From: an uncultured Gammaproteobacteria bacterium
Lineage (GTDB): Bacteria > Patescibacteriota > Microgenomatia > UBA10105 > UBA927
Assembly: GCA_964621305.1 (NCBI GenBank)
Contig: CAZUOM010000007.1
Location: forward strand, 5,422-69,421
Reading direction: 5' to 3'
Length of the DNA stretch: 64,000 bases
Of this stretch, positions 1 through 64,000 are shown one piece after another. Every line of letters starts with the position of its first letter. Within the stretch, counting starts at the first letter, position 1. The position numbers were made by a program, and so were the translations under genes. Below the pieces are notes generated by a model. That model was not told where the DNA came from. It saw only the letters and a list, made by a program, of their open reading frames with translations, and did not search any database.

Positions 1-780
1 GTACCGATCCTTACGGTGGTCCCAGTTGCGGCTTTGGTGGCCTTTTACCATCGTCATATCCAACAGAACATCTTTCCCTGGACCAGTTACCTAAGATGGG
101 AGAAGGTAGAGTATCCCATTAGGGTTTCTGACTATCTACAGGCATTGGGTCCAACCGTTCCTTTGTTCCTTCTTGCACTTGTTTGGTTGTGGAAGAGAAA
201 GAGTGCTGGTAGGCTATTGATTGCCTGGGTGGCAAGCAGTTGGATCGGGCTTTTTTTGGTTCCATACATTCCTTTAAGTAACAGTCGGTACCTTGGCGGA
301 TACCAGTTTATTCCGCTTGCCATCGGGGCGGTTGCTGGAATCTGGCGGCTGAGGTATCCGGTGGCCCGAGCGGTTATGGCGATGGCGCTTCTGGGTTACT
401 TTTCAGTTGGACTTTTGGCGTCTTGGAGAGAGCATGTCGGGTACGTGGAACAAAACAAAAACAGTATCCAAGTTTATGTGCCAAACGATCTTACGGATGC
501 GTTTCGTTTTATTGAAAAAAATACGTCCAAAGACAGCGTCATTGCGGCCCCCTATGAGATTTCTACGATGATTCCGGCCCTCACTGGACGCCGCGTGGTT
601 GCCGGACACCCCATGATGACCTATCAAGCGCAAGAGAAACGAGCGGATCTTGAAAAAATTTTGTCCGGACAAGTGAGAAAATACAACCCATCCTACCTTC
701 TTGTACCAACTTCCCATCGACTGCCGTATCCGGTGGCTTTTACCAATTCTTCCATCGTTTTATATAAATTTCCGAATTGA
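1..780 (+). CDS. 5'-truncated CDS: C-terminal part of a polytopic membrane protein. It belongs to the YfhO-distant paralog family seen at 5725, 7275, 11683 and 31594, and is a putative GT-C glycosyltransferase.
   Basis: The reading frame is open from base 1, so the gene starts upstream of the window. The product has multiple hydrophobic helices. Its C-terminal soluble motif (APYEISTMIPALTGRRVVAGH...) matches the C-termini of the other four paralogs. Confidence 0.55.
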   Translation, partial: VPILTVVPVAALVAFYHRHIQQNIFPWTSYLRWEKVEYPIRVSDYLQALGPTVPLFLLALVWLWKRKSAGRLLIAWVASSWIGLFLVPYIPLSNSRYLGGYQFIPLAIGAVAGIWRLRYPVARAVMAMALLGYFSVGLLASWREHVGYVEQNKNSIQVYVPNDLTDAFRFIEKNTSKDSVIAAPYEISTMIPALTGRRVVAGHPMMTYQAQEKRADLEKILSGQVRKYNPSYLLVPTSHRLPYPVAFTNSSIVLYKFPN

Positions 781-1412
781 AAAAATGCCGACGTGCCGTG
801 TTTCCTTGGGTAGTGGCGTACACCAACTTCTGCAAAGCGAGCGCCTGATTTTTGCAGTTTGCAAATTAACTCAAGACAGATGACGCCGCTTGTGCTCGTG
901 AGGACAATGTTTTTTAGTAGCGAACGCCGGATGAGACGAAAATCGCAATCAATATCCCGGATTGGGATGGAGTAAAGGCGATGAAGGGCCCAATTGTAGA
1001 GTGTGCCCATGACGCGACGGATCATTGGGTCGCTCCGGCGGACTTTATATCCGTTGACCACATCAATCCCCGGGCCGAGTTTGCTTGCCAGCTTTTTTAG
1101 TTGGTTCGGGTCATATTGGCCATCGCCGTCAGTATAAAACACCCAGTCGTAATTTGACGCGGCAAAACCGGCTCGTAGCGCCCCGCCGTAGCCACTAGGG
1201 TAGCGGTGACGGACAGCACGAAGGCGGGGGTATTTTTTGGCAAGTTTTTTTAAGACACCCGGTGTGTCATCAGTTGACCCATCGTCGATGACGATAATTT
1301 CGTATGCGTTAGTTATGACACGAGCCACCCGATCGGCTTTTGCAACCAGCTCCGGCAAAACCGGCGCGTCGTTGAGCGTGGGGAAGAAGATGGATAGAGA
1401 AGAAAGTCTCAT
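693..1412 (-). CDS. Family 2 glycosyltransferase (DPM1/GtrB/CsbB-like polyprenyl-phosphate sugar synthase)
   Basis: Motifs include LSIFFPTLNDAPVLPELV, a DxD-type region (EIIVIDDGSTDDT) and YTDGDGQYDP, typical of GT-A fold GT2 enzymes. It overlaps the downstream gene by 4 bp. Confidence 0.85.
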   Translation of the reverse strand: MRLSSLSIFFPTLNDAPVLPELVAKADRVARVITNAYEIIVIDDGSTDDTPGVLKKLAKKYPRLRAVRHRYPSGYGGALRAGFAASNYDWVFYTDGDGQYDPNQLKKLASKLGPGIDVVNGYKVRRSDPMIRRVMGTLYNWALHRLYSIPIRDIDCDFRLIRRSLLKNIVLTSTSGVICLELICKLQKSGARFAEVGVRHYPRKHGTSAFFQFGNLYKTMEELVKATGYGSRWEVGTRR

Positions 1413-2584
1413 GTTGCAAAGTAGCCGCGGGTAAAAAGCGTCATGTATGCCAGGAATAATATGAAGGAGATAGTAAAGCAGGCGAGCTTAATGAGCCAGT
1501 GCCTGGAGATGAGCAGGAGGCAGATTGTCAGATACATGGGGAAGAGGTGCAAGCCGTAGCGCGGGAAACCGGCGAAGGTGCCGGTGATAGTGGGAATAAG
1601 GACTGAGACAAAGAAAAAGACCCAGTATGACGGTCGAATTTTTTTATATGCATAAATGAGGAGGGCGATGAGGAAAAGAACAAACCCCAGTTCTCCGACT
1701 GCCACCCAATAGTTGAGTTTGGCCGGATCTGCCGTGATAAGAATTTTGAAATACCGCCAAAACACCTGAAGCGGAAACACCGGTTTATCCTGTTCCCAAA
1801 CCTTCATCGCATCAAAAAGTGCATACCAGCTGCCAAATTTATACTGGACGTAAGAGAGGTAGCCAGCAAATGCACCGGGAATGAGCAGGAATGAAAAAAA
1901 AGGTTTCCAGTTCGCGATTTTAACTGCCGTCAGATACTCGACGATTAAATACCAAAATAACGCCAGCCCGTTAAGACGAGTCAGTGTGGCAAAGGCTCCG
2001 GCAAGACTTGCTGCAAGCCAACGTTTTTGTCTGCCCCAGTAAATGGAAAGCGTAGCAAGAAAGAAAAAGAGTGAATCGTTGTAGACGGCGCCATAATAAA
2101 AGCTCGTGGGCCAAGATAGCACGATGAGGAAAACAAGCGGGACGAGGGAGGCGAGGCGATCTAGAACTAAAAGCTTTCGAATAACGAAAAGTGCTGCCAC
2201 TAGGGCGGCAAGAGAGACGAGCTGTCCAGCGATAAGGAGGGGCAGGCCCGTTAATTTTCTTACCACCCACATGGCCGCAGGGAAAAGCGGAAAAAAAGGC
2301 TGTTGGCCATGAAGATAACCTTCCTGTTGGGCCACTGCCATGTAATAGAAGCCGTCGAGGTTTCCCCATACCCAGAGGCCATATGGAAGGTCCAGGCCGA
2401 ACTGGGTGAATTTTATATCGCGGATAGCGGTCAAGGGTTCTTGTAGCGGCATGAGACCTGCCAGTCCATAGGAAGCTGCAATAATTGCTATTTTCCAAAG
2501 AATTACCAAGCCGACGACAAAGAGAAAAAAACGACTAGACATATTGGAAAAACCGTTTAAGAGAGTCAACGATATAGTAAACAT
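1409..2584 (-). CDS. Polytopic membrane protein, putative GT-C mannosyltransferase-like (PIG-V/DUF2029-like)
   Basis: The product has more than 10 predicted transmembrane helices and a W..NLDG.YY motif. A more likely start is the internal Met at 2542 (MSSRFFLF...). The gene sits in an operon-like run with the GT2 gene. Confidence 0.5.
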   Translation of the reverse strand: MFTISLTLLNGFSNMSSRFFLFVVGLVILWKIAIIAASYGLAGLMPLQEPLTAIRDIKFTQFGLDLPYGLWVWGNLDGFYYMAVAQQEGYLHGQQPFFPLFPAAMWVVRKLTGLPLLIAGQLVSLAALVAALFVIRKLLVLDRLASLVPLVFLIVLSWPTSFYYGAVYNDSLFFFLATLSIYWGRQKRWLAASLAGAFATLTRLNGLALFWYLIVEYLTAVKIANWKPFFSFLLIPGAFAGYLSYVQYKFGSWYALFDAMKVWEQDKPVFPLQVFWRYFKILITADPAKLNYWVAVGELGFVLFLIALLIYAYKKIRPSYWVFFFVSVLIPTITGTFAGFPRYGLHLFPMYLTICLLLISRHWLIKLACFTISFILFLAYMTLFTRGYFAT

Positions 2585-3653
2585 CCTTCTTTGTCAGAAA
2601 TTCGTGGAAAGGTAAAGAGATAACCCTATCTGATAGGCGTTCCGCTACGGGGAAATCGCCACGCCTACGGCCAAGCATGGCAAATGCAGGAACCAGGTGG
2701 ACGGCGTGTGGATAGTGGACTAGGGTAGGAATTTTTTTTGATGAAAGATACACGCGCATTCTGTCTCGTTGGTCGGTATCTATGACCAATAGGTGGGGAG
2801 CGGGCGTACTCAAAGGATGAGAAGACAAAAGTCTAACTTTTGTATCAATATTTGATACGTTTATTGCTTCTTTATACCACTGGTAAACCAGATGACGTTT
2901 TTTTTGATTTTTGGGAAATACTCTTAGTGCCGCAAGTAGGCTTGCTGCCTGAAGTTCCGGTAGCCTGCTGTGGCCGGCAATACGTTGGCTTTCGTACTTG
3001 ACTATTTCACCGTACTGTTTGGCGCCTCTTATGAAAGAAGTGATGCTTTTGTTTTTGGTACAGATCGCCCCTCCGTCGCCGGCTGAGCCGAGATTTTTGG
3101 TTGGATAAAAGGAAAAACATCCAATATCGCTAAGCGTTCCTACGGGTTGACCTTTCCATGTGGCGCCAAATGCCTGTGCGCAATCTTCGATGAGACTGAT
3201 GCGAAGATTGGTGCATAACGTACGGATAGGATCCACATTTCCTACAAGTCCGTACATATGGACCAAAATAACGACTTTTGTTTTTTTTGTGATTATCGCT
3301 TGAAGGAATGTTGGATCCAACTGGCCATTTTGGTCTACGTCGGCAAGGACGGCTGTTGCACCGGATAGGACAACGGGGAAAGCCGTCGGGTAGGCATTTG
3401 CCGGGATGATGACTTCATCAGATGGAGTAAGATCCAGTGACTGGAGAGCCAGGAGGAGCGCGTCATGACCACTTGCACATGTTGTGACCCTGCCTTGGCC
3501 GAGTTTTTTTTCTAAAGATAGCGACAGGCGTGCGTTTTCTTTCCCTTCTAAAAATACTCCGGACTCTGTCACCCGAGAAAAAGCAGCGAGCAATTCTTTT
3601 TTATGATCGACGGCTGCCTGTTGCACACCGTTGAAAGAAATATAGGGTCGCAT
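2535..3653 (-). CDS. DegT/DnrJ/EryC1/StrS-family PLP-dependent sugar aminotransferase
   Basis: The start is called at the internal Met (MRPYISF...) rather than the ORF maximum at 3809. The sequence shows the typical fold-type I sugar aminotransferase pattern (GHDALLLALQSLDL..DEVIIPANAYPTAF, SFYPTKNLGSAGDGGAI). Confidence 0.85.
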   Translation of the reverse strand: MRPYISFNGVQQAAVDHKKELLAAFSRVTESGVFLEGKENARLSLSLEKKLGQGRVTTCASGHDALLLALQSLDLTPSDEVIIPANAYPTAFPVVLSGATAVLADVDQNGQLDPTFLQAIITKKTKVVILVHMYGLVGNVDPIRTLCTNLRISLIEDCAQAFGATWKGQPVGTLSDIGCFSFYPTKNLGSAGDGGAICTKNKSITSFIRGAKQYGEIVKYESQRIAGHSRLPELQAASLLAALRVFPKNQKKRHLVYQWYKEAINVSNIDTKVRLLSSHPLSTPAPHLLVIDTDQRDRMRVYLSSKKIPTLVHYPHAVHLVPAFAMLGRRRGDFPVAERLSDRVISLPFHEFLTKKDVYYIVDSLKRFFQYV

Positions 3654-3663
3654 GTCCTTAACA

Positions 3664-4257
3664 TTAGTCTCGTTGGGGTTTCCAAAAGTCTCTGCCTTGT
3701 ATGTCCCATGGCAGACGATGCTCGTCGGGGTTTTGTAGATCGAACTGCTCAGAAGCACAGTAGAGAATTGGTACCGGTTGACTGGTGAGATTAACGGATC
3801 CGTGTGCAACTCCTGCTGGTATCAGAAGCATCGTTGGTCCGGATTTACCCATCACGAGGCGAGATATGATGCCGTTGGTTGGAGACGTTTTCCTTATATC
3901 CCAGAGGCCAACGATAAGGTGCGCATCTGTTGGAACATACCAAAGCTCATCTTGAATGAAGTGGAGGTGCCAAGCTTTTATTGCACCAGGATACTGGAGG
4001 CTTCGGGATATTTGTCGGACATGAAAGCTTGGCATATCCTCAAGGTGGCCATGAGCGTTGAGTTTAAATATTTCAACAAAATCACTATCTTCTGACACGT
4101 GATGTGTGCGTGAAAGTGTTTCGACTCCGTGGATTGTCTTCGCATGTCCGTACGATTGGGTGTAGACGCTTTTGCGCACGGAGTCGTTTATGTCGTCGAT
4201 GGTGATGGGTCTATTCATTACCCTGTCATTATCCTTTACCGGAGCCATTTTCGTCAA
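3664..4257 (-). CDS. RmlC-like cupin (dTDP-4-dehydrorhamnose 3,5-epimerase family / sugar ketoisomerase)
   Basis: The cupin core WHLHFIQDELWYVPTDAHLIVGLWDIR...LLIPAGVAHGSVNL and the tail EHRLPWD match RmlC-type epimerases. The start may lie at a downstream Met. Confidence 0.65.
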   Translation of the reverse strand: MTKMAPVKDNDRVMNRPITIDDINDSVRKSVYTQSYGHAKTIHGVETLSRTHHVSEDSDFVEIFKLNAHGHLEDMPSFHVRQISRSLQYPGAIKAWHLHFIQDELWYVPTDAHLIVGLWDIRKTSPTNGIISRLVMGKSGPTMLLIPAGVAHGSVNLTSQPVPILYCASEQFDLQNPDEHRLPWDIQGRDFWKPQRD

Positions 4258-4445
4258 GCAGACTTTGGCTTGGTAGCAATAGCTATGATGCCAACACCTA
4301 ATGGTAGGTTGAAAAAGCGCAGAACGAAGGCTTCAGCAAAGAGAACGTGTGACAAGATGTTATTGATAAATCTTGGCAAGACAAGGATGCTTGATGTGTC
4401 AATTTTTGGGAGATGGAGGAAGCCAGCGATTGCGTTAAGCATCAT
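4254..4445 (-). CDS. Hypothetical small protein (63 aa) bridging the RmlC-like and methyltransferase genes
   Basis: This ORF fills the 184-bp gap and overlaps both neighbours by 4 bp. No recognisable domain was found. Confidence 0.2.
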   Translation of the reverse strand: MMLNAIAGFLHLPKIDTSSILVLPRFINNILSHVLFAEAFVLRFFNLPLGVGIIAIATKPKSA

Positions 4446-5011
4446 GACTGGAAAAAATACCGCGTTTGCGTATGAAAGTTTATTGATGTAAAAGCCTGAC
4501 GACAGCAGTTTTTTTGCAATCCGTTTTTGGTATAGCGTTCTCTTGTATGGACAAGTCGGTCATGAAACGTCATAAACAGAGGATGGGCGGGAACACGAAC
4601 AATGAGCAACCCCCCTGGTTTGAGTGTCCGGTAACATTCACGAAGTGCACGTTGGTCGTTGACAAGTCGGTGATATAAAACATCCATGCTTACAATCACG
4701 TCAAAAGAATTATTACGATAGGGAAGTTCGTTGACCGATGCGATACTAGCGTTGACATGAGCTGCTTTGGCAAGTTTTACCGCAATCGGAGAAATGTCTA
4801 TGGCATCCACTTGGCCAAACTTATTGAGGTCTTTGACCAGGTGACCAGTGCCACAGCCGGCATCGAGTATATGGAAAGAGTTCATGGGCAGGTGAGTGTG
4901 TAATTTTTGGAGATAGTTTTTAAGCAGTGAGACAATGATGGCACGATTACCTACGTAGTAGAAGTGACTTGCTTGACGTGTGGCAACAGCGTAGTATTCA
5001 GACGTTTTCAT
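4442..5011 (-). CDS. Class I SAM-dependent methyltransferase
   Basis: It carries motif I (ILDAGCGTGHL) and a post-I acidic residue (VDAIDIS), followed by SFDVIVS...LKPGGLLIV. Confidence 0.85.
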   Translation of the reverse strand: MKTSEYYAVATRQASHFYYVGNRAIIVSLLKNYLQKLHTHLPMNSFHILDAGCGTGHLVKDLNKFGQVDAIDISPIAVKLAKAAHVNASIASVNELPYRNNSFDVIVSMDVLYHRLVNDQRALRECYRTLKPGGLLIVRVPAHPLFMTFHDRLVHTRERYTKNGLQKNCCRQAFTSINFHTQTRYFFQS

Positions 5012-5040
5012 GATAATCGTATTGTATACTGACTGAAAGT

Positions 5041-5781
5041 ATGTTAAAAAGATCTAATATAGTGGTCGTGATGCCTGCGTACAACGCAGCACGCACGCTT
5101 GGTGAGACAGTAAGAGAGATCCCCAAAGGCTTTGCAAAAAAAATTATCCTCGTGGATGACGGATCAACCGACGGTACAGTTGCTTTGGCCAAAAGGCTGG
5201 GCATCACTGTCTTCGCTCATCCGGTAAATACCGGCTACGGCGGAAACCAAAAAACGTGCTACTGGGAGTCGCTTAAGTTCAAACCTGATGTTGTCGTTAT
5301 GCTTCACCCGGATTACCAGTATGACGGTAGCCGACTGCCGAACTTGGTAGCCCCCATTTTATCCGGAGAATGCGGCATGATGATAGGTTCACGGATTCGC
5401 ACTCGGCACGAAGCCCTCGTCGGCGGTATGCCGGTCGTGAAGTATTTTTTAAATAGAATTCTGACGACAATAGAAAATATGGTGTTGGGGGTAAATCTAT
5501 CCGAGCATCTATCGGGTCTGCGAGCGTATTCTAGAAACGTCATCATGACGGTCCCGTTTCAGCGATTCTCCAACGATTTTGTTTTTGACCAGCAGTTCCT
5601 TATCTCAACGTTAACCCATGGTTTTCTCGTCGGCGAAATTCCGGTCCCAGTCCGTTACCACGAGAAGGCTTCATCAATCGGCTACCTTGCTGGCACCAAA
5701 TTTTTGTTGGAAACATTTTGGTGCTTATTGTTGTATGTCCTCCATTCGTTTCGTATCTACCGATCGACCTGGTACGAGTGA
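5041..5781 (+). CDS. Family 2 glycosyltransferase
   Basis: Motifs include VVVMPAYNAARTL, ILVDDGSTDGT and YQYDGS..L (GT-A fold). Confidence 0.85.
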   Translation: MLKRSNIVVVMPAYNAARTLGETVREIPKGFAKKIILVDDGSTDGTVALAKRLGITVFAHPVNTGYGGNQKTCYWESLKFKPDVVVMLHPDYQYDGSRLPNLVAPILSGECGMMIGSRIRTRHEALVGGMPVVKYFLNRILTTIENMVLGVNLSEHLSGLRAYSRNVIMTVPFQRFSNDFVFDQQFLISTLTHGFLVGEIPVPVRYHEKASSIGYLAGTKFLLETFWCLLLYVLHSFRIYRSTWYE

Positions 5782-7275
5782 CGTATCGACGGCAACGACA
5801 GATACGTTTTCATCGGTAAATGTTGGCACAAGGAAACGATACTTATTGGTTGGTAAAGCTGAAAGCGGCTTTGTGTCGACTCCGAAGAGGACATAGTTGA
5901 CTTTTTGCTCCCGGACAAAATCGAGGGCATCTTCCTGGTTCATCCGGCCGTCGATAAACGCGAAGACGCGGTCACGAAGGGGGTAATAGTCGGCAACAGA
6001 GTCATCGCGGCCGATGACGCTTCGGTGTTTGGTAAACGCTGGGATCATTTGGCTCACATATTCCCCGGAGACAACAACGTGTTCGTTCGGAAACGTATTG
6101 AGAAAACGAAATGCAGAAAGTAGCGGCTTTGGGACGAACACATTGTAGGACGAAAGATTATGCGGTTTAAGGAGGGTCTTCATAGTGGTGACATATACTA
6201 TGACCCCATAGAGAAGGACTGCGGTGATAACGAGCGCACTAGCAAATTTCCTTATGAAAAAAACTGCAAGAAGAGTAATAGGGATGTATTGATAGGTCTG
6301 TAAAAGTCGCGAATAATTGATGGGCAAAACAGTTCCGACCAGCGGGAACAAAAGTATAGGTACATAGGCCCACGTGATAAGCGTTATAAAGACAAATGAG
6401 AGTTTTTTTCGCATAATCCATACGCCGATTGCTGACAGGGGAAAGAGCGGTCCGAGCGATAAGATATAGTTAAGGTACGTTGTCGGTGGATTAAAATGAA
6501 GCATTCGTTCGTACATAATCGACCAAGGTGGGACCGAGCCAAGAATAAACATAGTATAGAGAAGTATTGGCGAAGTGCTCACTAGGAGTATCATAAAATG
6601 CCGGCCCATGCGCTTTACGCTCGGGGCCAAAAACAGGAGCGAGAAAAGAAAAATGGAAGGGTTAAGAAGCGCAAGGCACCAACCGAGGACGACGGATCGG
6701 CCTAGACTTCGTTTTGCAAAGGCTATTATCATGCCCATCCAGGCTGCGAGTGCTAGCAGGTGATGCGGGGGCAGAGAGTATTTGGAGATAATGCCAAAGT
6801 GGTTGCTCCATGGGACGGTCTCAAACCCCGTGCCAAAAAGAAAAAGCAGCAATCCGATGGCGCGGCGCAATGTTGAAGGAAAGAGCATGCTCATCAATTG
6901 ATAAAGCGTGAAGAAAAACGCAAGGAGAGAGACTGCGCGTAGTACAAGGTAGGCTATCGGCGTAGAAAGATTAAAGAAGCCGGCGATGATACCGGTGATT
7001 GAAAAAAGGGGATGAACAAGCACATGGGGTTGGGCAGTGGCACGGTATCTGCTATCAAGGAGAACTTGTCCCAGTGACCCACTTTCGATCCATGAGAGAT
7101 ACTGGTAGTAGTCAGGGAGAAATCCTTCGGCAAATACGAATTCGGTATTGGGCGGACTGTTGCGCCACTGTATGATAGTAGAGATAAAGACGTTCCCAAA
7201 AACTATAGCGGTGAATAAGAGAAAATAGATTGACTTCATAAAAATACTTTTTTCGAACGTCAGTTTACCATACAA
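5725..7275 (-). CDS. Polytopic membrane protein of the YfhO-distant paralog family (putative GT-C glycosyltransferase)
   Basis: The product has more than 12 predicted TM helices. The conserved C-terminal domain (VVVSGEYVSQMIPAFTKHRSVIGRDD...) is shared with the ORFs at 1-780, 7275, 11683 and 31594. The N-terminus carries a DYYQYL motif. The start may be at 7239. Confidence 0.55.
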   Translation of the reverse strand: MYGKLTFEKSIFMKSIYFLLFTAIVFGNVFISTIIQWRNSPPNTEFVFAEGFLPDYYQYLSWIESGSLGQVLLDSRYRATAQPHVLVHPLFSITGIIAGFFNLSTPIAYLVLRAVSLLAFFFTLYQLMSMLFPSTLRRAIGLLLFLFGTGFETVPWSNHFGIISKYSLPPHHLLALAAWMGMIIAFAKRSLGRSVVLGWCLALLNPSIFLFSLLFLAPSVKRMGRHFMILLVSTSPILLYTMFILGSVPPWSIMYERMLHFNPPTTYLNYILSLGPLFPLSAIGVWIMRKKLSFVFITLITWAYVPILLFPLVGTVLPINYSRLLQTYQYIPITLLAVFFIRKFASALVITAVLLYGVIVYVTTMKTLLKPHNLSSYNVFVPKPLLSAFRFLNTFPNEHVVVSGEYVSQMIPAFTKHRSVIGRDDSVADYYPLRDRVFAFIDGRMNQEDALDFVREQKVNYVLFGVDTKPLSALPTNKYRFLVPTFTDENVSVVAVDTSLVPGRSVDTKRMEDIQQ

Positions 7276-8906
7276 TGTGGGATATCGTGAGGAGATACAT
7301 TTTTTCTTTGCTGATTCTGTTTTTTGTCGGATTTTCGTTGTGGCCGACTATCTATGAGATAGCTCGTCGTGACAGTATACAACCTAATCGAGCTTTTGAA
7401 CTTATCCACAACTTCCCGACGGACTATAACTTTTATCTTTCTCGAATCCGCCAGGGGATCGAAGGACGGACTATGGTGGTTGAACAATATACATCTGAGC
7501 CGCATGGGGGATCGTTGGTTCACATATTCTATCTTGCACTCGGTTGGATTGGGCGTTGGGTTCGCGTGCCTTGGGAGCGGGCAGGGGACGTATATCATAT
7601 AGCCAGAATTGTATTTGGTGTGACACTTCTTTGGCTCATGGCAATGTTTACAAAACAAGCATTTTCCCATTCTCGGTTTTCGATTGTTTCTTTTCTATTA
7701 GCAGTTACCGCCTCTACGTGGCCGACACTGGTATTTTACAACGGCGGGTGGCGGTTCGGAGGCTACATGCCCTGGTGGTCTCTGATGGATAGTCTCCAGA
7801 GGATCACGTTTATTCCCCATCTATTGGCTGGTCAGGCGCTGACTTTGTTTTTAGTGATGTCTACTTCAGACGACAAAGTTATGTCAAAAGGAGGCAACTG
7901 GATCTTCTTGGGGATACTTGCATTCGTTCTTGGCATCATTTTTCCTCCTGGATTGTTTTTTGTGCTCGTCGTCATGAGCATCGGGGAAGTATGGCATATA
8001 CGGAAGATATGGGGACGAATTCTTTCACGGGTAGTCATCTTTGGGTTGGCGCTTCCTGCGTTGGTTTACCTCCAGATGATAACGTCGTTTTATCCATGGA
8101 AGCGGTTGACGGAATTTGACATCATCAAACCACTTCCATTTAATTATCTCGAGTACTTTTTAGCAGTTGGGCCGTTGCTTCCTTTGGGATTGGTCGGATT
8201 AATCGCTGCTCTTATTCGGAGGGAAAAATCTATGATTCTATCGACGGCCTGGGTAGCCGCGTGGCTTTTCTTACTTTTTGCCTTCAGGTTTGTTCCTCAA
8301 CAGTCACCTCTACGGTTTTCAGAGATGATTCCTCACGTACCGCTGGCGGTTTTATCCTCTTATATTTTTTATAATCTTTACAATCGTTATAAACGCTATA
8401 ACCGTTATATTCTTCTTTTTCCGGCTACCATTATTGCAGTTGGTTTAGGGGTTATGCTTTCTTCTATTTGGTGGCAGCGAGATTTCATCGATCATAAAAT
8501 GAGCGCGTCCTATCCACTCGTTCCGACCGGTAGTTACGTCATGTACCCGCTCAAAGATTTTATTGCCGCAATGAAGTTTCTGCAGGATAGAACCACTAGA
8601 GATACAGTTATTTTTTCAGAAACAACAGCTGGCAACTACATGCCGGTATATAGCGGCAATACGGTATATGTTGGGCACGCCAATACTGTGAAAGCCGAGG
8701 AAAAAGAGATTATTGTCCGGCGGTTTTTCAGCGGTCAAATGAAAGTTGATGAGGCGAAAACCTGGCTTTTGCAAAACAATTTGCACTTTATTTTCTTTGG
8801 CCCACAGGAGAAAGAGGTGGGAGGAGTAGCGGAGTTGTCAAAAATTTATCCGTTCCTTAAATCTATTTACACCAATAATTTTGTTACTGTTTATAAAAGT
8901 CAATGA
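7275..8906 (+). CDS. Polytopic membrane protein of the YfhO-distant paralog family (putative GT-C glycosyltransferase)
   Basis: It has an N-terminal DYNFYLSRIRQG motif and a C-terminal family domain (VIFSETTAGNYMPVYSGNTVYVGH...). An in-frame 9-nt repeat tract lies at 8386-8412. Confidence 0.55.
   Translation: MWDIVRRYIFSLLILFFVGFSLWPTIYEIARRDSIQPNRAFELIHNFPTDYNFYLSRIRQGIEGRTMVVEQYTSEPHGGSLVHIFYLALGWIGRWVRVPWERAGDVYHIARIVFGVTLLWLMAMFTKQAFSHSRFSIVSFLLAVTASTWPTLVFYNGGWRFGGYMPWWSLMDSLQRITFIPHLLAGQALTLFLVMSTSDDKVMSKGGNWIFLGILAFVLGIIFPPGLFFVLVVMSIGEVWHIRKIWGRILSRVVIFGLALPALVYLQMITSFYPWKRLTEFDIIKPLPFNYLEYFLAVGPLLPLGLVGLIAALIRREKSMILSTAWVAAWLFLLFAFRFVPQQSPLRFSEMIPHVPLAVLSSYIFYNLYNRYKRYNRYILLFPATIIAVGLGVMLSSIWWQRDFIDHKMSASYPLVPTGSYVMYPLKDFIAAMKFLQDRTTRDTVIFSETTAGNYMPVYSGNTVYVGHANTVKAEEKEIIVRRFFSGQMKVDEAKTWLLQNNLHFIFFGPQEKEVGGVAELSKIYPFLKSIYTNNFVTVYKSQ
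8386..8412. repeat. 9-nt in-frame repeat x3 (CGTTATAAA-like) inside the membrane gene at 7275-8906
   Basis: Read directly from the sequence: cgttataaacgctataaccgttatatt. It encodes NRYKRYNRY. Confidence 0.8.
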
Positions 8907-9766
8907 AGTGTTACTTATGTCGCTGCCAAATGCAGACATTTATTAAAAAAAATGGTTACGAAATTTGGGATTGTCCTAATTGCGGCTTTAAGTCGACGGA
9001 TTTACACCAGGATTATAAGATTTTTGTTCAGAAATTTTATTCTCAGGAATATTTTACAGGCGATCCGACACGAGGTGCTTACTTTGATTACAAAAGAGAC
9101 AAACCCTACATAGTTCGAAACATGAAGAAAGTTCTTACAAAAATTAAGCTATATAAAAGAGGTGGCCGTTTGTTAGACGTTGGTTGTGCAATGGGATTTT
9201 TTGTCGAGCTAGCTTTGGATGCTGGATTTGACGCGTATGGCATAGACCCTTCACATTATGCAATTTCAAATCGCGCCGAAAATCTTAACGGAAGGCTGCA
9301 GATGGGAACAGTTGATACTATCCGTTTTGCCGCTAAATCTTTTGACGTGATTACCATGCTTGATGTCATCGAGCACTTACCAGATCCGAGAAGAGTTCTA
9401 AAGAAAGCACTTACTCTTCTTAAAGACGACGGAATTGTTGTCATCGCAACCGGTGATACAGATAGTGTATATGCAAAAATCTTTAAGCGACGCTGGACGT
9501 TTTACAATCCGCCCCAACACTTACATTTCTTTTCGCGCAGAATTTTCCTTAAGTTCTTGCTAGAAACCGGATTCAAACCTTTGACAACATTTATTATCGG
9601 AAAATGGTTAAGCTTGAGGTACGTATTGCACTTGGCAAAAACAGGAGCAGAAAGCATTTTTGCTGGCAGGCTTTCTTATTTAGTTAAAAAAATCAGAATT
9701 GACTGGCTGCCCCTTTTTTTGCCGGCGCGCGACAACTTCGTCGTTATTGCCAGAAAGACAAAGTGA
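8903..9766 (+). CDS. Class I SAM-dependent methyltransferase with an N-terminal Cys4 zinc ribbon
   Basis: The zinc ribbon is C-x2-C...C-x2-C (CRCQ...CPNCG). Motif I is LLDVGCAMGFF, and DVITMLDVIEHL is also present. Confidence 0.8.
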   Translation: MKCYLCRCQMQTFIKKNGYEIWDCPNCGFKSTDLHQDYKIFVQKFYSQEYFTGDPTRGAYFDYKRDKPYIVRNMKKVLTKIKLYKRGGRLLDVGCAMGFFVELALDAGFDAYGIDPSHYAISNRAENLNGRLQMGTVDTIRFAAKSFDVITMLDVIEHLPDPRRVLKKALTLLKDDGIVVIATGDTDSVYAKIFKRRWTFYNPPQHLHFFSRRIFLKFLLETGFKPLTTFIIGKWLSLRYVLHLAKTGAESIFAGRLSYLVKKIRIDWLPLFLPARDNFVVIARKTK

Positions 9767-11757
9767 GAAAGTTTTTTCTTCCGCTACTTCTATGCGGAGC
9801 CGTTGTAACTATCGTTTTTGGAAAAGCATTGTTTCCGGCGCCTGATCAGCTTATTTTTGGCGACGACGTACACCGGCAATATTATTTTTTTCGCCAGTAT
9901 TTTAATAATTCGATTCGCGAAGGGGCAGTCCCGTGGTGGAACCCGTATGTTTTTTCCGGTACTCCTTTTTTGGCAAATGCTCAAGTTTCGATGCTCTATC
10001 CCCTTAACTGGCTGTATGTAATTTTACCTCTTAATATCGCCTACTCTTGGTATTTTGCCATTCATGTTTTTATTGCCATGGTAACCATGTATTGGTTAGC
10101 CAAAGCGATGATGGGTAAAATATGCGGTTGGACCGCAGGAATTGTATTTGGACTGTCCGGTTATTTTATGGCTCGCACGATGGCAGGACAACCGGATGTT
10201 GTGGCTGCTGCCTCTTGGGCGCCTTTGGTTATCGGACTATTTATTAAAGTTATCAATGAAAAGACAGTAAGATCGATACTTCTTGCGGCAGCCGGGTTGG
10301 CAGTGCAGCTTTCAACAGGTTATCAAATCGTTACGCTTTTTACCTTAGAAGCGGTCGCGATCATTGTTTTTATCAACATTATTAAAGAGAAATCTTTACG
10401 TATGGCTTTACCGGTTATTGGAGCAGTTGTTCTTGCGTTGGGTTTGGCGGCAGTCCAACTTTTGCCTCAGCAAGAATTTTTCCGGCATTCAATTAGAACC
10501 GTTGATTTACCTTATAAATTTACAGCTAGTGGCGCCCATTCCCTGCGTGAGATGGTTACCCTTATTGACCCTTTTGCGCTGGGGGGCTATAACGACTATC
10601 AAGGATCTCCTCCCAATTATCACGAGCACGCCATTTATGTAGGAAAAGTAGCCCTTATTTTGGCTATCCTCGCGTTTGTTCTAGGTAGAGCTAAACCTTT
10701 TACACTCATTGCACTTTTTAGCGTCTGGGTATCGTTTGGGGCGAATGCGCCGGTAGATTTGCAATATCTTCTTTGGAAATTTACTCCGTTTTACCACTAC
10801 ATTCGTATCCCTTCCCGACACCTGGTTCTCTTTGTGTTAAGTGCCAGCATCCTTACCGGCTTTGGGTTGTCGCTTATTCGGAGTAGAGTAATCCAAATTT
10901 TTTTATCAGCAGTTATTATTCTTGAACTCGTGTTGGTTGGTCGAAATTTTATAGCTCTGGAAAAGTTACCAGAGTATCGGCATGATCAAGAACTTGTAAA
11001 CTTACTGAAATCAGATAGAGAGCTTTCTCGGGTTATCCAAAATTTTGGCGTGTGGGTGGTGCCGCGTGATAGGTTAGATTTTGGCAGCGCGATGAATTAT
11101 AAATTCTTTTCTGCAACCGGCTATGACCCATCGATTTTACGTAATTACTATGAATTTATAGACGCGGCTAATGGTGCTAAAGAGCCTAGCGTTATGAAGC
11201 ACAACGTGCAAGTTCCTTACTTAAACCCCAATTCTCCATACCTTAATTTTCTCAACATTAAATATGTTCTAGTGAACCCTGATTATGATCCGTTTGGAGG
11301 AAAATCAACTGATAGATTTAAATTAATCCTTGATAAAAAAGAAAAAACGTACAGGCTCTATGAAAATAAAGCCGTCCTTCCGCGATTCTTTTTATCAGAC
11401 TGCGGTGATACGGTTTCGGAACCGGTTGAAGTTAACAAATACTCAGGCAGTCAAATTGAACTAACTTCGAGTGCGACCTGTGATACAAAGCTTATATCAA
11501 GCGAAGTAATGTATCCTGGCTGGGAGGCAGCTATCGATGGCAGAAAGACCGCGGTATTAGCAACAAATCATGCGTTTCGATCGCTTCTAGTCCCGAAAGG
11601 CAGGCATAGCATAAAATTTTATTTTTTCCCACGAATTTACATCATTGGCGGTGTAATTTCTTTAGTGACTTTTCTAATTTGTTTACTTTTTTGGCACAAA
11701 GATAAAGAGGCCCGGGTTTTCATGGAAAACCTCAAGAAACGGATAAAATCTGTTTAG
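9763..11757 (+). CDS. YfhO-family membrane protein (GT-C type glycosyltransferase, 664 aa)
   Basis: It carries the canonical YfhO N-terminal signature (VHRQYYFFRQYF...GAVPWWNPYVFSGTPFLANAQVSMLYPLNW) and about 14 TM helices. Confidence 0.85.
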   Translation: MRKFFLPLLLCGAVVTIVFGKALFPAPDQLIFGDDVHRQYYFFRQYFNNSIREGAVPWWNPYVFSGTPFLANAQVSMLYPLNWLYVILPLNIAYSWYFAIHVFIAMVTMYWLAKAMMGKICGWTAGIVFGLSGYFMARTMAGQPDVVAAASWAPLVIGLFIKVINEKTVRSILLAAAGLAVQLSTGYQIVTLFTLEAVAIIVFINIIKEKSLRMALPVIGAVVLALGLAAVQLLPQQEFFRHSIRTVDLPYKFTASGAHSLREMVTLIDPFALGGYNDYQGSPPNYHEHAIYVGKVALILAILAFVLGRAKPFTLIALFSVWVSFGANAPVDLQYLLWKFTPFYHYIRIPSRHLVLFVLSASILTGFGLSLIRSRVIQIFLSAVIILELVLVGRNFIALEKLPEYRHDQELVNLLKSDRELSRVIQNFGVWVVPRDRLDFGSAMNYKFFSATGYDPSILRNYYEFIDAANGAKEPSVMKHNVQVPYLNPNSPYLNFLNIKYVLVNPDYDPFGGKSTDRFKLILDKKEKTYRLYENKAVLPRFFLSDCGDTVSEPVEVNKYSGSQIELTSSATCDTKLISSEVMYPGWEAAIDGRKTAVLATNHAFRSLLVPKGRHSIKFYFFPRIYIIGGVISLVTFLICLLFWHKDKEARVFMENLKKRIKSV

Positions 11758-13245
11758 ATCATTTGGCCCGTCTTGTTTATTCCAAAGAATATAACCAATG
11801 TTGTTTTTGGTCAGAAACTCTTGGGCTTGACCTTCCTTCATGAATCCAGAGTAAAAATCAAAAACCTCTTTAACTTTGCGATCGTAATCGTAGGTTAGGG
11901 TTCTATGTGCTGAATAGGTAGTAAGACCCGTGATAACCGGTACAAAAAATTCCAAATTATTTGTAGCCAAAACCACTCGATAGTCCTGCTTGTCTTTAAG
12001 GGAGGCCAACCCTTTATAAATGTCTTTATTTAAATAATTGAGCGGTGATGGAAGGTAATAAGAGGAAATTTTTTCTTTTAACTCTATTGCCAGGGGCGGC
12101 AGCTGTAGAAGAAAAAATCCTGCGAGTATTCCCGCGGCAACCCAAGCACGTAAGTTTTTTTTAAACAAGTTTCCAATAGCAATAACACCGAGATAGCTCA
12201 TTGCTCCAAGAAATACATATGCTGGAGGCTGTAAAAAGCGAAACACCGGCAGCTTAAAGAGAGCGGGAAGTGTAGAAAAATAAATTAGTATTGGAGCAAA
12301 AGCAAATAGACCGCCAAAAATTCTAAGTGGTGATTTTACTGAAAAAAAGGATTTTAATCCAACAAAGACTAGTGGCACTACGGCTCCCATCGAAAGAAGG
12401 AGAGTTAACGGCGCAACCGGAGCAAAACTAGTTTCCCATGAGCGCATCCACTGATAGAAAAAATGGGAAAAAGCCTGTTTCTCATGGATGACAATAGGAA
12501 GAGCAGTTGCCAAACTAAATAAAAGGGGAGTAAATAATTTTAGATTACCAAAATATACTAACCCTAAAAATATTACCAATGTATCGACTAGGAAATAAAC
12601 TGGAGCAATAATAAATAGAAACGTGAATGATAAAACTATTAAAACAGTCCATTTCCAAACAGGGGACTGGATAAATTGACTATATGTGTAGATAACTAGT
12701 AGCGAGAGAATATTTTGGGCGATCAAATGAGAAACTCCACCCAGACGGTTAAAAGCTGTTGTGTACGCATAAAAATAGGTTATGGGAGTTATTGCCGGCG
12801 GATTTGTTGATATGGTAAAAAAATTTGTACTCACCAGCGCAATTAGGAGACTAATTATGGCTCTCACCTTATTGTTTAGGAATAATGCTTGCAGTACTAA
12901 ATACATAAGGATAATGTAAAGGAAGCTCAAAATAACAACGCTAGCATCATAAACAAGCCAGGGGTATAGACCTGTAAGGCCAACAATTTTTCCGAGTATT
13001 ATGTTGTACCACCAAATCAAAGTCTGAGGGATAGCCTCGGTTGTAAATGAATTGCCAGTGAGCCACGCGCCCATTGCGCCCTGAGTTAAATGTGAAAGAT
13101 AAAAAAAGTAGTCCTCATACCAATGGGTGATTCCGATGTAGATTGTATTTACCGGCTGTTGTATCTTATAGACGATAAGCGCTAGGGAGTTAAGCATGGT
13201 GAATATTAGTGAGATAATCAAAACCAGAATCATAGATAGAGTCAT
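11683..13245 (-). CDS. Polytopic membrane protein of the YfhO-distant paralog family
   Basis: The N-terminus (THWYEDYFFYLSHLTQGAMGAWL) is a clear paralog of the ORF at 31594-33102. The C-terminal family domain is VVLATNNLEFFVPVITGLTTYSAH. Confidence 0.6.
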   Translation of the reverse strand: MTLSMILVLIISLIFTMLNSLALIVYKIQQPVNTIYIGITHWYEDYFFYLSHLTQGAMGAWLTGNSFTTEAIPQTLIWWYNIILGKIVGLTGLYPWLVYDASVVILSFLYIILMYLVLQALFLNNKVRAIISLLIALVSTNFFTISTNPPAITPITYFYAYTTAFNRLGGVSHLIAQNILSLLVIYTYSQFIQSPVWKWTVLIVLSFTFLFIIAPVYFLVDTLVIFLGLVYFGNLKLFTPLLFSLATALPIVIHEKQAFSHFFYQWMRSWETSFAPVAPLTLLLSMGAVVPLVFVGLKSFFSVKSPLRIFGGLFAFAPILIYFSTLPALFKLPVFRFLQPPAYVFLGAMSYLGVIAIGNLFKKNLRAWVAAGILAGFFLLQLPPLAIELKEKISSYYLPSPLNYLNKDIYKGLASLKDKQDYRVVLATNNLEFFVPVITGLTTYSAHRTLTYDYDRKVKEVFDFYSGFMKEGQAQEFLTKNNIGYILWNKQDGPNDLNRFYPFLEVFHENPGLFIFVPKK

Positions 13246-13248
13246 TAT

Positions 13249-15921
13249 ATGAGATATTCAAAGCTTATTGCTCTTTGTTCTTATGCGGTCATCGTCGTTA
13301 TTGTTTTTTCTCCTATTCTTTTTCCGCCGGCAGGTATGTTGTTATTCGGCAGTGATATCCACAGATCCTATCATTTTTTCCGGCAACTATTTCATGACTC
13401 TATTAGTACAGGACAATTTCCGTGGTGGAATCCGTACCTTTTTTCCGGAGAGCCACTAATCGCTAACCCCTCGGTTGCATTCTGGTACCCATTCAACTGG
13501 CTGTTTGCAGTTCTTCCGTACAGATTTGTTTACTCGTGGATTATTCCGATTCATATTTTTATTGCAATGACGGGAATGTACGTTTTTAGTTCAAAATTCA
13601 AAATTCAAAATTCAAAATTAGAAGAAAAGGTAGAAACACCATTTGATTTTGGTGCTTTTATTGCCGGTTTAATCTTTGGATTAAGTGGGTATTTCATGGG
13701 AAGGATTTGGGAAGGACATGTGGAGCTAATTCTTGCGGCAAGCTGGATGCCGTGGGTTATATTTACAAATGTCCAATGCCAAATGTCCAATGCCAAATGG
13801 AAAACACAATGTGTTATCGCAGCAGTTGTGTTTGCCATACAGCTTTATGCCGGGTATCACACCATTGCCTTATTTACACTAGAAGCGGTGTTAATTGTTA
13901 CATTGTTACACTGTTACATTGTTAAAAACATTAGGCCGCTTTTGCCGGCGATACTCTCTATAATCATTGGGTTAGGTTTGGCTGGACTTCAGATTATTCC
14001 CTCTCAGGAGTTTTTTAGTCGAAGCATTCGGACGTATGAACTTCCTTATTCATGGGCTGTCTTCGGTTCATACACGGTTGAAAACCTCAAGCAGATTTTT
14101 CAGCCGTTTATTCTGGGTGGGCCAGAGAGCTACAGCGGTCCAAGTCCCAATTTCGGTGAAATGGCGGCATACATCGGTGTTGTCCCGTTGGTGCTTGCTC
14201 TTCTTGGTATTGTGTGGGCAATAAAGCGCCGCGCGTGGATTTCAATTGCCATGATGGTTATTGCACTTTTTGGGTTATGGATTTCATTCGGTTGGAATGC
14301 TCCCGTGGATCTGAATAAAATCCTTTGGGACAGTGTCCCTACATATAAGTATCTGCGCATTCCGTCGCGGCACCTCATTCTTTTTGTTTTCGGTATGAGC
14401 TTCCTCGCCGGCGTCGGCCTTAGCTTCGCAAGGAGAGTCCTTGCGAAGCTAATTATTTCTCTGGTTATTGTTGTTGATCTGGTGTGGTTTGCTAAAACGT
14501 TTGTTACTCTTGCGCCCGATCCTTCCACACGGCACAGTAAAGAGCTTGTTGGTTATCTGCAAAAAAATTTGGGACTGGCGAGAATTTTGCCGAACTTTAA
14601 TGTCGGGATGGGAACGCGAGACGCTCTCGATTTCGATGCAGCAATGGGGTATAAATTTTTTTCCGCTTCCGGTTACGACCCGTCGATTCTGCGTAATTAC
14701 TACGAATTTGCGGCAGCCGCAGGGAAAATAGAAAACCCGGATGTCCAGCGAAGTGACGTTCAAATTCCATATCTAGTTCCCCAGTCTAGATACACTGACT
14801 TTCTTAATATCAAATATATTTTTGTTCCGTCGTGGTTTGACTCAGTTGCGGGATCATCAAAATTTTCTCCGGTGCTGGCAGAAAATATAAAAGATTTCTG
14901 GAAACTCTATGAAAATAAAAACATCTTTCCTCGGTTCTTTCTTGCGCCGTCGCTTGTAGTTTTCCCGACTCGAGACGGTGTTGCCCGGGCAATAAGAAAC
15001 GAGGATTATAATCCATCGGAGACAATATTGGTTGAAAGTTCAAGTATCAAAAATCAAAGTTTTTCACCAAGCTGTTTAGAAAAAAACCTTCCTCCTCCCG
15101 AAGTGCTTTCCTATTCTTACAATCGGATCGAGCTACTTACAAGTTCCTCATGTAATGCCTTTCTGGCAACTAGTGAGGTGATGTATCCCGGCTGGAGTGC
15201 AACTATTGACGGGAAAAAAACAGAGATTTTCGAGGGAAACCTTGCCTTTCGAACGCTCTGGGTGCCGGCGGGGGAACACAACATTGTTTTACAATATCAA
15301 CCCTGGATTTTTGTCGTAGGTTTTTTCGTGAGCATTGCGACAGTGGCAGGGTGTTTGATTTGGACCAAAAAGTCGGCACACAGTGTATTGGTGGTTCTGG
15401 ATCGGGACGGAACACTTATCAGAAACGAAGGATTTATTGGACGTGGAGACAAATGGATGAGTGAACTTGTCATTAATGCGCCTGTAGTGTGTTTTCTTTC
15501 TTATATACAATCCAAATATAAAACGATGATGATAGTTGTTAGCAATCAATCGGGCGTGGCCAGAGGGTATTTTGACGAAAAGCGAATCCGTGAGGTCAAC
15601 GAAGCAATCAATGAGCTTTTGAAAAAACAAGGCATTACCATAGATGGTTGGCAGTTTTGTCCGGATGTGGATGCGGTCTACGCGAAGGCTCGGCCCGAAA
15701 TTTTTTGGAACAAGCAGTACGTGAAAACGGCGACGAAACGAAAACCAGCAACCAAAATGGTTGACGACGCGCTTGGGCAACTTGGCAAAAAGATCGGAGA
15801 TTTTGACACGACGATTGTTTTAGGCAATAGCGAAGATGACGCGGAACTTGCCCGGGTCCTTGGCGCTGTCTGGATTGATGTCCGTGGGGCTAGCTATGAG
15901 AAGCTTGTTGCGTATCTATGA
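13249..15921 (+). CDS. YfhO-family membrane protein fused to a C-terminal GmhB-like HAD-IIIA phosphatase domain
   Basis: The N-terminal ~690 aa form a YfhO domain (HRSYHFFRQLF...FPWWNPYLFSGEPLIANPS). The C-terminus carries DRDGTLI, VVSNQSGVARGYF and ..CPD.., typical of D,D-heptose-1,7-bisphosphate / histidinol phosphatase HADs. The gene contains three short tandem repeat tracts. Confidence 0.8.
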   Translation: MRYSKLIALCSYAVIVVIVFSPILFPPAGMLLFGSDIHRSYHFFRQLFHDSISTGQFPWWNPYLFSGEPLIANPSVAFWYPFNWLFAVLPYRFVYSWIIPIHIFIAMTGMYVFSSKFKIQNSKLEEKVETPFDFGAFIAGLIFGLSGYFMGRIWEGHVELILAASWMPWVIFTNVQCQMSNAKWKTQCVIAAVVFAIQLYAGYHTIALFTLEAVLIVTLLHCYIVKNIRPLLPAILSIIIGLGLAGLQIIPSQEFFSRSIRTYELPYSWAVFGSYTVENLKQIFQPFILGGPESYSGPSPNFGEMAAYIGVVPLVLALLGIVWAIKRRAWISIAMMVIALFGLWISFGWNAPVDLNKILWDSVPTYKYLRIPSRHLILFVFGMSFLAGVGLSFARRVLAKLIISLVIVVDLVWFAKTFVTLAPDPSTRHSKELVGYLQKNLGLARILPNFNVGMGTRDALDFDAAMGYKFFSASGYDPSILRNYYEFAAAAGKIENPDVQRSDVQIPYLVPQSRYTDFLNIKYIFVPSWFDSVAGSSKFSPVLAENIKDFWKLYENKNIFPRFFLAPSLVVFPTRDGVARAIRNEDYNPSETILVESSSIKNQSFSPSCLEKNLPPPEVLSYSYNRIELLTSSSCNAFLATSEVMYPGWSATIDGKKTEIFEGNLAFRTLWVPAGEHNIVLQYQPWIFVVGFFVSIATVAGCLIWTKKSAHSVLVVLDRDGTLIRNEGFIGRGDKWMSELVINAPVVCFLSYIQSKYKTMMIVVSNQSGVARGYFDEKRIREVNEAINELLKKQGITIDGWQFCPDVDAVYAKARPEIFWNKQYVKTATKRKPATKMVDDALGQLGKKIGDFDTTIVLGNSEDDAELARVLGAVWIDVRGASYEKLVAYL
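13591..13618. repeat. (TCAAAAT)x4 heptanucleotide tandem repeat inside the YfhO-HAD gene
   Basis: Read directly from the sequence: ttcaaaattcaaaattcaaaatta. Confidence 0.9.
13768..13801. repeat. 14-nt unit (AAATGTCCAATGCC) x2.4, built from two imperfect heptamers, inside the YfhO-HAD gene
   Basis: Read directly from the sequence: aaatgtccaatgccaaatgtccaatgccaaatgg. Confidence 0.9.
13894..13925. repeat. (ATTGTTAC)x4 octanucleotide tandem repeat inside the YfhO-HAD gene
   Basis: Read directly from the sequence: attgttacattgttacactgttacattgttaa. Confidence 0.85.
15337..15921 (+). other. HAD-IIIA (GmhB/histidinol-phosphatase-like) phosphatase domain at the C-terminus of the YfhO fusion
   Basis: Motif I is DRDGT, motif II is SNQSG, and the Zn-site-like region is QFCPD. 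The domain follows the last TM helix, so it is predicted to be cytoplasmic. Confidence 0.7.
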
Positions 15922-18107
15922 AACTCCTCTTTCCGTTTTTGGCCTACGCAGTCGTCGTTCTTTTTGTATTTGATAAGGCATTGTATCCGAGTCAGAACGA
16001 AGTTATCTTCGGCCCGGATATCTGGCGATACCACTATTTTCAGCGTCCGTTCCTGGGCGAGTCGTTTCGAAGTGGCATCGTCCCATGGTGGAACCCGTAT
16101 ATCATGGGCGGTCAGCCATATCTGGAGCAGCCGCAGATTACGACGTGGTATTTACCAAACCTACTCTTTACGATCTTGCCAGCAAACAGGGCCATTTCTT
16201 GGTACTTGGCCCTTCATATTTTCTGGGCGATGGCGGGGATATACTTATTCATTTCAAATTTCAAATTTCAAATTTCAAATTTAGCTGCGTGGGCGGCAGG
16301 GATTGCATTTGGTCTGTCGGGGTATTTTGCTGCACGGATCTACGCCGGACACATTGACATAATTGCGGCATCAAGTTGGTTGCCGTGGGTGATCGCTTCG
16401 GTTGTCAGTTGTCAGGCGTCAGTTGTCAGTAGAAAAAGAAATTGTGTTATTACGGCAATATTTTTTGCCATGATGCTGTTGGCCGGGCATCAGATGGTAG
16501 CCGTGTACACGGTTGAGGCAATTGGGGTAGCGGCATTGGTTTATGCAGTTGTCCAACGGTCGCTCCGGCCACTTGTGATTTCAACCGTTTCCATCGCATT
16601 GGGTTTGGGCCTTGCGGCAATTCAGATTCTCCCCAATCATCAGCTCATTGCCAACAGCATCCGGACGATTCAACTGCCGGAAGCATGGTCCGTCATCGCC
16701 ACCCCAACCGCCGCGCACTTTCTTGAGTTTATCGACCCAACGTTCTTCTACGACCGACTGCCTGATGTAGGCTTGGGACACGAACACGTCGGCTACATCG
16801 GGAAAGTGCCTTTGTTGTTTGCAATCACCACAATCCTCTTTTTCTTTCTCCGGCGGAAAAAATCTGTTGAAATTTTGATCCTTATCATCCTGTCAATATT
16901 CAGCTTGTGGGTGTGGCTCGGACCAAACGCTCCGGTTGATATGTTTGCCGTCATGCGAAAAATCCTGCCGCTCTATGGACAGATCCGGATCCCGTCCCGG
17001 CATATTGTGTTGTTTATTTTGGCGGCAAGTGCCTTGTTTGGCATCGGGATGAGCAGGGTAAAAAACACCGTCGTCAGGCTGCTGCTTTGTGCGCTGGTGC
17101 TTCTTGATCTTATTCCGTTTGCGCGGGCAAATATCCATTTGGGTCAGATACCGGAAACACGGGAAGATGGGGAATTGGTCGCATTGCTTGCGGGTGATGA
17201 GGGATTATACCGGTTCCTGCCGGATTTTTACCATGGGCAACCGTTGCGGGACGCGTTGGAGTTTGATGCTCCGATAACCAAGCGCATATTCTCCGTTTCC
17301 GGCTACGAAACGCCGCCACTGCGAAACTATTGGGAGTTTTTGTTGGCAGTCAACAACCTGGATATTGCAAAAAACCTAGATTATATTGAAACGACACCAC
17401 CGTTTATAAATATTACTTCACCGTATCTAAATTTTCTTAACGTCAAATACATTCTTACTCCCACCGGGAGTGATTCTTTAGATGCATACCCTCGTCAATT
17501 TTCCCAAATAAAAGAGAATAAAGATCGTGGATATCGGGTTTATGAAAATAAAGAGGTTTTGCCGAGATTTTATTTTGTGCAAAATGCGGTTGTTGCTGCG
17601 CGGGCTACCATTGACGAAGCCATACGCGGGGGGAGCGGCGATCCCGGGACGATGGTCTATTTGGAACAGGAAACGATGCCTATCCCACGGCCGTGTTCGC
17701 AGACCACGACCCCAACAGTATCCGTAACAACCTATCAATCCGACCGGATTCTGTTGCAAATATCCAATCCGTGCGATTCGTATCTGGTTTCATCAGAAGT
17801 CATGTATCCCGGGTGGATGGCAACCATTGACGGGAAGGAAACAAAAATTGCGGTAGGCAATCTCGCGTTCCGGACGATCTTCGTGCCGGCTGGAGACCAT
17901 ATAGTCCAAATGCAGTATCGCCCCCGCATCGTGTACCTCGGTGCGCTCGTAAGTTTGGTTAGTCTTGTTGTTTTTTTCTGGTTGATCTATGATGACGGTC
18001 ATGGAATCGCAGTCAGGAAAAGTTTGCACACTTCGTCAGCTGGGCACAATCACCCAGCGTCTGAAGAAAGCCGGAAAAAAGATTGTTCTTTGCCATGGAG
18101 TGTTTGA
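15918..18107 (+). CDS. YfhO-family membrane protein (third tandem paralog)
   Basis: It carries the signature IWRYHYFQRPF...GIVPWWNPYIMGGQPYLEQPQITTWYLPN. It contains heptamer repeat tracts at 16254-16281 and 16401-16430. Its 3' end overlaps the next gene by about 118 nt. Confidence 0.8.
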   Translation: MKLLFPFLAYAVVVLFVFDKALYPSQNEVIFGPDIWRYHYFQRPFLGESFRSGIVPWWNPYIMGGQPYLEQPQITTWYLPNLLFTILPANRAISWYLALHIFWAMAGIYLFISNFKFQISNLAAWAAGIAFGLSGYFAARIYAGHIDIIAASSWLPWVIASVVSCQASVVSRKRNCVITAIFFAMMLLAGHQMVAVYTVEAIGVAALVYAVVQRSLRPLVISTVSIALGLGLAAIQILPNHQLIANSIRTIQLPEAWSVIATPTAAHFLEFIDPTFFYDRLPDVGLGHEHVGYIGKVPLLFAITTILFFFLRRKKSVEILILIILSIFSLWVWLGPNAPVDMFAVMRKILPLYGQIRIPSRHIVLFILAASALFGIGMSRVKNTVVRLLLCALVLLDLIPFARANIHLGQIPETREDGELVALLAGDEGLYRFLPDFYHGQPLRDALEFDAPITKRIFSVSGYETPPLRNYWEFLLAVNNLDIAKNLDYIETTPPFINITSPYLNFLNVKYILTPTGSDSLDAYPRQFSQIKENKDRGYRVYENKEVLPRFYFVQNAVVAARATIDEAIRGGSGDPGTMVYLEQETMPIPRPCSQTTTPTVSVTTYQSDRILLQISNPCDSYLVSSEVMYPGWMATIDGKETKIAVGNLAFRTIFVPAGDHIVQMQYRPRIVYLGALVSLVSLVVFFWLIYDDGHGIAVRKSLHTSSAGHNHPASEESRKKDCSLPWSV
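16254..16281. repeat. (TCAAATT)x4, i.e. a TTCAAAT heptamer tract, inside the third YfhO gene
   Basis: Read directly from the sequence: atttcaaatttcaaatttcaaatttcaaattt. It encodes ISNFKFQISN. Confidence 0.9.
16401..16430. repeat. (GTTGTCA)x4 heptamer tract (one imperfect copy) inside the third YfhO gene
   Basis: Read directly from the sequence: gttgtcagttgtcaggcgtcagttgtcagt. Confidence 0.85.
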
Positions 18108-19536
18108 TCTAGTACACCCCGGACACATCCGCTATTTTTCCTCTGCCAAAAAACACGGCGACATTCTCGTGGTAACACTCACGGCTGACCGGTTCGTCAG
18201 AAAAGGGCCGGGGCGGCCGGTATTTAACGAAAAACTCCGCGCAGAGTTTCTGGCAGCCATAGAGCTTGTTGACTATATCGCAGTTAGCAACAGTTACAGC
18301 GCAACGGTTGCCATCCAGGCTATCCGGCCAGACGTTTATGTGAAAGGCCCGGACTACAAATATCGAAAGCCCAACCCTTCTGTCTCCAGAAATCTCGGGA
18401 ATGAGGAAGCGGCGGTTGTCTCCGGCGGGGGAAAGCTCGTGTTCACCGATGACGTATTATTTTCCTCTTCTCATCTCATCAATGAATATATGGACGTATA
18501 CGATAAAAAAACGAAAGGTTTTTTGGATCAGCTTAAAACAACATATAGCGACGAATATTTGATTAAAAAACTCTGTTCAGTCAAACCGATAAAGGTTTTG
18601 ATTATAGGGGATGCGATTGTTGATCAGTATGTCTACTCTAATCCATTAGGAAAATCTTACAAGGAGCCGATTGTGGTCCACAAGTATTTAGAAGAAGAGA
18701 CATATGCAGGTGGGGCACTAGCAACGGCTAATCACGTAGCTGCGCTGTCGGATCACGTGAGGCTCGTGACCCTATTGGGTTCAAAACATTCCCACGAGCC
18801 GTTCATACGAAGACATTTACGAGTGGGCATCGTACCGAAATTTTTTTATCGAAGCGGCGAGTCAACCATTGTGAAGCGCCGCTATATTGATCAATATACT
18901 AACCAGAAGCTTTTTCAAATTAGTTATATCAACGATGAAGACATATCATTAGCACTTCAACGATCGGTTATGACATATTTAAAAAGGGAAATTCCCAAAC
19001 ACGATGTTGTGATAGTCAATGACTTTGGACACGGTTTTTTAACAACAAATATCATCGGATTAGTGTGCAAAGCATCCAAGTTTCTGTGTCTAAATGTGCA
19101 GGCAAATAGTGCCAACTACGGATTTCATATCATTACGAAATATCCGAGAGCGGATTTTGTCTGCATCGATGACCTAGAATTACGACTGGCTACCCACGAT
19201 CGCTCTGGTGAACAAGGAGCACTCATGAAACGGGTCTACGATAGGCTCCATTGTCAAACTATATTGGTGACCCGCGGGCCGTATGGGAGTACGATCTACT
19301 CTAAAAAAAGAGGGTGCCATGATGTACCATCTTTTGCCGGTTCCATTGTCGACCGCATGGGTGCTGGTGACGCACTTTTTTCTATCGTTTCGCCCTTGGC
19401 TTATTTGGGTGTTGCACAAAAAGCGATTGCCTTTATAGGCAACGTTGCTGCTGCTTTAAAAATTCAGACCGTGGGCAATAGAACACCGATTGATTTTATG
19501 GAGCTGACGAAATTTATTACCAGACTGCTCAAATAA
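17989..19536 (+). CDS. Bifunctional sugar-phosphate nucleotidyltransferase (cytidylyltransferase-like, RfaE domain II type) and PfkB-family sugar kinase. It is HldE-like but with the domain order reversed.
   Basis: The N-terminus shows the (H/T)xGH nucleotidyltransferase motif (IVLCHGVFDLVHPGHIRYF). The C-terminus shows a PfkB kinase signature (VLIIGDAIVDQY... GAGDALFS). Confidence 0.75.
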   Translation: MMTVMESQSGKVCTLRQLGTITQRLKKAGKKIVLCHGVFDLVHPGHIRYFSSAKKHGDILVVTLTADRFVRKGPGRPVFNEKLRAEFLAAIELVDYIAVSNSYSATVAIQAIRPDVYVKGPDYKYRKPNPSVSRNLGNEEAAVVSGGGKLVFTDDVLFSSSHLINEYMDVYDKKTKGFLDQLKTTYSDEYLIKKLCSVKPIKVLIIGDAIVDQYVYSNPLGKSYKEPIVVHKYLEEETYAGGALATANHVAALSDHVRLVTLLGSKHSHEPFIRRHLRVGIVPKFFYRSGESTIVKRRYIDQYTNQKLFQISYINDEDISLALQRSVMTYLKREIPKHDVVIVNDFGHGFLTTNIIGLVCKASKFLCLNVQANSANYGFHIITKYPRADFVCIDDLELRLATHDRSGEQGALMKRVYDRLHCQTILVTRGPYGSTIYSKKRGCHDVPSFAGSIVDRMGAGDALFSIVSPLAYLGVAQKAIAFIGNVAAALKIQTVGNRTPIDFMELTKFITRLLK

Positions 19537-20516
19537 TGATGAAAAACGTATTAGTTACTGGCGGGGCAGGATATATAGGAGCGTTATTGGTGCCACAATT
19601 ACTATCCCGCGGGTACTACGTAACAGTTCTTGATTTATTCCTTTATGGAGACGCGTTGGCAAAACACAAGAATCTTACTTTGGTAAAAGGCGATATCAGT
19701 GATAGGATGGTCATCGGGGAGACCTTACCCGGCGTTGACTGCGTCATTCACCTAGCGTGCATCTCTAACGATCCGAGCTTTGAGTTGAATCCGAAATTAG
19801 GAAAGTCAGTTAATCATGACGCAACCATTCAGCTTATTGACTTAGCCAAAACGGCAAGGGTTAAGCGTTTTATATATGCTTCAAGTTCCAGCGTCTACGG
19901 CGTCAAAAAAGAAAAAGATGTAACAGAAGATTTGCCTCTTGCGCCGCTGACGGATTATTCAAAGTATAAAGCGTTGTGTGAGGAGTATGTTTTGAAAAGT
20001 CAATCAAAAAATTTTACGACAGTGGTTTTGCGACCTGCTACAGTATGTGGGTTTTCTCCCCGGATGCGGCTTGATTTAACCGTGAACATGCTTACGATAC
20101 ATGCATTGGTGAATAAAAAAATTATCGTTTTTGGCGGGTCGCAACTCCGGCCTAACATTCATATAGCTGACATGTGCCGGGCATATGAGTTATTTTTGGA
20201 AGCTCCCGGTGAGTCGATTTCAGGAAAAATATTTAACGTAGGATATCAAAATCTTACTGTTATGGAAATTGCAAAAATGGTAAAACGAGTGCTTGCGGAT
20301 CGTTCGATAAAAATTGAAGTAAAACCAACCAACGATTTGCGCTCCTATCACATTTCTTCTGAAAAAATCAAAAAAGAACTGGGGTTTGTGCCGAAACACA
20401 CGGTTGAGGAAGCAATCATGGACATAAAGAAAGCATACGATCGCGGCTTTCTGCCGGACGCATTGACTGATAAACGATACTACAATATCCAGATGATGAA
20501 GTCAGTAACACTTTAA
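19536..20516 (+). CDS. NAD(P)-dependent sugar epimerase/dehydratase (extended SDR). It could be an HldD-like heptose 6-epimerase or a UDP-sugar epimerase.
   Basis: It has the Rossmann motif VLVTGGAGYIGALL, and YxxxK lies inside YSKYKALCEEY. Confidence 0.8.
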   Translation: MMKNVLVTGGAGYIGALLVPQLLSRGYYVTVLDLFLYGDALAKHKNLTLVKGDISDRMVIGETLPGVDCVIHLACISNDPSFELNPKLGKSVNHDATIQLIDLAKTARVKRFIYASSSSVYGVKKEKDVTEDLPLAPLTDYSKYKALCEEYVLKSQSKNFTTVVLRPATVCGFSPRMRLDLTVNMLTIHALVNKKIIVFGGSQLRPNIHIADMCRAYELFLEAPGESISGKIFNVGYQNLTVMEIAKMVKRVLADRSIKIEVKPTNDLRSYHISSEKIKKELGFVPKHTVEEAIMDIKKAYDRGFLPDALTDKRYYNIQMMKSVTL

Positions 20517-21463
20517 TGGAGAAAAAATTGCTTTATCAGATGTTGCGGATCCGCATGGTCGAGGAGGCGATTGCTGCCGAGTACGCGAAACAAGAGATGC
20601 GCTGCCCCACCCATCTCTGTATTGGACAAGAGGCAGTAAGCGTTGGCGTTTGTTCGGCGCTCAACAAAGAGGATGCGGTATTTTCCATGCACCGCAGCCA
20701 CGGGCACTACCTTGCGCGGGGAGGGAGTCTTCCTGCGATGATTGCTGAGCTCTACGGCAAAGCCACAGGTTGCAGCGGCGGAATCGGCGGTTCCATGCAC
20801 CTCATAGACAGATCAGTGAATTTTTTGGGAGCGACACCAATCGTTGCCGGATCTATCCCTGTTGCGGTTGGAGTTGCGCTAGCTCGTTTGATGCAAAATA
20901 AGCCGGGTGTCGCTGTAGCATTTTTTGGCGATGCGGCGCTAGAGGAGGGAACTGCCCATGAAAGCATGAATTATGCTTCCTTGAAAAAATTACCGGTTCT
21001 ATTTGTCTGCGAAAACAATCTTTATTCGACATTAACGCCTCTTGCATTGAGGCAGCCAAGGAGACCTATTTTTCAGGTGGCAAAGGGACATGAAACTGCC
21101 TCTTTTCAAGATGACGGCAATGATGTTTTAGCTGTTTGGCGCGTTGCGCAAAAAGCGCTTAAATTTATTCGATCCGGCAAAGGCCCAGTATTTCTGGAGC
21201 TTCTCACATATAGGTATCTTGAGCATTGCGGTCCAAACCCCGACCCGGATTCATTTCGGTCTATCAAAGAAGTCGCAGCATGGAGGAAAAAAGATCCGGT
21301 CGAGACGTTTAAACGATATTGTTTGCAGAAAAAAATAGTGCGTAAGGACGAAATACAAACTATGAAAAACGATATTTCAAAAGAAATTGAAAAAGCATTT
21401 ATTTTTGCAAAAAGTAGTCAGTTTTTAAACCTCAAACGCCTGGAGGATTTTGTCTATGCGTAA
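20516..21463 (+). CDS. TPP-dependent 2-oxoacid dehydrogenase E1 component, alpha subunit
   Basis: The sequence LYQMLRIRMVEEAIAAEY...HLCIGQEAVSVGV...HRSHGHYLARGG...GGIGGSMH is typical of PDH/acetoin-DH E1 alpha. Confidence 0.8.
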   Translation: MEKKLLYQMLRIRMVEEAIAAEYAKQEMRCPTHLCIGQEAVSVGVCSALNKEDAVFSMHRSHGHYLARGGSLPAMIAELYGKATGCSGGIGGSMHLIDRSVNFLGATPIVAGSIPVAVGVALARLMQNKPGVAVAFFGDAALEEGTAHESMNYASLKKLPVLFVCENNLYSTLTPLALRQPRRPIFQVAKGHETASFQDDGNDVLAVWRVAQKALKFIRSGKGPVFLELLTYRYLEHCGPNPDPDSFRSIKEVAAWRKKDPVETFKRYCLQKKIVRKDEIQTMKNDISKEIEKAFIFAKSSQFLNLKRLEDFVYA

Positions 21464-22529
21464 TTACAGAACCATTTCCTACGCTCAAGCTATCAAGGAT
21501 GCTCAGGAGCTAGCCCTCTCTCGTGACCCGTCGGTTTTTGTGATTGGCGAGGGAGTGCCGGATCCAAAAGGGATATTTGGGACTACAGTGGGACTGGCGG
21601 AAAAATTTCCGGCAAGAGTCTTAGACATGCCGGTTTCTGAAAATGGCATGACGGGTATTTGCATCGGAGCGGCTATTTCCGGTATGCGGCCGATCTTAGT
21701 TCACCAACGAATGGATTTTACGCTGTACTCTTTTGATCAAATAGTCAACAACGCCGCCAAGTGGTATTTTATGTTCGGCGGACAAGAGCCCGTACCGATG
21801 GTTATACGAATGATAATCGGCCGCGGTTGGGGACCAGGGCCGCAGCATTCGCAGAGTCTTCAAGCGCTCTTCGGTCATATTCCGGGATTAAAAGTTGTGA
21901 TGCCGGCAACAGTTTTTGATGCCAAAGGGCTCTTTATTTCGGCAATTGAAGACAACAACCCTGTAATTTTTATTGAGCATCGGTGGCTTCACAATTTGAC
22001 TGGCAACGTTCCAAAAGGATATTACACTGTGCCAATCGGTAAAGCCAAAGTTATTAAAAAAGGAACAGATATCACAATTGTTGCCACATCGTTTATGCTA
22101 ATTGAAACTTTGCGGATTGGTGCTGTTCTGGAGGAAAACGGGGTTTCAGCTGAAATTGTTGACGTTCGATCTATACGACCGTTTGATAGTAAAACTATTC
22201 TAACATCGGTTGCAAAAACCAGGCGACTCATCGTTTCTGATACTGGCTGGAAAACATTAGGGTTTGCCGCAGAGGTTTTGGCGCAGGTTACTGAAAGTGG
22301 CATTACGCTTAAGAATGCGGCTCAGCGCATTACCATCCCGGATATGCCTACCCCAACAAGCTGGAAACTGGCAGCGGACTATTATCCGACGAGCGTTGAC
22401 ATTTTGCGCGCCGGTTTACTAATGTGTGAAAAGACTACCAAAACAACGAACCAAATTGTCAAAGCATACAAAACAGCGATTAAAGGTTTTCCTGATCAGC
22501 CGGACCCGACCTTTACAGGACCGTTTTGA
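21450..22529 (+). CDS. TPP-dependent 2-oxoacid dehydrogenase E1 component, beta subunit (transketolase-like)
   Basis: The sequence ISYAQAIKDAQELALSRDPSVFVIGEGV...VLDMPVSENGMTGICIGAAISGMRPI matches E1 beta. It overlaps the alpha gene by 14 nt. Confidence 0.8.
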   Translation: MSMRNYRTISYAQAIKDAQELALSRDPSVFVIGEGVPDPKGIFGTTVGLAEKFPARVLDMPVSENGMTGICIGAAISGMRPILVHQRMDFTLYSFDQIVNNAAKWYFMFGGQEPVPMVIRMIIGRGWGPGPQHSQSLQALFGHIPGLKVVMPATVFDAKGLFISAIEDNNPVIFIEHRWLHNLTGNVPKGYYTVPIGKAKVIKKGTDITIVATSFMLIETLRIGAVLEENGVSAEIVDVRSIRPFDSKTILTSVAKTRRLIVSDTGWKTLGFAAEVLAQVTESGITLKNAAQRITIPDMPTPTSWKLAADYYPTSVDILRAGLLMCEKTTKTTNQIVKAYKTAIKGFPDQPDPTFTGPF

Positions 22530-23641
22530 GTATGAAAGTTCCATACGTATATTTGCGAAAACAGTTTGCCAAGCCAGGAAGCTATCTGCGAGATCTAGAG
22601 AAAATTGCCAAACGGGGTGATTTTACACTAGGGAGGGAGGTCAGACTATTTGAAAAGCGTGCAGCCTCTCTTCTGGGCGCCAAATTTGCAATTGGGGTTG
22701 GAAACGGCACCGACGCATTATATTTATCGCTCAAAGCTTTAGGTATTGGTCCGGACGACGAAGTAATAACTGCTCCCAACAGTTTTGTTGCAACGGCAGC
22801 GGCAATTGCTCTCACCGGCGCGAGGCCGGTGTTCGCGGATGTTCTCGACGATTACACGATCGACCCAGCGCTTATAGAAAAAGCCGTTACTAAAAAAAGT
22901 AAAATAATAATTCCGGTTCACCTGACCGGCCAGCCCTGCGACATGGGGTCAATCATGGCGATTGCCCAAAAGTACAACCTTTTTGTCGTTGAAGACGCAG
23001 CGCAAGCTTTTTTGGCTAAATACGATGGGAAATATTTGGGCACATTAGGTACGACCGGAGCTTTTAGTTTTCACCCTTTGAAAATACTCCACGTATGGGG
23101 AGACGGAGGGCTTATCGTCACAAATGACGAGAAAGTAGCTGTGAAACTAAGGCTCTGGCGCAATCACGGATTGAAAACTAGGAACGAAGTTGAGTTTTTT
23201 GCCAACAACAGTAGGCTTGATACCATCCACGCGGCAATTGCCCTGCGCATGCTTGGGCAGTTGCCGGGCATTGTGAAAAAACGCCAGCAGATTGCGGCAG
23301 AATACGACCGCTTGATTAAAGATCTTGCGCCACACGTTCGTCTGCCGGCCCGCACAATTTCCCAAAAACCAATTGCGCATACCTTCACCAACTACGTTGT
23401 AATGTGCGCAAGGCGCGACGAGCTTATTGCGTTTCTTGCCAAAAAAGGCATTGAAGCGGTAGTCCAGTATCCGACACCCATACACCTGCTGAAAGCAGCC
23501 CGCTATTTGGGATATAAAAAGGGAGATTTCCCCGTCTGCGAGAAGCAGGCCGATACCATCGTCACTTTCCCGTGTAACCAGTACATGACTACAAGAGATG
23601 TAGAGCATGTGGCCCATGCGATAAAAGAATTTTATGACTAA
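22526..23641 (+). CDS. DegT/DnrJ/EryC1-family PLP-dependent sugar aminotransferase
   Basis: Motifs include GVGNGTDALYLSLKALGIGPDDEVITAPNSFVATA and FSFHPLKILHVWGDGG. Confidence 0.85.
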   Translation: MSMKVPYVYLRKQFAKPGSYLRDLEKIAKRGDFTLGREVRLFEKRAASLLGAKFAIGVGNGTDALYLSLKALGIGPDDEVITAPNSFVATAAAIALTGARPVFADVLDDYTIDPALIEKAVTKKSKIIIPVHLTGQPCDMGSIMAIAQKYNLFVVEDAAQAFLAKYDGKYLGTLGTTGAFSFHPLKILHVWGDGGLIVTNDEKVAVKLRLWRNHGLKTRNEVEFFANNSRLDTIHAAIALRMLGQLPGIVKKRQQIAAEYDRLIKDLAPHVRLPARTISQKPIAHTFTNYVVMCARRDELIAFLAKKGIEAVVQYPTPIHLLKAARYLGYKKGDFPVCEKQADTIVTFPCNQYMTTRDVEHVAHAIKEFYD

Positions 23642-24335
23642 CGCAGTTACAGTAATCATGCCAGCGTTTAATGAGGAAAAAAATCTTGCTACGGCTGTTG
23701 CTAGCGCAACCAGAATTCTAAAAAAGACAGTTGAAGACCGCGAAATTATCATCATCGATGACGGATCAAAAGATGCGACTGGTCACGTTGCAGAAATTCT
23801 CGCCAAAAAAGATTCTCATATCCGGCTGATCCACAACAAAAAAAACATGGGATTAGGTAGCGGCCTGCGGCAGGGCATCAAGGCCGCACGCAAAACATAT
23901 GTGACACTATATCCGAGCGACAACGAAATGGATGCACAATCATTTCGGGATCTCGTTACTGCACGACACAAAGCAGACCTCGTAAGCTCATACACCGCCA
24001 ACCCCGAGGATCGGCCGTGGGTGCGACGGCTGATATCATCGTCGTTTGTGTTTTTGATCAATATATTGTTTGGATTGCGGCTTAGGTACTATACCGGGCC
24101 GTTTATCGCCAAAACCAAGTTATTGCAGAAAATTAAACTCGCTTCCGACGGCGTGACTCTTCTTGCGGAACTCAAAATCAGACTGCTCGCCCGGGGAGCG
24201 AGTTTTTCAGAAATTCCGTTTTTTTTTCGACAGAGACGATATGGAAAGGCAACGCTTTTTCGTTGGAAAACTGTACATCAAACTTTATTTACCCTATCCG
24301 TTCTTTTCCATGATAAACTTCTGGGGCGGCTATGA
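23634..24335 (+). CDS. Family 2 glycosyltransferase (DPM1-like)
   Basis: Motifs include VIMPAFNEEKNL and IIIIDDGSKDATG. A T9 homopolymer lies inside the gene at 24219-24227. Confidence 0.8.
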   Translation: MTNAVTVIMPAFNEEKNLATAVASATRILKKTVEDREIIIIDDGSKDATGHVAEILAKKDSHIRLIHNKKNMGLGSGLRQGIKAARKTYVTLYPSDNEMDAQSFRDLVTARHKADLVSSYTANPEDRPWVRRLISSSFVFLINILFGLRLRYYTGPFIAKTKLLQKIKLASDGVTLLAELKIRLLARGASFSEIPFFFRQRRYGKATLFRWKTVHQTLFTLSVLFHDKLLGRL

Positions 24336-24814
24336 TAAGTCTCATTTTGTCACTAGCGGTTTTTACGGTATTTTTCTTTCTTCATGTCATCATCCACCGC
24401 GTTTCTGCGGGTTTCGGGTTGGTGCAAATCGTGTATGCAACAGTTTTTCTGGCCGGGTTTATAATTCTGGTTTTGGTAACTAGGACTATGCCACTGCCTG
24501 TTGCTGCCGCGTTTTTATATATTTTGTTGGTCGCAAGCCACTTTTTATTTTTCTTCAGTTTTTATTTTGAAGGCGAAAGTCCGTCAGTTGGTCTCATGAC
24601 AATCTTAAAAGTTCGCGGCCCATTAAAAGAAAGTCAGCTTCACGAGTATTTTTCAGAAGAGGCATTATTTGGTAATCGGTTGAAGATGCTTGCTGATGCC
24701 GGATATATAGAGATAAGAGATGACCGCTACATAATAACTAAGAAAGGAAAAATCTTTGCAGGGTTGTTTGAAAATTACAGAAGACTTCTCCGTTGGGATA
24801 AAGGTGGATTATGA
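24332..24814 (+). CDS. Small membrane protein: 3-4 TM helices plus a ~70-aa soluble C-terminal domain. It may be a GtrA-like flippase accessory.
   Basis: It has hydrophobic N-terminal helices and a C-terminal tail ...YIEIRDDRYIITKKGK. It lies between the GT2 and GT-C genes and overlaps neighbours by 4 bp. Confidence 0.35.
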   Translation: MISLILSLAVFTVFFFLHVIIHRVSAGFGLVQIVYATVFLAGFIILVLVTRTMPLPVAAAFLYILLVASHFLFFFSFYFEGESPSVGLMTILKVRGPLKESQLHEYFSEEALFGNRLKMLADAGYIEIRDDRYIITKKGKIFAGLFENYRRLLRWDKGGL

Positions 24815-25320
24815 ATCTCGTGGATTTTCAAATTGTGTCAACGGCAGCGGTTGCATTTTTGGTATTTGTCGCCTGCCAAATATTGGTGTTTCGGAGAATT
24901 GATCATCGTATGGCTGTTGTCTGGTTTATCCGTATATTAGCCTCGGTCGGAATTTTACTTTTCACTGCAAACGCCCTGTACGGGTCGCTGTTTGCCGGAT
25001 TTTTTGCATTTATTCTGTACATGGTTGCCAGCTGCGCGTACTTTATGGGTGTATTTGGACTTCTTGCTACGTCCGTACGCATCCGACTGCTTTGTGAAGT
25101 TGCTGCGGCAGGAGAGCAGGGGGTTACCTGGGATCAACTACTGCGAAAGTATAACAAACGGATGATCATTAAAAAGCGCCTGGAGCGGTTTGTAGCAAGC
25201 GGAGAGGTGGTTTTGCGAGATCGGAAATATTACATAAAAGAAGGGCTTACTTTTTTTCGCCTGCCGACTATCCTACTATCCCTGATGAAGACTATATGCG
25301 GAGTTTCAATAAGTAAATAA
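24811..25320 (+). CDS. Small membrane protein, tandem paralog of the 24332-24814 ORF
   Basis: The architecture is similar, with 4 TM helices and a C-terminal tail ...VVLRDRKYYIKEGL. Confidence 0.35.
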   Translation: MNLVDFQIVSTAAVAFLVFVACQILVFRRIDHRMAVVWFIRILASVGILLFTANALYGSLFAGFFAFILYMVASCAYFMGVFGLLATSVRIRLLCEVAAAGEQGVTWDQLLRKYNKRMIIKKRLERFVASGEVVLRDRKYYIKEGLTFFRLPTILLSLMKTICGVSISK

Positions 25321-25326
25321 TCGCGC

Positions 25327-26490
25327 ATGAAAAAAAATAAACGTTTTTTTATTATCCTTTTTGTTTTAGGATTTATTTTTCGGTTGTTTCTAGCCTTACA
25401 AGCCTACGATACTCTAGTTTTTGATGCCAAAGGATATTCTGATTTTGCGATTGACTTCCTCAATGGAAAGCCGGCAATAGACTGCTGTGCAAAAAATGTT
25501 GGGTACGGCGCATTTCTTGCTCTTGTCTATAAACTTTTTGGTGTTGAAAATATAGTCGCCGTTAGACTCGTACACATCATTATTGATCTTGTAACCGCGG
25601 GCATGATATATAAAATTGCCCTGCGCATTTTTTCTAAAAAGGCAGCAATATTTTCCATCATACTGTATCTTTTCAACCCCTTTACTAGTGCATTTACCGG
25701 ACTTGTGATGGCAGAGACGGTTTCTATATTTCTTGTTGTTGCTCTCTTATTTTTCCTGACTAGAGCCTCGTTCCCGAGCGACAAAAAGTTGTGGTTTGTA
25801 TTTGGGATAGCGGCAGGGGCGCTCCTTTTTACTAGACATTCGTTTTACTATTTTCTTCCCTTATTATTAGTTGTACTGACTATGCTGGTAGGCAACATTC
25901 GATTTTTGCCGATTGCGGGCGCTGGGTTTTTGCTTGCATCTTCTTATTCACTGATTGTTTATTATAAAACTTTTGGTAAACTGTCTCTTGTCCCTCCGTA
26001 TAACCTGAAATACGAAATTATTTATCTAAATTTCTGGCGGTGGCACTACCCGGAGGTGGAATTTAAGGGAGAACTTGCCGAGTATCGACAGGTTGTCCAG
26101 GGATATTGGAATACGCCTCTGGAGGGCAAAGCCAGCCATTCGGAAAAATACAAGCAGCTGCTTTTATCACGGCTTCCAAAAGAGTGGCCAACTTTTATTT
26201 CTAACATCGCCGTCAATATCATTTGGCTTTGGGATAAAGATCATCTTTATACATATGTGGACCCCTTTTATCCAGCCGACCGTTGGCCCTTGCGGATTAT
26301 AAATGTCGCGCTCATATTGCTTTGGGCAGTCGGGATGATCAAAGGGGCGCGCAAAGAGCCGGTGTTTCTTTTTTCTGTACTTTTATTTTTCTATATTACG
26401 TTTCTTTTTTCGCTTCTTTCAAATGAGAGCAGACACACGTTGGTATATTATCCTATATTGAGCTTATGGGCGGGGAGGGCGTTTGCATGA
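25327..26490 (+). CDS. ArnT/PMT-like GT-C membrane glycosyltransferase (GT39/GT83-like)
   Basis: There is an extracytoplasmic loop motif after TM1 (FDAKGYSDFAI), and the conserved YLFNPFT is shared with the gene at 28860-30095. About 11 TM helices are predicted. Confidence 0.55.
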   Translation: MKKNKRFFIILFVLGFIFRLFLALQAYDTLVFDAKGYSDFAIDFLNGKPAIDCCAKNVGYGAFLALVYKLFGVENIVAVRLVHIIIDLVTAGMIYKIALRIFSKKAAIFSIILYLFNPFTSAFTGLVMAETVSIFLVVALLFFLTRASFPSDKKLWFVFGIAAGALLFTRHSFYYFLPLLLVVLTMLVGNIRFLPIAGAGFLLASSYSLIVYYKTFGKLSLVPPYNLKYEIIYLNFWRWHYPEVEFKGELAEYRQVVQGYWNTPLEGKASHSEKYKQLLLSRLPKEWPTFISNIAVNIIWLWDKDHLYTYVDPFYPADRWPLRIINVALILLWAVGMIKGARKEPVFLFSVLLFFYITFLFSLLSNESRHTLVYYPILSLWAGRAFA

Positions 26491-27419
26491 ACGCTGTCGT
26501 TACCGGAGCCGCCGGATTTATCGGCAGCCACTTGGTGGAGCGGCTTTTGGCTGATAGGCACCGCGTGACTGGCCTAGACGTGGCAGGAAAGCATAGCGTA
26601 GACCTCTCACAAGAAAATAATTTGGAAAAGTACTTCCGGCGGGTCGATTGGGTGTTTCACTTGGCCGGCTATTCCGACATCGTCCCGTCGATCCTTCGTC
26701 CCGCCGAGTACACCCAAGCTAACGTCACGGCAACTGTCAATGTGCTCGAGGCCTGCCGCAAGGCAAAGGTGGCTAAGTTCATATATTTAGCCTCATCAAC
26801 CTGCTACGGCAAGAATCCTCCGGTTCCAACTCCAGAAACGGCACCCATTGCGACGCAGTTTCCCTACGCGTTAACTAAGTACATCGGAGAGCTCTATGCA
26901 CTTCACTGGGCGAAAGTTTATAAATTACCGGTTATCAGTTTGCGACTTTTTAATGTCTACGGTCCCAGGAGCCGTGCATCAGGCGAATACGGCCCTGTTT
27001 TTAGCACGTTCATGGCCCAGAAACTTCATGGAAAACCTCTGACGGTTGTAGGAGACGGCAGTCAGAAGAGGGATTTTGTTTTTGTAGCTGATGTAGTCGA
27101 GGCGATTATTCTTGCCGCTAAATCAAAAATTGTTGGCGAGATTTTTAATGTAGGCACCGGAAAGCCTCACACGGTTAATGAACTTGTTAAACTTCTTGGT
27201 GGTCCGGTTGTTCATATTCCCAAGCGCCCCGGGGAACCCTCGGCAACGCATGCAGATATTACCAAAATTAAAAAATTTCTCGGTTGGGGGCCGAAAGTTT
27301 CGTTTGAGGAAGGAGTAAAAATAGTCCTTGAGCACATCAATGACTGGAAAGATGCTCCTGTCTGGACACCGGCGACCATCAAAAAGGCGACTAAAGAGTG
27401 GTTTAAATTTTTGACCTGA
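26487..27419 (+). CDS. NAD-dependent epimerase/dehydratase (extended SDR, UDP-sugar 4-epimerase / decarboxylase-like)
   Basis: The sequence VVTGAAGFIGSHLVERLL is present, and YxxxK lies in YALTKYIGELY. The start is called at MNAVV, overlapping the previous stop by 4 bp. Confidence 0.85.
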   Translation: MNAVVTGAAGFIGSHLVERLLADRHRVTGLDVAGKHSVDLSQENNLEKYFRRVDWVFHLAGYSDIVPSILRPAEYTQANVTATVNVLEACRKAKVAKFIYLASSTCYGKNPPVPTPETAPIATQFPYALTKYIGELYALHWAKVYKLPVISLRLFNVYGPRSRASGEYGPVFSTFMAQKLHGKPLTVVGDGSQKRDFVFVADVVEAIILAAKSKIVGEIFNVGTGKPHTVNELVKLLGGPVVHIPKRPGEPSATHADITKIKKFLGWGPKVSFEEGVKIVLEHINDWKDAPVWTPATIKKATKEWFKFLT

Positions 27420-27426
27420 ATTTTAC

Positions 27427-28194
27427 ATGACTATCAAAATTTTACAGCTCAATATAGAAAAAGGCAGATTTTTGGATGCGGTTGTCGGTTATATAAGACG
27501 ACATTTGTTTGACATCGTGTGCCTCCAGGAAGTGGCTGGGGGAAGGCTGGCCTCCCAAGGCAAAAACTGTTACGAAACAATTACCGCCTTCACGGGTATG
27601 CACGGGGAGCTTGCCGTGTACCTGAACATCAAAGGCGACACATCTTCGTTTATCGGCAACGCGACGTTGTTTCGGAATGAATTGCACTTGGCTTTCAGTC
27701 ATACGATATGGCTTAAACCATACCAGGAAAAGCCGGATCCTAAGTCCATTGATTTTCGTAACGTTGCACGTTGTGCGTTGGCAACCATCCTAACGCGCGG
27801 TGGTAAGGAGATCCTCGTCGTCAACACGCATCTGGCGTGGGGGCCGACCCCCAACGATGCGCTGTATAAGCGCAACCAAGCAGAAAAATTATACAGATGG
27901 ATCAAAAGGAATATGAACGTACCGTTTCTTTTGAGTGGAGATTTTAACCTCAATCCGCAAACAAAAATTGTAACATCGTTCAGTAGCCTTGGTGTCAATT
28001 TGACGAAGAAGTATCGTATTACCAATACTCTCAACCCCAGGTTCCACTACGCCAAAAACTTGTTCCCATCCGGTCTGCCGGTAGACTATATCATCGCCGA
28101 CCGGCGCCTCAAGGTCAATGAGTTTTACGTAGAAGAAAAAGCTGATCTCTCCGATCACTACGGCCTGGTCGCGGAAATTTGCATTGACAAATGA
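27427..28194 (+). CDS. Endonuclease/exonuclease/phosphatase (EEP) family protein
   Basis: Motifs include ILQLNIEKG, DIVCLQEV, VVNTHLAWG and SDHYGLVAEI. Confidence 0.7.
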   Translation: MTIKILQLNIEKGRFLDAVVGYIRRHLFDIVCLQEVAGGRLASQGKNCYETITAFTGMHGELAVYLNIKGDTSSFIGNATLFRNELHLAFSHTIWLKPYQEKPDPKSIDFRNVARCALATILTRGGKEILVVNTHLAWGPTPNDALYKRNQAEKLYRWIKRNMNVPFLLSGDFNLNPQTKIVTSFSSLGVNLTKKYRITNTLNPRFHYAKNLFPSGLPVDYIIADRRLKVNEFYVEEKADLSDHYGLVAEICIDK

Positions 28195-28222
28195 CTCTCA
28201 TTGTCATAGAATTGGTATTGCT

Positions 28223-28453
28223 ATGGATGTAATCGCTACCATCACGCCCAAGTTTCAGATCCACATCCCGGTCGCAATTCGAAAAAAGGCCGGATTTACG
28301 CAGCACGGGCTTGTGCGGATGCGCGCGGACAGGGGCAGGATCGTTATCGAAAAAAGGAAAGGGAAGAGCATCTTAGATCTTGCAGGCGCATTCCGAGTAA
28401 AAAATCCCATTCCGGCCGATAAAATACGGGACTACATTGACTATTCTCGATGA
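28223..28453 (+). CDS. vapB: AbrB/SpoVT (swapped-hairpin) family antitoxin, paired with the downstream PIN toxin
   Basis: The sequence MDVIATITPKFQIHIPVAIRKKAGF is an AbrB/MazE-type DNA-binding fold. The gene overlaps the PIN gene by 4 bp. Confidence 0.55.
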   Translation: MDVIATITPKFQIHIPVAIRKKAGFTQHGLVRMRADRGRIVIEKRKGKSILDLAGAFRVKNPIPADKIRDYIDYSR

Positions 28454-28863
28454 AAATATTCTTAGATACGAACGTCTTTGTCCGATTCTTCATGCCGGAG
28501 GACGAACAGACGCATGTGGTAGTCCGATCGGTTATCGACCTCTGCGCGACGGGAGGGTTTCGACCATACACGTCCTCTTTCGTGCTTTTGGAATGCTCCT
28601 TTGTGCTTGGCCGTATCTATAGTTTCCCCGATGATCGCGTGCAGGACTGTCTTGAGAAAATTATTGCAACGCGTAACATGACGGTTGTGGATACGTGTGA
28701 TAGCAAAAAAGCCTTGGCCTTGTGGAAGAAAACGCGCGTAAAGTTTACTGACTGCCTCATCGCGACCCAAGTGCCGCAGGGCGTGACCATCGTCACGTAC
28801 GACCGCGATTTTGCCAAACTCCCGGTGAAAGCGAAAACACCCAAGGAAGTTCTCGGATCATGA
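28450..28863 (+). CDS. vapC: PIN-domain ribonuclease toxin
   Basis: It starts MKIFLDTNVFVRFF (first acidic residue in LDTN), with later D/E residues, TDCLIATQ and IVTYDRDFAKL. Confidence 0.8.
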   Translation: MKIFLDTNVFVRFFMPEDEQTHVVVRSVIDLCATGGFRPYTSSFVLLECSFVLGRIYSFPDDRVQDCLEKIIATRNMTVVDTCDSKKALALWKKTRVKFTDCLIATQVPQGVTIVTYDRDFAKLPVKAKTPKEVLGS

Positions 28864-30095
28864 AGCGCAATGCTCCCGTCGTATTCTTCGGATTGTTTTG
28901 TATAGGCGTTGTTTTCCGACTCTGGTTTGTCTCGCTTGTTACTCAGCCATTTGTATATGACCAGGAGGAGTACTATGGATATGCCCTCGGAATACTCAAA
29001 AACGGCCTTCACGCGGATCTCTATCGGCTCTACGGGTACCCGCTGATCATAACACCGCTCATTTATTTCTTCGGCGTGACAAGTCCGCTGCCGTGGACAA
29101 TTTTTCATGCGATCCTTGACACGACGACGGCATTTTTGGTCTTTTGGATAGGGAAAAAGTTGTTTCACAGTGAGAAACCTGCGTGGATTGCTTTTATTCT
29201 CTATCTCTTTAATCCGTTTACTGCAGGCTACGTAGGGGTTTTATTAAGCGAGATCATAGCGATTTTTTTTACAGCCTTGATTTTTGTCTTTTTTTTAGTG
29301 GATGCCGAGAAGCCTCGACTTCTCACCGGCAGTTTTCTGGCTTTCTTATTAGGCTACTACGTCCAGATTAAACCGGGATTTTTGTGGTTTAGCCTTATTG
29401 CCTTAGCCGTAGTTGTGATAAGGAGGATTAGAATAGTAGCCGTGATGATGGTTCTTTTTCTTCTTCCTTTTTCATATAATCTCGTCGGTAACTGGAAGGC
29501 GTTTGGGGAAGTTAACCCCATGATGGTTGACCGTGTGTTTGCGCGGGAGCTTTACACAAGTCTATTTATTGGCCGGGGACTCGCATTTACCGATACGCAG
29601 TTTGGAGTGTGGCCGCAGGAAGCATACGAGGTTTGGAATGAGCTCTCACGCCCAAAAAATGCGCGCGAGCGTGATACTGTTGCAAAAAAATATATTGATT
29701 CGGCGCTAGCCAAAATTAAAAGCGATCCGGTCTGGTTTATCCGGACCAGGATAGCAAAGATGGGATACGTATGGGAAAAACATTTTGTCTTTCCGTATGC
29801 TCAAGGCAAGAGCGGTGATTTAACTAAAAGCGTAATATACTGGGGAAATCTGGCGATTCTGGGATTGGCAATAGTAGGATTTGTTAGATGGATAAGAGGG
29901 ACAAGAGGGATTAGGGGCATCGGGTCTCTGGTGATACTCCTCGTGGTTTATATTTCCGCTGTACACGCTTTTTCCACATCAGAGGAGCGGTTTTCGCTGC
30001 CGGCGTATCCCATGGTTTTTCTGTTTGCCGGATATGGACTGTGGTTGGTTGGGAGAAGCAAGCTGTTTAAGGCCGCTGTCATAGATAAACGTTAG
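28860..30095 (+). CDS. ArnT/PMT-like GT-C membrane glycosyltransferase
   Basis: The loop 1 motif is YDQEEYYGYALGI and YLFNPFTAGY is conserved. It is a paralog of the gene at 25327-26490. It carries a 9-nt in-frame repeat at 29902-29937. Confidence 0.6.
   Translation: MKRNAPVVFFGLFCIGVVFRLWFVSLVTQPFVYDQEEYYGYALGILKNGLHADLYRLYGYPLIITPLIYFFGVTSPLPWTIFHAILDTTTAFLVFWIGKKLFHSEKPAWIAFILYLFNPFTAGYVGVLLSEIIAIFFTALIFVFFLVDAEKPRLLTGSFLAFLLGYYVQIKPGFLWFSLIALAVVVIRRIRIVAVMMVLFLLPFSYNLVGNWKAFGEVNPMMVDRVFARELYTSLFIGRGLAFTDTQFGVWPQEAYEVWNELSRPKNARERDTVAKKYIDSALAKIKSDPVWFIRTRIAKMGYVWEKHFVFPYAQGKSGDLTKSVIYWGNLAILGLAIVGFVRWIRGTRGIRGIGSLVILLVVYISAVHAFSTSEERFSLPAYPMVFLFAGYGLWLVGRSKLFKAAVIDKR
29902..29937. repeat. 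9-nt in-frame imperfect repeat x4 inside the GT-C gene at 28860-30095
   Basis: Read directly from the sequence: ataagagggacaagagggattaggggcatcgggtct. It encodes IRGTRGIRGIGS. Confidence 0.7.
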
Positions 30096-31604
30096 AGGAA
30101 CACCTTGAATGCTTACTGTGTAAATTGGTTGCCTGTTTTTCATGTATTCGGTAATTCCCCAGTAACGAGTAAAAAAAGATTCCCTGTTGAGAAGCACAAC
30201 GTAACTAGCTTCATCAAATCCCTTTTGGTTCACATGGGCGGTAAGATCCGGGCGCAAGTACTTGGCTGCTGCATCTGCCGCCATCACGATATGGACGTAG
30301 CTATCCTTTGGAGCGTTAGCGTTTAGCCAGCGGATAGCTTGCTTTTGAGAGGTGCCCCAGTACTCGACATCAAATTTGTGCCAGGCGCCGCGGATTCCAC
30401 CCACTAGCTCGTTGAAGTAGGAGATTTGGTAAGGGTGATAGGAGGTAATCTGTAAAATTAAGTAACCGAATATTCCCAACGTAATTATAGCTAAGAAAGG
30501 CTTTTTCACATTGTTAAATTGTTTCATTGTTAAATTGTTAAAAAATCGAAACGCATTTGCGGTGCCAACTGCCGCAATCGCCGCCAGCGGAAAAACTACT
30601 TCTTCAAAGTGGCGGATGCCGTCGATGACGCCGATCTTGGGGTTGAGATAGCGAATAAGAGGAATGAAAAACCAAAAGAGAAGTAGAGAGGCGACGGGTT
30701 TTTGTCTGATTTGCCTAATTAGTCTAATTAGTCCAATTAGGAAAAAAACCAAGACGGGAACAGGCGTCGTAACCGCCAAGTACCCGAAAGGGTAATGCCA
30801 GGGGACGTTGACGCCGGATTTGTAGATGTTGCCAAAATAGAGGACTTCTAGGTTTTGAGTGTTGTCTAGAAAAAATCGGAACATGTAGGTGAGCCGTTCG
30901 ATTGGATTGGGCCACAAGGGGAGCCAGAGGAGGAGAGCGGCGGCTGGCGCCAGAAGAAAGTATAGTAAGAAGAAAATCTTTTTCTTATCTATTATCCAAG
31001 CGCCGGTTATCACTGGCACAAAAAGAGTATTGACCTTAGTGTTGAAGGCGATTGCAAATGAGAGGCAGGCGAGAACTAGATCTTTGACGCGTTTGTACTT
31101 TACCAGTCTCCAAAAAGCGTAGATAGCTAGAGCAAATGCCGCCGCTTGTGGAACATCCTTCATGTTGTTGTGGAGGTCGCCGAAGTAGCGAGGCAAAAGC
31201 GCGAGAAACGTAAATCCAGCAAGAGCAGTTAGAAAGCCAAATGATTCTAAAAGGAATAAATAGAGTACAAAAATTCCGATTACGCCTGAAACGATTATGG
31301 ACAAGTGATAGGCGTTGTCAAATGGGAGAATCTTGAATTTTTCAAAAAAAAGTTGGTTCGTTGCCGCTGGACCAATCACCATCAGGGGCCCAAAAGGCAA
31401 ATCGTAAGTGCCGCGGGGGTCCGGTATGGTGAAGGGAATATTTTTGGTGAGTTCTTCTTTGACCGGAATCCCCAAGTGCCAGAGCCCTGCAAAAAAGTGA
31501 TGGTGGAAGTCCCACGTGACGCCGTAGTCGTCAATAATCACCAGATGTACAACTAGTAAAAGTATAGTAAGAGCTATTCCTATTTTTACGTGTTTACTTT
31601 TCAT
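29979..31604 (-). CDS. ArnT/PMT_2-like GT-C membrane glycosyltransferase
   Basis: It starts TWDFHHHFFAG... and contains AYHLSIIVSGVIGIF...LPRYFGDLHNNMKDVPQAAAFALA. It carries repeat tracts at 30508-30539 and 30715-30741. It overlaps the convergent gene by 117 nt. Confidence 0.65.
   Translation of the reverse strand: MKSKHVKIGIALTILLLVVHLVIIDDYGVTWDFHHHFFAGLWHLGIPVKEELTKNIPFTIPDPRGTYDLPFGPLMVIGPAATNQLFFEKFKILPFDNAYHLSIIVSGVIGIFVLYLFLLESFGFLTALAGFTFLALLPRYFGDLHNNMKDVPQAAAFALAIYAFWRLVKYKRVKDLVLACLSFAIAFNTKVNTLFVPVITGAWIIDKKKIFFLLYFLLAPAAALLLWLPLWPNPIERLTYMFRFFLDNTQNLEVLYFGNIYKSGVNVPWHYPFGYLAVTTPVPVLVFFLIGLIRLIRQIRQKPVASLLLFWFFIPLIRYLNPKIGVIDGIRHFEEVVFPLAAIAAVGTANAFRFFNNLTMKQFNNVKKPFLAIITLGIFGYLILQITSYHPYQISYFNELVGGIRGAWHKFDVEYWGTSQKQAIRWLNANAPKDSYVHIVMAADAAAKYLRPDLTAHVNQKGFDEASYVVLLNRESFFTRYWGITEYMKNRQPIYTVSIQGVPLTFIYDSGLKQLASPNQPQSISGKQKNHGIRRQRKPLL
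30508..30539. repeat. 16-nt unit x2 (CATTGTTAAATTGTT[T/A]), two octamers related to the 13894 tract, inside the GT-C gene at 29979-31604
   Basis: Read directly from the sequence: cattgttaaattgtttcattgttaaattgtta. Confidence 0.8.
30715..30741. repeat. 9-nt in-frame repeat x3 (CTAATTAGT) inside the GT-C gene at 29979-31604
   Basis: Read directly from the sequence: ctaattagtctaattagtccaattagg. It encodes LIGLIRLIRQ on the minus strand. Confidence 0.8.
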
Positions 31605-33102
31605 AGATTGTGACCGTTTGTGCGCCGTAAAGTTCTTTAAGAAAATTATATTTTAGTTGGAATTGAGACTTATCTCCGTCAAAATTAGTGAAGAAAATAT
31701 ACTTTATGTTTTGGCGGGCAAGCCACTGGCGTGCTTGGTCAGAAGTCATATTTTTGGCGAAAAATTTTGAGGATATTGCTTTTTTTTCATTGCTACTGAT
31801 CGTTGCAAACGCGTGGCCGGTGTAGCTAGTATGCCCGCTTAGGGCGGGGACTATGGAATCCATGTGGGTAGCTGGACTGGCAAGAACCACGTCACTTAAA
31901 GGGCTTAAGGAGCTTAAGTAGGTAAAACCATCATAGATTTCTCGCGGTAGGTACAAGAGGGGTATTCGCTCATGGGGTCTGACAACTAGTTTTTGTTGGA
32001 TTTCCCAGTATAAGGTAGGAAGGGTGAGAAGAAAAAAGATAGATAAAAGAATAATTTGAAATTTGAAATTTGAAATTTTAAATTTAAGTCCCTCTACGGC
32101 GAGCGCCCCCCAGAAGACGTAGAGAGCGGGGAACAGAACCCGGCTGTTGGAGACGCCGAGAAATTTAGGAATTGGTGAAAAGAAAAGAAGGTAACAAATG
32201 ATTAAAAGGACAGCGCCAAAAGTCATAATTGGTTTAGGCTTTAGGAATATGGAGCGTAACCCTAAAACTCCTAAAATAACTATCGGTCCTATCGATAGCA
32301 TCATAAAAAGCCCAGTTGTAGCGACCTGCTGACCGGCCTCCCAAAGTTTGGATTGGATATGGGGTTGGGTATTAGTGAGGCTGTTGTAATAGAGGGCAAC
32401 GATAAGAAAAACTACGGAAACTAAAAAATTTCCCCGGCCGGTTATCCACGACGTGAGGAGAAATAGCCCTGACACTACTGGGTTGAGTGTTGTAAGAAGG
32501 GTGATCAAGACAGTTGAGAAAATCAATTTTCTTTTTTGAATAAAAAACCATACGTAAACGAGGAGCAAAAACAAAAGCGTTTGCACTAGCTGGTGTGGAA
32601 CGGCACCTAAGCGGTCGAATGCAAGGTTGGGAGTTTTCCAAAGCAGAAATGGATACCACATGAATGTGCCGTCAACCCAGATGCGGTTCATAAAAGATGT
32701 AGCTGTTGTGGTAAAAAAAAATGCAATGAGAGCTTTTGACTTATTGTTATTAAATACGGATTGCATGAGTTGATAGGTGAAAAATAGTATGGTAAAAGAT
32801 AGAAGAAATACTGAGAGGTTGTATGACCATTGCGGTGCCAACCCGCCGGCTCCACCCAATTTCCCCAAAAGGATATTCGGCCAAAACATGATGCTTGGAC
32901 TGATTGCCTCGGTCGTGTATCTGTTTGCCGTCAGCCACGCCCCATGAGCAGCCTGAGTAAAGTGGTTAAGATAGAAAAAATAATCTTCATAATAGTGAGT
33001 GGTACCCAGGTAGACTTCTCCTGGTTTTGTGTTAATGACACCGGAAAAAAAGTTGATGGAGTTGAGGGATGAAAGAAACAGAATGAAAAAGAGAACAATC
33101 AT
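31594..33102 (-). CDS. Polytopic membrane protein of the YfhO-distant paralog family
   Basis: The N-terminus (THYYEDYFFYLNHFTQAAHGAWL) and C-terminus (VVLASPATHMDSIVPALSGHTSYTGH) match the family. A heptamer repeat lies at 32053-32086. Confidence 0.6.
   Translation of the reverse strand: MIVLFFILFLSSLNSINFFSGVINTKPGEVYLGTTHYYEDYFFYLNHFTQAAHGAWLTANRYTTEAISPSIMFWPNILLGKLGGAGGLAPQWSYNLSVFLLSFTILFFTYQLMQSVFNNNKSKALIAFFFTTTATSFMNRIWVDGTFMWYPFLLWKTPNLAFDRLGAVPHQLVQTLLFLLLVYVWFFIQKRKLIFSTVLITLLTTLNPVVSGLFLLTSWITGRGNFLVSVVFLIVALYYNSLTNTQPHIQSKLWEAGQQVATTGLFMMLSIGPIVILGVLGLRSIFLKPKPIMTFGAVLLIICYLLFFSPIPKFLGVSNSRVLFPALYVFWGALAVEGLKFKISNFKFQIILLSIFFLLTLPTLYWEIQQKLVVRPHERIPLLYLPREIYDGFTYLSSLSPLSDVVLASPATHMDSIVPALSGHTSYTGHAFATISSNEKKAISSKFFAKNMTSDQARQWLARQNIKYIFFTNFDGDKSQFQLKYNFLKELYGAQTVTIYEK
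32053..32086. repeat. (AATTTGA)x~4.7, the reverse complement of the TCAAATT heptamer tract, inside the membrane gene at 31594-33102
   Basis: Read directly from the sequence: aatttgaaatttgaaatttgaaattttaaattta. It encodes KFKISNFKFQI on the minus strand. Confidence 0.9.
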
Positions 33103-33118
33103 TGGTACTATTATATCA

Positions 33119-34579
33119 ATGAAAGAATCGTTGCATCGAATAATACCGTTCTTGTTGTATGGAGTTAGCTTCTTGTTATTAGTTTACTTCTTATGGTGGC
33201 ATGGCGTATTTGCCGTTTACAGGTATTTTGATGTCGATGAGTTTGCTCATCTTCATTGGATCAGCCATATGATCATGGGCAAATGGCCGTATAGGGACTT
33301 CCTCACGTTTTTTCCTCCCGGATTTTTATGGTTTTTGGCGCCTTCGTTTGCAATAGGCTGGGGGACGGTGACGCCTATTCTGACGGCACGCCTGATGATG
33401 TTTGCAGTATTTGTGGGCATTGTCGCCTCCGCCGGGCTTCTTTTTTGGGAAATGCGTCGGTCGTGGGTTGCCGTCATTGTGCCACTTTTATTGGCGTTTT
33501 TGCCTCTTCCGTTTGATAAGTTTGTCGAAATCCGGCCTGATAATCCGGCGGCACTTTTCCTTTTGGTTGGCATGTATTTTCAGGTCAGGTGGATGCGAGA
33601 AGGAAGACGTCTGAGTGCATTTGCTGCAGGTTTTTGCTATAGCACGTCGGTGCTCGTATTGACCAAGATGGTGCCGGCTGTAATGCCTGGTATTGGCCTG
33701 GCATTGTGGGAACTATCCAGGGGCAATAGAACAGCAACGCGTTTCTTTTTTGGTTTCGGTTTTCCGCTAGGGATAGTCGGATTGTGGCTTCTTACTCTGG
33801 GGGATGTGGGAACGGTATTGTACTCACTCGTGCAATTGCCAATTGAAGCAAATAAAATCAGCACAATATTTTTTATGGCTCCGGATTTATTTTTTTATCC
33901 TAACGGCATTTTTTACGGTACCAATGGCTGGAGTCGTGAACTTTTGTCAAATCACTTGTTGTGGATCGTTGGACTCACTATTGGAATCTATAGATTGGTG
34001 ACGGCATTTGGAAAGTCGGAACTGCTTGTTGCTGGGACCTTTATCCTGCAGGTTGTCATGTACATTCAGTTCGTTCCTCTCAAGCACGCGCAGTATCTAG
34101 TTCCGATTGCGCCGTTTGTGGCGTGGTATGTGGCTGATGGAGTCGGCATGATCTGGAAGAAGGTCGGGGGGATCGCATTTGCAGCGGCATTTTTGGTCGC
34201 AGCTTTTTATCTTTTTGACACAAGCGAGTCGGTGAATAGGCCTAAGCTTGGCTGGACGAATAATGAAGCAATCGCATTTTTGAAAAACCTTTATACGACG
34301 ATTCCAAAAACAGAATATATACTGGATCTCGATGGTCGGACTCTGTATTACCCGGATCCGTATTATGCTTGCTGTATACCATTTGGTCAGTTTGCGCCCT
34401 TTTTGAGCAGGCAGCTTCCGTCGCTTGCTGCTGTCCTTGAAAAAACACAAACAAGATATATTTACCAAGGCCAACTGGAGCGGGTGAAAACATTGCTCCC
34501 AGAGGACCAGGAGTATATTCTCAGTCGGTACAAGCAATTGGTCAATGGCGATCCACAGCTGCTTATTCGTACGAATTGA
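33119..34579 (+). CDS. ArnT-like GT-C membrane protein
   Basis: It contains DVDEFAHLHWISHMIMGKWPYRDF after TM1. The start is called at the internal Met to avoid overlap with the divergent gene; the ORF maximum begins at 33029. Confidence 0.5.
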   Translation: MKESLHRIIPFLLYGVSFLLLVYFLWWHGVFAVYRYFDVDEFAHLHWISHMIMGKWPYRDFLTFFPPGFLWFLAPSFAIGWGTVTPILTARLMMFAVFVGIVASAGLLFWEMRRSWVAVIVPLLLAFLPLPFDKFVEIRPDNPAALFLLVGMYFQVRWMREGRRLSAFAAGFCYSTSVLVLTKMVPAVMPGIGLALWELSRGNRTATRFFFGFGFPLGIVGLWLLTLGDVGTVLYSLVQLPIEANKISTIFFMAPDLFFYPNGIFYGTNGWSRELLSNHLLWIVGLTIGIYRLVTAFGKSELLVAGTFILQVVMYIQFVPLKHAQYLVPIAPFVAWYVADGVGMIWKKVGGIAFAAAFLVAAFYLFDTSESVNRPKLGWTNNEAIAFLKNLYTTIPKTEYILDLDGRTLYYPDPYYACCIPFGQFAPFLSRQLPSLAAVLEKTQTRYIYQGQLERVKTLLPEDQEYILSRYKQLVNGDPQLLIRTN

Positions 34580-34612
34580 CTCATCTTTTATTGCCTTGTA
34601 TGATGGGCGACA

Positions 34613-35332
34613 GTGAAAAAAGGCATTGATGTTTCTCTAGTTTTACCCTGTTTCAACGAAGCGGAAACATTTATGGAGAGCGTTGCGCATATTACTAAAG
34701 TATTGGAGGCAAGTAAATTTTCATACGAGGTTATCTTTGTTGAAGACAAAAGCAGCGACAATACTGCGGACTTGGTGTATGCGGCAGTTGCCAAACATAA
34801 AAAGTTTCGCGCCATTTTTCATCGAGTCAACCAAGGCCGCGGAGCATCAGTAGGAGACGGTATAAAGGCAGCCAAAGGCTCGACAGTAGGATTCATCGAT
34901 ATTGATTGCGAAGTGTCTCCTGTCTACATTCCCGAAATGGTTAGCATGATTTTGGCCCATAAAGCAGATGTGGTGGTTGGCAATCGCATCTATCGGACGA
35001 GTCTGTCTTCCATACCTCGAGAAGTGCTGAGCCGAGGTTACCGGAGGCTTTGTGACATTATGTTTGACACAGAGGGAATAGATACGGAAAGCGGCTACAA
35101 GTTTTTTCACAGAAAAAAAATACTACCAGTGCTCTGCCAGGCGCAACATCCTGGATGGTTTTGGGATACAGAGATTATAGTTTTGGGAAAGAGAGCTGGG
35201 CTTGCGATTGTGGAAATGCCAGTTTTCTATGAGCGCCGGAGAGATAAAACGTCATCTGTCCATGTTGCGATTGACACAGTAGACTATGTAAGAAGTCTTT
35301 TCGCACTCCGAGGACGCTTGAGGTCAACATAA
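34613..35332 (+). CDS. Family 2 glycosyltransferase (DPM1-like)
   Basis: Motifs include VSLVLPCFNEAETF and IFVEDKSSDNT. Confidence 0.8.
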   Translation: MKKGIDVSLVLPCFNEAETFMESVAHITKVLEASKFSYEVIFVEDKSSDNTADLVYAAVAKHKKFRAIFHRVNQGRGASVGDGIKAAKGSTVGFIDIDCEVSPVYIPEMVSMILAHKADVVVGNRIYRTSLSSIPREVLSRGYRRLCDIMFDTEGIDTESGYKFFHRKKILPVLCQAQHPGWFWDTEIIVLGKRAGLAIVEMPVFYERRRDKTSSVHVAIDTVDYVRSLFALRGRLRST

Positions 35333-35338
35333 GTATAT

Positions 35339-35911
35339 ATGATAAAGATCCGAAGACAGAAGGATCAAAGATCAGCTCTAGCTATCATCGGCTGGGGAAA
35401 AGCGCTGCGTTTTCTGTTTTTTGTCATTTACCGGTATCTGCTCCATATCGCAGTTGTGCCCCAGTTGCGGTCAATGCTGCTTACCATCGCCGGTGCAAAA
35501 ATTGGAACGGGCAGTATCATCCTAGACGTTGATTTTTCCAATCTCCATCACCATGGCTTTTCTCGCATGTGGGTGGGCAGACGTTGTTTTATAGGTGACG
35601 GGGCATTACTGGATACTCGAGGAGGACTACATTTGGGCGATGAGGTAACGCTTTCGAGTCGAGTTGTACTCATAACGCACACCAACGTAGGCTTTCCAAG
35701 CCATCCGCTCCAGAAAGCGTATCCACCTAAGGAGGGGAAAATCACGATCGGAGACGGAGCGTATTTGGGGACGGCGGCAATCGTCTTGCCTGGAATCACG
35801 ATCGGTGAAAAATCAGTGGTCGGGGCCGGAGCCGTCGTGACCCATGATGTTCCGACGAGGACCGTGGTTGCCGGCGTTCCTGCCAGAGCGATTAAAAAAA
35901 TTCGTCAATAG
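35339..35911 (+). CDS. Hexapeptide-repeat (LbH) acyl/acetyltransferase
   Basis: It has tandem hexapeptide repeats (IGDGAYLGTAAIVLPGITIGEKSVVGAGAVV). Confidence 0.8.
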   Translation: MIKIRRQKDQRSALAIIGWGKALRFLFFVIYRYLLHIAVVPQLRSMLLTIAGAKIGTGSIILDVDFSNLHHHGFSRMWVGRRCFIGDGALLDTRGGLHLGDEVTLSSRVVLITHTNVGFPSHPLQKAYPPKEGKITIGDGAYLGTAAIVLPGITIGEKSVVGAGAVVTHDVPTRTVVAGVPARAIKKIRQ

Positions 35912-35928
35912 ACTGGCTAGATCCTTTT

Positions 35929-37059
35929 ATGCGCATTCCACTGACCAGACCGTTTTGGGCTAAAGAAGAGGAAAAAGCCGCCGGTGTCTCGGTGCGGCGC
36001 CTACATGCTTCCGGCGACGGGCCGGAGAGCAGTCGGTTGGTCGAACATCTCAAGAAATTGACGCGGGCGGCATATGTTTTTCCGGTGACTTCCGGCACGC
36101 ACGGGCTCGAGCTTTCCATGATGGCATTAGGTGTTGGCTCTGGAGACGAAGTCATCATGCCGAGCTTTACTATGAGCTCGACGGCCAACAGCGTCGTTTT
36201 GCGGGGAGGCACTCCGGTGTTTGCCGAAATTGATGACGTTTATTTCAACATCGATCCGGCTGACGTCGAACGGAATATTACAAAAAAAACAAAGGGAATC
36301 ATTGTAGTTCACTACGCCGGCATGGCATGCAGAATGGAAAAAATAGTTGCCGTGGCAAAGAAATATAACTTGTTCATAGTTGAGGATGCAGCCCATTCCA
36401 TTGGTGTAAGCTATCTTGGTAAATCACTAGGTTTATGGGGCGACATCGGCGTCTACTCGTTTCACGCAACTAAAAATGTCGCATGCGGAGAAGGTGGCGT
36501 CCTTTTAACGAACAACCGGCTTTTAGCAAAAAAAATAGAAATTTATCGGGCAAATGGAACTAATAAAAACGCGTTTCTGCGTGGTGAAGTGGCCAAGTAT
36601 CACTGGCTGGATTTCGGTAGCAGCTATCTTCTCTCCGATGTGTTAGCCGCAATCGTCAACGCACAGCTTGCTAAATTAATAGTTATCAACCGGGAGCGGG
36701 CAAAAGTTGCCGCTTATTACACTAAGAAATTAATTCGGTTTAGCAATATCACCCTTCCGTCGGTTCCCAAAGGCAGCAAACCCAACTGGCACATCTATGC
36801 TATCCGTTTTGACTCCGGTGAGCACGCAGATATATTCTTGCATCAAATGCGTGCGGCTGGAATAGAAGTCTCGCGCCATTATGTTCCGCTCCATAGCGCC
36901 CCGGCGGGCAAAAAATTTGGCAAAAAATCCGGTAGACTTCCGGTGACCGATCGAATCCACGAAACCCTCATACGCCTGCCGATTTACCCTGGGCTAACAA
37001 AAAAAGAGCTATCCTACATTGTTTCCACCGCCAAGAAAACACTTCGGTCGCTCGTTTAG
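35929..37059 (+). CDS. DegT/DnrJ/EryC1-family sugar aminotransferase (ArnB/PseC-like)
   Basis: Motifs include FPVTSGTHGLELSMMALGVGSGDEVIMPSF and YSFHATKNVACGEGG. Confidence 0.85.
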   Translation: MRIPLTRPFWAKEEEKAAGVSVRRLHASGDGPESSRLVEHLKKLTRAAYVFPVTSGTHGLELSMMALGVGSGDEVIMPSFTMSSTANSVVLRGGTPVFAEIDDVYFNIDPADVERNITKKTKGIIVVHYAGMACRMEKIVAVAKKYNLFIVEDAAHSIGVSYLGKSLGLWGDIGVYSFHATKNVACGEGGVLLTNNRLLAKKIEIYRANGTNKNAFLRGEVAKYHWLDFGSSYLLSDVLAAIVNAQLAKLIVINRERAKVAAYYTKKLIRFSNITLPSVPKGSKPNWHIYAIRFDSGEHADIFLHQMRAAGIEVSRHYVPLHSAPAGKKFGKKSGRLPVTDRIHETLIRLPIYPGLTKKELSYIVSTAKKTLRSLV

Positions 37060-37168
37060 ATTAGAACCGATTGACGGTTCATTCCAGGCAGTTGAAACAG
37101 GAGCGGTTCTCGTGACCTACGATGCGCATTTTTCTGCGATTCCAGGGTTGAGAATGTGGGGAGAGTAA
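37060..37168 (+). pseudogene. Remnant of the C-terminus of a PIN-domain (VapC-like) toxin gene
   Basis: The open frame encodes ...AVETGAVLVTYDAHFSAIPGLRMWGE*, the typical VapC C-terminal pattern. There is no upstream coding sequence or start codon. It is about 70% DNA-identical to the 3' end of the intact vapC at 39245-39315. Confidence 0.45.
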
Positions 37169-37202
37169 GATAGGATAGTCATACTTGCCCTTCATTGTCT
37201 CC

Positions 37203-37280
37203 ATGCGGCCGTTTCTTTCCATTATCATCCCGTACCATAATTCCGCTGATACGATCAGTCGCTTGCTGATTCCTTAGAAA
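37203..37280 (+). pseudogene. Truncated 25-codon copy of the 5' end of the GT2 gene at 39351
   Basis: It encodes MRPFLSIIIPYHNSADTISRLLIP*, versus MRPFLSLIIPYHNSEATIGRLIT in the intact gene. The spacer upstream of it is also similar. Confidence 0.5.
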
Positions 37281-37414
37281 AAACCAAAACGAAGTACGTT
37301 TACCAGGGGTAGCTAAAACCGGTTACAACACTCTTGCCGCCTGGAGATCAAGCATACATTACTGCACGTTTTGAACCGGTTATGGGAATACCGGGCCTTT
37401 TGGAGCGTAAATAA

Positions 37415-38212
37415 TTATTTTAGTTTTCTTTTCCAATACTTCCACAGTTGTTCAAATTGTGACCGTTCAGCGGCAGCGATGGTAGGATCTTCAATAATAA
37501 AACCTGTACGATTATCGTGAGCAACATAAGAAACCTCATGATTATAGATTTGTTTATCGACGTGGCCGAAACGATTGGTTTTTAGGCGCGGGATAACTAA
37601 CATTTCGTTTCGGCTGGATTGATACCTCGCTTGGTATTCCCTCGTTGAGGGATTTTCTTCCAGAATCTCACGTGTTTTGATACCACGGCTTATGGTCTTT
37701 TCAATAAAATCTTTTAAGTAATCAGGGTCACTTGTCAACCCTGTCTGAACATCCGGACTCCCTTGGCAAACAACGAGTATTTCTTCTCCTGACAACGCAG
37801 CACGGTAAACCATGCGTAACCCATTCTCTCCTTCATACCAGCGTACTCGTGGCATATTGTATGTTTTACCTAAGAGATTTCTTTCAAACTCAACTGATAC
37901 TTCTCTTATTTGTTTTGCCATCTTGTTATATGAGCTAATTTTGTTGACTATGAATGATTCTAGTTGAGACGGATTTGCTGCCGTGAACAATAATTTGGTT
38001 TCTCCTTTCACTTTGGAAATGAGTCCGAGGATAATCAGGTCCTCTAAAAACATATAGATACTTGCTCTGGGAAACCCAGTCTTTTTTTCTAGCATACCAA
38101 CGCTGGTGGTTCCAGTCTCTAGGAGTGCTACATAAAGTCGAGCATGTTCTGTTTGCAAATTCAGTTCAGCAAAGGCTCCTCTGATATATTCTGTCGACAA
38201 TTTTGACAACAT
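37415..38212 (-). CDS. TrmB-family transcriptional regulator (sugar-responsive HTH regulator)
   Basis: It has an N-terminal winged HTH (LYVALLETGTTSVGMLEKKTGFPRASIYMFLEDL) followed by a TrmB-like C-terminal domain. Confidence 0.6.
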   Translation of the reverse strand: MLSKLSTEYIRGAFAELNLQTEHARLYVALLETGTTSVGMLEKKTGFPRASIYMFLEDLIILGLISKVKGETKLLFTAANPSQLESFIVNKISSYNKMAKQIREVSVEFERNLLGKTYNMPRVRWYEGENGLRMVYRAALSGEEILVVCQGSPDVQTGLTSDPDYLKDFIEKTISRGIKTREILEENPSTREYQARYQSSRNEMLVIPRLKTNRFGHVDKQIYNHEVSYVAHDNRTGFIIEDPTIAAAERSQFEQLWKYWKRKLK

Positions 38213-38262
38213 GTTGCTTCTATTTTGGCATAAATCTATAATATTGTCAAAATTTTAGACAT

Positions 38263-38589
38263 ATGGGGCAAGAAGCAAACACTCACCATCTCTCTGATAG
38301 CGAGGCAGAATACCTCGTTCGTATTGATCGTCTCGTTGCAGAAGGAGAAAAACTTCAAAGATTTGGTTCTTTTGAAGTTGATTCGCTCTTGAAAGCAGGT
38401 TACTCTCTCTCCCTCATTGAGGAGTTGGCCAATGGTGGTTTCGAGATGACTCAAGACAATGCCATGAATTTGGAAAAAAAATTGCGTGGGGAAAACCACG
38501 GACGCTTAACAACTCGACCTATTACTCTAACTGAGGAAGACTTACGAAGATACGGGGTAAGGGCTGAAAATGATGCCGATCACCGGTAG
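38263..38589 (+). CDS. Hypothetical protein (108 aa)
   Basis: It is an ORF in an intergenic position with no recognisable motif. Confidence 0.3.
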   Translation: MGQEANTHHLSDSEAEYLVRIDRLVAEGEKLQRFGSFEVDSLLKAGYSLSLIEELANGGFEMTQDNAMNLEKKLRGENHGRLTTRPITLTEEDLRRYGVRAENDADHR

Positions 38590-38599
38590 TGGGTTAAAT

Positions 38600-38629
38600 A
38601 TATCCTAGGACATATCCTAGGACTTGACA
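38600..38629 (+). promoter_or_regulatory. Candidate operator and -35 box of the vapBC-2 operon
   Basis: Two direct 12-bp repeats, ATATCCTAGGAC x2 (38600-38623), each contain a palindromic CCTAGG. They are followed immediately by TTGACA at 38624-38629. The antitoxin start codon is at 38661. Confidence 0.3.
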
Positions 38630-38660
38630 AAGCAGTTCTACGGTGGCATCATGAACATGT

Positions 38661-38909
38661 ATGAATACCGCGATTAATACCCATCTCTACCTTCCGGCAG
38701 ATTTGTATGCAGAGATTGCCGATTTGGCCCGCGAACAAAATCTGCCATTTGCGCGCGTGGCGCGGGAGCTGATGGCTGACTCCCTCAAGCGGAAAACGAA
38801 GAAGAAAAAGAAGGTCTATAAAAACCCGCTAGACTGGATGCTTTCTTTTCATCTAAAAGGGCCTACGGACGGATCCATTAACCACGACAAGTATCTGTAT
38901 GACGAGTAA
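38661..38909 (+). CDS. vapB: Putative ribbon-helix-helix/CopG-like antitoxin
   Basis: It is a small protein immediately upstream of a PIN gene and overlaps it. It has a charged C-terminal tail (KRKTKKKKKV). Confidence 0.45.
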   Translation: MNTAINTHLYLPADLYAEIADLAREQNLPFARVARELMADSLKRKTKKKKKVYKNPLDWMLSFHLKGPTDGSINHDKYLYDE

Positions 38910-39315
38910 AAGAAGGGTACTTATCGACACTGATGCGATTTATGCTTCATTTGTTGCGGTAGATGCAAATCACAAACGGGCCCAGTTAGTCAGAAAAAAT
39001 TTTCCCTCTTTGCATTTTCATATGACTGATTTCGTTTTTGGTGAAGCGGCAACGTTATTATCCCGTCGGGTAGGTAAATCAACAGCGGATGCGTTTTTGA
39101 AAGGATTTGCTGAACACGGACTTGTACTTATTCCCGTGCCAAGAAATATCGTTATCCAAGCTGTCGACTACTTCCTCCGACAAACAACCAAAGATACCTC
39201 ATTTGTTGACTGCGTGAATATGGCAACGGCCAAACGATTAAGGATCGATACGATTTTTTCTTTCGACAAGGCGTATGAGCGGAACGGATTCAGATTGATT
39301 TCTGCCGTTTCGTAG
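38899..39315 (+). CDS. vapC: PIN-domain ribonuclease toxin
   Basis: It starts RVLIDTDAIYASF. Acidic residues and T/S are conserved at the usual PIN positions, and the C-terminus reads FSFDKAYE. Confidence 0.75.
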   Translation: MTSKRRVLIDTDAIYASFVAVDANHKRAQLVRKNFPSLHFHMTDFVFGEAATLLSRRVGKSTADAFLKGFAEHGLVLIPVPRNIVIQAVDYFLRQTTKDTSFVDCVNMATAKRLRIDTIFSFDKAYERNGFRLISAVS

Positions 39316-39350
39316 ATTAGGATACTGATTACTTGCCCCAACAAACCTCA

Positions 39351-40364
39351 ATGCGGCCGTTTCTTTCTCTTATCATCCCATATCACAATAGTGAGGCCAC
39401 GATTGGCAGGCTGATTACATCTATTTCTAAATCTAAGCGAGCGCCGTCATACGAGGTAATAATAGTTGACGATTGGTCGAAAGAAAAGTGCAAAGTGCAA
39501 AGTGCAAAGTGCAAAGTTATTCGCCTAAAAGCCAATCGTGGACCGGCGGTGGCGAGGAATAGGGGGGTGGCGGTTGCGAAGGGAAAGTTTATCTTGTTTC
39601 TCGATAGCGATGTAGAACTTTTCCCTGATACCCTCCATAACTTAGCTGTTATTTATCAGGAAGACCCGGATGTCGTTGCGGTAACTGGCGTTTGGGTCAA
39701 AGAGCAGAAAACGAAGGAATTTTTCTCCAATTTTAAGGCCCTGCGGGATTGGAGCTACTGGATCAATGAACGGGATAAAAGCGGGTACTACTTTCTCTTT
39801 TCGACACGAATTGCCTCTATTAAAAAAACCGTTTTTCAGCGCTTGGGCGGCTTTGATGAAACCTACCCGGCGCCGCTGGTTGAGGATATTGAGTTGACAT
39901 ACAGAATTGCCCGGCGATATGCGATCATATTCGCCCCTAATGTCCGCGTGCGGCATGAATTTGAAGGTTTCTGGCCGATTGCAAAAAAGTACTTTTTACG
40001 GGCTTACTACTGGACCAAACTTTATCAAAGAAGGAAGAAATTCGATCCGGTGGCAACAACGTGGCAAGAAGCATTGACGACCTTATCCGGTGTTGCTGTA
40101 GTCTTTTTTGGAGTCGTGAGTTTACTTGCAGCCATAAGCGTTCCCAGCATATCAAATATCAAATATCAAATATCAAATATGATTTGGGGAAAGGTTTTTC
40201 TGGGGGCACTGATTCTGCATGTTTTTCTCATCCGTAAGTTTTTGGTCTTTATGTATCGCGAAAAGGGTCTCTGGTTTGCCATGCGCGGGTTCTTTAGCGG
40301 GTTGGTTTTATACTGCTTCATTTTTGCCGGGGCACTGGCTGGGAAACTGAAATCAGGGAGATAG
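39351..40364 (+). CDS. Family 2 glycosyltransferase with C-terminal transmembrane helices
   Basis: Motifs include LSLIIPYHNSEATI, VIIVDD and DSDVELFP (DxD). It carries two heptamer repeat tracts at 39487-39519 and 40151-40180. Confidence 0.8.
   Translation: MRPFLSLIIPYHNSEATIGRLITSISKSKRAPSYEVIIVDDWSKEKCKVQSAKCKVIRLKANRGPAVARNRGVAVAKGKFILFLDSDVELFPDTLHNLAVIYQEDPDVVAVTGVWVKEQKTKEFFSNFKALRDWSYWINERDKSGYYFLFSTRIASIKKTVFQRLGGFDETYPAPLVEDIELTYRIARRYAIIFAPNVRVRHEFEGFWPIAKKYFLRAYYWTKLYQRRKKFDPVATTWQEALTTLSGVAVVFFGVVSLLAAISVPSISNIKYQISNMIWGKVFLGALILHVFLIRKFLVFMYREKGLWFAMRGFFSGLVLYCFIFAGALAGKLKSGR
39487..39519. repeat. (AAGTGCA)x4.7 heptamer tract inside the GT2 gene
   Basis: Read directly from the sequence: aagtgcaaagtgcaaagtgcaaagtgcaaagtt. 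Confidence 0.9.
40151..40180. repeat. (ATCAAAT)x4.3 heptamer tract inside the GT2 gene
   Basis: Read directly from the sequence: atcaaatatcaaatatcaaatatcaaatat. It encodes ISNIKYQISNM. Confidence 0.9.
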
Positions 40365-42290
40365 AGAAGCATCAGGTATGTTGAGTTTAGGCGCCGGGAT
40401 GGGTTGGAATTCAACAACAGGGGAAAGGATTTCTTCCGTTGAAATCGTGGGTGATAGCGCTGGAGTTTGCCAAAGTGATGTGATTTCTTCAGGTGATAGC
40501 TTATCCATGATTTCGGCAATATCTGCGGTGAGGCGGTCTGCATCGGTTGAACGAGGTGGAACAAGCTGGCTGGTGCGGCGAAATTCGATGGCCGCCTGCA
40601 AATACTGCTTTTTGGCCCGATAGGCAAACGCCAGGCTGTAGTGGGCATTTGCCAAGTCATCTTTGAGTGCTACTGCAGACTGAAAGAGACGTATTGCCTC
40701 ATCGATTCGATTGGTGCGTAAATAGACGTTGCCTGTACTAATGCGAAGGAGCGGATTGGTGGGATCTAGAGCAATGGTCTGGTTGAGGGCTGCGATAGTC
40801 CAGGCGTCGGCATTGGTGGCAATGCCTAAAAATCCCCGGTAGATGCTGGCTAAATTTTCCCACATGATCACAGATGTAGGTGCCGCGTTAATTGCGATTT
40901 TCGCTTCCCGGATAGCCTGCTGGTAAAAGTCCGTCACTAACTGTTTATCTTTGTCCGAGAGCGCCGTTTTGGTATCAGATGCACGATTAAGGATTGCACT
41001 AGCCAAAAGGAGCGATGTTTGCGAAAGTGCCGCGTGGTAACGGGCAGAGGTTGGGTTGTGGTTGATAGCGGTCAATAGTAAGGCATATATTGTCCTGCCA
41101 TCGTTTTTGCTTAGAGCTCCAACTGCTTTGCCAAATGCAATGTCTGCCAGGTACACGCGGCTGATAAGATAGCCGCTTACGAGTGCGGCAATAATGAGGA
41201 GTCCTCCGGAAACGATACCAATCCACTCTCGTTGTTTTGTCAGATTAAAAGTGATTACTTTTGTTTGCGACGCCAGAAGCATGACGGTAACGGTTACTAC
41301 GATTATCGGCAGGCTAGGAGGCAGAAAGAACAACGCAAGAAAGACGAGAAAGAGAGCAATACGAGTATCAAGGTAAGTTCGAGATAGGATGAAGCTTCGA
41401 AGCAGCAGTGCTGTTGCTATAACACCGAGAACACCCACGGTTGTTGCTTGGTGAAAGAGAAACGATGAGCCTAGCGTAAAGCGAGCATTCCACAGTGGGC
41501 TGATGTTGAGTTCTTCTGGTCTACCGGCAGTATATGCCGCAAGAAAATTTTGTGGACCCACACCAAAGGCCAAGTGTAATGGTTGCTTTATTGATTCGAG
41601 GAAAACTGACCAGTTGGCAGAGAAGGGGAGGATCTGTATGGGCTCTTTGGTCAGTTGCCAAAGCGTCACGCCTATGCCCATCATGGTAACGATACTGATG
41701 CCAAAGGCGATGATAGTTTCTGTATCTTCTTTTTTTTGAAACAATCGGAGAGCATGCCCGATGGATAGCGGGAGGCTGATCATTAGAAATCCAAGCAGCC
41801 CAAGAGCTGATCCAAGCGGACTCCAGAGAGGATTAGCCAGTCCAAGAGCAGTATAGACGGCGACTAGTCCTGCCACTCCCGCGCCAGCAGAAAGAAACCA
41901 AAACAACACCATTTTTTGTTTTTTTTCGGTCAATGATAGGGAAACGGTTAGGAGAAAAAGACTCATGTACGTGACGATACCAAGGGGATGTGTTGCTCCT
42001 TGGGCATAGTTGTCTGAAACGGTCAACGTACTGGCACTAGCAGCCACGGTAAGTGCTAATAATCCGGTGGCTGCTGGTGACCAGTGAAGCTCTAGATTCT
42101 TGCTGAATGCAAGCCGTAGCCCAAAGAGAAACAGTATAGCGGCCGAAGATACGGCCAGAAGAGTCCATTTGTTGAAATCGTAATAATCCGACGTCGTCGG
42201 AAGGAAAAAAAGCGGCGTGATGCCCAAGACGACGATTGAGATCCAATTGGTAAGCGCTTCTAGTTTTTTCATGAAACCATGATAGTCCAA
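40353..42290 (-). CDS. O-antigen ligase/polymerase-like (Wzy_C-type) membrane protein with C-terminal TPR repeats
   Basis: About 12 TM helices are followed by TPR-like helical repeats (AHYSLAFAYRAKKQYLQAAIEF...). Confidence 0.55.
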   Translation of the reverse strand: MDYHGFMKKLEALTNWISIVVLGITPLFFLPTTSDYYDFNKWTLLAVSSAAILFLFGLRLAFSKNLELHWSPAATGLLALTVAASASTLTVSDNYAQGATHPLGIVTYMSLFLLTVSLSLTEKKQKMVLFWFLSAGAGVAGLVAVYTALGLANPLWSPLGSALGLLGFLMISLPLSIGHALRLFQKKEDTETIIAFGISIVTMMGIGVTLWQLTKEPIQILPFSANWSVFLESIKQPLHLAFGVGPQNFLAAYTAGRPEELNISPLWNARFTLGSSFLFHQATTVGVLGVIATALLLRSFILSRTYLDTRIALFLVFLALFFLPPSLPIIVVTVTVMLLASQTKVITFNLTKQREWIGIVSGGLLIIAALVSGYLISRVYLADIAFGKAVGALSKNDGRTIYALLLTAINHNPTSARYHAALSQTSLLLASAILNRASDTKTALSDKDKQLVTDFYQQAIREAKIAINAAPTSVIMWENLASIYRGFLGIATNADAWTIAALNQTIALDPTNPLLRISTGNVYLRTNRIDEAIRLFQSAVALKDDLANAHYSLAFAYRAKKQYLQAAIEFRRTSQLVPPRSTDADRLTADIAEIMDKLSPEEITSLWQTPALSPTISTEEILSPVVEFQPIPAPKLNIPDASLSP

Positions 42291-42320
42291 TGTTGTTATT
42301 TCGTATATACTTTGTATAGA

Positions 42321-42962
42321 ATGTCACACTTTAGAAGCGGCTTTACCCTGGCAGAGCTTCTTATCGGAATCTCGATCGTCATATTGCTTGGACTGGCAGT
42401 ATTATCCAATATTAAGTCACTTATTGATCGCGGGCATGACACAACACGCAAGGGACATATTCGCGCAATTGTCAAGGGGTTTGAGGAGTACTACAACGAT
42501 CATCAGTGTTACCCGCCTCTTACGATTTTATCCCCTTGCGGCGGCAGTCAACTTGCACCTGGACTTTCTGTCATGCCTTGCGACCCGCAGAGTAATTTGC
42601 CGTACAAGTATGTAAGTCAGAACGAAGCAAGTTCTTGTCGCGGATATAAAGTCTTTGCAGCGCTTCGGAATAAAAAAGATCCGGATATTATCGCCGTGGG
42701 CTGTAGTCCGGTCAACGGGTGTGGATATGGTGCCTTGTGGAATTGGGGACTAGCTGCCGGAGGACTGCTTCCGGCGTCCGGGTTTGTCGCCGACGTGCCT
42801 CCTACTCCTACTCCTGCCTATCCGCCCGGGCGCCATGCATGCGACCCCAACGGCATTTGTAACTCCTACGGCAACCCAGCAGGCGCTGGTTGTCCAGTGA
42901 CGTATAACCAGCCAGACTGCTACAATATGTGTGGTAACCCTGCCAACCGATGCTTACAATGA
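42321..42962 (+). CDS. Type IV pilin / pseudopilin
   Basis: The prepilin leader MSHFRSG|FTLAELLIGISIVILL carries the G-1/F+1/E+5 class III signal. A PT-rich linker (PTPTPAYP) is present. Confidence 0.7.
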   Translation: MSHFRSGFTLAELLIGISIVILLGLAVLSNIKSLIDRGHDTTRKGHIRAIVKGFEEYYNDHQCYPPLTILSPCGGSQLAPGLSVMPCDPQSNLPYKYVSQNEASSCRGYKVFAALRNKKDPDIIAVGCSPVNGCGYGALWNWGLAAGGLLPASGFVADVPPTPTPAYPPGRHACDPNGICNSYGNPAGAGCPVTYNQPDCYNMCGNPANRCLQ

Positions 42963-43489
42963 AAAAAGGATTCTCTCTCATCGAGCTTCTTGTGGCAATT
43001 GTTATTCTTGGTGCACTTGTGTCTGTGGTTGCACAAACATTTACTTCTACTCAAGTCAAGTCTCGTGATAATCGGCGTAAAAGCGACTTGGCCGGCCTCG
43101 TCACGGCACTTGAGGCATACTACAATGATAAGGGGAGATATCCCAATGAAGGCTTGAGTGGGCAGATTGCTGGCTGTGGGTCGGCAGATAGTCAAATTTG
43201 CCCTTGGGGAGGAGCTTTTACGGACCAATATGGTACCACCTACATGCAAAAATTACCGATAGATCCAAGGAGCGGCAGTACATACTTCTACGATGTTGGC
43301 GGCAGCAACCGCAGTTATCAGCTGTATGGACGGCTAGAAAATACCAAAGATAATGCCGTGCCTAAAGGCGCCCAAGGACAGCCTCAAGCGTACGGGTCAA
43401 CCAGTTGCAGTAGCTCTGCCGTGGTATTATGTAATTACGGAGTTTCCAGTACCAATACAACACCTGAAAACGGACATCCACTCCAATGA
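42950..43489 (+). CDS. Type IV pilin / pseudopilin
   Basis: The leader is MLTMKKG|FSLIELLVAIVILGAL. Confidence 0.8.
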   Translation: MLTMKKGFSLIELLVAIVILGALVSVVAQTFTSTQVKSRDNRRKSDLAGLVTALEAYYNDKGRYPNEGLSGQIAGCGSADSQICPWGGAFTDQYGTTYMQKLPIDPRSGSTYFYDVGGSNRSYQLYGRLENTKDNAVPKGAQGQPQAYGSTSCSSSAVVLCNYGVSSTNTTPENGHPLQ

Positions 43490-44010
43490 ATAAACTTGGC
43501 TTTACCCTAATTGAAATTCTTGTGGCAATATCTGTCATTGCTCTGGTCATTGGAGTGGCTCTGCCGAATTTTTTAGGCGCACGCGAACGGGGACGAGACA
43601 TAAAACGAAAATCAGAACTGAATCAGTTAAAGACTGCGCTGCGGCTTTATTATAGCGACTACGGACGCTACCCTAATTGGAATATTGGCGTCTATATTAT
43701 CGGGTGCGGACCAGCTGGTACGAGTCAGTGTTTGGGCAGTGGTGTTTGTACCACAGCTGATTTTGCTGCCGGCGGCACCGACGGGTGCGGGACTATTTAC
43801 ATGAAGCGGTTTCCCAGAATCGGTACCTCTCAGCAGTTTTTTTATTACCAGGCGGCAAACGGTGACGATTTCCGGCTCAAGGTGCTCCTGGAGAACGTAT
43901 CAGATGCCGATATTGTATCGAGTCAGGCTCGATGTTCGGTGGTTCCTGCTACAAATCCCGCTGGTACATTTTCCTATAACCCAGGCGATTTTGTCCTTTG
44001 CGCCGATTAA
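43486..44010 (+). CDS. Type IV pilin / pseudopilin
   Basis: The leader is MNKLG|FTLIEILVAISVIALV. Confidence 0.8.
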   Translation: MNKLGFTLIEILVAISVIALVIGVALPNFLGARERGRDIKRKSELNQLKTALRLYYSDYGRYPNWNIGVYIIGCGPAGTSQCLGSGVCTTADFAAGGTDGCGTIYMKRFPRIGTSQQFFYYQAANGDDFRLKVLLENVSDADIVSSQARCSVVPATNPAGTFSYNPGDFVLCAD

Positions 44011-44022
44011 AACCGCTATTCT

Positions 44023-44166
44023 AAAACAATACGTAGAGGAATGGTGAAATCGGGGACACTGCGGCCGCTGCGATAAGGACTCCAAAAGCAACAAAGACTA
44101 TGACGGCCGGCACCATCCACCAGAGTTTATTTTTCCATACATAGACAAAAAGCTGTTTGATCATGG
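44023..44166 (-). CDS. Small (47 aa) single-TM protein, DUF5989-like carbamoyltransferase-associated micro-protein. It is absent from the ORF track.
   Basis: The minus-strand ORF encodes MIKQLFVYVWKNKLWWMVPAVIVFVAFGVLIAAAAVSPISPFLYVLF*. Its ATG overlaps the carbamoyltransferase stop. The ...SPISPF.Y.LF ending is characteristic of the small proteins found downstream of NodU/CmcH genes. Confidence 0.45.
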
Positions 44167-45864
44167 GCGTTTTTTTACGATAAACCGTTCCATTACCAAG
44201 ACATCGATATCAGTTTTTAAAAAGCACTCAATGGCATCTTTTGGCGTTGCGACAATGGGCTCTCCGCGGACGTTAAATGACGTGTTGAGAAGGGCAGGCA
44301 CGCCAGTCTTTTTGCCAAAAGCTTGAATAAGGTCATAGTACAATGGATTATCGCCCCGTGCAACGGTTTGGAGCCGGCCGGTGCCGTCGATGTGGACGGT
44401 TGCGGGGACTTCTTGTTTTCCTCGTTTTGTAAACGGGTAGATGACCGTCATGTACCTGGTTGACTCCGGAACATTCTTATCCGTGACAAAATACCGTTTC
44501 ACTCCTATATCAAGCACAGATGGTGCAAACGGTCGGAACAACTCCCGGTGTTTGACCTTTTCGTTGATGATATCCTTCATTTTCGCATCGCGGGGATCGG
44601 CTAAGATGCTTCGATTGCCCAGAGCCCTCGGCCCCCATTCCATCCGGCCCTGGAACCACGCCACAATGCTGCCTTTTGTCAGAAAACTGGCTACCGTGTC
44701 GAGAAATTTGTTCCGTTGGTCTATGAGTTTATAGGAAAGGTGATACTCATCAAGTATTGATGCTATCTGTTGGCCGGTAAAATCCGGACCGAGATACGGA
44801 GAAAAAGAAATTGTCTGTTTTTGTTTGCTGTGTCGGTTCCAGAACCAAAGGGCCGCACCCATGGCAGCGCCCCCGTCGCCCGGATCCGGCGGGATGAAAA
44901 GATTTTTAAATGGCGTGTGAGAAAGAATTTTTCCGTTGACGAGCGCATTAAGCGCAACACCGCCGGCAAGGGTTAAGTTGGAAATTTTGTATTCCTTGTA
45001 AGTAGCGTTTAGGAGATTTATTACGACTTGTTCGAACTTTTTTTGAAGGCTTGCGGCTATATTGGCGTAGTGAGCTCTCATTTTGCTTTCCGGAGTACGA
45101 GCGGGGTAGCCAAAGAGACTTTCCAACTTTTCAGAAAACATGTGATTGCTCCAGGTGTAGTCAAAATAGTCCATAGAGAGTGCAAAGCTTCCATCTGGGA
45201 ATTGTGTAATAAGATTGTCCATGTGAGAAGAAAATGGTAGGGGATCTCCGGAAGCGGCAAGACCCATAACCTTATACTCTGCATCGTTGACAGCAAAACC
45301 CAGGTAACTAGTTATGGCAGAGTAGAGAAGACCGAGAGAGTGGGGGAAGTGTATTTCTCTATCAATCCAGATCTCGGCCCCGTTTCCAACACCGACAGTG
45401 GTAGTCGCCCATTCACCAACTCCGTCAAACGTCACGTTTACGGCGCTGGCAAATCCTGAAAGATAGTAGGCGCTTGCGGCGTGTGCTAGATGTTGTTGAC
45501 AATATTGGATGGATCCGGTGTAGCCTATTTCTTTTTTTAAAACCTTACCAATATTCATTTTATAGTCAAACCAGCTGCCGATTGACTCCACAAACGATTT
45601 GCGACTGTCAGGAAAATGCGCAAGGTGCTGCGAAAGTACTCGGTGAAATTTAATGACAGGTTTTTCGTAGAAGACGACAAAGTCGATATCCGCAATCGTG
45701 ATGCCTAGCCATGAAAGGCAAAAGGAAATGGCCTGCTTAGGGAAGCTGTTATCGTGCTTGATCCGGCTGAAGCGTTCTTCTGCGGCTGCCGCAACAACAT
45801 TGCCGTCAACCAAAAGACAGGCAGAAGCGTCGTGATACCAACAGGAGATGCCAAGAAGTTTCAT
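44161..45864 (-). CDS. Carbamoyltransferase (NodU/CmcH family)
   Basis: It starts MKLLGISCWYHDASACLLVDGNVVAAAAEERFSRIKHD, which is diagnostic of this family. The length of 567 aa is typical. Confidence 0.85.
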   Translation of the reverse strand: MKLLGISCWYHDASACLLVDGNVVAAAAEERFSRIKHDNSFPKQAISFCLSWLGITIADIDFVVFYEKPVIKFHRVLSQHLAHFPDSRKSFVESIGSWFDYKMNIGKVLKKEIGYTGSIQYCQQHLAHAASAYYLSGFASAVNVTFDGVGEWATTTVGVGNGAEIWIDREIHFPHSLGLLYSAITSYLGFAVNDAEYKVMGLAASGDPLPFSSHMDNLITQFPDGSFALSMDYFDYTWSNHMFSEKLESLFGYPARTPESKMRAHYANIAASLQKKFEQVVINLLNATYKEYKISNLTLAGGVALNALVNGKILSHTPFKNLFIPPDPGDGGAAMGAALWFWNRHSKQKQTISFSPYLGPDFTGQQIASILDEYHLSYKLIDQRNKFLDTVASFLTKGSIVAWFQGRMEWGPRALGNRSILADPRDAKMKDIINEKVKHRELFRPFAPSVLDIGVKRYFVTDKNVPESTRYMTVIYPFTKRGKQEVPATVHIDGTGRLQTVARGDNPLYYDLIQAFGKKTGVPALLNTSFNVRGEPIVATPKDAIECFLKTDIDVLVMERFIVKKRP

Positions 45865-45868
45865 CCAT

Positions 45869-46117
45869 TTAATACATTACGTCATCAACGATCGACGCTT
45901 TATGCTTTATCCAAGTTGTCTTTTGTGAGATAGGAGTAAGGAAGTGTTTGCCTAAGAGTTTAGCAATAACTGCGGGGATGCCAATGCCAACACCGTACAT
46001 AAGATTGGTGAGGAGGTGGTACTGTACTGCCCCGATGGATTGGAAGAGCCATTTTAGCGCTGACATGTTATAGAACGCATTGAGTAATTTAACAGAACCC
46101 ATTTCAAAGTACCACAT
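45869..46117 (-). CDS. Hypothetical small membrane protein (82 aa)
   Basis: This ORF lies directly upstream of the carbamoyltransferase gene on the same strand. It has a hydrophobic central segment. Confidence 0.3.
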   Translation of the reverse strand: MWYFEMGSVKLLNAFYNMSALKWLFQSIGAVQYHLLTNLMYGVGIGIPAVIAKLLGKHFLTPISQKTTWIKHKASIVDDVMY

Positions 46118-46220
46118 GAGAAATCACTTTACATCACTTTTCGACTGTATTATTCTGATAAGGTAGCAACATTATCTACGGATCGGCGGATTACGTCGTC
46201 TGCGCCGACTGATGCGATGA

Positions 46221-47408
46221 ATGAAAAGAATCAACATTTTTCTTCTAATTCTTTGTCTCCTCTTGGTTGCCGCGATTATTCTTAAAAAAGAATCACCGCT
46301 TGCTGATCGCATCTATGAATTCTGCAAAAACACCCAGTTTACTCCTTCCTGTTACGACGAGGAAATCCCGCGACTGATGGATGAGCCGACTAATCTCTCG
46401 ATGGAGGATGCATTTGCCGTTACTCGGCTTATTCAACAAAAAGATCCCAAGTACGCATACTGTCATGTATTAGGTCACAAGCTTAGTTTTAAGGAAACAA
46501 GTAAGGATTTATCAAAATGGAAAGACGTAGTTGCTCGCTGCCCTACAACGATGTGCAACAATGGTTGTCAGCATGGGGCACTTACGCGCCGGTTTAATAG
46601 CGAAATATTAACAGACGCGCTAATAAAAGAAATCAGGCCGGACCTATCTGATGTCTGCGAGCCCCGCGGGAAGTGGAACCCAGTGGAGGTGGAGCAGTCC
46701 ATGTGCTACCACGCGCTCGGGCACCTAGCCATGTTCGTCACAAACGCAAATATCACCAAATCCGTTGACCTGTGCCAAACCATCGGCAGCAAGCCGGACG
46801 GCAGAAACTATGTGCAGACTTGTACCGAGGGAACGCTCATGACGGTGTATCAGCCACTGGAGGCAGAGGATCGAGCGCTTGTGAAAGACATTGCTCCGAC
46901 GGCCCAATCAATGCCGCAGTTTTGCAGCCGGTTTACAGGAGAAACATTTCATGCATGCCGCAGGGAATCTTGGCCGCTATTTCGGGAGCAAATCCATACA
47001 CCTGATGGGCTGGTAAAATTCTGCTCGTATACCACAGACGTTAGTGAGCAAAAAAAGTGTTATGCTACAGCATTAAACATCATAGCCGTCATTCTAGTTA
47101 TGGATGATGAACAGAAGGTGGAAAAAATTGCAGATTTTTGCAGGAAATTGCACGGAAAAACCAGGGACCTGTGTTTTGCAAGTAGCGCCCGGCGGCTGAT
47201 ACAGGTTGATCCGAAGCTCGTTTCCCAAGCGCTCGGAATCTGCAAACTCGCCGAGGAGGATGGTTTGGAAAGCAGCTGTTACAACGAACTGATCCGGTTT
47301 TCGACGATTACCTACCACGAGGGATCAAAAGAGATTACCGCTTATTGCAAAAAGTTTCCTGCACAATGGGTCGATCAGTGTCTCCGGCACGAGGTACGGT
47401 ATGATTAA
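46221..47408 (+). CDS. Exported Cys/His-repeat protein, subfamily A (member 1 of a tandem paralog array)
   Basis: It has an N-terminal signal anchor (IFLLILCLLLVAAIIL). Repeated motifs are CHVLGHKL, CNNGCQHGA and CYHALGHLAMF. More than 20 Cys residues are present. Confidence 0.6.
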   Translation: MKRINIFLLILCLLLVAAIILKKESPLADRIYEFCKNTQFTPSCYDEEIPRLMDEPTNLSMEDAFAVTRLIQQKDPKYAYCHVLGHKLSFKETSKDLSKWKDVVARCPTTMCNNGCQHGALTRRFNSEILTDALIKEIRPDLSDVCEPRGKWNPVEVEQSMCYHALGHLAMFVTNANITKSVDLCQTIGSKPDGRNYVQTCTEGTLMTVYQPLEAEDRALVKDIAPTAQSMPQFCSRFTGETFHACRRESWPLFREQIHTPDGLVKFCSYTTDVSEQKKCYATALNIIAVILVMDDEQKVEKIADFCRKLHGKTRDLCFASSARRLIQVDPKLVSQALGICKLAEEDGLESSCYNELIRFSTITYHEGSKEITAYCKKFPAQWVDQCLRHEVRYD

Positions 47409-48558
47409 AGCAGTTCTGGTTATCATAATAGTATTAAGCTATTTTCTCCTGCGGGGGAGCGAAACGACGTCGCTTGCCGGCTATTCCTATCCGCAGCTTG
47501 CCGAATATTTTACGAAGCTTGCCGAGCAAAAGGGGCCGCGGCACGCGTTTGATGTGTTGCGCTCGTCGAAACTGCGGCCGAACACAGATATACACCTTCT
47601 GGGGCACACGATCTCGGACGTCTTATACAAAAAGGAAGGTGCGGCGGGGATGGCCATCTGTACCAATGATTTCCGTAACGCCTGTTCCCACGCTATTGTG
47701 ATTGGCTTGTATAATGACTACGGCGAAGCGGCACTTGAAAAAATTTCCGATGCCTGCCGTAGGGCTCCTGGAGGTAGAGGAGCTTATACCATGTGTTTCC
47801 ACGGTTTGGGTCACGGCATCTTGGCCTATTACGGGTACCGGATGGAAAACGCCCTTGCCTCTTGCGCCAAAACCGGTTCTCTCCAGTACGCTCACCGCGA
47901 AATGATCGAGTGCGTCGGAGGCGCGGTCATGGAGATTGTCGGTGGAGGATTCCATGATCGGGATATCTGGCAACGACAGCGCGTCAAATACCTTTCCAAA
48001 AAGGATCCGCTTGCCCCCTGCAATAAGCCAGTTGTTCCCGATGCGGCAAAACATATGTGCTATTTGTATCTCACACCGAATTTAATTGAACCTTTGGCAA
48101 TTGAATTTGCCACACTGACAGAGCAACAAGTTTCAAAAGCGTTTTCTGCCTGCAGACAGATATCGCTCGTCGAAGTTGCCAATCGTGATTATTGTTTTGG
48201 CGGAGTTGCAAAGGAGTTTCTGGTCATTGTGAAGGCGCGTGATTTTAGGAACATTGAGGAGCTGACGGATGCTGATTTAGACCGTTGGTTTTGGCTTTGT
48301 CGATTAGCAGAAAGCGATGACGGGATAGCTTCTTGCGTCAGACACAGCGTTAACACGTTTTACTGGGGCGGGGAAAATAACCCTAGATTATCCGTTCGTT
48401 TTTGCGGTCGTATTCACGATGTATTTTCGCAAAACGTATGTTATTCTCACCTCATTGGTTCCGTTCATACCTATGCAATAAGCTCAACCATGGTAAGTTC
48501 TGCATGTCGTTTATTGCCGGCATCATATAAAAAGCTTTGTGAAGAACGCACTCTATAA
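47401..48558 (+). CDS. Exported Cys/His-repeat protein, subfamily B
   Basis: It has an N-terminal TM helix and the motifs NACSHAIVIGL and CFHGLGHGILAYYGY. It overlaps the previous gene by 8 bp. Confidence 0.6.
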   Translation: MIKAVLVIIIVLSYFLLRGSETTSLAGYSYPQLAEYFTKLAEQKGPRHAFDVLRSSKLRPNTDIHLLGHTISDVLYKKEGAAGMAICTNDFRNACSHAIVIGLYNDYGEAALEKISDACRRAPGGRGAYTMCFHGLGHGILAYYGYRMENALASCAKTGSLQYAHREMIECVGGAVMEIVGGGFHDRDIWQRQRVKYLSKKDPLAPCNKPVVPDAAKHMCYLYLTPNLIEPLAIEFATLTEQQVSKAFSACRQISLVEVANRDYCFGGVAKEFLVIVKARDFRNIEELTDADLDRWFWLCRLAESDDGIASCVRHSVNTFYWGGENNPRLSVRFCGRIHDVFSQNVCYSHLIGSVHTYAISSTMVSSACRLLPASYKKLCEERTL

Positions 48559-49792
48559 ACATCGCAACCGCCTGCTCCCTTTCTTTCTTTTGGTGAATAC
48601 GCTTGGTGTGTTGATGGTCATTGCACATGTGAGAAAACTGCAAGAGGAGCGTATGAATAACATAATGCGAAGATCGATTGTCTCATCGACAAGCCAATAT
48701 GAGGCAAACGAGAGGATTCGTAGAGTAGCCCTTTCATACGGAGCGACGACGGTTTTTTCCGTGCTTTCCGATACGGTATTTCCCGCTTGGATGGACCGTC
48801 ACGCCATCGGGCACACAGCAGGAGAAGTTCTCTATGAACAAAAGGGAATTGGCGCGCTTGTACGTTGCCCAGAAGCATTTCAAAATTCCTGCAGTCACGC
48901 AATTGTCATTAAGTCAATAACCGGCGGCGGCATGGATGCAGTAGACAAACTCATTTCTACCTGCCTACGTATGGGCACAGATGATGTTTCGTTGGGCAGG
49001 TGTTTCCATGGGTTGGGACACGGCGTCCTTGCAGTTTCGGGATATGACGTATCTCGGGTAATGCGTATTTGCCAGAATGGTAGTAGCAAAGGCATCCGCC
49101 TGCTATTTCGGGAGTGCATTGGGGGAGTGTTTATGGAGCTCTTAAGCGAAGAGAAGCACGATCCGGCCAAGTTTGCCGCCGCAACCGAAAAGATTTTATC
49201 TCATGCGGATGGGTTGTACCCCTGTACGGAGCATGAACTTTCTGCGAGTGAACGGCTGGACTGTTTTCACTATCTGCCGATGGTGCTCTTAGGAAGAGCG
49301 GCAGGTTTTGGCCGCGTCTGGCATCTTGACCGTAGCACCTACGCCGCTGCTATGGAAGTCTGCTTGACGGCTTTGTCCGGGGAGGAGCGGGACGAATGTT
49401 TTTCCGGGTTCGGAACGCAGTTTCTTGCCTCCGGCATCCGGGAAGACCGAAAGATGATCGTAAAATCCGACGAAAATAAATTCGAGTGGATCGTTTCCAT
49501 GTGTTCGCTCGTGGACAATAAAACGTCAGCTTCTTCCTGCATCAATGGTGCCGTTTCTTCGATTCTATGGGGGACGGGAAGACTAAAACCTGCTGATAAA
49601 GTCGCCATTGATTTTTGCGCGTCTGTATCAAATAGAGCGCTGGCAGATTCGTGTTTTGACAGTTTGATTCGATTATATTTTGATCGGATGAAATCAGTTG
49701 ATCCAACAGCTTGGTGTGCTCAACTTCCTTCGATACATACAGAAAATTGTATTGCTTCAGGAGCAACGTTAACCAGGGGAATAAAGCAATGA
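48539..49792 (+). CDS. Exported Cys/His-repeat protein, subfamily B'
   Basis: It has an N-terminal TM helix and the motifs NSCSHAIVIKS and CFHGLGHGVLAVSGY. Confidence 0.6.
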   Translation: MKNALYKHRNRLLPFFLLVNTLGVLMVIAHVRKLQEERMNNIMRRSIVSSTSQYEANERIRRVALSYGATTVFSVLSDTVFPAWMDRHAIGHTAGEVLYEQKGIGALVRCPEAFQNSCSHAIVIKSITGGGMDAVDKLISTCLRMGTDDVSLGRCFHGLGHGVLAVSGYDVSRVMRICQNGSSKGIRLLFRECIGGVFMELLSEEKHDPAKFAAATEKILSHADGLYPCTEHELSASERLDCFHYLPMVLLGRAAGFGRVWHLDRSTYAAAMEVCLTALSGEERDECFSGFGTQFLASGIREDRKMIVKSDENKFEWIVSMCSLVDNKTSASSCINGAVSSILWGTGRLKPADKVAIDFCASVSNRALADSCFDSLIRLYFDRMKSVDPTAWCAQLPSIHTENCIASGATLTRGIKQ

Positions 49793-52029
49793 AAATAAAG
49801 AAAATACAATACAGAATTCTGTTGCCATTCATCATTATTATTCTTGCTCTGGCATTCACGTTTTTCGGATCAGAGCGAAAATATCCCGAGACAGCCTATT
49901 TGAAAAAACACCTATCTTGGAAGCAGCCTGAAGTTGTTACATATTTTAGTAAGCTTGCCAAAGAAAAGGGCCAGACATATGCTTATGGAGTGCTCGCGGC
50001 AGCACCGCTGCCACCAAATGTTGAAATTCATGTTTTGGCCCATGCGATAAGTGACGTCCTTTACGAAAAGAAAGGCGCAGAAGGAATTGCCGAGTGTAGT
50101 GATGAATTCCGCAACGCCTGCAGCCACGCAATCGTCATCGGGTTGTTTACAGAACAGGGCGAAGGTGCGCTTGATGTAATTGATACTGCCTGTCGAAAAG
50201 CTCCAGGCGGTAAAGCCGCCTATACTATGTGCTATCACGGCCTCGGTCACGGGATATTGGCATATTATGGGTACGATTTTAAGAGCGCTGTTGCCACATG
50301 CCGAAAAACCGGGACGTTTACACGGAAAAATCAGGAATCTATTGAGTGCATCGGCGGAGCGGTGATGGAGCTGGTCGGAGGCGGATTCCATGACCGGGAG
50401 ACCTGGATTGTACAGCGGAAGAAATATCTTTCTGGCGAGGACCTCCTTGCCCCATGCAACAGCAGCTTTATGCCGGATGACGCCCGAGGCATGTGCTACC
50501 TTCACCTAACGTCTCATTTTGTTTTTCCAATGGAGGAACATTTTTCCGAGTTTAGCCGAGAGGATGTCAAAACCGCTTTTGCCGTCTGCAATAGCTTACC
50601 GTTGGAAAGAATTGAAGACCGTGCGTATTGTTTCGGCGGAGTGTCAAAAGAGTTCATCTTCATTCTGAAAAAACGTGATGTCCGAAAGATCCCGTCGTTT
50701 ACCAACCACGATCTTCGTAGGTATGCAGATCTTTGTCTAATAGCTCCAGCTGATGATGGCATTACCGCGTGCATTCGCCACAGCGTCAACACGTTTTATT
50801 GGGGGGGAGCAGGCAGCAAAAATTTAGCTGTACGTTTCTGCCGCGTCATTACAGATGAGAAAAGAAGGGCTGATTGCTTTTCTCATTTCCTTTCCTCTGT
50901 TGTTTTTTACGCCCCCAATAGGTCAACAGTCGATGATGCCTGCAGAAGCGTGCCGTATCGTTACCGGACGGATTGTTTTAAGGGAGAAAAAAACGATAGA
51001 CAGGAGGCTATCAAAAAATTGCTTGAACAAGGAGAAATTTCCAAATCGCTTGATTTGGTTGTTTCTTTTTATCAGGCGGATCCGAACTTTGCCGGGCAGT
51101 GTCATACCTTGACCCATCAAATCGGGGAGGCGGCATTCTGGCTGTTTTCCCAAAAACGCTCATTTGTCGTCACAAGTTCAGCATCCTCCTGCGCGTACGG
51201 ATTCTATCACGGGTTTGCCGAGGAAATGTTCCGAAGTAAAGAGTCAAAAGAGACAGCGGTTTCATTTTGTAAATATGTTGGTAAACAGTCAAAAAACGCG
51301 GGCACCGAGGCGTTTTTCCAGTGTTTCCACGGCATAGGTCACGGCGTATCAAACAGCCATGACAAGATAAATTGGGGCAAAGAGGGCGTGATTCGGGATG
51401 CCGCCGTTTCCGTCTGCAGGAGCGTGTCAAGAACGAAAGTGGAATTTATCTACTGCGTAGGGGGGGTATATAACGGAATAGCCAATTATTATCGAGACGG
51501 CCAGTACGATTTGACTATGGATATGTCTGACCCCTTTCGGCTTTGTGCGGGACAGAAAGGAGACGAACGGACAATGTGTATTATTAATCTGGCCGTTTCC
51601 TATTGGCATTTGTCACAAAAAGATCTTGATAAGACGATTGCTATTTTGTCACCGTTGACTGATACAGAGCGGCAGGCGGCAGTGCGAGAGGTTGCGACGA
51701 AATTCTGGAATGAGAAAGCTTATGGAGATCACGCGACGACAGTAAGTAAGTGTAGGAAGCTTTCTTCTGAATTGTCTCTGCCGTGTTTGCGAGGGTATGC
51801 CATCGGCATGTTTGAGTATGGGCTGCCAGAAAGCGAGTATAAAGAAGCGCTGGCATTCTGTGCTTTAGGGATTCTCAATGATGTCGAATCTTTGGGTTGC
51901 TACGACGGCATAATTTCATTAATATCGAAGTGGTACAGTGAGAAGAAATCGAAGTTGATCTGCAGGATCTTGCCGGGGACGGATTTGCGGGAGACCTGTC
52001 TACGAAGAGTAGAAAAGATCCTAAAATAA
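49789..52029 (+). CDS. Double-module Cys/His-repeat protein (subfamily B module fused to a subfamily C module)
   Basis: The start is called at MKIKKIQYRILLPFIIIILALAF (ATGA overlap). The N-terminal half carries NACSHAIVIGL and CYHGLGHGILAYYGY. The C-terminal half carries CHTLTHQIGEA, CAYGFYHGFAEEMF and CFHGIGHGVSNS, as in the genes at 52032 and 53159. Confidence 0.6.
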   Translation: MKIKKIQYRILLPFIIIILALAFTFFGSERKYPETAYLKKHLSWKQPEVVTYFSKLAKEKGQTYAYGVLAAAPLPPNVEIHVLAHAISDVLYEKKGAEGIAECSDEFRNACSHAIVIGLFTEQGEGALDVIDTACRKAPGGKAAYTMCYHGLGHGILAYYGYDFKSAVATCRKTGTFTRKNQESIECIGGAVMELVGGGFHDRETWIVQRKKYLSGEDLLAPCNSSFMPDDARGMCYLHLTSHFVFPMEEHFSEFSREDVKTAFAVCNSLPLERIEDRAYCFGGVSKEFIFILKKRDVRKIPSFTNHDLRRYADLCLIAPADDGITACIRHSVNTFYWGGAGSKNLAVRFCRVITDEKRRADCFSHFLSSVVFYAPNRSTVDDACRSVPYRYRTDCFKGEKNDRQEAIKKLLEQGEISKSLDLVVSFYQADPNFAGQCHTLTHQIGEAAFWLFSQKRSFVVTSSASSCAYGFYHGFAEEMFRSKESKETAVSFCKYVGKQSKNAGTEAFFQCFHGIGHGVSNSHDKINWGKEGVIRDAAVSVCRSVSRTKVEFIYCVGGVYNGIANYYRDGQYDLTMDMSDPFRLCAGQKGDERTMCIINLAVSYWHLSQKDLDKTIAILSPLTDTERQAAVREVATKFWNEKAYGDHATTVSKCRKLSSELSLPCLRGYAIGMFEYGLPESEYKEALAFCALGILNDVESLGCYDGIISLISKWYSEKKSKLICRILPGTDLRETCLRRVEKILK

Positions 52030-52031
52030 CT

Positions 52032-53162
52032 ATGGTGTTCCTTCTTGTATTGGTTGCGGTTGTAGTAACTTCTGCAACAATTACTCATAAAGATATTTCG
52101 CCGTGTAAGCGGATCAGTGATGCAGAGAAAAAACAATGCCAGGCGCGCGAGGTTGATCGGATGCTCGGACGGCCGGATATTGCGCGGGCATGGAAGCTGG
52201 TTGCACAGTTTTCCCGGGATGATCCGTCATTTGCCGAAACCTGCCACGGGCTGACCCACAGCATCGGAAAAACTGCGTATAAGCTTTTTGTGCAAAACAA
52301 ATCAATACCCATAACGAAAGAAACATCGTACTGCTCCTACGGGTTTTACCACGGATTTATGGAAACGCTTCTTAAAGACGGCAGTCCCGCAGCCGCAGCA
52401 CGGGATTTTTGCGACCGGGTTGCCCGAGAAACAAAATCAATCTTACCCGATGCGCGGTATGCCTGCTTTCATGGTATCGGCCACGGGTGGACGAACATAC
52501 ACGAGCCGGCTCTTTTTGGAAATGAAAAAGCAATGGCATTTCCTGCGCTTTTCTTATGTCAAGAAGTTGCCCGGGATAAAGATGAGCTCTTGCGCTGTGC
52601 TACCGGCGTGTTTGACTCAATCTCTATTGCCTACTACAACAAACAGGCAGGGCTCATCGTGAAAAAAGATGATCCGCTGTGGCTGTGCCGGGCGGTGGCA
52701 GAAACATTTCGTGAGGCATGTTACCGCGATATGATGCCTGCCATCTTATGGCTCGGAAATTACCTCTTGTCCCAATCGGTGCTATATGTAGAAAAGTTTG
52801 TGCCGAAAGAGTACGCTGAGCCGGCGATTGCAACGCTTGCCAGCAACAGCGTGCGATACACCATCGGAACAAGTGAAGATTGGCAAAGGGAGTCCCTTGC
52901 TGTCTGCCGCCTGCTGCGGGATGACCTTCGTATTCCCTGCGCAAGCGGTCTTGCAACAGGTATGATGGAATTTGGGCAGCCACAGAAAGAATACATTCTC
53001 GCCTTGTCACTTTGTCGGAAGGATGACCTTTCACGAGCCGAAACAGACGTTTGTTTTCAAAGTGTCCTAAACTATATAGGTAATCGTTATCCAAAAGAAA
53101 AGGCGCAAGCACTTTGCCAATCTATTGAGAGCCAATATCAGAAGTACTGTAAGCGGTTATGA
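52032..53162 (+). CDS. Exported Cys/His-repeat protein, subfamily C
   Basis: It has an N-terminal TM helix and the motifs CHGLTHSIGKTAYKLF, CSYGFYHGFMETLL and CFHGIGHGWTN. Confidence 0.6.
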   Translation: MVFLLVLVAVVVTSATITHKDISPCKRISDAEKKQCQAREVDRMLGRPDIARAWKLVAQFSRDDPSFAETCHGLTHSIGKTAYKLFVQNKSIPITKETSYCSYGFYHGFMETLLKDGSPAAAARDFCDRVARETKSILPDARYACFHGIGHGWTNIHEPALFGNEKAMAFPALFLCQEVARDKDELLRCATGVFDSISIAYYNKQAGLIVKKDDPLWLCRAVAETFREACYRDMMPAILWLGNYLLSQSVLYVEKFVPKEYAEPAIATLASNSVRYTIGTSEDWQRESLAVCRLLRDDLRIPCASGLATGMMEFGQPQKEYILALSLCRKDDLSRAETDVCFQSVLNYIGNRYPKEKAQALCQSIESQYQKYCKRL

Positions 53163-54310
53163 GAAATTTTCTGTTTCTTGCCGCAGCCATACTTATTGGA
53201 GCAGTTGTTAGTAAGCCAACAACTGACTCTTTTAACTGCGACAAACTTACCGGTGTCAAACAATTGCAATGTTGGCAGGATGAAATACAACGAATACTCG
53301 AGAAAAATGGCATTGAGGCCGCGCTAACGAAAGTTAATCAATATTACGCTAGTGCCCTAGATTTCGGGCCCCATTGTCATGAGTTCATGCACCCCATTGG
53401 AGCTTGGGCACATTCTCAACTAAACTCAAACCCTTCGTTTAAAATTCCAGTAAATGCGTCATACTGTTCTTACGGTTTTTACCATGGATTTGTGGAAACT
53501 ATGATGGCCAAGAAAGGAGACATAAAAGAAGCAAGGCAGCTGTGCGATCAATCCGATGTTGCCAATCGCAAACTGGGAATCTTTATCAAAGGGTCCTGTT
53601 ATCATGGTATTGGACACGGAATTGCTGGAAGTTTCAACGTGCGTTCAGAAAAAGATCTTTCCACTCTTGTCACCAAGAGCTCGACTTTGTGTCAGGAACT
53701 GGCCGGCGAAGAAGAATTAGTTGAGAACTGTTCCGCGGGTGTGTTTAACGTGATAAGCAACCTCTATATTGCCCACATCGCCGACTGGTTTTTTGATACA
53801 GGTCGTCCTTTTGCCTTGTGTCAACAGTTTGAACGAGTGTATCCTCAATGTTATGCATACATGGTGCTGGTTTTGGTTTACAAAAACAACAGCGATTATT
53901 CAAAGACAACAAAATTATTGGAAGAGGCGCCTTCTGAAAGAGAAAGACGGGCTATCGTTTCGGCTCTCGGCTATAAAATGGGGACACAAAGCGTCAATGC
54001 ACCAGATATAGAAAAGCGGGTTAGTTGGTGCGACTATTTTCCTTTACCCTTTTGGAATACTTGTATCGCCGGTTTTATCCAGGGGCTACTCGGTTATGGA
54101 AAACCCGGAGAGGAATATAAACAGGTCTTTAAATTTTGTTTATCGAATAAACTATTAAACGGGCGGCGCGATGCATGTATGGCAGAAAGCTTTCATTCGC
54201 TTTCCCTCTCTTACACAGTTTCTAAAATAAAACCACTCTGCGAGATCGTTGAGAGCTTTTATAGACAGCAATGCGAAGAAACAGTACGACAAAAGAGTGA
54301 GTTCCATTAA
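53159..54310 (+). CDS. Exported Cys/His-repeat protein, subfamily C
   Basis: The motifs are CHEFMHPIGAWAH, CSYGFYHGFVETMM and CYHGIGHGIAGS. Confidence 0.6.
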   Translation: MRNFLFLAAAILIGAVVSKPTTDSFNCDKLTGVKQLQCWQDEIQRILEKNGIEAALTKVNQYYASALDFGPHCHEFMHPIGAWAHSQLNSNPSFKIPVNASYCSYGFYHGFVETMMAKKGDIKEARQLCDQSDVANRKLGIFIKGSCYHGIGHGIAGSFNVRSEKDLSTLVTKSSTLCQELAGEEELVENCSAGVFNVISNLYIAHIADWFFDTGRPFALCQQFERVYPQCYAYMVLVLVYKNNSDYSKTTKLLEEAPSERERRAIVSALGYKMGTQSVNAPDIEKRVSWCDYFPLPFWNTCIAGFIQGLLGYGKPGEEYKQVFKFCLSNKLLNGRRDACMAESFHSLSLSYTVSKIKPLCEIVESFYRQQCEETVRQKSEFH

Positions 54311-54322
54311 TAAAAAGATTCT

Positions 54323-55501
54323 ATGAGGAAAACTTTGATTATCTGTTGTATAGCAATACTGACAGGGTTCATTATTGTCCACTCCTATCTACAGCGACGG
54401 CTTGGTGGCCAAAATTTCGACCGCCTCGCAATTAACATCCGAACCGCTTGTCAAAAAGAGCCTGTACGGGCGCTTTGTTATGACAGCGCGCTTCCAAAAC
54501 TTATGAACAATTTTTCGATGGAACAAATATTTGCGCTGGCCAAAGTTATACAAAAGCAGGACACTTCATACGCGTACTGTCACGTTTTAGGTCATAAACT
54601 TTCGACAATCGAAACAAGAAAAGACGTTGGTAAATGGAAAGATGTTATTACGCGCTGTCCATCCGGGGTCTGTTCCAACGGCTGCATCCACGGGGCGTTT
54701 CAGGAGCGTTTTCGGACGGAAACCCTTCCTGATAGTAAAATTGCCGAGATTGCTCCGGAGTTAGAAACCGTCTGTGAAGCACGCGGCTCGTGGACGCCGA
54801 CGGGCTTGGAAAAAGCAAGTTGCTATCATGCGCTCGGGCATCTTCTGATGTACATAACCGGCGCTGATGCGGCAAGGGTAGTAACACTCTGTGATCGGAT
54901 AGGAGATAAAGGGAATAACGGAGACTTTCGCAAGGTATGCTACGACGGGGCATTCATGCAGATCTTTCAACCTCTGGAGCCTGAGGACCGGGCGCTTATT
55001 ACCGGCAAAGTTATAACCAGACTGCAGCACTCGACATTTTGCAAGCGATTCCCCGGGCCAAAAAAAACCGCGTGTATCAGTGAAGGTTGGCCGCTTTACT
55101 TTGACGAGCTGCGGGAGCCCCAGGGGCTTATCAATATCTGTAGTCAGCTTTCAGGCACTAGCTTTGATTCTTGTATTGATTCGGTGCTTTATGTTCTAGT
55201 CGTTCAGTTCCAATTTCATTTGCCGTCGATTAGACAATACTGTATTGGTTTGCCGAAAAAGTTGGCGGGCCGCTGTTTTGCCATGACGGCAAGTAGACTC
55301 ATCGAAACCGATTACGACAACGTGGATACAGCGGTTGCTTGGTGCAAGGAAGCGACACTGGAGACAATAGATTCGTGTTTTTCGGAACTTGTAAAAGAAT
55401 CGGATTTTATTTTTCAGAAAGGGTCGGCAAATCTTTCTGAGTTCTGCGAGAAATTACCGGAACAATGGAGAGAAAGTTGTCTAGGTAAAAAGAGCAAATG
55501 A
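54323..55501 (+). CDS. Exported Cys/His-repeat protein, subfamily A
   Basis: The motifs are CHVLGHKLS, CSNGCIHGAF and CYHALGHLLMY. It is a close paralog of the gene at 46221. Confidence 0.6.
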   Translation: MRKTLIICCIAILTGFIIVHSYLQRRLGGQNFDRLAINIRTACQKEPVRALCYDSALPKLMNNFSMEQIFALAKVIQKQDTSYAYCHVLGHKLSTIETRKDVGKWKDVITRCPSGVCSNGCIHGAFQERFRTETLPDSKIAEIAPELETVCEARGSWTPTGLEKASCYHALGHLLMYITGADAARVVTLCDRIGDKGNNGDFRKVCYDGAFMQIFQPLEPEDRALITGKVITRLQHSTFCKRFPGPKKTACISEGWPLYFDELREPQGLINICSQLSGTSFDSCIDSVLYVLVVQFQFHLPSIRQYCIGLPKKLAGRCFAMTASRLIETDYDNVDTAVAWCKEATLETIDSCFSELVKESDFIFQKGSANLSEFCEKLPEQWRESCLGKKSK

Positions 55502-56700
55502 AAGGCTTCACAAAACTCACCTTTTTTGTTGCAGTGGCCGCGCTGGCCTGGGGACTTGTTGGACGCTTGAGAAATGATAAAATGGCGTTTGAGAGGAAAG
55601 TCTCCGCTTGTCACGCGATGGACAAAAAAGTCAAGTTTTCCTGTTACCGAAGCGCTATAGAAATGTACTACCACAGTGACCCATTGGATTTGAGCAAAAA
55701 AATAAAAACAGACGCGAACTTCTCGCGACTTTTGAAGCGAGCAACCGTCGACTCCTCGTATGCCAATTTCGGCACTAATTGTCATACGTTTTATCACGCA
55801 GCCGGAGACTTTCTGGCCGAAAGTTTTCCGGACAATTCCGTCGGCGAAAACCTTGCGCTTTGCAGCGGCGAGTGCACCGCCGGCTGCACCATGGGACTTT
55901 TGAAACGGACGGCGTTGCAGAATAATTTTGCGGAGGATATCCTGCAGGAGTTTTTCCGTTCGTGTAAGACAGGAGAAGAGCACCAGTGCGCCCATGAGAT
56001 CGGACATTTACTCAACGATAAATATGTTACTCCGGTTCTTTTACCGCTCGATGAGATTACCCAAAGCCGCTACGGAGTTAAACTCAACAGTGCATATCAA
56101 TACGTTTCCGCTAAAAAAGCAGATTTTAACGCGCCGTTTGAAGAATGCAAGAAACTGGTTCCCGAAAGCGAGATTGCCTACTGCCTTACGGGAATCGGAC
56201 ACAACATGTTTCTATTTTCCCAGTTTTCCGATGGAGGGTACAAAACAAAGTTTGACGAGTGCCAACGCGTGGAAGCCCGAAACAAAAATGATTGTTACGG
56301 ATTTCTCCTGTACAGGATCGGCATCAATGAAGCGGCGCCGAAAGTTATCCTCAAAGAAGTTGAGGCAGGGCAAGCCGTCTGTAACGAGGCGGTTGCGCTC
56401 ATCGGCCGGGAAGACCTGAAGTACCACTGCTACCTGGGGCTTGGTGGCGGGATCGGTTTGTACCTGGATACCGAGTACGGTTCCCGAAAGCTCACCGACG
56501 AGACGATTCCCGAGGTGCAACAGGCGCTCGTAACCCATGCAGCCCTCTGTGAATCAGTTGAGGCTACGTTTTCTAACAAATGCTATGCAGGTCTTATGGG
56601 AACCAAATTTAAGCTCCTCTATAAACTTCTTGACTTGCGCATCGGGCGGATAGAAAAGCTCCTGCCGGAACTGGACAGCGATTTTGAAGTGGTGGGGTAA
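55498..56700 (+). CDS. Exported Cys/His-repeat protein, divergent subfamily D
   Basis: The motifs are CHTFYHAAGDF, CAHEIGHLL and CLTGIGHNMF. Confidence 0.55.
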   Translation: MKGFTKLTFFVAVAALAWGLVGRLRNDKMAFERKVSACHAMDKKVKFSCYRSAIEMYYHSDPLDLSKKIKTDANFSRLLKRATVDSSYANFGTNCHTFYHAAGDFLAESFPDNSVGENLALCSGECTAGCTMGLLKRTALQNNFAEDILQEFFRSCKTGEEHQCAHEIGHLLNDKYVTPVLLPLDEITQSRYGVKLNSAYQYVSAKKADFNAPFEECKKLVPESEIAYCLTGIGHNMFLFSQFSDGGYKTKFDECQRVEARNKNDCYGFLLYRIGINEAAPKVILKEVEAGQAVCNEAVALIGREDLKYHCYLGLGGGIGLYLDTEYGSRKLTDETIPEVQQALVTHAALCESVEATFSNKCYAGLMGTKFKLLYKLLDLRIGRIEKLLPELDSDFEVVG

Positions 56701-56709
56701 ATACCATCA

Positions 56710-58647
56710 TCACGGTACGTGATCCCCTTCAGGCTCCCTAATGCGGAGCATTCGATTGGTAGTAACGTTTCTCAACTCCTGTGTTTTTCCCTGAACCGTT
56801 TTGCCGTTTACGAGACGATTCGGCCAGCGGACAATCAGTTTGTCCACGACACGCGCACGCCCCAGTCCGAAGTGGAGGACAAGTGTGCTGCCGCTGGCAA
56901 AACCGACCCCAGCCTTGACTTCTTTGACCTGCATTTTGCCGCCTGTCGTAACAAAAACTCTGGCTCCGACTGCGGAGCGGTTGGAGGTCGTCCCCTCAAG
57001 GGTTACCGAGAGGAATCGATTGCGACTGCCGCGATTGAGGAAGAGAAGTGCCGGATGAGTTGCCTGTTTTCCCCAGTACATTGACCCGTTGGCCAACACC
57101 AGATCCAGGGCCCCGTCGTTGTTAAAGTCTCCAGTTGCCAGGCCGCTGCCGTTTTCCGAAACTAAGAGTCCGCCTTCTTCCTGCCGGTAGAGATTGAGGA
57201 CTCCGGCATGTTTGGTAATTTCCGCCCAGCGGCTGCCTCCGTCGTTTCGGAAGAATCTACCCGGATTGGTTTTCCCCCCGACGGCGCGCATTGACAGAAT
57301 GGACGCATCCGTGTCAGATTGCATGAAAAAGCTCGGGCTGCCGGGAGAGCCGAAATAGAAAAGGTCCGGGTCGCCGTCGTTTTCAGCGTCCAAAAACGAA
57401 GCGCCCCAGCCGTATTCGTAAGCGGAGAAATCAACGCGCTTTTTTTCCGGGTCGTTATTGGGCACGAGGGGATCGGGGATAATGGACACCTGTGTGCCGA
57501 TTTTTTCAAACCCTGCGCCGGTATTGCGCAGCAGTTCGGCTGACCAACGGCGGGCGTTGGTTGCGCCGACATTGGTAAGAAACAGATCAAAATCGCCGTC
57601 TCCGTCGACATCAGCTGAGTCGATACCCATCCAGCCGCCCATTGTAGAAAGAGGGCCGGTGATACGGGTAAAGCGCACTACCCCATCTGCGCTGTCGTTT
57701 CTGAAGATTTCAAACGAATCAGGAAAATCGTTAGCGATGATAAGATCCGGATCAGCGTCGTTGTCAATATCTGTGAACAGAGCCGCTTGAGTAATGTTAC
57801 CTAAACTATCGCCGGCAATTCTTCCCTTAGCATCAATGGTTAGTCCCAAAATACCCGGCGACGGATCGTGTCCGGTAGGGTGAGGGACGCCGGCTAGGGT
57901 GCCGTCAGGGGAGGCTGTAAGCGTTATATTTTCAAAAGAAACGGAGCCGTTGCCGCCTACGCCGCGATTATGCCACAAAATATTTTTGGCGCCGCGATGT
58001 TTTTTCTCCCGGTAGTTTTCAAAATCCCGGTCGCTTCTGTTTGACTGATAGAGGTCAATAAACCCATCACCGTCAACGTCGGCGGCCGCGACCATCGTTA
58101 CGTACCGGCGAAACCTGCCGTCGCCGGGATATTCGCGCGTGGGAAACGCAATTGTCGTGATATCCTTAAAAATTGATTTGCCGGTCTGGGAGAGTTGGTT
58201 TTCAAAAATCGTCAGCCCGCCTTGTTTGGGATCATATGAGCCATCAAGGTTGTCTCCTTCGACCAGTCCGTGTCCCACGACAAGATCGCTGTCGCCGTCG
58301 TTATCCAGATCTGCCGCAACCGCTGATGTGCCTATCGGCCGGTCCGCGGCAACGCCTGACTCTTCGGAAACATCCGTAAACGTCATGTTGCCGTTATTCT
58401 TGAAAAGAACATTTTTTGAAAATCCCGGGAAGAAAAGATCTTCGTATCCGTCGTTATAGAAATCCAAAACGGCAACTCCTTGCCTTTTAACGTCACCGAA
58501 ACCGGCGGGCCTATCGAATGCTTTTTCCGTTGCATTGACAAACAGCACGGGGTTCCTGGCCGGTTTTCCCGTAACCGCAAGGATGAATAGGATGAGCAGG
58601 AGAAATATAGTTCTCCTACTAGAATTTGGATCAGTATATACCCACAT
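56710..58647 (-). CDS. CRTAC1-like secreted protein: FG-GAP/VCBS repeats plus a C-terminal ASPIC/UnbV domain
   Basis: It has a signal peptide and repeated FG-GAP-like D-x-D/N-G-D calcium-binding loops (DLDNDGDSDLVVG, DVDGDGFIDLY, DADVDGDGDFDLFL). The C-terminus (RFLSVTLEG...GARVFVTTGGKMQVKEV..G.GFAS) is UnbV_ASPIC. Confidence 0.7.
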   Translation of the reverse strand: MWVYTDPNSSRRTIFLLLILFILAVTGKPARNPVLFVNATEKAFDRPAGFGDVKRQGVAVLDFYNDGYEDLFFPGFSKNVLFKNNGNMTFTDVSEESGVAADRPIGTSAVAADLDNDGDSDLVVGHGLVEGDNLDGSYDPKQGGLTIFENQLSQTGKSIFKDITTIAFPTREYPGDGRFRRYVTMVAAADVDGDGFIDLYQSNRSDRDFENYREKKHRGAKNILWHNRGVGGNGSVSFENITLTASPDGTLAGVPHPTGHDPSPGILGLTIDAKGRIAGDSLGNITQAALFTDIDNDADPDLIIANDFPDSFEIFRNDSADGVVRFTRITGPLSTMGGWMGIDSADVDGDGDFDLFLTNVGATNARRWSAELLRNTGAGFEKIGTQVSIIPDPLVPNNDPEKKRVDFSAYEYGWGASFLDAENDGDPDLFYFGSPGSPSFFMQSDTDASILSMRAVGGKTNPGRFFRNDGGSRWAEITKHAGVLNLYRQEEGGLLVSENGSGLATGDFNNDGALDLVLANGSMYWGKQATHPALLFLNRGSRNRFLSVTLEGTTSNRSAVGARVFVTTGGKMQVKEVKAGVGFASGSTLVLHFGLGRARVVDKLIVRWPNRLVNGKTVQGKTQELRNVTTNRMLRIREPEGDHVP

Positions 58648-58725
58648 AACTCAGGTGAAAGTTGTCGGCCAACAGTTATAATAGAATTTAGATCAGTAGT
58701 ATAGTATTATTCTATCCTTAATGAT

Positions 58726-61700
58726 ATGCCACATAATCCTGATCAAGCCGGGTTAAGGTTGGATCGATTTAGAAAGAATTGGCAACAGCGTATCGTTCCT
58801 CCTTTGTTATTGTTTACCCTCGCTTCCTGTGCGGTGAGATCTTCAGAAGAGGTAGTGCCGATTATCGGGCCCGCACTTGGGGGCCCTTTGGATACATTTC
58901 CGGCAGGAGAAACGGTTCCTGCAGTTACAACACCAACTTCGAGGCCAAAAGCAGCACCAACGGAGCGATTACCAAACGAAAAAATTCGAGAAATTAGGCC
59001 AGATTCACTCCTTGAAGCATTATTTTCTCCAAAAAATCTAACAGAACAATACAATGCTAGACCCTGGCTAAATTCCACGACCAATATAGCTTGGCACACG
59101 ACGTTGCCTTGGGGTGGCGTAACGTATGCAGACAGGTTTTACGATGAGCGACCGTGGACGAGCAAAGAACATTTGTGGCAGGATGATCAAGGCGATTGGC
59201 ATGAATATGAAAAGCGTGGCGATGAATATATTTTAGTAAAGAGAAATGGGCCAGGAGTCGTCAATAGGCTTTGGTTTTCCTATGATGATGCCAGCCAACT
59301 CACTGATTTTCAAAAACTCGATCCAAGAAATTACAACTACATGACATGGGGAAACTTGGATAAGTTGGGGTTTTTAAAAATTACCATCGATGGTCAGGTT
59401 GTATTTAATCGACCGATCACAGAATATTTTTCAGGAAAACCATTCGGTATTCCTGACCAGATCGGCGAGTTAATCAACTGGAAGGTTCCAGAGATGGGCT
59501 CTGTGGGCAGCTTGTTAAAGCTATCGTACGCAAAGAGCGTTGAGATATCTGTTTACAGAGGGGAGCAGCCGCGATTTTTTGCAATAGACGGCCTTACATT
59601 CCCGTTGACCACAAAGGTTATCCCCTTTACCGGAAGACCAACAGACTATTCGAAACTAGCAACTCCTTTACTATCACGAATCATAAAAAATCCAGATGTG
59701 TATCTTAATACAGTTGGACAAAAACCTGAATCGAGACTACTTAAAACAAATACAAAAGACGGTTCAATAGATTTTCCTGGTACAGGAACAATTGAAGCTA
59801 TACAATTGAAAGTTCCAAAACACGTTGATCAAGGGAAGTTGACCTTGAGGATTCGATATGGATCGGAAACAGCGGTGTCTATGCCATTGATTGCATTTTT
59901 TGGTGAAAAAGATCGTCTATCTTTCCATAAAAGTTTTCCCCTGTCTATCATTGAAGACGGCGACTCTATCCTCTACGTAGGGAATCTTCCGTTACCGTTT
60001 GATCAGGGTATGGCATTGGAGGTGCATCATGCGGATGGACAACGGGTAGATATTGCAGCACAGTACGTACGGAGCAACAGAACGGTACCCTCACGGCTTT
60101 ATGTAGACTTTGGTAGCGATGAAAAGCTTTTGGCTAATGGGCCAAACTATGTACGCACCGTTGTCGGCAGCGGAAAAGTAGTTGGGATGGTACTAACGAC
60201 CAAAGATCAATGTCAAATGTGTGTCCGAAGGGAATATTTCGATAACGGCATTGAAGTGGTTTTTTTTCCACATCAATTTGGTTTTTTAGAAGGAAATGTT
60301 GAGATAGATACCGGTAAAGGCACGTTGATACATAGTAGTATTGAAGACTTTTTTAACGGCGGTATCTATTGGAACTTATTTCATCAGGGCGTTCCAAATC
60401 AACCATATACGCACCACTCCGGTTTGTTATCCGGTCAATGGGATGGCGCAAAACCGTTTGGAACATTCTATCGATACTTTCATGGTACTGATGGGATAGA
60501 ATTTACGAACGCATTGAAAGTATCGATGCAACATGGAGTCTTTAATAATAACTGGCCGGTGACATACGCGTTAACTATATATTACTATAAGGACTCAACT
60601 CCATCGGTTCAAACCCTGCCCCAACAGCCCGTCAAGGTGGAAGCGCCTCAAGAGCGTCGTTCAGACAATGCATTGGAGACCAGATTGCAACAGCCTGATT
60701 TGGTTTTAACTGAAGCAGACCTTGCTCTTTTTACAGGCAAGCGTTTGATATTGACCCGCGAGGGGCAAATGGTCACGATTCCAAAAGGTTCGTATCAAAA
60801 GGTCACCATCGTTCAGTCGGCTAAGAACAGCACCATACGATTGCCCGAGGGTACACTAGCGGGTATTTCATTTGAAGTGCAAGGACCACATCCTAACAGG
60901 ATTATTGGCAACAAGACGACGTTGATTGTTCCCGAAGAACACGTTGGCGTTACGGTAACCGGCAAGGGGAGAGAGAGCGGACAAATATACCTATCCGGAA
61001 TTACGTGCATATCCCCGAGTTATCAATCAAATGTACCCAAGCCCGGTGTCAGAAAACATTTACAGAAAGAACATGACACCTTTCATACTGGCCAGAGCGT
61101 TCGGCCTGTATATTACACCACATGCATAAATGTTGTAAATCGAGATAACATCGTCATTGATAATATTCACGCAACGAATATGACGGTCGGCGTACTCCTT
61201 GAAAATTCAGAATCCATTCGTGTTGTGCGAAGTGCATTTTCTTTTTTAGATGGATCAGGAATATTGGGAATCGGAAGCCAGAGGATCGTTGTTGGAGGAG
61301 ATATCCTTTTGCAAGATGGATCGAGAGTAAATGGAAGAAATGTATTTACTACGATCCATCGTGATTCATTTGCCAATGGAGAAAGCGCCGGAGCCGTGAC
61401 GTTGATTTCAGGTAAAGGTCCAACCGGCGTCAGGGGTGCAAACGAGTGGACCATAGTCGGCAATGTTTTTAATGGTCTTATTGATCGGGCCATATTTCGA
61501 GACGGTTTTTATGTCCTCGGGGATTACTATGAGAATGATGGTTTAATTGTTCTTGGCAATACCATGGAATTTCGAGATTCCGGGATTGCGTCGCCGTTTG
61601 GGAAAAACGTACTATTTGCACAGAATCAGTTTTTTCCGATGGGAAACAAAGTAGGGGTGCAATCGTTTCCTGTTTACGTTCCGTCAGTAGACGGTGTCAT

Positions 61701-61920
61701 CGTCGGTCCTGGAAACACGATTGACGGTTCGCCGTTGCGGTATATTGGTAGGCCATCCGGCGGGCAACACGTTGTCACAACTGACCCAGTAAATTTTTTG
61801 GCTCCTGGCCTTGTTGTTTTAGAACAGGCTCGGGGAGTCATTATAGACAATAACCCTAGTCGATTTGACCGTCTACTGCCTCCACTGATACAGATACCTT
61901 CACTAGTAAACACGAAGTAA
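58726..61920 (+). CDS. Large (1064 aa) lipoprotein with a C-terminal right-handed parallel beta-helix (pectate-lyase-like) region
   Basis: A lipobox LASC lies inside LLLFTLASCAV. The C-terminal ~350 aa carry beta-helix-like repeats (NIVIDNIHATNMTVGVLLENSESIRVV...). The middle region is uncharacterised. Confidence 0.45.
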   Translation: MPHNPDQAGLRLDRFRKNWQQRIVPPLLLFTLASCAVRSSEEVVPIIGPALGGPLDTFPAGETVPAVTTPTSRPKAAPTERLPNEKIREIRPDSLLEALFSPKNLTEQYNARPWLNSTTNIAWHTTLPWGGVTYADRFYDERPWTSKEHLWQDDQGDWHEYEKRGDEYILVKRNGPGVVNRLWFSYDDASQLTDFQKLDPRNYNYMTWGNLDKLGFLKITIDGQVVFNRPITEYFSGKPFGIPDQIGELINWKVPEMGSVGSLLKLSYAKSVEISVYRGEQPRFFAIDGLTFPLTTKVIPFTGRPTDYSKLATPLLSRIIKNPDVYLNTVGQKPESRLLKTNTKDGSIDFPGTGTIEAIQLKVPKHVDQGKLTLRIRYGSETAVSMPLIAFFGEKDRLSFHKSFPLSIIEDGDSILYVGNLPLPFDQGMALEVHHADGQRVDIAAQYVRSNRTVPSRLYVDFGSDEKLLANGPNYVRTVVGSGKVVGMVLTTKDQCQMCVRREYFDNGIEVVFFPHQFGFLEGNVEIDTGKGTLIHSSIEDFFNGGIYWNLFHQGVPNQPYTHHSGLLSGQWDGAKPFGTFYRYFHGTDGIEFTNALKVSMQHGVFNNNWPVTYALTIYYYKDSTPSVQTLPQQPVKVEAPQERRSDNALETRLQQPDLVLTEADLALFTGKRLILTREGQMVTIPKGSYQKVTIVQSAKNSTIRLPEGTLAGISFEVQGPHPNRIIGNKTTLIVPEEHVGVTVTGKGRESGQIYLSGITCISPSYQSNVPKPGVRKHLQKEHDTFHTGQSVRPVYYTTCINVVNRDNIVIDNIHATNMTVGVLLENSESIRVVRSAFSFLDGSGILGIGSQRIVVGGDILLQDGSRVNGRNVFTTIHRDSFANGESAGAVTLISGKGPTGVRGANEWTIVGNVFNGLIDRAIFRDGFYVLGDYYENDGLIVLGNTMEFRDSGIASPFGKNVLFAQNQFFPMGNKVGVQSFPVYVPSVDGVIVGPGNTIDGSPLRYIGRPSGGQHVVTTDPVNFLAPGLVVLEQARGVIIDNNPSRFDRLLPPLIQIPSLVNTK

Positions 61921-61925
61921 TATTG

Positions 61926-62693
61926 TCATGGTTGGGGATTGGTGCATCGCTTGGTATACGACGTTGGAAGAAGACCACACAGCGCCTCGCGGGTCGGATT
62001 ATCCGGCGGGAACATCTGCGCAGCGGTCGCAAATAGGCTGTCAAAGCATTCTGTCTGGACGGCGGGTTGTGAATTTTTGCACAAAGATACGGCCTCGTGT
62101 AGACGTGACGCATCAGCGACAAGAACTATGATTGCTGCATCTGCACGGCAGAGACCCTGCTCGCTTTGGGGGAACTCATTACAAAATGACGCGATGCGTT
62201 GAAGGTCAAAGTTGCGGTTTGCCGCCGCCCGCTGAAACAGGATATCTAGGCAGCTCCGACGGGACGCATCCGTTGGGGACATGAGACAGTAATTGGAAAT
62301 TCCCTTTGCGGTTTTGGTTTCTTCGGAAAATAAGATCCACCCCTGGTTTATGCAAGTGGCGTATTGTTGATCATCAAATCTGCGGCAAAAATCCATGAGT
62401 GAACTTTTTTCATAGGAAGCACCAAAAGCCTGCTTTTTGAAAAACGTTAAAAAAGCTCCGTCCCAGCAGTGATGTGCAAGGCCTTCTTTTTGTTTTGCCA
62501 GAATATTGCAGAAGGAAATTGCTCGTTGGATAGAGACACCAGGCAAGGCGACGAGATGTGAGCCGATTTGCATGTGGCAGTGCATGCGGGCAAAGGAGGA
62601 GGCGTTTGTATAATCGCAATAGGAACCGACTGCAAAGAAAAGTCCGGCACCGAAAAGAGATAACATAAGACAGCAAATGACAAGGCGTTTCAT
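61926..62693 (-). CDS. Short Cys/His-repeat family member (255 aa, exported)
   Basis: It has an N-terminal signal sequence and the motifs MHCHMQIGSHL and HHCWDGAFLTFF, with more than 18 Cys. It resembles the C-terminal half of the array proteins. Confidence 0.45.
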   Translation of the reverse strand: MKRLVICCLMLSLFGAGLFFAVGSYCDYTNASSFARMHCHMQIGSHLVALPGVSIQRAISFCNILAKQKEGLAHHCWDGAFLTFFKKQAFGASYEKSSLMDFCRRFDDQQYATCINQGWILFSEETKTAKGISNYCLMSPTDASRRSCLDILFQRAAANRNFDLQRIASFCNEFPQSEQGLCRADAAIIVLVADASRLHEAVSLCKNSQPAVQTECFDSLFATAAQMFPPDNPTREALCGLLPTSYTKRCTNPQP

Positions 62694-63673
62694 AGCTGTT
62701 CAATCCTTTCGATGTTGGTCAGGCAGACCTGCTTGTTTTGTAGAGAGAGTGCATCACAAAGGGATGGAGCTACCGTTTCAAGCTTCTTGATTTTAAAAAA
62801 CCCGCTTGCTGCGCCGGCAAGACAGATTGCTTGATTATATTTTGATGCAAGCATGGAACACTGGATACGGGTTGATGGTACGTCGAAATTCGTTGATGCA
62901 GCAACTGAAAATCCGATACCGAGTAAACAGTTTTTTTTTGCAGACGGCGTCGCTCCTTCAAGACAGAGCGCTTCTATCTTAAGAAGATCTTTTTCATATA
63001 CGACAAACCACCAACTTGCTTGAAAGCGATAGCAATAATCTATAAATAGCGGAGGAACAGACTGACAAGGAATATGAGGATGTAATGGGTCCAAGGGTCG
63101 AACTGATTTGCCGGATGCCGTATCGTCCATGGAGCGAAAGTTGGATTCCATAAAAACACCGGTGGCACACGCTTTTGCCGTTGGTCCCGGGGCAACAAGC
63201 TCACACATCTCAATGGCCTTGGTTATGTTGTTGTGTCCTAGCGTGGCGATAATGCCGTGTCCTGCGCCGTGAAGACATTCGACATTTTGCCGGTACGGTC
63301 GGCTGCTGCAGGCTTTTGTGACGTTTTCAAGTGAAGCAGGGGATAAGGTAGGAAATGCTAAGGTAAAAAAACCATGAAAACACCCGTAGCCGTAGGCATC
63401 GTCGCAGAAAGCAATACCGCTGGTTTCCAGTGCGGCATACAGTGACCGGCCGAATTCGTGTGCTAATTGATGTTGTTTCTTGTAGGGCTGCGTTGCCGTT
63501 TTGTTTTTGAACTGGCTATTTGCCGCCTGCGGGCCGGATAATTTTATTATGCGCGTCCATGCGTCCGGCGATCTAGAATGGTTTGTTCTCTTTCCTATAT
63601 AATACAAAACAGCGATAGATATGAAAAAAATAAGGAGCACGAAAAAGAAACGAGAAGGCATTAATCGCTTCAT
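62690..63673 (-). CDS. Cys/His-repeat family member (327 aa, exported)
   Basis: It has an N-terminal TM helix and the motifs CFHGFF, CLHGAGHGIIATLGH and CLLGIGF. An A9 homopolymer lies at 62932-62940. Confidence 0.5.
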   Translation of the reverse strand: MKRLMPSRFFFVLLIFFISIAVLYYIGKRTNHSRSPDAWTRIIKLSGPQAANSQFKNKTATQPYKKQHQLAHEFGRSLYAALETSGIAFCDDAYGYGCFHGFFTLAFPTLSPASLENVTKACSSRPYRQNVECLHGAGHGIIATLGHNNITKAIEMCELVAPGPTAKACATGVFMESNFRSMDDTASGKSVRPLDPLHPHIPCQSVPPLFIDYCYRFQASWWFVVYEKDLLKIEALCLEGATPSAKKNCLLGIGFSVAASTNFDVPSTRIQCSMLASKYNQAICLAGAASGFFKIKKLETVAPSLCDALSLQNKQVCLTNIERIEQL

Positions 63674-63689
63674 GTATCTATCCTACATC

Positions 63690-64000
63690 ATGCACAATAT
63701 TTTTTCCCGCTTGTCCGGATTGGTTCCGACACACCAGCGCATCAATGTGGCCCTTGCTATCAGGCAGACGCTTTTTATTGTCGTTGTCGGCAAGATTCTT
63801 TTCCGTGTGCCGTTGAGGTGGATGGATATTGCAGGCGTGGTGGCCGTAGGATTTATCATCGAGCACGTTCTTATATTTGTCAAAGAGCGTAAGATTAGCG
63901 GTCTTTCGATTGCCTCCGTCAACACGTCTTTGTCAACTGCACTTATGCTTGGGACGACGAACTTTTTTGTCTACGTCGTCGGGCTTCTTATCGGATTTTT
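63690..64000 (+). CDS. 3'-truncated CDS: N-terminal part of an integral membrane protein
   Basis: The frame is open from the ATG at 63690 to the window end. It encodes MHNIFSRLSGLVPTHQRINVALAIRQTLFIVVVGKILF..., with at least 3 predicted TM helices. Confidence 0.3.
   Translation, partial: MHNIFSRLSGLVPTHQRINVALAIRQTLFIVVVGKILFRVPLRWMDIAGVVAVGFIIEHVLIFVKERKISGLSIASVNTSLSTALMLGTTNFFVYVVGLLIGF

Follow-up and report, generated by a model that had tools for sequence, protein, structure and literature searches.

A nucleotidyltransferase-kinase of reversed HldE order in a candidate surface glycosylation island of a CPR bacterium

The gene at 17989-19536 of the window (the whole 64,000-nucleotide stretch of DNA analysed here) encodes a protein of 515 aa in which a nucleotidyltransferase domain precedes a kinase domain, the opposite of the order in Escherichia coli HldE. 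On the evidence set out below, this protein would be an HldE paralogue, a synthase of NDP-heptose or of a near-heptose equivalent, feeding an Arn-like island for lipid-carrier surface glycosylation; we hold this reading with somewhat more confidence than doubt. The reversed order, noted in the preliminary description of this DNA, is not a peculiarity of the gene; it is the usual form in a large family with members in many phyla. The features of the island are listed in Table 1.

Table 1. Features of the island, with positions in the window
Feature	Position	Strand	Remarks
YfhO-like membrane glycosyltransferase with C-terminal HAD-IIIA (GmhB-like) domain	13249..15921	+	HAD encoded by 15358-15918
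Second YfhO-like membrane protein	15918..18107	+	3' end overlaps the nucleotidyltransferase-kinase gene, 119 nt
Bifunctional nucleotidyltransferase-kinase	17989..19536	+	515 aa; Pfam, NCBIfam, PDB sequence search, AF2, Foldseek
Nucleotidyltransferase domain, HldC/HldE-domain-II-like	18049..18489	+	residues ~21-167; TIGR02199, alignment with E. coli HldE
PfkB kinase domain, HldA-like	18577..19515	+	residues ~197-509; TIGR02198, alignment with E. coli HldE domain I
Extended SDR (SDR1), Cj1427-like, candidate NDP-heptose C4-dehydrogenase	19536..20516	+	326 aa; phmmer against PDB, Foldseek
E1 alpha, thiamine-diphosphate 2-oxo-acid decarboxylase	20516..21463	+	Pfam, NCBIfam
E1 beta, thiamine-diphosphate 2-oxo-acid decarboxylase	21450..22529	+	Pfam, NCBIfam
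DegT/ArnB/PseC-type sugar aminotransferase	22526..23641	+	Pfam, 349.6 bits
GT2, candidate polyprenyl-phosphate sugar synthase	23634..24335	+	Pfam, NCBIfam
Two small three-segment membrane proteins	24332-24814, 24811-25320	+	sequence inspection
PMT_2-type (ArnT-like fold family) membrane glycosyltransferase	25327..26490	+	Pfam
GalE-like extended SDR (SDR2)	26466..27419	+	Pfam, NCBIfam, PDB search

Domain architecture and relation to HldE

The reading frame is uninterrupted across all 515 aa. In Pfam, residues 35-126 match CTP_transf_like (55.9 bits, cut-off 21) and residues 202-501 match PfkB (39.8 bits, cut-off 25.8). The nucleotidyltransferase signature CHGVFDLVHPGH occupies residues 35-46, with HPGH at 43-46, and GAGDALFS occupies residues 458-465, with GAGD at 458-461. 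These matches and motifs bear out the earlier account, which had an HxGH nucleotidyltransferase at the N-terminus and a PfkB kinase at the C-terminus. In an alignment of 19 family sequences, residues K11, K30, C35, H36 and G37 are invariant, as are H43, G45, H46, S159 and S160 (the HxGH and SS(S/T) motifs) and G458, A459, G460 and D461 (GAGD). Because relatives align from residue ~6-11 and the first five of these columns are invariant, the long start of the ORF is, as judged from the alignment, the true one, and the 478-aa form in the protein database, which begins at V38, is too short. The long start therefore entails an overlap of 119 nt (17989-18107) with the upstream YfhO ORF.

Profile scores and the predicted structure support the assignment of both halves to the HldE type and of neither to the TagD or ribokinase type. 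With NCBIfam models, the N-terminal half matched rfaE_dom_II (TIGR02199) over residues 21-127 at 105.7 bits and the C-terminal half matched rfaE_dom_I (TIGR02198) over residues 197-509 at 125.8 bits, the latter being the best kinase model, with the next kinase family at ~25 bits. The respective cut-offs of 181.5 and 345 bits were missed, as was that of the full HldE model NF008454 (172.5 bits, cut-off 521); for comparison, a stand-alone HldC of another CPR genome passes (197.2 bits against 181.5). Two other identities were tried and rejected: TagD (TIGR01518) reached 41.1 bits (cut-off 165.4), well under the rfaE_dom_II score, and ribokinase (TIGR02152) only a partial match of 24.6 bits (cut-off 299.65). 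A sequence search of the PDB returned 4e84 (titled HldA) and 5x9q (a putative cytidylyltransferase). An AF2 model of the protein has a pLDDT of 83.4, and the best Foldseek matches of its kinase domain are the HldA structures 4e84 and 4e8w (E 2.7e-24 to 2.4e-22, TM to target up to 0.83), with the next family at E 7.6e-16. The preliminary description had proposed HldE-like halves, and its proposal held in this comparison; the outcome that it had set against a heptose pathway, best matches to ribokinase and TagD, was not observed.

Escherichia coli HldE (NC_000913.3) was compared with the 515-aa protein one domain at a time. The two proteins have two domain families in common and each half aligns end to end with its E. 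coli counterpart, but the halves are swapped. There are also local differences. Where E. coli HldE has FEDGCSTT, the reversed enzyme has DDVLFSSS; the heptose nucleotidyltransferase motif, given as (F/L)XXGxSTT in the cited part of PMC11573728, is thus not kept in this alignment, and the Ser/Thr triplet alone remains. Position 5 of the aligned stretch is Phe or Tyr throughout the reversed-order family. Further, an insertion of 8 residues, within residues 125-135, sets the nucleotidyltransferase apart from that of E. coli HldE, and a conserved NVQANSANYGF takes the place of DPKG of HldE. Commentaries on Tang et al. 2024 describe three known architectures, namely nucleotidyltransferase alone, kinase-nucleotidyltransferase and isomerase-kinase-nucleotidyltransferase (PMC11461863, PMC11573728), and the order nucleotidyltransferase-kinase is absent from the three as these excerpts give them.

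The reversed-order family and its loci

At a threshold of E<=1e-30 the family numbers 1389 cluster representatives. Among species-representative genomes it accounts for at least 587 loci, in phyla that include CPR, Omnitrophota, Bacteroidota, Planctomycetota, Chlamydiota and Proteobacteria. No study or enzyme assay of this family was found in the literature. Among 80 related loci drawn from many phyla, a GmhA-like SIS gene is present in 54 (within 300 nt of the enzyme gene in 36), an SDR of the Cj1427-like SDR1 type in 44 and one of the GalE-like SDR2 type in 53, in 48 of the 80 within 1200 nt of the nucleotidyltransferase-kinase gene. The SIS neighbours have gmhA as their best model (81-115 bits, cut-off 209). 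A GmhB-like gene was detected in 5 of the 80 loci with one query sequence. Directly after the gene of a distant member of ~30% identity (locus L033) come a GmhA-like gene and a GmhB-like gene, the latter scoring 119.4 bits with the GmhB model TIGR00213. GNAT-formyltransferase fusions occur in the loci of two relatives.

A thiamine enzyme, either E1 alpha/beta or a split transketolase, is encoded in 47 of the 80 loci, and the two types occur together in just two of these 47, which suggests a single common role in the cassette. By hand count, SIS is carried by 15 of 22 E1-type loci and by 19 of 25 transketolase-only loci; presence being alike in both, the counts give no hint of E1 standing in for the isomerase.

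All five proteobacterial genomes tested contain the reversed enzyme (104-120 bits) together with a canonical HldA/HldE kinase (350-416 bits, cut-off 345). The reversed enzyme is therefore a paralogue that has a role of its own; it is specialised, runs alongside the canonical pathway and does not replace it.

SDR1 and SDR2

SDR1 adjoins the nucleotidyltransferase-kinase gene in all nine of the first loci. It matches Pfam Epimerase at 147.5 bits and contains the motifs GGAGYIG and YSKYK. In a phmmer search of the PDB, its best match was 6vo6 (162.8 bits over residues 1-301; runner-up 100.3 bits), and the best six Foldseek chains all belong to 6vo6 and 6vo8, titled Cj1427 (E 1.4e-28, TM 0.82-0.89). 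The stretch SPRMRLDL..VN is common to SDR1 and Cj1427, although their identity in the structural alignment is 33-34%. An extended SDR had been noted after the enzyme gene and that much stands; the epimerase role assigned to it found no support, as Cj1427 is the closest solved relative by a wide margin and SDR1 is probably not an epimerase. With Cj1427 as its closest relative, a route through a 4-keto and then a 4-amino heptose becomes likelier than epimerization. HldD (TIGR02197) was rejected for either SDR (SDR1 76.6 bits, SDR2 106.4 bits, cut-off 274.6). For SDR2, the best PDB match is the UDP-glucose 4-epimerase 4zrm (174.4 bits).

Alpha-GDP-heptose is made by a GHMP kinase and an HddC-type transferase. 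It is the substrate of Cj1427, whereas a route of the HldE type would yield a beta-linked NDP-heptose, and the partner enzymes differ. Cj1427 of Campylobacter is described in the cited parts of two papers as a GDP-heptose C4-dehydrogenase whose bound NADH is recycled by 2-oxoglutarate (PMC10680097, PMC9978623).

The surrounding island

The 13 genes at 13249-28194 are intact, lie on a single strand and are tightly packed. Two genes upstream of the nucleotidyltransferase-kinase, the YfhO fusion does carry the GmhB-like phosphatase domain that had been ascribed to it. This domain (residues ~714-875) passes an HAD-IIIA model (55-60.6 bits, cut-off 44.6) and misses the GmhB models (60.2-65.2 bits, cut-off 178, and 45.2-50 bits, cut-off 149.6); its sequence contains DRDGT and NQSGVARG. 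A final hydrophobic segment, residues 679-707, lies between the loop 420-678 and the HAD domain, and we infer that the latter is cytoplasmic. Its best relatives within the class include a true GmhB (197.2 bits, cut-off 178) with HldC and GmhA as neighbours. Among the other eight genomes with a full-length reversed enzyme, the HAD domain was matched in only one (G135, on another contig), and there is no co-occurrence across the class.

The Arn pathway (ArnA/B/C/E/F/T) delivers 4-amino-4-deoxy-L-arabinose on a lipid carrier. By analogy, the island appears to resemble it in having a C4-oxidizing SDR, a DegT/ArnB-type aminotransferase, a GT2 and two small membrane proteins, as well as a PMT_2-type GT-C transferase for the final step. 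The GT2 and the two small membrane proteins recur as a trio in related Gottesmanbacteria-type loci. In contrast to Arn, the sugar would come from an HldE-like enzyme instead of UDP-glucuronate, a formyltransferase is absent from the window, the E1 alpha/beta pair has no counterpart there and the scores of the window's proteins with ArnB and ArnC models are far under the cut-offs. The aminotransferase scores 244 bits with PseC and 194 bits with ArnB (NCBIfam), each under its cut-off. The E1 is the sole one in the genome, where no E2 partner was found for it.

Precursor supply

The genome that contains the window is a CPR genome of ~1.06 Mb in 14 contigs, rated 100% complete. The preliminary description had reported no GmhA or SIS isomerase in the window, and a scan of 51 ORFs of the window likewise found none. 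Profile searches of the genome gave no match to gmhA or SIS_2, five cluster-type SIS proteins used as tblastn queries gave nothing better than E 0.1, and neither a transketolase nor a transaldolase was found. Sedoheptulose 7-phosphate and its isomerization are therefore not encoded by known genes of this genome. A PGI/PMI-type isomerase is encoded; the ORFs beside it are phosphomannomutase-like and inositol-monophosphatase-like, as read from their translations alone.

Best matches to ribokinase and TagD had been named in the preliminary description, jointly with absence of GmhA from the genome, as grounds for rejecting a heptose pathway; as only the latter was found, the heptose reading is weakened for the window's genome and not refuted. 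For the family it is strengthened by the frequency of GmhA-like neighbours.

Proposed route and alternatives

All six steps of the favoured route, synthesis of an NDP-heptose or near-heptose for surface glycosylation, are assigned from homology. The C-terminal HldA-like kinase would place a phosphate on the anomeric O1 of a heptose 7-phosphate or of the phosphate of a closely similar higher sugar, the GmhB-like HAD-IIIA domain of the YfhO fusion would remove the distal phosphate, and the N-terminal HldC-like domain would convert the sugar 1-phosphate and an NTP into an NDP-sugar. SDR1 would then oxidize C4, as Cj1427 does on GDP-heptose, and the DegT enzyme would aminate the resulting 4-keto sugar, which the E1 alpha/beta enzyme may also modify. 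Finally, the GT2 would load the product onto polyprenyl phosphate and, after flipping, the YfhO and PMT_2 transferases would attach it outside the cell according to the logic of Arn. The septacidin route offers a parallel, since there a heptose is oxidized at C4 (SepI) and then transaminated (SepG) to a 4-amino heptose, as told in the cited section of PMC9978623; unlike SDR1, SepI is described there as an FAD-dependent GMC oxidase that acts after heptose-adenine attachment and not on an NDP-sugar.

A rather unlikely alternative is that the enzyme has HldE-like fold and chemistry but a substrate not derived from sedoheptulose 7-phosphate, perhaps a hexose 6-phosphate, mannose 6-phosphate for instance, or an unusual ketose or aldose phosphate made by the cluster's thiamine enzyme (E1 alpha/beta in the window, an APH-like kinase and split transketolase in relatives). 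The missing GmhA, transketolase and transaldolase are in keeping with it, as are the PGI/PMI-type isomerase and its neighbours, the scores of the enzyme and of the SIS neighbours well under equivalog cut-offs, the recurrence of one thiamine enzyme or the other and the coexistence with canonical HldA/HldE. Set against this, the best matches are heptose-specific at four separate genes (kinase, nucleotidyltransferase, SIS and SDR1), SIS is no less frequent beside E1 than beside transketolase, and a transketolase is present in all nine related CPR genomes tested. It is improbable, in our estimate, that the module in this genome is an isolated leftover of a cassette gained by horizontal transfer that has since lost its isomerase gene, so that the enzyme is either idle or dependent on precursors taken from a host or neighbour. 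The distribution is indeed patchy, with a full-length copy in 9 genomes out of a sample of 301 from the class and in none out of a sample of 17 from the family to which the window belongs; family-level relatives are often without a transketolase (14 of 41) and without an SIS_2 match above the cut-off (38 of 41); and six related CPR loci have the GmhA-like SIS gene directly after SDR1, where SDR1 of the window abuts E1 alpha. Decay of this kind sits poorly with an intact, tightly packed gene run, with the retention of every family-invariant column in the window's copy and with a same-family relative (locus L005, genome G301) that has the same SIS-less gene order and no SIS_2 in its genome, a result for which G301 was equated with G328 through identical match coordinates. 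This shared lack of SIS suggests a stable arrangement and not fresh decay.

A teichoic-acid-type module, in which a TagD-like cytidylyltransferase and a ribokinase-like kinase would yield a CDP-polyol such as CDP-glycerol or CDP-ribitol, is disfavoured and seems very improbable. The nucleotidyltransferase does belong to the Pfam family of TagD, TagD structures were matched weakly (31.8 bits), and YfhO proteins have been described as transferring sugars onto teichoic acids; the rfaE profiles outscore TagD and ribokinase in both halves, in the fold search HldA is ahead by eight orders of magnitude, and the neighbours are GmhA-like and Cj1427-like.

A more ambitious extension of the favoured heptose reading is possible but doubtful, namely that the reversed enzyme is a fourth NDP-heptose synthase architecture and marks a cross-phyla cassette for a novel thiamine-extended or -branched amino-heptose. 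This cassette would consist of a GalE-like SDR, the nucleotidyltransferase-kinase, a GmhA-like isomerase, a Cj1427-like C4-dehydrogenase, a thiamine enzyme of either type (E1 alpha/beta, or APH-like kinase with split transketolase) and one or two aminotransferases. The carbon skeleton would be branched or extended by thiamine-dependent two-carbon transfer, and the nucleotide may be other than ADP. CPR bacteria are generally held to be without lipopolysaccharide; in them a lipid carrier would take the sugar out of the cell, where the many GT-C enzymes of the island would place it on surface polymers or proteins.

Significance

NDP-heptoses serve bacteria as building blocks for surface glycans. 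They are also described, in the cited parts of commentaries on Tang et al. 2024, as potent triggers of the vertebrate innate immune sensor ALPK1 (PMC11461863, PMC11573728). The product of the reversed family may be distinct in its nucleotide, its stereochemistry or its carbon skeleton, which would widen the known activated heptoses, and the conserved thiamine enzyme points to two-carbon transfer, a sugar chemistry that is rare in primary glycan synthesis. In CPR, an intact activation module in a genome without a known precursor route would imply either host dependence or an unrecognized isomerase and precursor route. The cassette is also carried by a cultured bacterium, Aquitalea magnusonii DSM 25134 (locus L121), which makes the reversed family accessible to experiment.

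Gene structure and domain architecture of the enzyme

The source genome consists of 1,064,929 bases in 14 contigs (rated 100% complete and 0.31% contaminated), and the window lies on its contig C7. Protein relatives close to the enzyme bear the name Candidatus Gottesmanbacteria, and the organism is therefore a CPR bacterium. The preliminary description of a nucleotidyltransferase followed by a kinase, carrying the motifs HxGH and GAGDALFS, was confirmed as an observation: Pfam places CTP_transf_like at residues 35-126 and PfkB at residues 202-501, and both motifs are present in the sequence.

Features of the window, with the operon genes in order
Feature	Position	Description
Operon	13249-28194	13 genes on one strand, ends touching or overlapping
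YfhO-like protein, first	13249-15921	C-terminal HAD-IIIA domain
YfhO-like protein, second	15918-18107	
Enzyme (NT-kinase)	17989-19536 (+)	515 aa
Enzyme/YfhO overlap	17989-18107	119 nt, different frames
SDR1	19536-20516	Cj1427-like
E1 alpha, E1 beta, DegT, GT2, two small membrane proteins		operon middle, in this order
PMT_2 transferase		third from last
SDR2	26466-27419	GalE-like
EEP-family protein		last gene
PIN-domain protein	28450-28863	137 aa, just after the operon
Five membrane-protein ORFs	5725-8906, 11683-13245, 31594-34579	502-543 aa, 7-10 hydrophobic segments; four mutually related
Eight consecutive ORFs	46221-56700 (+)	376-772 aa, one hydrophobic segment each

Judged from the alignment, the true start of the enzyme is the long one. 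Family relatives begin to align at residues 6-11, and K11, K30, C35, H36 and G37 are invariant among 19 aligned sequences. A protein database entry (P0002) gives a 478-aa form that begins only at V38, within the fold's first strand, and lacks the conserved N-terminal residues. The long start accounts for the overlap with the second YfhO ORF at its 3' end. A frameshift fusing this YfhO protein to the enzyme, on the model of the YfhO-HAD fusion, was rejected, as an in-frame TGA lies two codons before the ATG. Longer relatives of 668-764 aa also occur (P0103, P0117, P0122 and P0178); P0117 has a second HxGH nucleotidyltransferase start behind the first domain (NT-NT-kinase), and in P0122 the N-terminus is extended by about 190 aa.

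Family assignment of the two domains

With NCBIfam models, the kinase half scored 125.8 bits on rfaE_dom_I (heptose-7-phosphate kinase) and the nucleotidyltransferase half 105.7 bits on rfaE_dom_II, while the teichoic-type models were much weaker (TagD, 41.1 bits; ribokinase, 24.6 bits). The enzyme remained below the curated cut-off on every heptose model (345, 181.5 and 521). Its top PDB sequence matches were 5x9q, a putative cytidylyltransferase (59.9 bits), and 4e84, Burkholderia HldA (58.2 bits). In a Foldseek search with an AlphaFold model built from the 19-sequence alignment (mean pLDDT 83.4, pTM 0.71), the seven top chains were all HldA (E 2.7e-24 to 2.4e-22, TM to target 0.76-0.83), and the next family was sulfofructose kinase (7.6e-16).

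Both halves align end to end, domain by domain, with E. coli HldE (NC_000913.3). However, the nucleotidyltransferase has an 8-residue insertion relative to HldE, a conserved NVQANSANYGF stands in place of the kinase DPKG, and the HldE stretch FEDGCSTT reads DDVLFSSS. That stretch corresponds to the (F/L)XXGxSTT motif, in which, according to two commentaries on Tang and colleagues, Arg at position 5 marks NTP promiscuity (PMC11461863; PMC11573728). By cut-offs, domain order and motif, the enzyme fails as HldE proper.

The reversed order as a family trait

Searched exhaustively with phmmer, 1.84 billion cluster representatives gave 20,168 matches at E<=0.001, 8,394 at 1e-10 and 1,389 at 1e-30. 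PF01467 and PF00294 were both found in all 120 best database relatives. Among 150 listed matches, 133 aligned in one colinear stretch over almost the whole query and the other 17 were shorter or split; by the stretches listed, none of the 150 had the nucleotidyltransferase part behind the kinase. The reversed order is thus a family trait. When one genome per GTDB species was taken, a relative was encoded in at least 587 of 599 candidate stretches. The best 80 of these loci belong to records bearing the titles Gottesmanbacteria, Omnitrophota, Planctomycetes, Elusimicrobia, Bacteroidetes, Chloroflexota, Chlamydiae, Nitrospinae, Alpha-, Beta- and Gammaproteobacteria, one Nanoarchaeota MAG and the cultured Aquitalea magnusonii DSM 25134. 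The full-length enzyme was found in nine of 301 genomes sampled from the window's class and, for its own family, in none of the 17 genomes sampled; besides that sample, one same-family carrier is locus L005 (genome G301, equated with G328 through identical match coordinates).

In each of the five proteobacterial carriers tested, the reversed enzyme (104-120 bits) is accompanied by a canonical HldA/HldE kinase that passes its cut-off (350-416 bits); the reversed enzyme is therefore a paralogue with a separate role. Family proteins carry only generic names in their sources, as do Protein Atlas clusters of the same architecture. Three architectures of heptose nucleotidyltransferases, none in the reversed order, are described in the portions of the two commentaries consulted (PMC11461863; PMC11573728). 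Beyond these, literature searches yielded no study of a reversed HldE, its cassette or heptose in CPR bacteria; the supplements of Tang and colleagues and of the Cj1427 papers may be relevant to whether this order is already on record.

Gene neighbourhood in related loci

SDR1 was adjacent to or near the enzyme gene in all nine of the first loci read. A SIS_2 protein of about 205-238 aa followed SDR1 in six of the nine and followed the enzyme itself in locus L033; the best model for these SIS proteins was gmhA (81-115 bits, cut-off 209). The L033 enzyme, with about 30% identity, is succeeded by the GmhA-like gene and then by a GmhB-like HAD gene (TIGR00213, 119.4 bits, cut-off 149.6). The orthologues in L030 and in the A. 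magnusonii locus L121 likewise have a GmhA-like neighbour. Among 39 loci with full flanks, a thiamine enzyme was present in 30, the SDR2 type in 29, SIS in 26 and the SDR1 type in 25. A PIN gene lies beside the enzyme gene in locus L032 as well as near the operon of the window.

Neighbours of the enzyme gene in the best 80 loci (tblastn, E<=1e-6, query coverage of one half or more)
Neighbour	Loci	Remark
SIS (GmhA-like)	54/80	36 within 300 nt
SDR2 type, >=44% identity	53/80	48 within 1200 nt
Thiamine enzyme, any	47/80	
SDR1 type, >=44% identity	44/80	
Transketolase, N-terminal part	27/80	
E1 alpha	22/80	
DegT, >=40% identity	21/80	
APH-like kinase	15/80	
GmhB-like	5/80	
E1 and transketolase together	2/80	

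The downstream SDR

SDR1 had been described as an epimerase, a label that its closest relatives do not favour. It matched PDB 6vo6 with 162.8 bits over residues 1-301 (runner-up, 100.3 bits), and the six top Foldseek chains for its AlphaFold model (pLDDT 86.3) were all 6vo6/6vo8 (E 1.4e-28, TM 0.82-0.89). SDR1 contains ASSSSVYG at what is presumably the site where dehydratases have an acidic pair. Both 6vo6 and 6vo8 were solved with GDP-D-glycero-D-manno-heptose and bear the title of Cj1427, an NAD-dependent dehydrogenase from Campylobacter jejuni. Cj1427 oxidizes C4 of GDP-heptose and uses 2-oxoglutarate, as stated in the portions consulted of two reports (PMC10680097; PMC9978623). Because Cj1427 ranks top by both sequence and fold, C4-dehydrogenase is the better predicted label for SDR1, and such an activity would fit the DegT aminotransferase encoded three genes further downstream.

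The YfhO-HAD protein and the operon

The GmhB-like domain previously ascribed to the YfhO fusion was upheld: HAD-IIIA lies at the C-terminus behind the last hydrophobic segment, and its best relatives in the class include a GmhB. That segment (679-707) separates the domain from a large loop (420-678), and the HAD domain is therefore across the membrane from the loop; we infer that its side is the cytoplasm. No similar fusion was seen in the related loci read. An obligate pairing of this HAD domain with the enzyme found no support, as only one of eight other genomes with a full-length enzyme (G135) matches it, on another contig.

One GmhB among the best relatives, in genome G148, passes its cut-off (197.2 versus 178) and lies (L126, G148:C25) between HldC (197.2 versus 181.5) and GmhA (219.5 versus 209.45). 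Genome G196 encodes an HldC-GmhB fusion of 358 aa (L129, G196:C58). Both are CPR bacteria of the window's class with canonical heptose genes above NCBIfam cut-offs. CPR bacteria are generally considered to be without lipopolysaccharide, which makes these genes notable.

Inferred from its genes, the operon follows the same logic as the Arn pathway (C4 oxidation, transamination, GT2, small membrane proteins and a GT-C transferase), although its scores on the ArnB and ArnC models are far under the cut-offs.

The thiamine enzyme and the entry into the proposed pathway

E1 alpha/beta and a split transketolase are near-exclusive alternatives, occurring together in two of the 47 loci with either, which suggests one shared role. 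This could be two-carbon transfer onto a 4-keto sugar or the building of a sugar skeleton. Replacement of a missing housekeeping transketolase was rejected as a general rule, since all nine related CPR genomes tested have a transketolase, mostly with one full-length gene and, close to the cluster, a second, split copy; in L005, E1 and the split transketolase are both nearby. Formation by E1 of a 1-deoxy-ketose without need of an isomerase was likewise rejected, as SIS occurs in 15 of 22 E1-type and 19 of 25 transketolase-only loci (hand count), with no difference. Most of the 15 loci with the APH-family kinase are of the transketolase type. In A. magnusonii (L121, 11515-16056), two radical-SAM proteins, one of them with a SPASM domain, flank E1 alpha/beta right after the NT-kinase gene, which hints at further unusual sugar chemistry.

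Neither gmhA nor SIS_2 was found in the 14 contigs of the source genome, nor were transketolase, transaldolase or E2, and its only E1 is that of the operon. Its sole SIS proteins are a 596-aa protein with two SIS domains, probably GlmS, and a PGI/PMI-type isomerase of 357 aa on contig C5; five cluster-type SIS proteins gave no tblastn match in this genome better than E 0.1. Of 41 genomes sampled from the window's family, 14 lack transketolase and just three have SIS_2 above cut-off. The absences therefore look like lineage traits rather than assembly gaps, a gap being conceivable at 14 contigs. By its known genes, the organism would neither make nor isomerize sedoheptulose 7-phosphate. Scavenging of the substrate, an alternative isomerase and route, or use of a different sugar phosphate by the enzyme in this organism are possible explanations. 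The proposed heptose pathway is supported for the family at the level of gene similarity, by the four separate affinities of kinase, nucleotidyltransferase, isomerase neighbour and Cj1427-like SDR; for this genome, known genes do not explain how the pathway is entered.

Other genes of the glycosylation island

The five membrane-protein ORFs gave no Pfam match. Counted with the three YfhO and three PMT_2-like proteins of the island, they make a set of about eleven large polytopic membrane proteins. Six GT2, three DegT, several methyltransferases and one carbamoyltransferase are also encoded there. None of the eight consecutive ORFs had a Pfam match at 1e-6. Most are mutually paralogous (for example, 47401-48558 and 49711-52029 share 53% identity), and they may constitute a tandemly arranged family of surface proteins, secreted or anchored, which are possibly the targets of the island.

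Follow-up and report, generated by a model that had tools for sequence, protein, structure and literature searches.

In-frame heptanucleotide tandem arrays in a glycosyltransferase gene cluster of Candidatus Gottesmanbacteria and in other CPR genes

The window analyzed here (i.e., the whole 64-kb stretch of DNA) comes from a metagenome-assembled genome (MAG) of an uncultured groundwater organism, Candidatus Gottesmanbacteria, a member of the CPR. It contains five perfect arrays of 7-nt units with 3.7 to 4.7 units each, and all arrays in the window are located inside ORFs and are read in frame. No arrays were found in the 5.5 kb of the source contig that precede the window start. The features considered below, including the host gene of the array under study, are as follows.

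31594-33102, minus strand: host gene, encoding a 502-aa polytopic membrane protein with a GT-C glycosyltransferase fold (structure model and Foldseek)
32053-32087, minus strand: heptanucleotide array of five units (TTAAATT TAAAATT TCAAATT x3) in the host gene (sequence, Tandem Repeats Finder, AlphaFold2 model)
11683-13245, minus strand: paralog of the host gene with 31.5% amino acid identity, homologous loop free of repeats (alignment)
16251-16282, plus strand: perfect (ATTTCAA)4.6 in the YfhO gene 15918-18107, site 1, encoding ISNFKFQISNL (sequence, Tandem Repeats Finder)
16401-16430, plus strand: imperfect (GTTGTCA)4.3 in the same YfhO gene 15918-18107, site 2, encoding VVSCQASVVS (sequence)
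13590-13619, plus strand: perfect (TTCAAAA)4.3 in the YfhO paralog 13249-15921, site 1, with the codon register of 16251-16282 and one base different in every unit (sequence)
13766-13799, plus strand: (CAAATGT/CCAATGC) array with a 14-nt superunit in the YfhO paralog 13249-15921, site 2 (register as in 16401-16430)
39485-39517, plus strand: perfect (AAAGTGC)4.7, in frame, in the catalytic domain of the GT2 gene 39333-40364, encoding EKCKVQSAKCKV (sequence)
40149-40180, plus strand: perfect (ATATCAA)4.6, in frame, in the C-terminal membrane part of the GT2 gene 39333-40364, encoding ISNIKYQISNM, with a unit one base off ATTTCAA (sequence)

The product of the host gene showed no match in a Pfam search. 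Its AlphaFold2 model (pLDDT 95.4) matched GT-C structures only in Foldseek (i.e., STT3/PglB/AglB, DPY19, AftA/AftD and ArnT; E values from 1e-7 to 6e-4), and the invariant residue D40 fits the conserved acidic residue of the first external loop in GT-C enzymes. Judged by the model, the host gene is predicted to encode a GT-C glycosyltransferase with the features that define this class. Three paralogs of this gene are also present in the window, at 11683-13245, 5725-7275 and 7275-8906. As residues 340 to 345 form a loop in the model and residues 346 to 372 form the last membrane helix, the array is predicted to encode a short, probably cytoplasmic, inter-helix loop and the start of this helix. 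The initial annotation had described the host gene and YfhO as belonging to unrelated gene families; the two can not be called wholly unrelated, as the host protein has a GT-C fold and YfhO proteins, we presume, are generally classed as GT-C too.

Direct reading of the minus strand from 32087 to 32053 yielded five TCAAATT-type units, three perfect and two decayed, with both decayed units having lost their C. The perfect period-7 stretch covers 26 nt (32053-32078; 3.7 copies), while Tandem Repeats Finder reported 4.7 copies with 96% matches at 32053-32085; with the decayed units, the array has 4.7 to 5 head-to-tail 7-nt copies, where at least three define an array. The array comprises the third base of codon L339 and codons K340 to I350 and is thus read in frame as KFKISNFKFQI. 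These data agree with the initial annotation, which had placed a TCAAATT repeat on the coding strand at 32053-32086, had given this translation for the ORF at 31594-33102 and had identified the unit with that of a YfhO tract at 16254; the latter tract (16251-16282, read as ISNFKFQISNL) is made of the same cyclic heptamer. The paralog at 11683-13245 is, as had also been noted, non-repetitive at the aligned position (...IAIGNLFKKNLRAW...). The host-gene array seems to be decaying already, and a function of its own is most likely absent.

The initial annotation had pointed to the peptide common to the two genes. We do not count this peptide as additional evidence, since any in-frame reading of the unit gives a cyclic permutation of FKFQISN; because a 7-nt unit gets read in all three frames, the same peptide carries no extra information. 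The two genes could not have the array in the opposite coding orientation either, as that strand has a TGA. The identity of the unit also proved to be weak evidence, because stop-codon avoidance leaves only approx. 15 A-rich units. Specifically, 42 of the 128 units with six A/T bases are usable, and 15 of these include a C together with three or more A; the window units AAATTTC, AAAATTC and AAATATC are three of these 15. Composition-matched heptamers are also about equally common, and TTCAAAT was therefore rejected as a special unit: among viral contigs, (TTCAAAT)3 was found in 39 stretches, as compared to 52 and 29 for two composition-matched heptamers.

On the other hand, the assertion that the tracts did not arise by chance and share a generating process was supported by the strong excess of period-7 arrays. 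The window contains five perfect period-7 runs with at least three copies and none at the remaining periods between 2 and 15, and no such run was observed in 300 block shuffles of the window. When up to two mismatches were allowed, TTCAAATTTCAAAT had 19 matches as compared to 2.2 expected. Among 190 kb of related Gottesmanbacteria loci, five period-7 arrays were found versus 0 to 1 at other periods. The excess was larger in two sets of loci that had been picked because each locus holds one TTCAAAT array, i.e., 206 kb of other CPR loci (37 period-7 arrays, 9 of them with other units, versus 0 to 1) and 826 kb of loci (174 period-7 arrays, 54 of them with other units, versus 0 to 6 per other period). 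Tandem arrays in the window, the Gottesmanbacteria loci and the CPR loci thus almost all have period 7.

As a targeted micro-insertion had been suggested as one such process, the sequences flanking the arrays were searched for direct repeats. None were found at the five window arrays, 116 arrays overall showed no excess over controls, and no conserved flank motif was found around the arrays. A transposon-like insertion was thus not supported, as neither a target-site duplication nor a target motif was found. DNA structure was not supported as a driver, as single-strand folds were weak (-1 to -5.6 kcal/mol) and mostly no better than those of shuffled sequences; an Rfam search of the window gave no match. 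The slippery heptamer A AAT TTC, which has the X XXY YYZ zero-frame pattern of -1 programmed ribosomal frameshift sites, falls in phase once per 21 nt, and the TTCAAAA and ATATCAA units of the window do not follow the X XXY YYZ pattern. The STRR repeats of heterocystous cyanobacteria are intergenic heptamers (CCCCAGT, TTGGTCA and CAACAGT). They were excluded as an identity for the arrays, because the host is a Gottesmanbacteria genome, the units differ and the arrays are coding.

The initial annotation had also proposed a test for enrichment in envelope genes and had named a spread over all gene classes as evidence to the contrary. Such a spread was found, as the identical (TTCAAAT)n array occurs in frame in genes of other CPR bacteria for TatD, PfkB, LeuRS, a CobQ-type amidotransferase, GatA, RecJ, Pyr_redox_2, RlmN, MetRS, FemAB, ArgRS, a pilin and MurD, and both inside and outside long ORFs in many phyla. 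Arrays were located within ORFs in 17 of 27 cases in CPR as compared to 25 of 92 elsewhere. The period-7 arrays thus reflect a general repeat-making tendency of the genome and no envelope-directed device, and the idea of a special device that writes one motif into envelope genes was dropped in favor of a period-7 process combined with a filter for frame, stop codons and loop position.

The host-gene site itself is permissive. The array region differs in length among host-gene orthologs; between the motifs RVLFPA.Y.FWG and PTL.WE, three orthologs carry arrays of differing units (TCAAATT, TATTCTY and TCGCTTA), one has a palindromic insert and at least 11 have nothing, showing that this region independently gained other heptamer arrays and a palindromic insert. 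The closest homologs have an AT-rich loop (TTTTTCATAAAGAAAAAATTT) at the array position, which could have been the seed for the unit, and the net length change between them and the host gene is just +9 to +12 nt.

On balance, we regard the array as probably a heptanucleotide SSR of a period-7-specific class that is tolerated in a permissive loop. Arrays of this class, usually with 3 to 5 units, would be made by this lineage and by many other bacteria; they may originate from slippage during replication or from misaligned templates, with steps of 7 nt being intrinsically preferred, and selection would then retain those arrays that keep the frame, have no stop in the three coding-strand frames and fall in a permissive loop. 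In AT-rich loops rich in Lys, Phe and Asn, this filter would leave approx. 15 units, all following the pattern C-A(n)-T(n), so that no targeting would be needed for one unit and the FKFQISN peptide to recur in different genes. That bacteria have heptameric SSRs in excess is reported in PMC4692102 and PMC4679880, together with a polymerase-slippage hypothesis, where slippage with a 7-nt preference is credited to Mrazek, Guo and Shah 2007 as a published hypothesis with no demonstrated mechanism. Two observations fit this SSR reading poorly: a single-unit slip causes a frameshift, which makes stepwise growth in essential genes hard to picture, and the unit numbers of TTCAAAT arrays, which peak at 4 and fall approx. 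sevenfold at 5, do not follow a simple geometric slippage distribution.

According to the same sources, the long prokaryotic 7-nt SSRs have units such as GGGAATC in Xanthomonas, GGGGA(T/C)T in Nostoc and TAACTGA in Beggiatoaceae, cyanobacteria and Bacteroidetes (Mrazek, Guo and Shah 2007; PMC4692102, PMC4679880). The present arrays resemble them in having head-to-tail units, few copies, a period-7 excess, related units that recur in a lineage and no insertion footprint, with polymerase slippage as the sole mechanism proposed. Conversely, those SSRs are overwhelmingly intergenic, unlike the in-frame window arrays and the CPR majority noted above, and some CPR arrays differ from them further in persisting at one codon position across deeply diverged homologs.

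It is tempting to hypothesize that the arrays are contingency loci, i.e., hypermutable ON/OFF switches in which a change by one unit truncates a surface-glycan glycosyltransferase and thereby varies the surface glycans, for example in phage escape or host attachment. The unit length is not a multiple of 3, the repeats lie within ORFs, the five perfect window arrays are all in glycosyltransferase genes of one glycan cluster with approx. 11 GT-C paralogs, and the two YfhO site-1 arrays are located early in their genes (residues 112 and 114). There is also a precedent in Haemophilus influenzae, in which in-ORF heptanucleotide SSRs, i.e., (AATTTTG)14 inside hmw1A and (AACAACC)8-13 inside a TonB-dependent receptor gene, are tied to frameshifts (PMC2651432); as in that species, the 7-nt unit lies in the ORF of a surface-related gene and a one-unit change shifts the frame. 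However, the arrays here have 3.7 to 4.7 units as compared to 6 to 38 in H. influenzae (PMC2651432) and fall short of the approx. 6 or more units at which tracts in known heptanucleotide cases slip frequently, part of the host-gene array has decayed, and the same arrays, including their persistence at one site, are found in housekeeping genes such as those for aminoacyl-tRNA synthetases, GatA and RlmN, where an OFF state would be harmful, as well as in the non-surface genes for RecJ and MurD.

Searches for OFF alleles did not favor this hypothesis either. All of the Gottesmanbacteria and other CPR arrays that were examined had the ON frame, and no OFF allele was seen among approx. 40 in-ORF arrays, for which consensus assemblies hide minority alleles; length differences between strains were not seen either. 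A frame analysis of 119 arrays identified 8 different-frame cases, all of them non-CPR and resembling adjacent genes, and no frameshifted alleles among the CPR arrays. No OFF-type fragment ending at the array was found when the YfhO N-terminus was compared with 1.84 billion representative proteins; the sole candidate for a truncated YfhO (P0302) seems to come from a gene that runs off the end of its contig. Similarly, no near-identical variant of the host protein was present among 5.8 billion proteins. Overall, we consider it unlikely that the arrays are contingency loci.

The homologs of YfhO are not easily reconciled with neutral slippage. In three of them (P0083, P0112 and P0113), an identical array, a perfect (AAATTTC)4.6, has the codon register of 16251-16282, even though they share only approx. 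50% nucleotide and 35 to 43% amino acid identity and the sequences flanking the arrays are saturated with changes. Two further proteins, P0084 and P0088, begin exactly at YfhO site 2. Perfect arrays at the same site in deeply diverged homologs, with the unit changed in every copy, suggest turnover faster than point mutation, as a contingency locus would show. Judging from these sequences, neither the identical arrays nor the many different, internally perfect 7-periodic peptides observed at one site of the Moranbacteria RlmN loop are easily explained by a neutral SSR; together they point to ongoing homogenisation or repeated replacement.

The identical arrays in very divergent YfhO homologs also suggest gene conversion or ectopic templating between arrays, by which the host array may have been copied from another one, for example that of YfhO 16 kb away, through template switching or short-patch recombination at AT-rich microhomology. 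Among the five arrays within 64 kb, two have identical units and two have one-base variants of it; in another locus (L147), two YfhO paralogs show 96 to 100% nucleotide identity over the array and approx. 50 nt downstream as compared to 61% over the whole genes, and in GatA the array takes the place of the loop rather than adding to its length. For the host gene, on the other hand, the resemblance to the YfhO array does not extend past the array itself, growth at the site is consistent with both the two decayed units and the AT-rich ancestral loop, and identity is expected fairly often with so few allowed units. A dominance of AAATTTC was not seen either, as none of the five perfect arrays (at least three copies) in the 190 kb of related loci has this unit. 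We therefore regard copying from another array as a rather improbable origin of the host array.

Selection on the peptide, with ISNFKFQ-type segments needed by the protein as, for example, an interfacial or a positively charged cytoplasmic segment, would be consistent with the recurrence of related peptides at two fixed YfhO sites and in several membrane proteins and with the Lys-rich loop in host-gene homologs that lack the repeat. This explanation is very improbable, as the DNA of the arrays is free of mismatches, synonymous positions included, in genes that are approx. 50% identical, the same DNA is found in soluble enzymes and outside long ORFs, and most orthologs lack the array. Even less credible is a coincidence or an assembly artefact: tandem repeats can be mis-resolved in short-read metagenome assemblies, but an independent Logan assembly encodes an identical host protein, the arrays keep their reading frames and are absent from shuffled sequences, and the same arrays are present on multi-megabase chromosome-scale records and named-strain records (L090, L102, L019 and L070). 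The Logan contig adjoining the YfhO genes ends short of the arrays.

Repetitive DNA inside conserved coding genes has a parallel in the Rickettsia palindromic elements, dispersed palindromic repeats of 100-150 bp; Ogata et al. reportedly described them in 2000 as small repeats located in frame in protein-coding genes. In both cases conserved proteins tolerate in-frame repetitive DNA where a surface or loop position is permissive, and array-bearing loops in the families studied here also carry palindromic inserts. Unlike these elements, the present arrays are tandem, 26-35 nt long and free of palindromic arms, with weak predicted structure.

Among CPR bacteria with their small proteomes, in-frame heptamer arrays appear to contribute commonly to the variation of protein loops, including those of housekeeping enzymes. 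A description of the arrays in these terms was not found in the searchable literature, and our literature searches found no paper that unites phase variation, Patescibacteria and tandem repeats. It is also conceivable, although doubtful, that CPR heptamer arrays are actively renewed in permissive loops, whether by frequent slippage, ectopic conversion or a dedicated enzyme, would thereby stay perfect at one codon position over very long periods, and serve as mutable sites and, in glycosyltransferase genes, as low-frequency glycan ON/OFF switches. If active homogenisation were true, it would bear on the persistence of microsatellites in bacteria as well as on surface-glycan phase variation in uncultured episymbionts.

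The host gene (ORF 31594-33102, minus strand) encodes a GT-C glycosyltransferase, and the tract in it is a real heptanucleotide simple-sequence repeat (SSR) that has partly decayed and falls in a permissive loop of the protein. By direct reading of the sequence the tract comprises five units:

32087-32053, minus strand: heptamer tract, TTAAATT TAAAATT TCAAATT TCAAATT TCAAATT

The perfect period-7 stretch covers 32053-32078, and Tandem Repeats Finder reported 32053-32085 with 4.7 copies and 96% matches. The tract is in frame and encodes KFKISNFKFQI (aa 340-350); the same cyclic heptamer occurs in the YfhO gene 15918-18107 (16251-16282), where it encodes ISNFKFQISNL, and the aligned stretch of the paralog 11683-13245 is free of repeats. 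Re-reading of the sequence thus confirmed the initial annotation as to the tract, the shared unit, the peptides and the non-repetitive paralog. Over 21 nt a 7-nt unit passes through all three reading frames, so that an identical unit gives the same cyclic peptide, and the coding orientation of TCAAATT arrays is forced by TGA in the complementary strand; shared peptide and shared orientation are not independent evidence. The C has been lost in two of the five units, once synonymously (CTC to CTT) and once with a Q to K change, and is protected only in the third unit, where a change to A would give a TAA stop in frame. On this reading of the bases, the array appears to be decaying. AAATTTC (32053-32087 and 16251-16282) also matches the canonical -1 slippery pattern X XXY YYZ (A AAT TTC), falling in phase every 21 nt; this fit is probably a coincidence, as the window's other units lack it.

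The host protein is also encoded in SBBN01000017.1 (GCA_005239695.1) and in an independent Logan assembly of SRR6261452. All of its 65 homologs are metagenomic, and those with names are called Candidatus Gottesmanbacteria, Patescibacteria group or hypothetical protein. A Pfam scan of the protein gave no match. Its AlphaFold2 model (63 homologs; mean pLDDT 95.4) matched only GT-C glycosyltransferases among PDB structures, i.e., STT3/PglB/AglB, DPY19, AftA/AftD and ArnT (E 1e-7 to 6e-4). In this model aa 340-345 of the array-encoded segment form a loop and the remainder opens the last membrane helix (aa 346-372); GT-C topology and the Lys-rich loop of the homologs suggest that the loop would be cytoplasmic. 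A glycan-synthesis cluster fills the window's first 45 kb; it has approximately eleven GT-C-type genes, including four paralogs of the host-gene family, three YfhO and three PMT_2-like genes, along with GT2 enzymes, aminotransferases and epimerases. Further along (46221-56700), eight ORFs of 376-772 aa follow one another on the same strand, without Pfam match and with about one hydrophobic segment each; seven are mutually paralogous (21-53% identity), a tandem family of proteins of unassigned function, and the ORF at 55498-56700 has no match.

Perfect runs with at least 3 copies occur five times in the window at period 7 and at none of the other periods between 2 and 15:

starts 13590: perfect array, unit TTCAAAA, in frame inside an ORF
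starts 16251: perfect array, unit ATTTCAA, in frame inside an ORF
starts 32053: perfect array, unit AATTTGA, in frame inside an ORF
starts 39485: perfect array, unit AAAGTGC, in frame inside an ORF
starts 40149: perfect array, unit ATATCAA, in frame inside an ORF

A relaxed lag scan found five runs at lag 7, one at lag 8 and none at lags 4-6 and 9-12, and 300 block shuffles of the window yielded no such arrays. Matches to TTCAAATTTCAAAT with up to 2 mismatches numbered 19 in the window, against 2.2 expected. All five arrays are in genes of membrane-bound glycosyltransferases, a local enrichment that is marginal, since polytopic membrane proteins make up 35% of window coding bases and the two YfhO arrays cannot be counted as independent. 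Two 8-nt tandem arrays were also observed in frame, (TGTTACAT)4.6 at 13889-13924 in the YfhO gene 13249-15921 and (ATTGTTAA)4.1 at 30510-30542 in the PMT_2 gene 29979-31604; the Logan contig with the host gene stops at ~30477, adjoining the latter.

Scanning for (TTCAAAT)3 with one genome per species gave at least 118 stretches. Among the matches listed, ~27 came from candidate phyla radiation (CPR) lineages and the remainder from Kuenenia, Pyrinomonadaceae and other Acidobacteriota, groundwater Nitrospirae, Bacteroidota, Verrucomicrobia, a Clostridia MAG, Anabaena and others, some of them on chromosome-scale records of several megabases or on records whose titles name a strain; arrays were in frame in long ORFs in 17 of 27 CPR cases, compared to 25 of 92 elsewhere. 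Pfam scans of seventeen CPR and three other host proteins left six of the seventeen without a match, including a Gottesmanbacteria membrane protein (locus L076). CPR hosts included TatD, PfkB, LeuRS, a CobQ-type amidotransferase, GatA, RecJ, a pyridine-nucleotide oxidoreductase, RlmN, MetRS, FemAB, ArgRS and a pilin, and the others were MurD, a radical-SAM protein and a methyltransferase. Specificity for envelope genes is contradicted by these arrays in all gene classes, housekeeping genes included, the very outcome that the initial annotation gave as its refutation. In six loci (L005, L022, L030, L086, L096 and L100; L022 titled Chitinophaga, the other five Kuenenia), (TTCAAAT)n lies inside a larger conserved element with flanking inverted repeats (ttaaccgcgtgggcaacgcc ... 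ggcccgctgggcacgcggttaa), which resembles a small dispersed repeat built around a heptamer array. Non-CPR loci of Planctomycetota, Bacteroidota and Lentisphaera (L007, L017, L020, L040, L093 and others) often carry TTCAAAT within compound arrays with TTCAGAT, TTGAGAT, CTCAAAT or CTGAAAT, mostly outside long ORFs.

The preference for period 7 extends beyond this unit. The 826 kb around the listed TTCAAAT matches contained 54 additional perfect heptamer arrays, with 44 units among them, compared to 0-6 arrays for every other period from 4 to 12. Period 7 accounted for 5 arrays, all in frame, versus 0-1 for others in 190 kb around host-gene orthologs, and for 37 versus 0-1 in 206 kb of CPR loci, which were chosen for holding one TTCAAAT array; extra units in the latter (AAAATTC, AAATATC, AAAAATC, AAATACC) were hosted by soluble proteins. 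Among cyclic heptamers with six A/T, 42 of 128 are stop-free in all three frames, and 15 of these 42 (AAATTTC, AAAATTC and AAATATC among them) have a C and at least 3 A. With so few usable units, two arrays are expected to share one fairly often; our rough estimate for three or four independent AT-rich window arrays is 10-35%. Composition-matched heptamers are about as common, e.g., 39 stretches of (TTCAAAT)3 in viral contigs, with 52 of (AATTATC)3 and 29 of (AATATTC)3, and the identical unit, initially taken as strong evidence, is weak evidence. Predicted single-strand folds of the arrays were weak, and an Rfam search of the window gave no match. Neither flanking direct repeats nor flank motifs were found at the arrays; targeted insertion into envelope genes, for which such repeats had been suggested as a check, was rejected, as arrays occur in all gene classes without them. 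The common generating mechanism postulated initially does exist, in the form of a general period-7 repeat process. Two published reports (PMC4692102, PMC4679880) already describe a bacterial excess of heptameric SSRs with lineage-typical units, and a polymerase preference for 7-nt slippage is proposed there.

In the host-gene family the conserved motifs RVLFPA.Y.FWG and PTL.WE bracket the tract, and the length between them is very variable across orthologs. In that region the nearest homologs (62-66% identity) read FFLSKKK, YSLRKKI or FFIKKKF, encoded by AT-rich loop DNA (e.g., TTTTTCATAAAGAAAAAATTT), and the window gene is longer by only 9-12 nt. The same region holds other heptamer units in orthologs L122, (TATTCTY)5, and L127, (TCGCTTA)5.4, and a palindromic insert in L124 (loop DNA GTCATTCCCGCGCTAGGCGCGAGAATCCAG); at least 11 further orthologs have no array or insert in this region. 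Palindromic REP-like elements are in frame in L124 and in YfhO homologs P0073, P0097, P0106 and P0120, and REP-like inserts (peptides such as VIPA..GIQ and IPAQGRND) occupy the same loops as heptamer arrays of other homologs.

The adjacent YfhO paralogs (13249-15921 and 15918-18107; 37% identical) carry arrays at two homologous sites, 13590-13619 and 16251-16282 (site 1) and 13766-13799 and 16401-16430 (site 2), paired in codon register and length. Units differ in every copy, by one base at site 1 (TTCAAAA vs. TTCAAAT) and by two at site 2 (xAATGTC vs. xGTTGTC), a pattern suggestive of concerted evolution or conversion. Neither array is present in the third paralog (9763-11757), and array-type peptides are frequent at both sites among 55 family members. 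The first of the pair (890 aa) has an extra C-terminal domain of ~190 aa starting VVLDRDGTL, which resembles a HAD/GmhB-type phosphatase motif; Pfam at the threshold used gave YfhO only. The window gene and homologs P0083, P0112 and P0113, which come from different genomes and whose nucleotide identity is ~50%, all carry (AAATTTC)4.6, perfect, identical and in one codon register:

L147, 4433-4464: YfhO-homolog (AAATTTC)4.6 array
L147, 8991-9022: YfhO-homolog (AAATTTC)4.6 array
L148, 526-559: YfhO-homolog (AAATTTC)4.6 array
window, 16251-16282: YfhO (AAATTTC)4.6 array

Identity drops at the array edges, except in the L147 paralog pair, where it extends ~50 nt downstream. This behavior recurs in a housekeeping gene: RlmN of Moranbacteria (locus L065, a Moraniibacteriota MAG, with proteins P0165-P0284) has 117 relatives (59-89% identity) with one loop site of 11-59 aa, bounded by FW.QYLKK and NIVYMGMGEPF. 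Array-like motifs occupy this loop in 28 of the 117, ten have differing but internally perfect 7-periodic peptides (e.g., NFKFQISNFKF, NSKFKIQNSKF, NQKLKTTNQKL, KSQISNLKSQI), and others have palindromic inserts (peptides such as PHPNPLLSKERG and QPQAGPPRAE); the loop is a hypervariable insertion hot spot within a conserved enzyme. The YfhO and RlmN patterns indicate that arrays persist with concerted change, or are repeatedly replaced at the same permissive position. TTCAAAT array sizes peak at four units and drop ~sevenfold at five; as a one-unit slip is also a frameshift, simple stepwise slippage is not a full account.

Unit length, gene class and site persistence would be compatible with a contingency locus subject to phase variation, a reading we consider unlikely given that the arrays have only 3.7-4.7 units, compared to 6-38 in phase-variable heptanucleotide arrays of Haemophilus (PMC2651432), that all arrays examined leave the frame intact, and that housekeeping genes behave alike. 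A search for truncated, OFF-type YfhO fragments found none, and the protein collection holds no near-identical variant of the host protein. Gene calls of YfhO homologs P0084 and P0088 (the latter on a 42.8 kb contig) begin exactly at array site 2, and these might be alleles frameshifted upstream.

Overall, we favor a general period-7 repeat process that would generate the arrays, with reading frame, stop codons and loop tolerance filtering which of them remain. The host-gene array belongs to a known class and is unremarkable within it, and the in-frame, site-persistent arrays in CPR proteins are a variant of it that deserves a proper survey.

Follow-up and report, generated by a model that had tools for sequence, protein, structure and literature searches.

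Two perfect heptanucleotide tracts in one glycosyltransferase gene of a Candidatus Gottesmanbacteria genome

Heptanucleotide repeats in other bacteria and in the GT2 gene

Rickettsia palindromic elements are small repeats, which are inserted in frame in protein genes. In heterocyst-forming cyanobacteria, 7-nt arrays called STRRs are dispersed over the genome. Each genome holds related unit families, and the arrays lie between genes and also inside functional genes at tolerant sites, for example in the RNase P RNA gene. Among bacterial simple sequence repeats (SSRs), heptamers are over-represented, and one hypothesis ties this to the polymerase footprint (PMC4692102). In Haemophilus influenzae, intragenic heptanucleotide SSRs such as (AATTTTG)14 in hmw1A and (AACAACC)8-13 in an HI1369 homologue are known (PMC2651432). 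The closest described systems are the phase-variable glycosyltransferase genes of Haemophilus, Neisseria, Campylobacter and Pasteurella, as outlined in PMC2651432 and PMC9176279. In these systems, a perfect repeat, the unit of which is not a multiple of three, lies inside the glycosyltransferase ORF; a one-unit slip truncates the enzyme, and several genes of one glycan cluster bear tracts. Our literature search found no report of SSR phase variation in Patescibacteria or Gottesmanbacteria.

We analyzed a stretch of 64,000 nucleotides (the window; positions 5,422 to 69,421 of contig CAZUOM010000007.1) from a Candidatus Gottesmanbacteria (CPR) MAG. As shown in Table 1, one GT2 gene in the window contains two 7-nt tracts. 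This arrangement resembles the phase-variable glycosyltransferase genes in the features described above. However, the copy number is 4.6-4.7, the tracts keep their positions across deep divergence although their units are replaced, and the host belongs to an uncultivated environmental CPR lineage. The H. influenzae SSRs, which likewise have a 7-nt unit inside ORFs and frameshifted alleles, have 8-14 copies and vary among strains; here, in contrast, the consensus sequences are in frame.

Table 1 Features of the window discussed in the text
Feature	Position	Strand	Basis
Sister tract (TTCAAAA) x4.3, in frame, in YfhO-like gene 13249-15921	13590..13619	+	
Sister tract (ATTTCAA) x4.6, in frame, in second YfhO-like gene 15918-18107	16251..16282	+	
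Sister tract x4.7, AATTTGA on + strand, TCAAATT on coding strand, in frame, in gene 31594-33102	32053..32085	-	
Truncated duplicate of first 24 codons of GT2, MRPFLSIIIPYHNSADTISRLLIP*	37203..37274	+	tblastn, 64.5% identity over 31 aa, E=2e-7
TrmB-like regulator gene, within inserted block	37415..38212	-	PF01978, E=1.3e-9
82-aa ORF, candidate ribbon-helix-helix antitoxin	38661..38909	+	weak RHH_5 match, E=0.02, below Pfam cut-off
PIN-domain (VapC-like) toxin gene, directly upstream of GT2	38899..39315	+	PF01850, E=1.4e-7
GT2 glycosyltransferase CDS, 337 aa, from ATG at 39351	39351..40364	+	PF00535 Glycos_transf_2, E=6.7e-26
Tract 1, (AAAGTGC) x4.7, 33 nt, perfect, in frame	39485..39517	+	Tandem Repeats Finder, period 7, 100% matches
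Tract 2, (ATATCAA) x4.6, 32 nt, perfect, in frame	40149..40180	+	Tandem Repeats Finder, period 7, 100% matches

Five perfect tracts of 25 nt or more with a period of 7 are present in the window, and no perfect tract of this length has any other period between 4 and 12. Because 300 third-order Markov simulations yielded no such perfect tract, chance does not explain the period-7 tracts. A preliminary description of this DNA had reported the two tracts in one GT2 gene with 4.7 and 4.3 copies, respectively. The tracts, the first count and the peptides given for them hold, namely KCKVQSAKCKV (tract 1, codons 45-55) and ISNIKYQISNM (tract 2, about 0.8 along the gene). The second count is 4.6, since the unit had been begun two bases late. 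The likeness noted between tract 2 and a YfhO tract is also real: the unit ATATCAA is one base off the ATTTCAA at 16251.

The GT2 protein, which is encoded identically on contig SBBN01000017.1 of GCA_005239695.1, begins with a GT-A domain and ends with three predicted membrane helices (residues 238-262, 270-293 and 307-334). When 30 orthologues were aligned, the core was almost invariant, and residues DD 40-41 and D85/D87 were invariant. Relatives of solved structure found by sequence search (TarS 5tze, GtrB 5ekp and DPMS 5mlz) match only the N-terminal GT-A part; for GtrB 5ekp, E=1e-8. The protein fits a membrane-anchored GtrB/CsbB-like architecture, in which a GT-A domain with DD/DxD motifs precedes C-terminal transmembrane helices. 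Site 1, which holds tract 1, is a loop that follows the strand with the DD motif at its end (residues 34-41) and leads into the strand 54-58. Tract 1 is thus inside the GT-A region and not right after it, as had been described. Site 2 is the turn between the helices 238-262 and 270-293, which agrees with the C-terminal membrane region previously assigned to tract 2. In the structure model, the central domain of which is of poor quality (mean pLDDT 61), site 1 is a coil and site 2 is a helix-helix turn.

The region upstream of the GT2 gene had been described as a vapBC module and a decayed duplicate of the 5' end of the gene. The duplicate is genuine: in addition to the tblastn match, blastn gives 93% over 29 nt. 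It forms the left edge of a block of ~2.1 kb, which is inserted in front of GT2; in two related loci (L151 and L152), GT2 directly follows a ~475-aa gene without this block. Of the putative module, the PIN gene was confirmed by its domain, and the antitoxin half is a candidate, an 82-aa ORF that overlaps the PIN gene by 11 nt and has a weak family match. The glycan cluster as a whole has tracts in two YfhO-like genes, a PMT_2 gene, the gene for a 502-aa polytopic membrane protein (minus strand) and GT2. Among the annotated parts of the window, where annotation is partial, there is no reverse transcriptase, and a diversity-generating retroelement was set aside.

Unit gain and loss in silico and in related genomes

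Changes of one unit were introduced into the gene in silico. At site 1, such a change gives a product of 56 or 72 aa. At site 2, it gives a product of 274 or 297 aa, which does not possess the conserved C-terminal helices. Thus, every one-unit change truncates the product, and both tracts are frame-sensitive as proposed. As far as this calculation goes, a one-unit slip at site 1 would be a null allele and a slip at site 2 would remove the conserved helices. In contrast, the proposal of a combinatorial ON/OFF switch fails. When a loss of one unit at one site is paired with a gain at the other, stop codons are met between the tracts and the frame is not rescued. Therefore, the two tracts make an OR-gate for OFF only. 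An internal restart, which had been suggested as a check, is of no use either: there is no in-frame ATG downstream, and a product begun at one of the GTG and TTG codons from residue 67 on would lose the DD motif. Programmed ribosomal frameshifting was rejected because the units, judged by their sequence, do not match the slippery pattern X XXY YYZ.

The species of the window has been sampled only once. The GT2 gene was compared among ~129 distinct orthologues. None of the 122 distinct full-length orthologues is frameshifted. No variant of tract length was found in the few comparisons within species (L080/L139, the P0084 cluster, L037/L123 and P0027/P0122). We also screened the arrays of the related genomes for OFF candidates by an edit-and-rescan procedure. 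Among 127 coding period-7 and period-8 arrays, there is one convincing split allele. In locus L002, a surface-protein gene is split into ORFs of 924 and 168 aa because one AGTCAAA unit is lost relative to the gene of L155; the other homologues are continuous across the junction. This allele is a direct counterpart of the frameshifted H. influenzae alleles, and the comparison of L002 with L155 shows that one-unit slips happen in nature. The ON length is dominant in all sampled populations, and OFF variants, if any, would form a minority subpopulation.

Several other candidates were rejected. The imperfect array at 746-786 of L071 is in a 5' leader, upstream of the ATG at 799. The array at 8760-8791 of L056 spans the end of a hexapeptide-repeat (acetyltransferase-like) gene, stop codon included. 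L104 and L014 apparently read through into downstream sequence, judged by ORF lengths alone. In L157, the break is due to a point nonsense change (TCGTTA to TCATGA) and not to a tract, and the contig of L156 simply begins inside a tract, as is expected with a k=31 assembler. Within 90% protein clusters, every difference in length could be traced to a start-site or truncation artefact. Contigs that end inside the gene (L121-L139 and L041) end in the invariant core RVRHEFE...YYW, where there is no tract; this points to assembly collapse between co-occurring species.

The two sites in orthologues and the arrays of the lineage

Of the 129 distinct GT2 genes, 21 have a period-7 array at site 1 and 16 have one at site 2; both sites are hot spots for such arrays. 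The units differ and the length is almost always 30-33 nt. At site 1, the AAGTGCA x4.7 of the window corresponds to a perfect AAGTACA x4.7 in L151; the four G>A differences are all at the same position of the unit. Decayed or variant units are present at site 1 in L152 and L005. At site 2, the units ATATCAA (the window), ATGTCAA x4.7 (L002) and CTGTCAA (L003) are in the same codon phase, the tract of L071 is decayed, and the ATGCTGA arrays of L073 and L152 are interrupted where a TGA would arise. The core nucleotide identity among the measured pairs of orthologues is 71-81%. An AAAGTCG cassette has 1.6 copies in L136 and 4.6 in L080 and L139 with near-identical flanks, an in-frame step of 21 nt. 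The preliminary description had named invariant tract length as the result that would speak against it; across the lineage, the length is not invariant and the units change in concert. The concerted changes and the 21-nt step point to slippage as a probable event in the line of descent. If a step from 1.6 to 4.6 copies was taken, the gene must have passed through two lengths that are out of frame, or three units were gained at once by an unknown event.

L136 and L080 share a near-identical site-1 cassette although their core identity is 82%, and close relatives with a core identity of 94-96% have unrelated site-1 cassettes. The latter observation shows that recombination or replacement acts besides slippage. 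The peptides at the two sites have no conserved sequence across orthologues. Moreover, both sites host unrelated inserts in relatives, including hairpin elements and frame-neutral 9-mer, 18-mer and 21-mer repeats. Hairpin-pair elements are read through in frame at site 1 of L079, L006, L014, L032 and others, giving peptides such as VIPAQAGIQ...WIPGQARNDK. In this respect, the GT2 gene of the relatives is similar to genes carrying Rickettsia palindromic elements or REPINs, the latter as outlined in PMC3116915. The window differs, because its inserts are tandem heptamers and not palindromes; no REPIN-like hairpin element was found in it. The hairpin elements show that site 1 tolerates selfish or repetitive DNA. 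The two sites, one a loop at the surface behind the DD motif and the other a turn between two membrane helices, tolerate almost any sequence.

The census of perfect tracts covered 1.10 Mb from 68 related genomes. The number of tracts was 63 for period 7, 15 for period 8, and four each for periods 6 and 9; periods 4-5 and 10-13 gave none. In all loci compared, Tandem Repeats Finder detected 134 period-7 arrays. Most of them have 4.0-4.9 copies (83/134), and 106 (79%) are in ORFs of at least 150 aa. This distribution differs from that of STRRs and of the Xanthomonas and Nostoc heptamers, which are mainly intergenic, whereas the arrays of the present lineage, which belongs to another phylum, are mostly in long ORFs, in frame and at ~4.6 copies. 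Copy numbers of 4.0-4.9 account for 67% of coding 7-mer arrays; the share is lower among non-coding 7-mer arrays (43%, p=0.03) and among coding 9-mer arrays (22%, p=2e-8). Up to 10-12 copies occur in non-coding arrays, though their peak is also at ~4.4-4.9 copies (~32 nt). Among the near-perfect coding units, 24/25 are stop-free in all registers of the coding strand; on the antisense strand, stops occur in 18/25. Coding tracts of the lineage are not biased to the 5' end and, in genes other than GT2, cluster at relative positions 0.5-0.75. Tracts of 25 nt or more are present in ~19% of GT2 orthologues versus 1-4% of other genes in the same loci.

Units resemble each other within a locus. Pairs that differ by no more than 1 nt make up 27% within loci versus 7% between loci, and none of 2000 permutations reached this value. 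ATATCAA, the unit of tract 2, is found again in a different gene of L049 and at GT2 site 1 of L156. The same unit families are found both between genes and in frame within genes, for example AATTACG/AACTACG. This likeness of units within a genome is not predicted by simple local slippage.

Origin of the tracts and what they may mean

We think it probable that the tracts are slippage-made heptanucleotide SSRs at permissive sites of the GT2 gene, which could switch in principle but are likely a tolerated by-product and not a tuned two-bit switch. Slipped-strand mispairing would create and renew the tracts in steps of 7 nt. Since 7 cannot be divided by 3, the frame would be kept only when lengths differ by three units (~1.6, 4.6 or 7.6 copies). 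Such a frame filter would explain why tracts of ~30-33 nt with differing units occur in many species, and also why the units are stop-free in every register of the coding strand. The frame lock is not the whole reason for the length of ~32 nt, however, because the non-coding arrays peak near 4.4-4.9 copies too.

A selected contingency locus seems to us unlikely. Such a locus would turn GT2 and the nearby tract-bearing membrane glycosyltransferase genes ON and OFF stochastically, so that a surface glycan is diversified against phage or during attachment to a host, and with two tracts, OFF would be reached more often or the states would be graded. That a single glycan cluster has tracts in several of its membrane glycosyltransferase genes, a gene class that is phase-variable in pathogens, is what this explanation asks for, but the second tract adds no functional state and the copy number is only 4.6-4.7. 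Site 1 is so early in the gene that a slip is an early null; it is, however, within the GT-A catalytic domain, which is presumably cytoplasmic. Classical contingency loci have many OFF alleles, whereas no GT2 orthologue is OFF and the frameshifted surface-protein allele of L002 stands alone among the coding arrays. At orthologous sites, perfect tracts with homogenised units have lasted over deep divergence, and GT2 is enriched in tracts over its neighbors, as a selected locus would be. Against this, arrays are common between genes too, the frame-neutral repeats and hairpins at the same sites fit tolerance over switching, and the mid-gene to late position of the tracts in other genes runs against the N-terminal bias that has been associated with phase variation (PMC3315296).

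Copying of whole arrays of 30-33 nt, comparable to the dispersal of STRRs, is a more improbable explanation. By ectopic conversion or an unknown mechanism of mobility or synthesis, blocks belonging to genome-specific unit families would lodge in permissive sites. The likeness of units within loci, the recurrence of ATATCAA in L049 and L156 and the unit families common to intergenic and in-frame arrays agree with it, but the composition and the rule against stops shrink the vocabulary of units, so that recurrence may be convergence, and paralogous YfhO genes inflate the similarity within loci. The wholly different site-1 cassettes of close relatives and the cassette shared by L136 and L080 could be copied blocks; homologous recombination through the conserved flanks explains such exchange as well. 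The length peak outside genes and the REPIN-like hairpins at the same site in relatives also suit block copying, whereas alleles that differ by one or three units with identical flanks are the prediction of local slippage, and neither a transposase or reverse transcriptase nor a donor copy was identified. It is very improbable that the tracts are inert, either as frozen low-complexity insertions or as 7-residue periodic peptides with a role in the protein. All GT2 alleles are in frame and the few comparisons within species show no difference in tract length, as expected of relics, but the repeats are perfect and have changed unit-wide in lineages that are only 71-81% identical around them. Furthermore, one-unit and three-unit variants exist, and the site peptides are not conserved.

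Most likely, then, the tracts are tolerated products of a tendency to form 7-8-nt arrays that extends across the lineage. They are real and evolutionarily dynamic SSRs that could act as a switch, perhaps without being selected for or used as one. It is possible, though doubtful, that Gottesmanbacteria and perhaps other CPR bacteria possess long-lived heptamer contingency loci at permissive sites of envelope-glycosylation and surface genes, where ~4.6 copies is the ON state and repeated passages through OFF lead to concerted changes of the units, or that 30-33-nt blocks are spread by an undescribed copying mechanism. Either of these, if true, would be the first SSR 'phasome' reported in CPR.

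CPR bacteria are tiny, uncultivated and mostly attached to other cells. If the tracts switch glycosylation genes, CPR bacteria would share a bet-hedging device with host-adapted pathogens. The preference of the lineage for 7-8-nt arrays, the units of which are shared within a genome, is reminiscent of the still unexplained heptamer repeats of cyanobacteria, and the tracts mark two dispensable segments of a widespread enzyme. Even as a mutational by-product, they would provide a clean natural case in which the reading frame filters the evolution of SSRs.

The GT2 gene, its two tracts and its surroundings

Both heptanucleotide tracts lie in frame within a single ORF, the product of which (337 aa) is a family-2 glycosyltransferase (GT2; PF00535, E=6.7e-26). 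Thus, the preliminary description of two such tracts in one gene was correct: both are perfect, and translation of the ORF gave the two peptides that it had named (see Table). An identical protein is present on SBBN01000017.1 (GCA_005239695.1), and the relatives are annotated as Candidatus Gottesmanbacteria or Patescibacteria. The title 'uncultured Gammaproteobacteria bacterium' is borne by many MAG records whose loci are clearly of Gottesmanbacteria type (GT2 46-71% identical, same neighbourhood); it appears to be a placeholder or a mislabel. In the window, period 7 is represented by five perfect tracts of 25 nt or more and the other periods 4-12 by none; 300 third-order Markov simulations produced no perfect tract of this kind. 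The remaining period-7 tracts are in two YfhO-like genes and a gene for a 502-aa polytopic membrane protein, and a PMT_2-type gene carries imperfect 8-mer and 9-mer arrays.

In an alignment of 30 orthologues (BLASTP identity 61-78%), the core is nearly invariant and is broken by exactly two hypervariable, length-variable segments, both of which coincide with the tracts (sites 1 and 2). In the AlphaFold model, which is of moderate quality (mean pLDDT 61; 68-84 around the two sites), tract 1 lies in coil, after the strand that ends with the DD motif (residues 34-40) and before the following strand (54-58), and tract 2 is at the turn joining helices 238-262 and 270-293. By sequence, matches to solved structures (TarS, GtrB and dolichol-phosphate mannose synthase) were confined to the N-terminal GT-A part.

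A vapBC module and a decayed duplicate of the 5' end had also been described before the gene. The duplicate was confirmed as a 24-codon stub. As for the module, the PIN gene is present; the candidate antitoxin is an 82-aa ORF that overlaps it and matches RHH weakly. A block of ~2.1 kb sits between the stub and the intact GT2 gene. In L151 and L152, two related loci from other genomes, a ~475-aa gene is followed directly by GT2 and the block is absent. Therefore, the block is a lineage-specific insertion at the GT2 5' end. Within it, a direct repeat of ATATCCTAGGAC, which contains the palindrome TCCTAGGA, lies ~40 nt before the RHH-like ORF and is a plausible operator by which the toxin-antitoxin pair could regulate itself.

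Table. Positions of features in the window and in related loci (L) or proteins (P)
Feature	Position	Detail
GT2 gene	window 39351-40364 (+)	
Tract 1	window 39485-39517	perfect (AAAGTGC) x4.7, 33 nt; encodes KCKVQSAKCKV
Tract 2	window 40149-40180	perfect (ATATCAA) x4.6, 32 nt; encodes ISNIKYQISNM
Duplicate of GT2 start	window 37203-37274	stub copy, 24 codons
~2.1-kb block	window 37203-39350	TrmB-like regulator (minus), 108-aa ORF, candidate RHH antitoxin, PIN toxin
PIN gene	window 38899-39315	upstream of GT2 gene
Direct repeat	window 38600-38623	ATATCCTAGGAC x2, perfect, 12 nt
8-mer in YfhO-like gene	window 13889-13924	TGTTACAT, in frame
Hairpin-pair (REPIN-like) elements in GT2 loop	L079 site 1, ~4130-4215; also L006, L014, L032, L076, L101, P0049	in frame
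Similar units within a neighbourhood (examples)	L043 at 434, 483, 8522, 8947; L006 at 961, 1325, 3529, 10854, 10903	
Intergenic 8-nt arrays	L110 4065-4165; L105 1345-1413; L108 2021-2071; L010 1083-1133; L014 7101-7135	
Split surface-protein gene	L002 16999-20294 (minus)	one 7-nt unit (AGTCAAA) lost; L155 counterpart 621-1445
Split GT2 orthologue	L157 1342-2370	TCGTTA -> TCATGA

Turnover of arrays and inserts among orthologues

From 149 related loci and seven more, 129 distinct GT2 genes were compared at the two sites. A period-7 array was found in 21 of them at site 1 and in 16 at site 2, with units varying by genome and a length of mostly 30-33 nt. For example, the site-1 tract of the window is AAGTGCA x4.7, and that of L151 is a perfect AAGTACA x4.7 of equal length and in the same codon phase; they differ by four G>A changes, which all fall on one unit position. 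AAGTGTA and AGTTAAA versions occur in L152 and L005. At site 2, the unit is ATATCAA in the window, ATGTCAA in L002 and CTGTCAA in L003; L071 has a decayed copy, L007 a tract split by a 24-nt insert, and L073 and L152 ATGCTGA-type tracts interrupted exactly where TGA would arise. Core nucleotide identity in the pairs measured was only 71-81%. The arrays are orthologous, and their evolution is concerted. Units that are uniform within a genome but different between genomes indicate homogenisation, which would mean that slips took place in the line of descent. With the unit AAAGTCG at site 1, L136 has 1.6 copies versus 4.6 in L080 and L139 between almost identical flanks, a difference of exactly three units that keeps the reading frame. 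Directly upstream, the 1.6-copy allele also has 12 nt duplicated in tandem (GATGATGGAAGT x2, read as DDGSDDGS), which may compensate for loop length.

L079 and L080 are close (94% core identity), as are L108 and L110 (96%), yet the members of each pair have unrelated site-1 cassettes. Proteins P0036 and P0141, members of one 90% cluster, differ completely at site 1, where P0141 has the unit of the window's tract 2 (ATATCAA). One of the pair cassettes is a hairpin-pair (REPIN-like) element that is read through in frame. Such elements at site 1 yield peptides such as VIPAQAGIQ...WIPGQARNDK or SFRPPSRNPSGSRVKPGMT; none is present in the window. A second small insert family, encoding ...RQGFGGQ... 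or PFDLSQGG, was seen at site 1 of L002 and site 2 of L109, L069 and L007, in the last of which it is inserted into the heptamer tract and divides it.

Heptamer-unit pairs differing by at most 1 nt made up 27% within a locus versus 7% between loci, a value that 0 of 2000 permutations reached. We could not account for this likeness by local slippage alone; it looks like genome-specific 'dialects'. The likeness within a neighbourhood extends to both strands and to genes that are unrelated.

Repeat period, copy number and reading frame

The pattern is spread across the lineage: in 1.10 Mb from 68 genomes, we counted 63 perfect tracts of period 7, 15 of period 8, four each of periods 6 and 9, and none of periods 4-5 or 10-13. 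Over-representation of heptamers among the SSRs of bacteria has been described, with the polymerase footprint as a hypothetical cause (PMC4692102). Of 134 period-7 arrays detected by TRF, 83 had 4.0-4.9 copies. This copy number accounted for 67% of coding 7-mer arrays versus 43% of non-coding ones (p=0.03) and 22% of coding 9-mer arrays (p=2e-8). Up to 10-12 copies occur in non-coding arrays, which often lie immediately beside GT2 orthologues. Intergenic 8-nt arrays (AATATACA, AATCTACA, TAGAAGCT; up to 12.5 copies) also directly adjoin GT2 orthologues on one side or the other, and the 8-mer of the window's YfhO-like gene is related to them.

Because 7 and 3 have no common factor, all trinucleotides in a unit are used as codons. 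Therefore, 24 of 25 near-perfect coding units are stop-free in all registers of the coding strand; 18 of the 25 contain stops on the antisense strand. The same requirement accounts for the narrow A(n)T(m)C-type unit vocabulary.

Effects of unit changes on the gene product

The preliminary description proposed that the two tracts act as a combinatorial, frame-sensitive ON/OFF switch. In silico, a one-unit change gave a product of 56 or 72 aa at site 1 and of 274 or 297 aa, without the conserved C-terminal helices, at site 2; a three-unit change left the protein intact (330 or 344 aa). A -1/+1 pair spanning both sites runs into stop codons between them. Therefore, the tracts constitute an OR-gate for loss of function, and the combinatorial part of the proposal fails. 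Internal restart after a site-1 slip is similarly unsupported, since the next in-frame starts are GTG/TTG from residue 67 onward, without the DD motif. The truncation by one-unit slips renders the gene switchable in principle, but all 122 distinct full-length orthologues were single intact ORFs, with no frameshifted GT2 among them. Within species, no tract differences were found in L080/L139 and four P0084-cluster members, or in L037/L123 with P0027/P0122. These consensus data argue against OFF states being frequent, and a selected or operating switch remains putative. Intragenic heptanucleotide repeats of Haemophilus have 8-14 copies, and frameshifted alleles have been seen (PMC2651432), whereas the GT2 tracts of the window have 4.6-4.7. 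An N-terminal bias of repeats has been linked to phase variation (PMC3315296); unlike these, the tracts in other genes of this lineage cluster at 0.5-0.75 of gene length.

Screening all coding arrays for slip alleles gave one genuine case. In L002, the ORF of a glycine-rich surface protein (924 aa) stops five codons past a tract of three (A[A/G]TCAAA) units, and a 168-aa ORF carries the protein onward in another frame. The L155 homologue has four units and a continuous ORF, and P0151, P0161 and P0162 are likewise continuous across the junction. Thus, one-unit slip alleles can become the consensus in this lineage. An AAGGAG motif lies 5 nt before the ATG of the downstream ORF, which may therefore be re-initiated. 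The GT2 orthologue of L157 is split by a nonsense change unrelated to any repeat, and is either a pseudogene or an error of a single-run assembly. Nine metagenome contigs (L121-L139, L041) end inside the invariant GT2 core, around RVRHEFE...YYW; assembly graph collapse is likely, with co-occurring Gottesmanbacteria species sharing near-identical DNA there.

Our literature search yielded no earlier account of repeats of this kind in CPR bacteria. The original observation is correct and of wider generality than is visible from the window alone: these heptanucleotide repeats are real and dynamic in evolution, they occupy segments where a conserved enzyme is permissive, and the reading frame acts as a filter on them.
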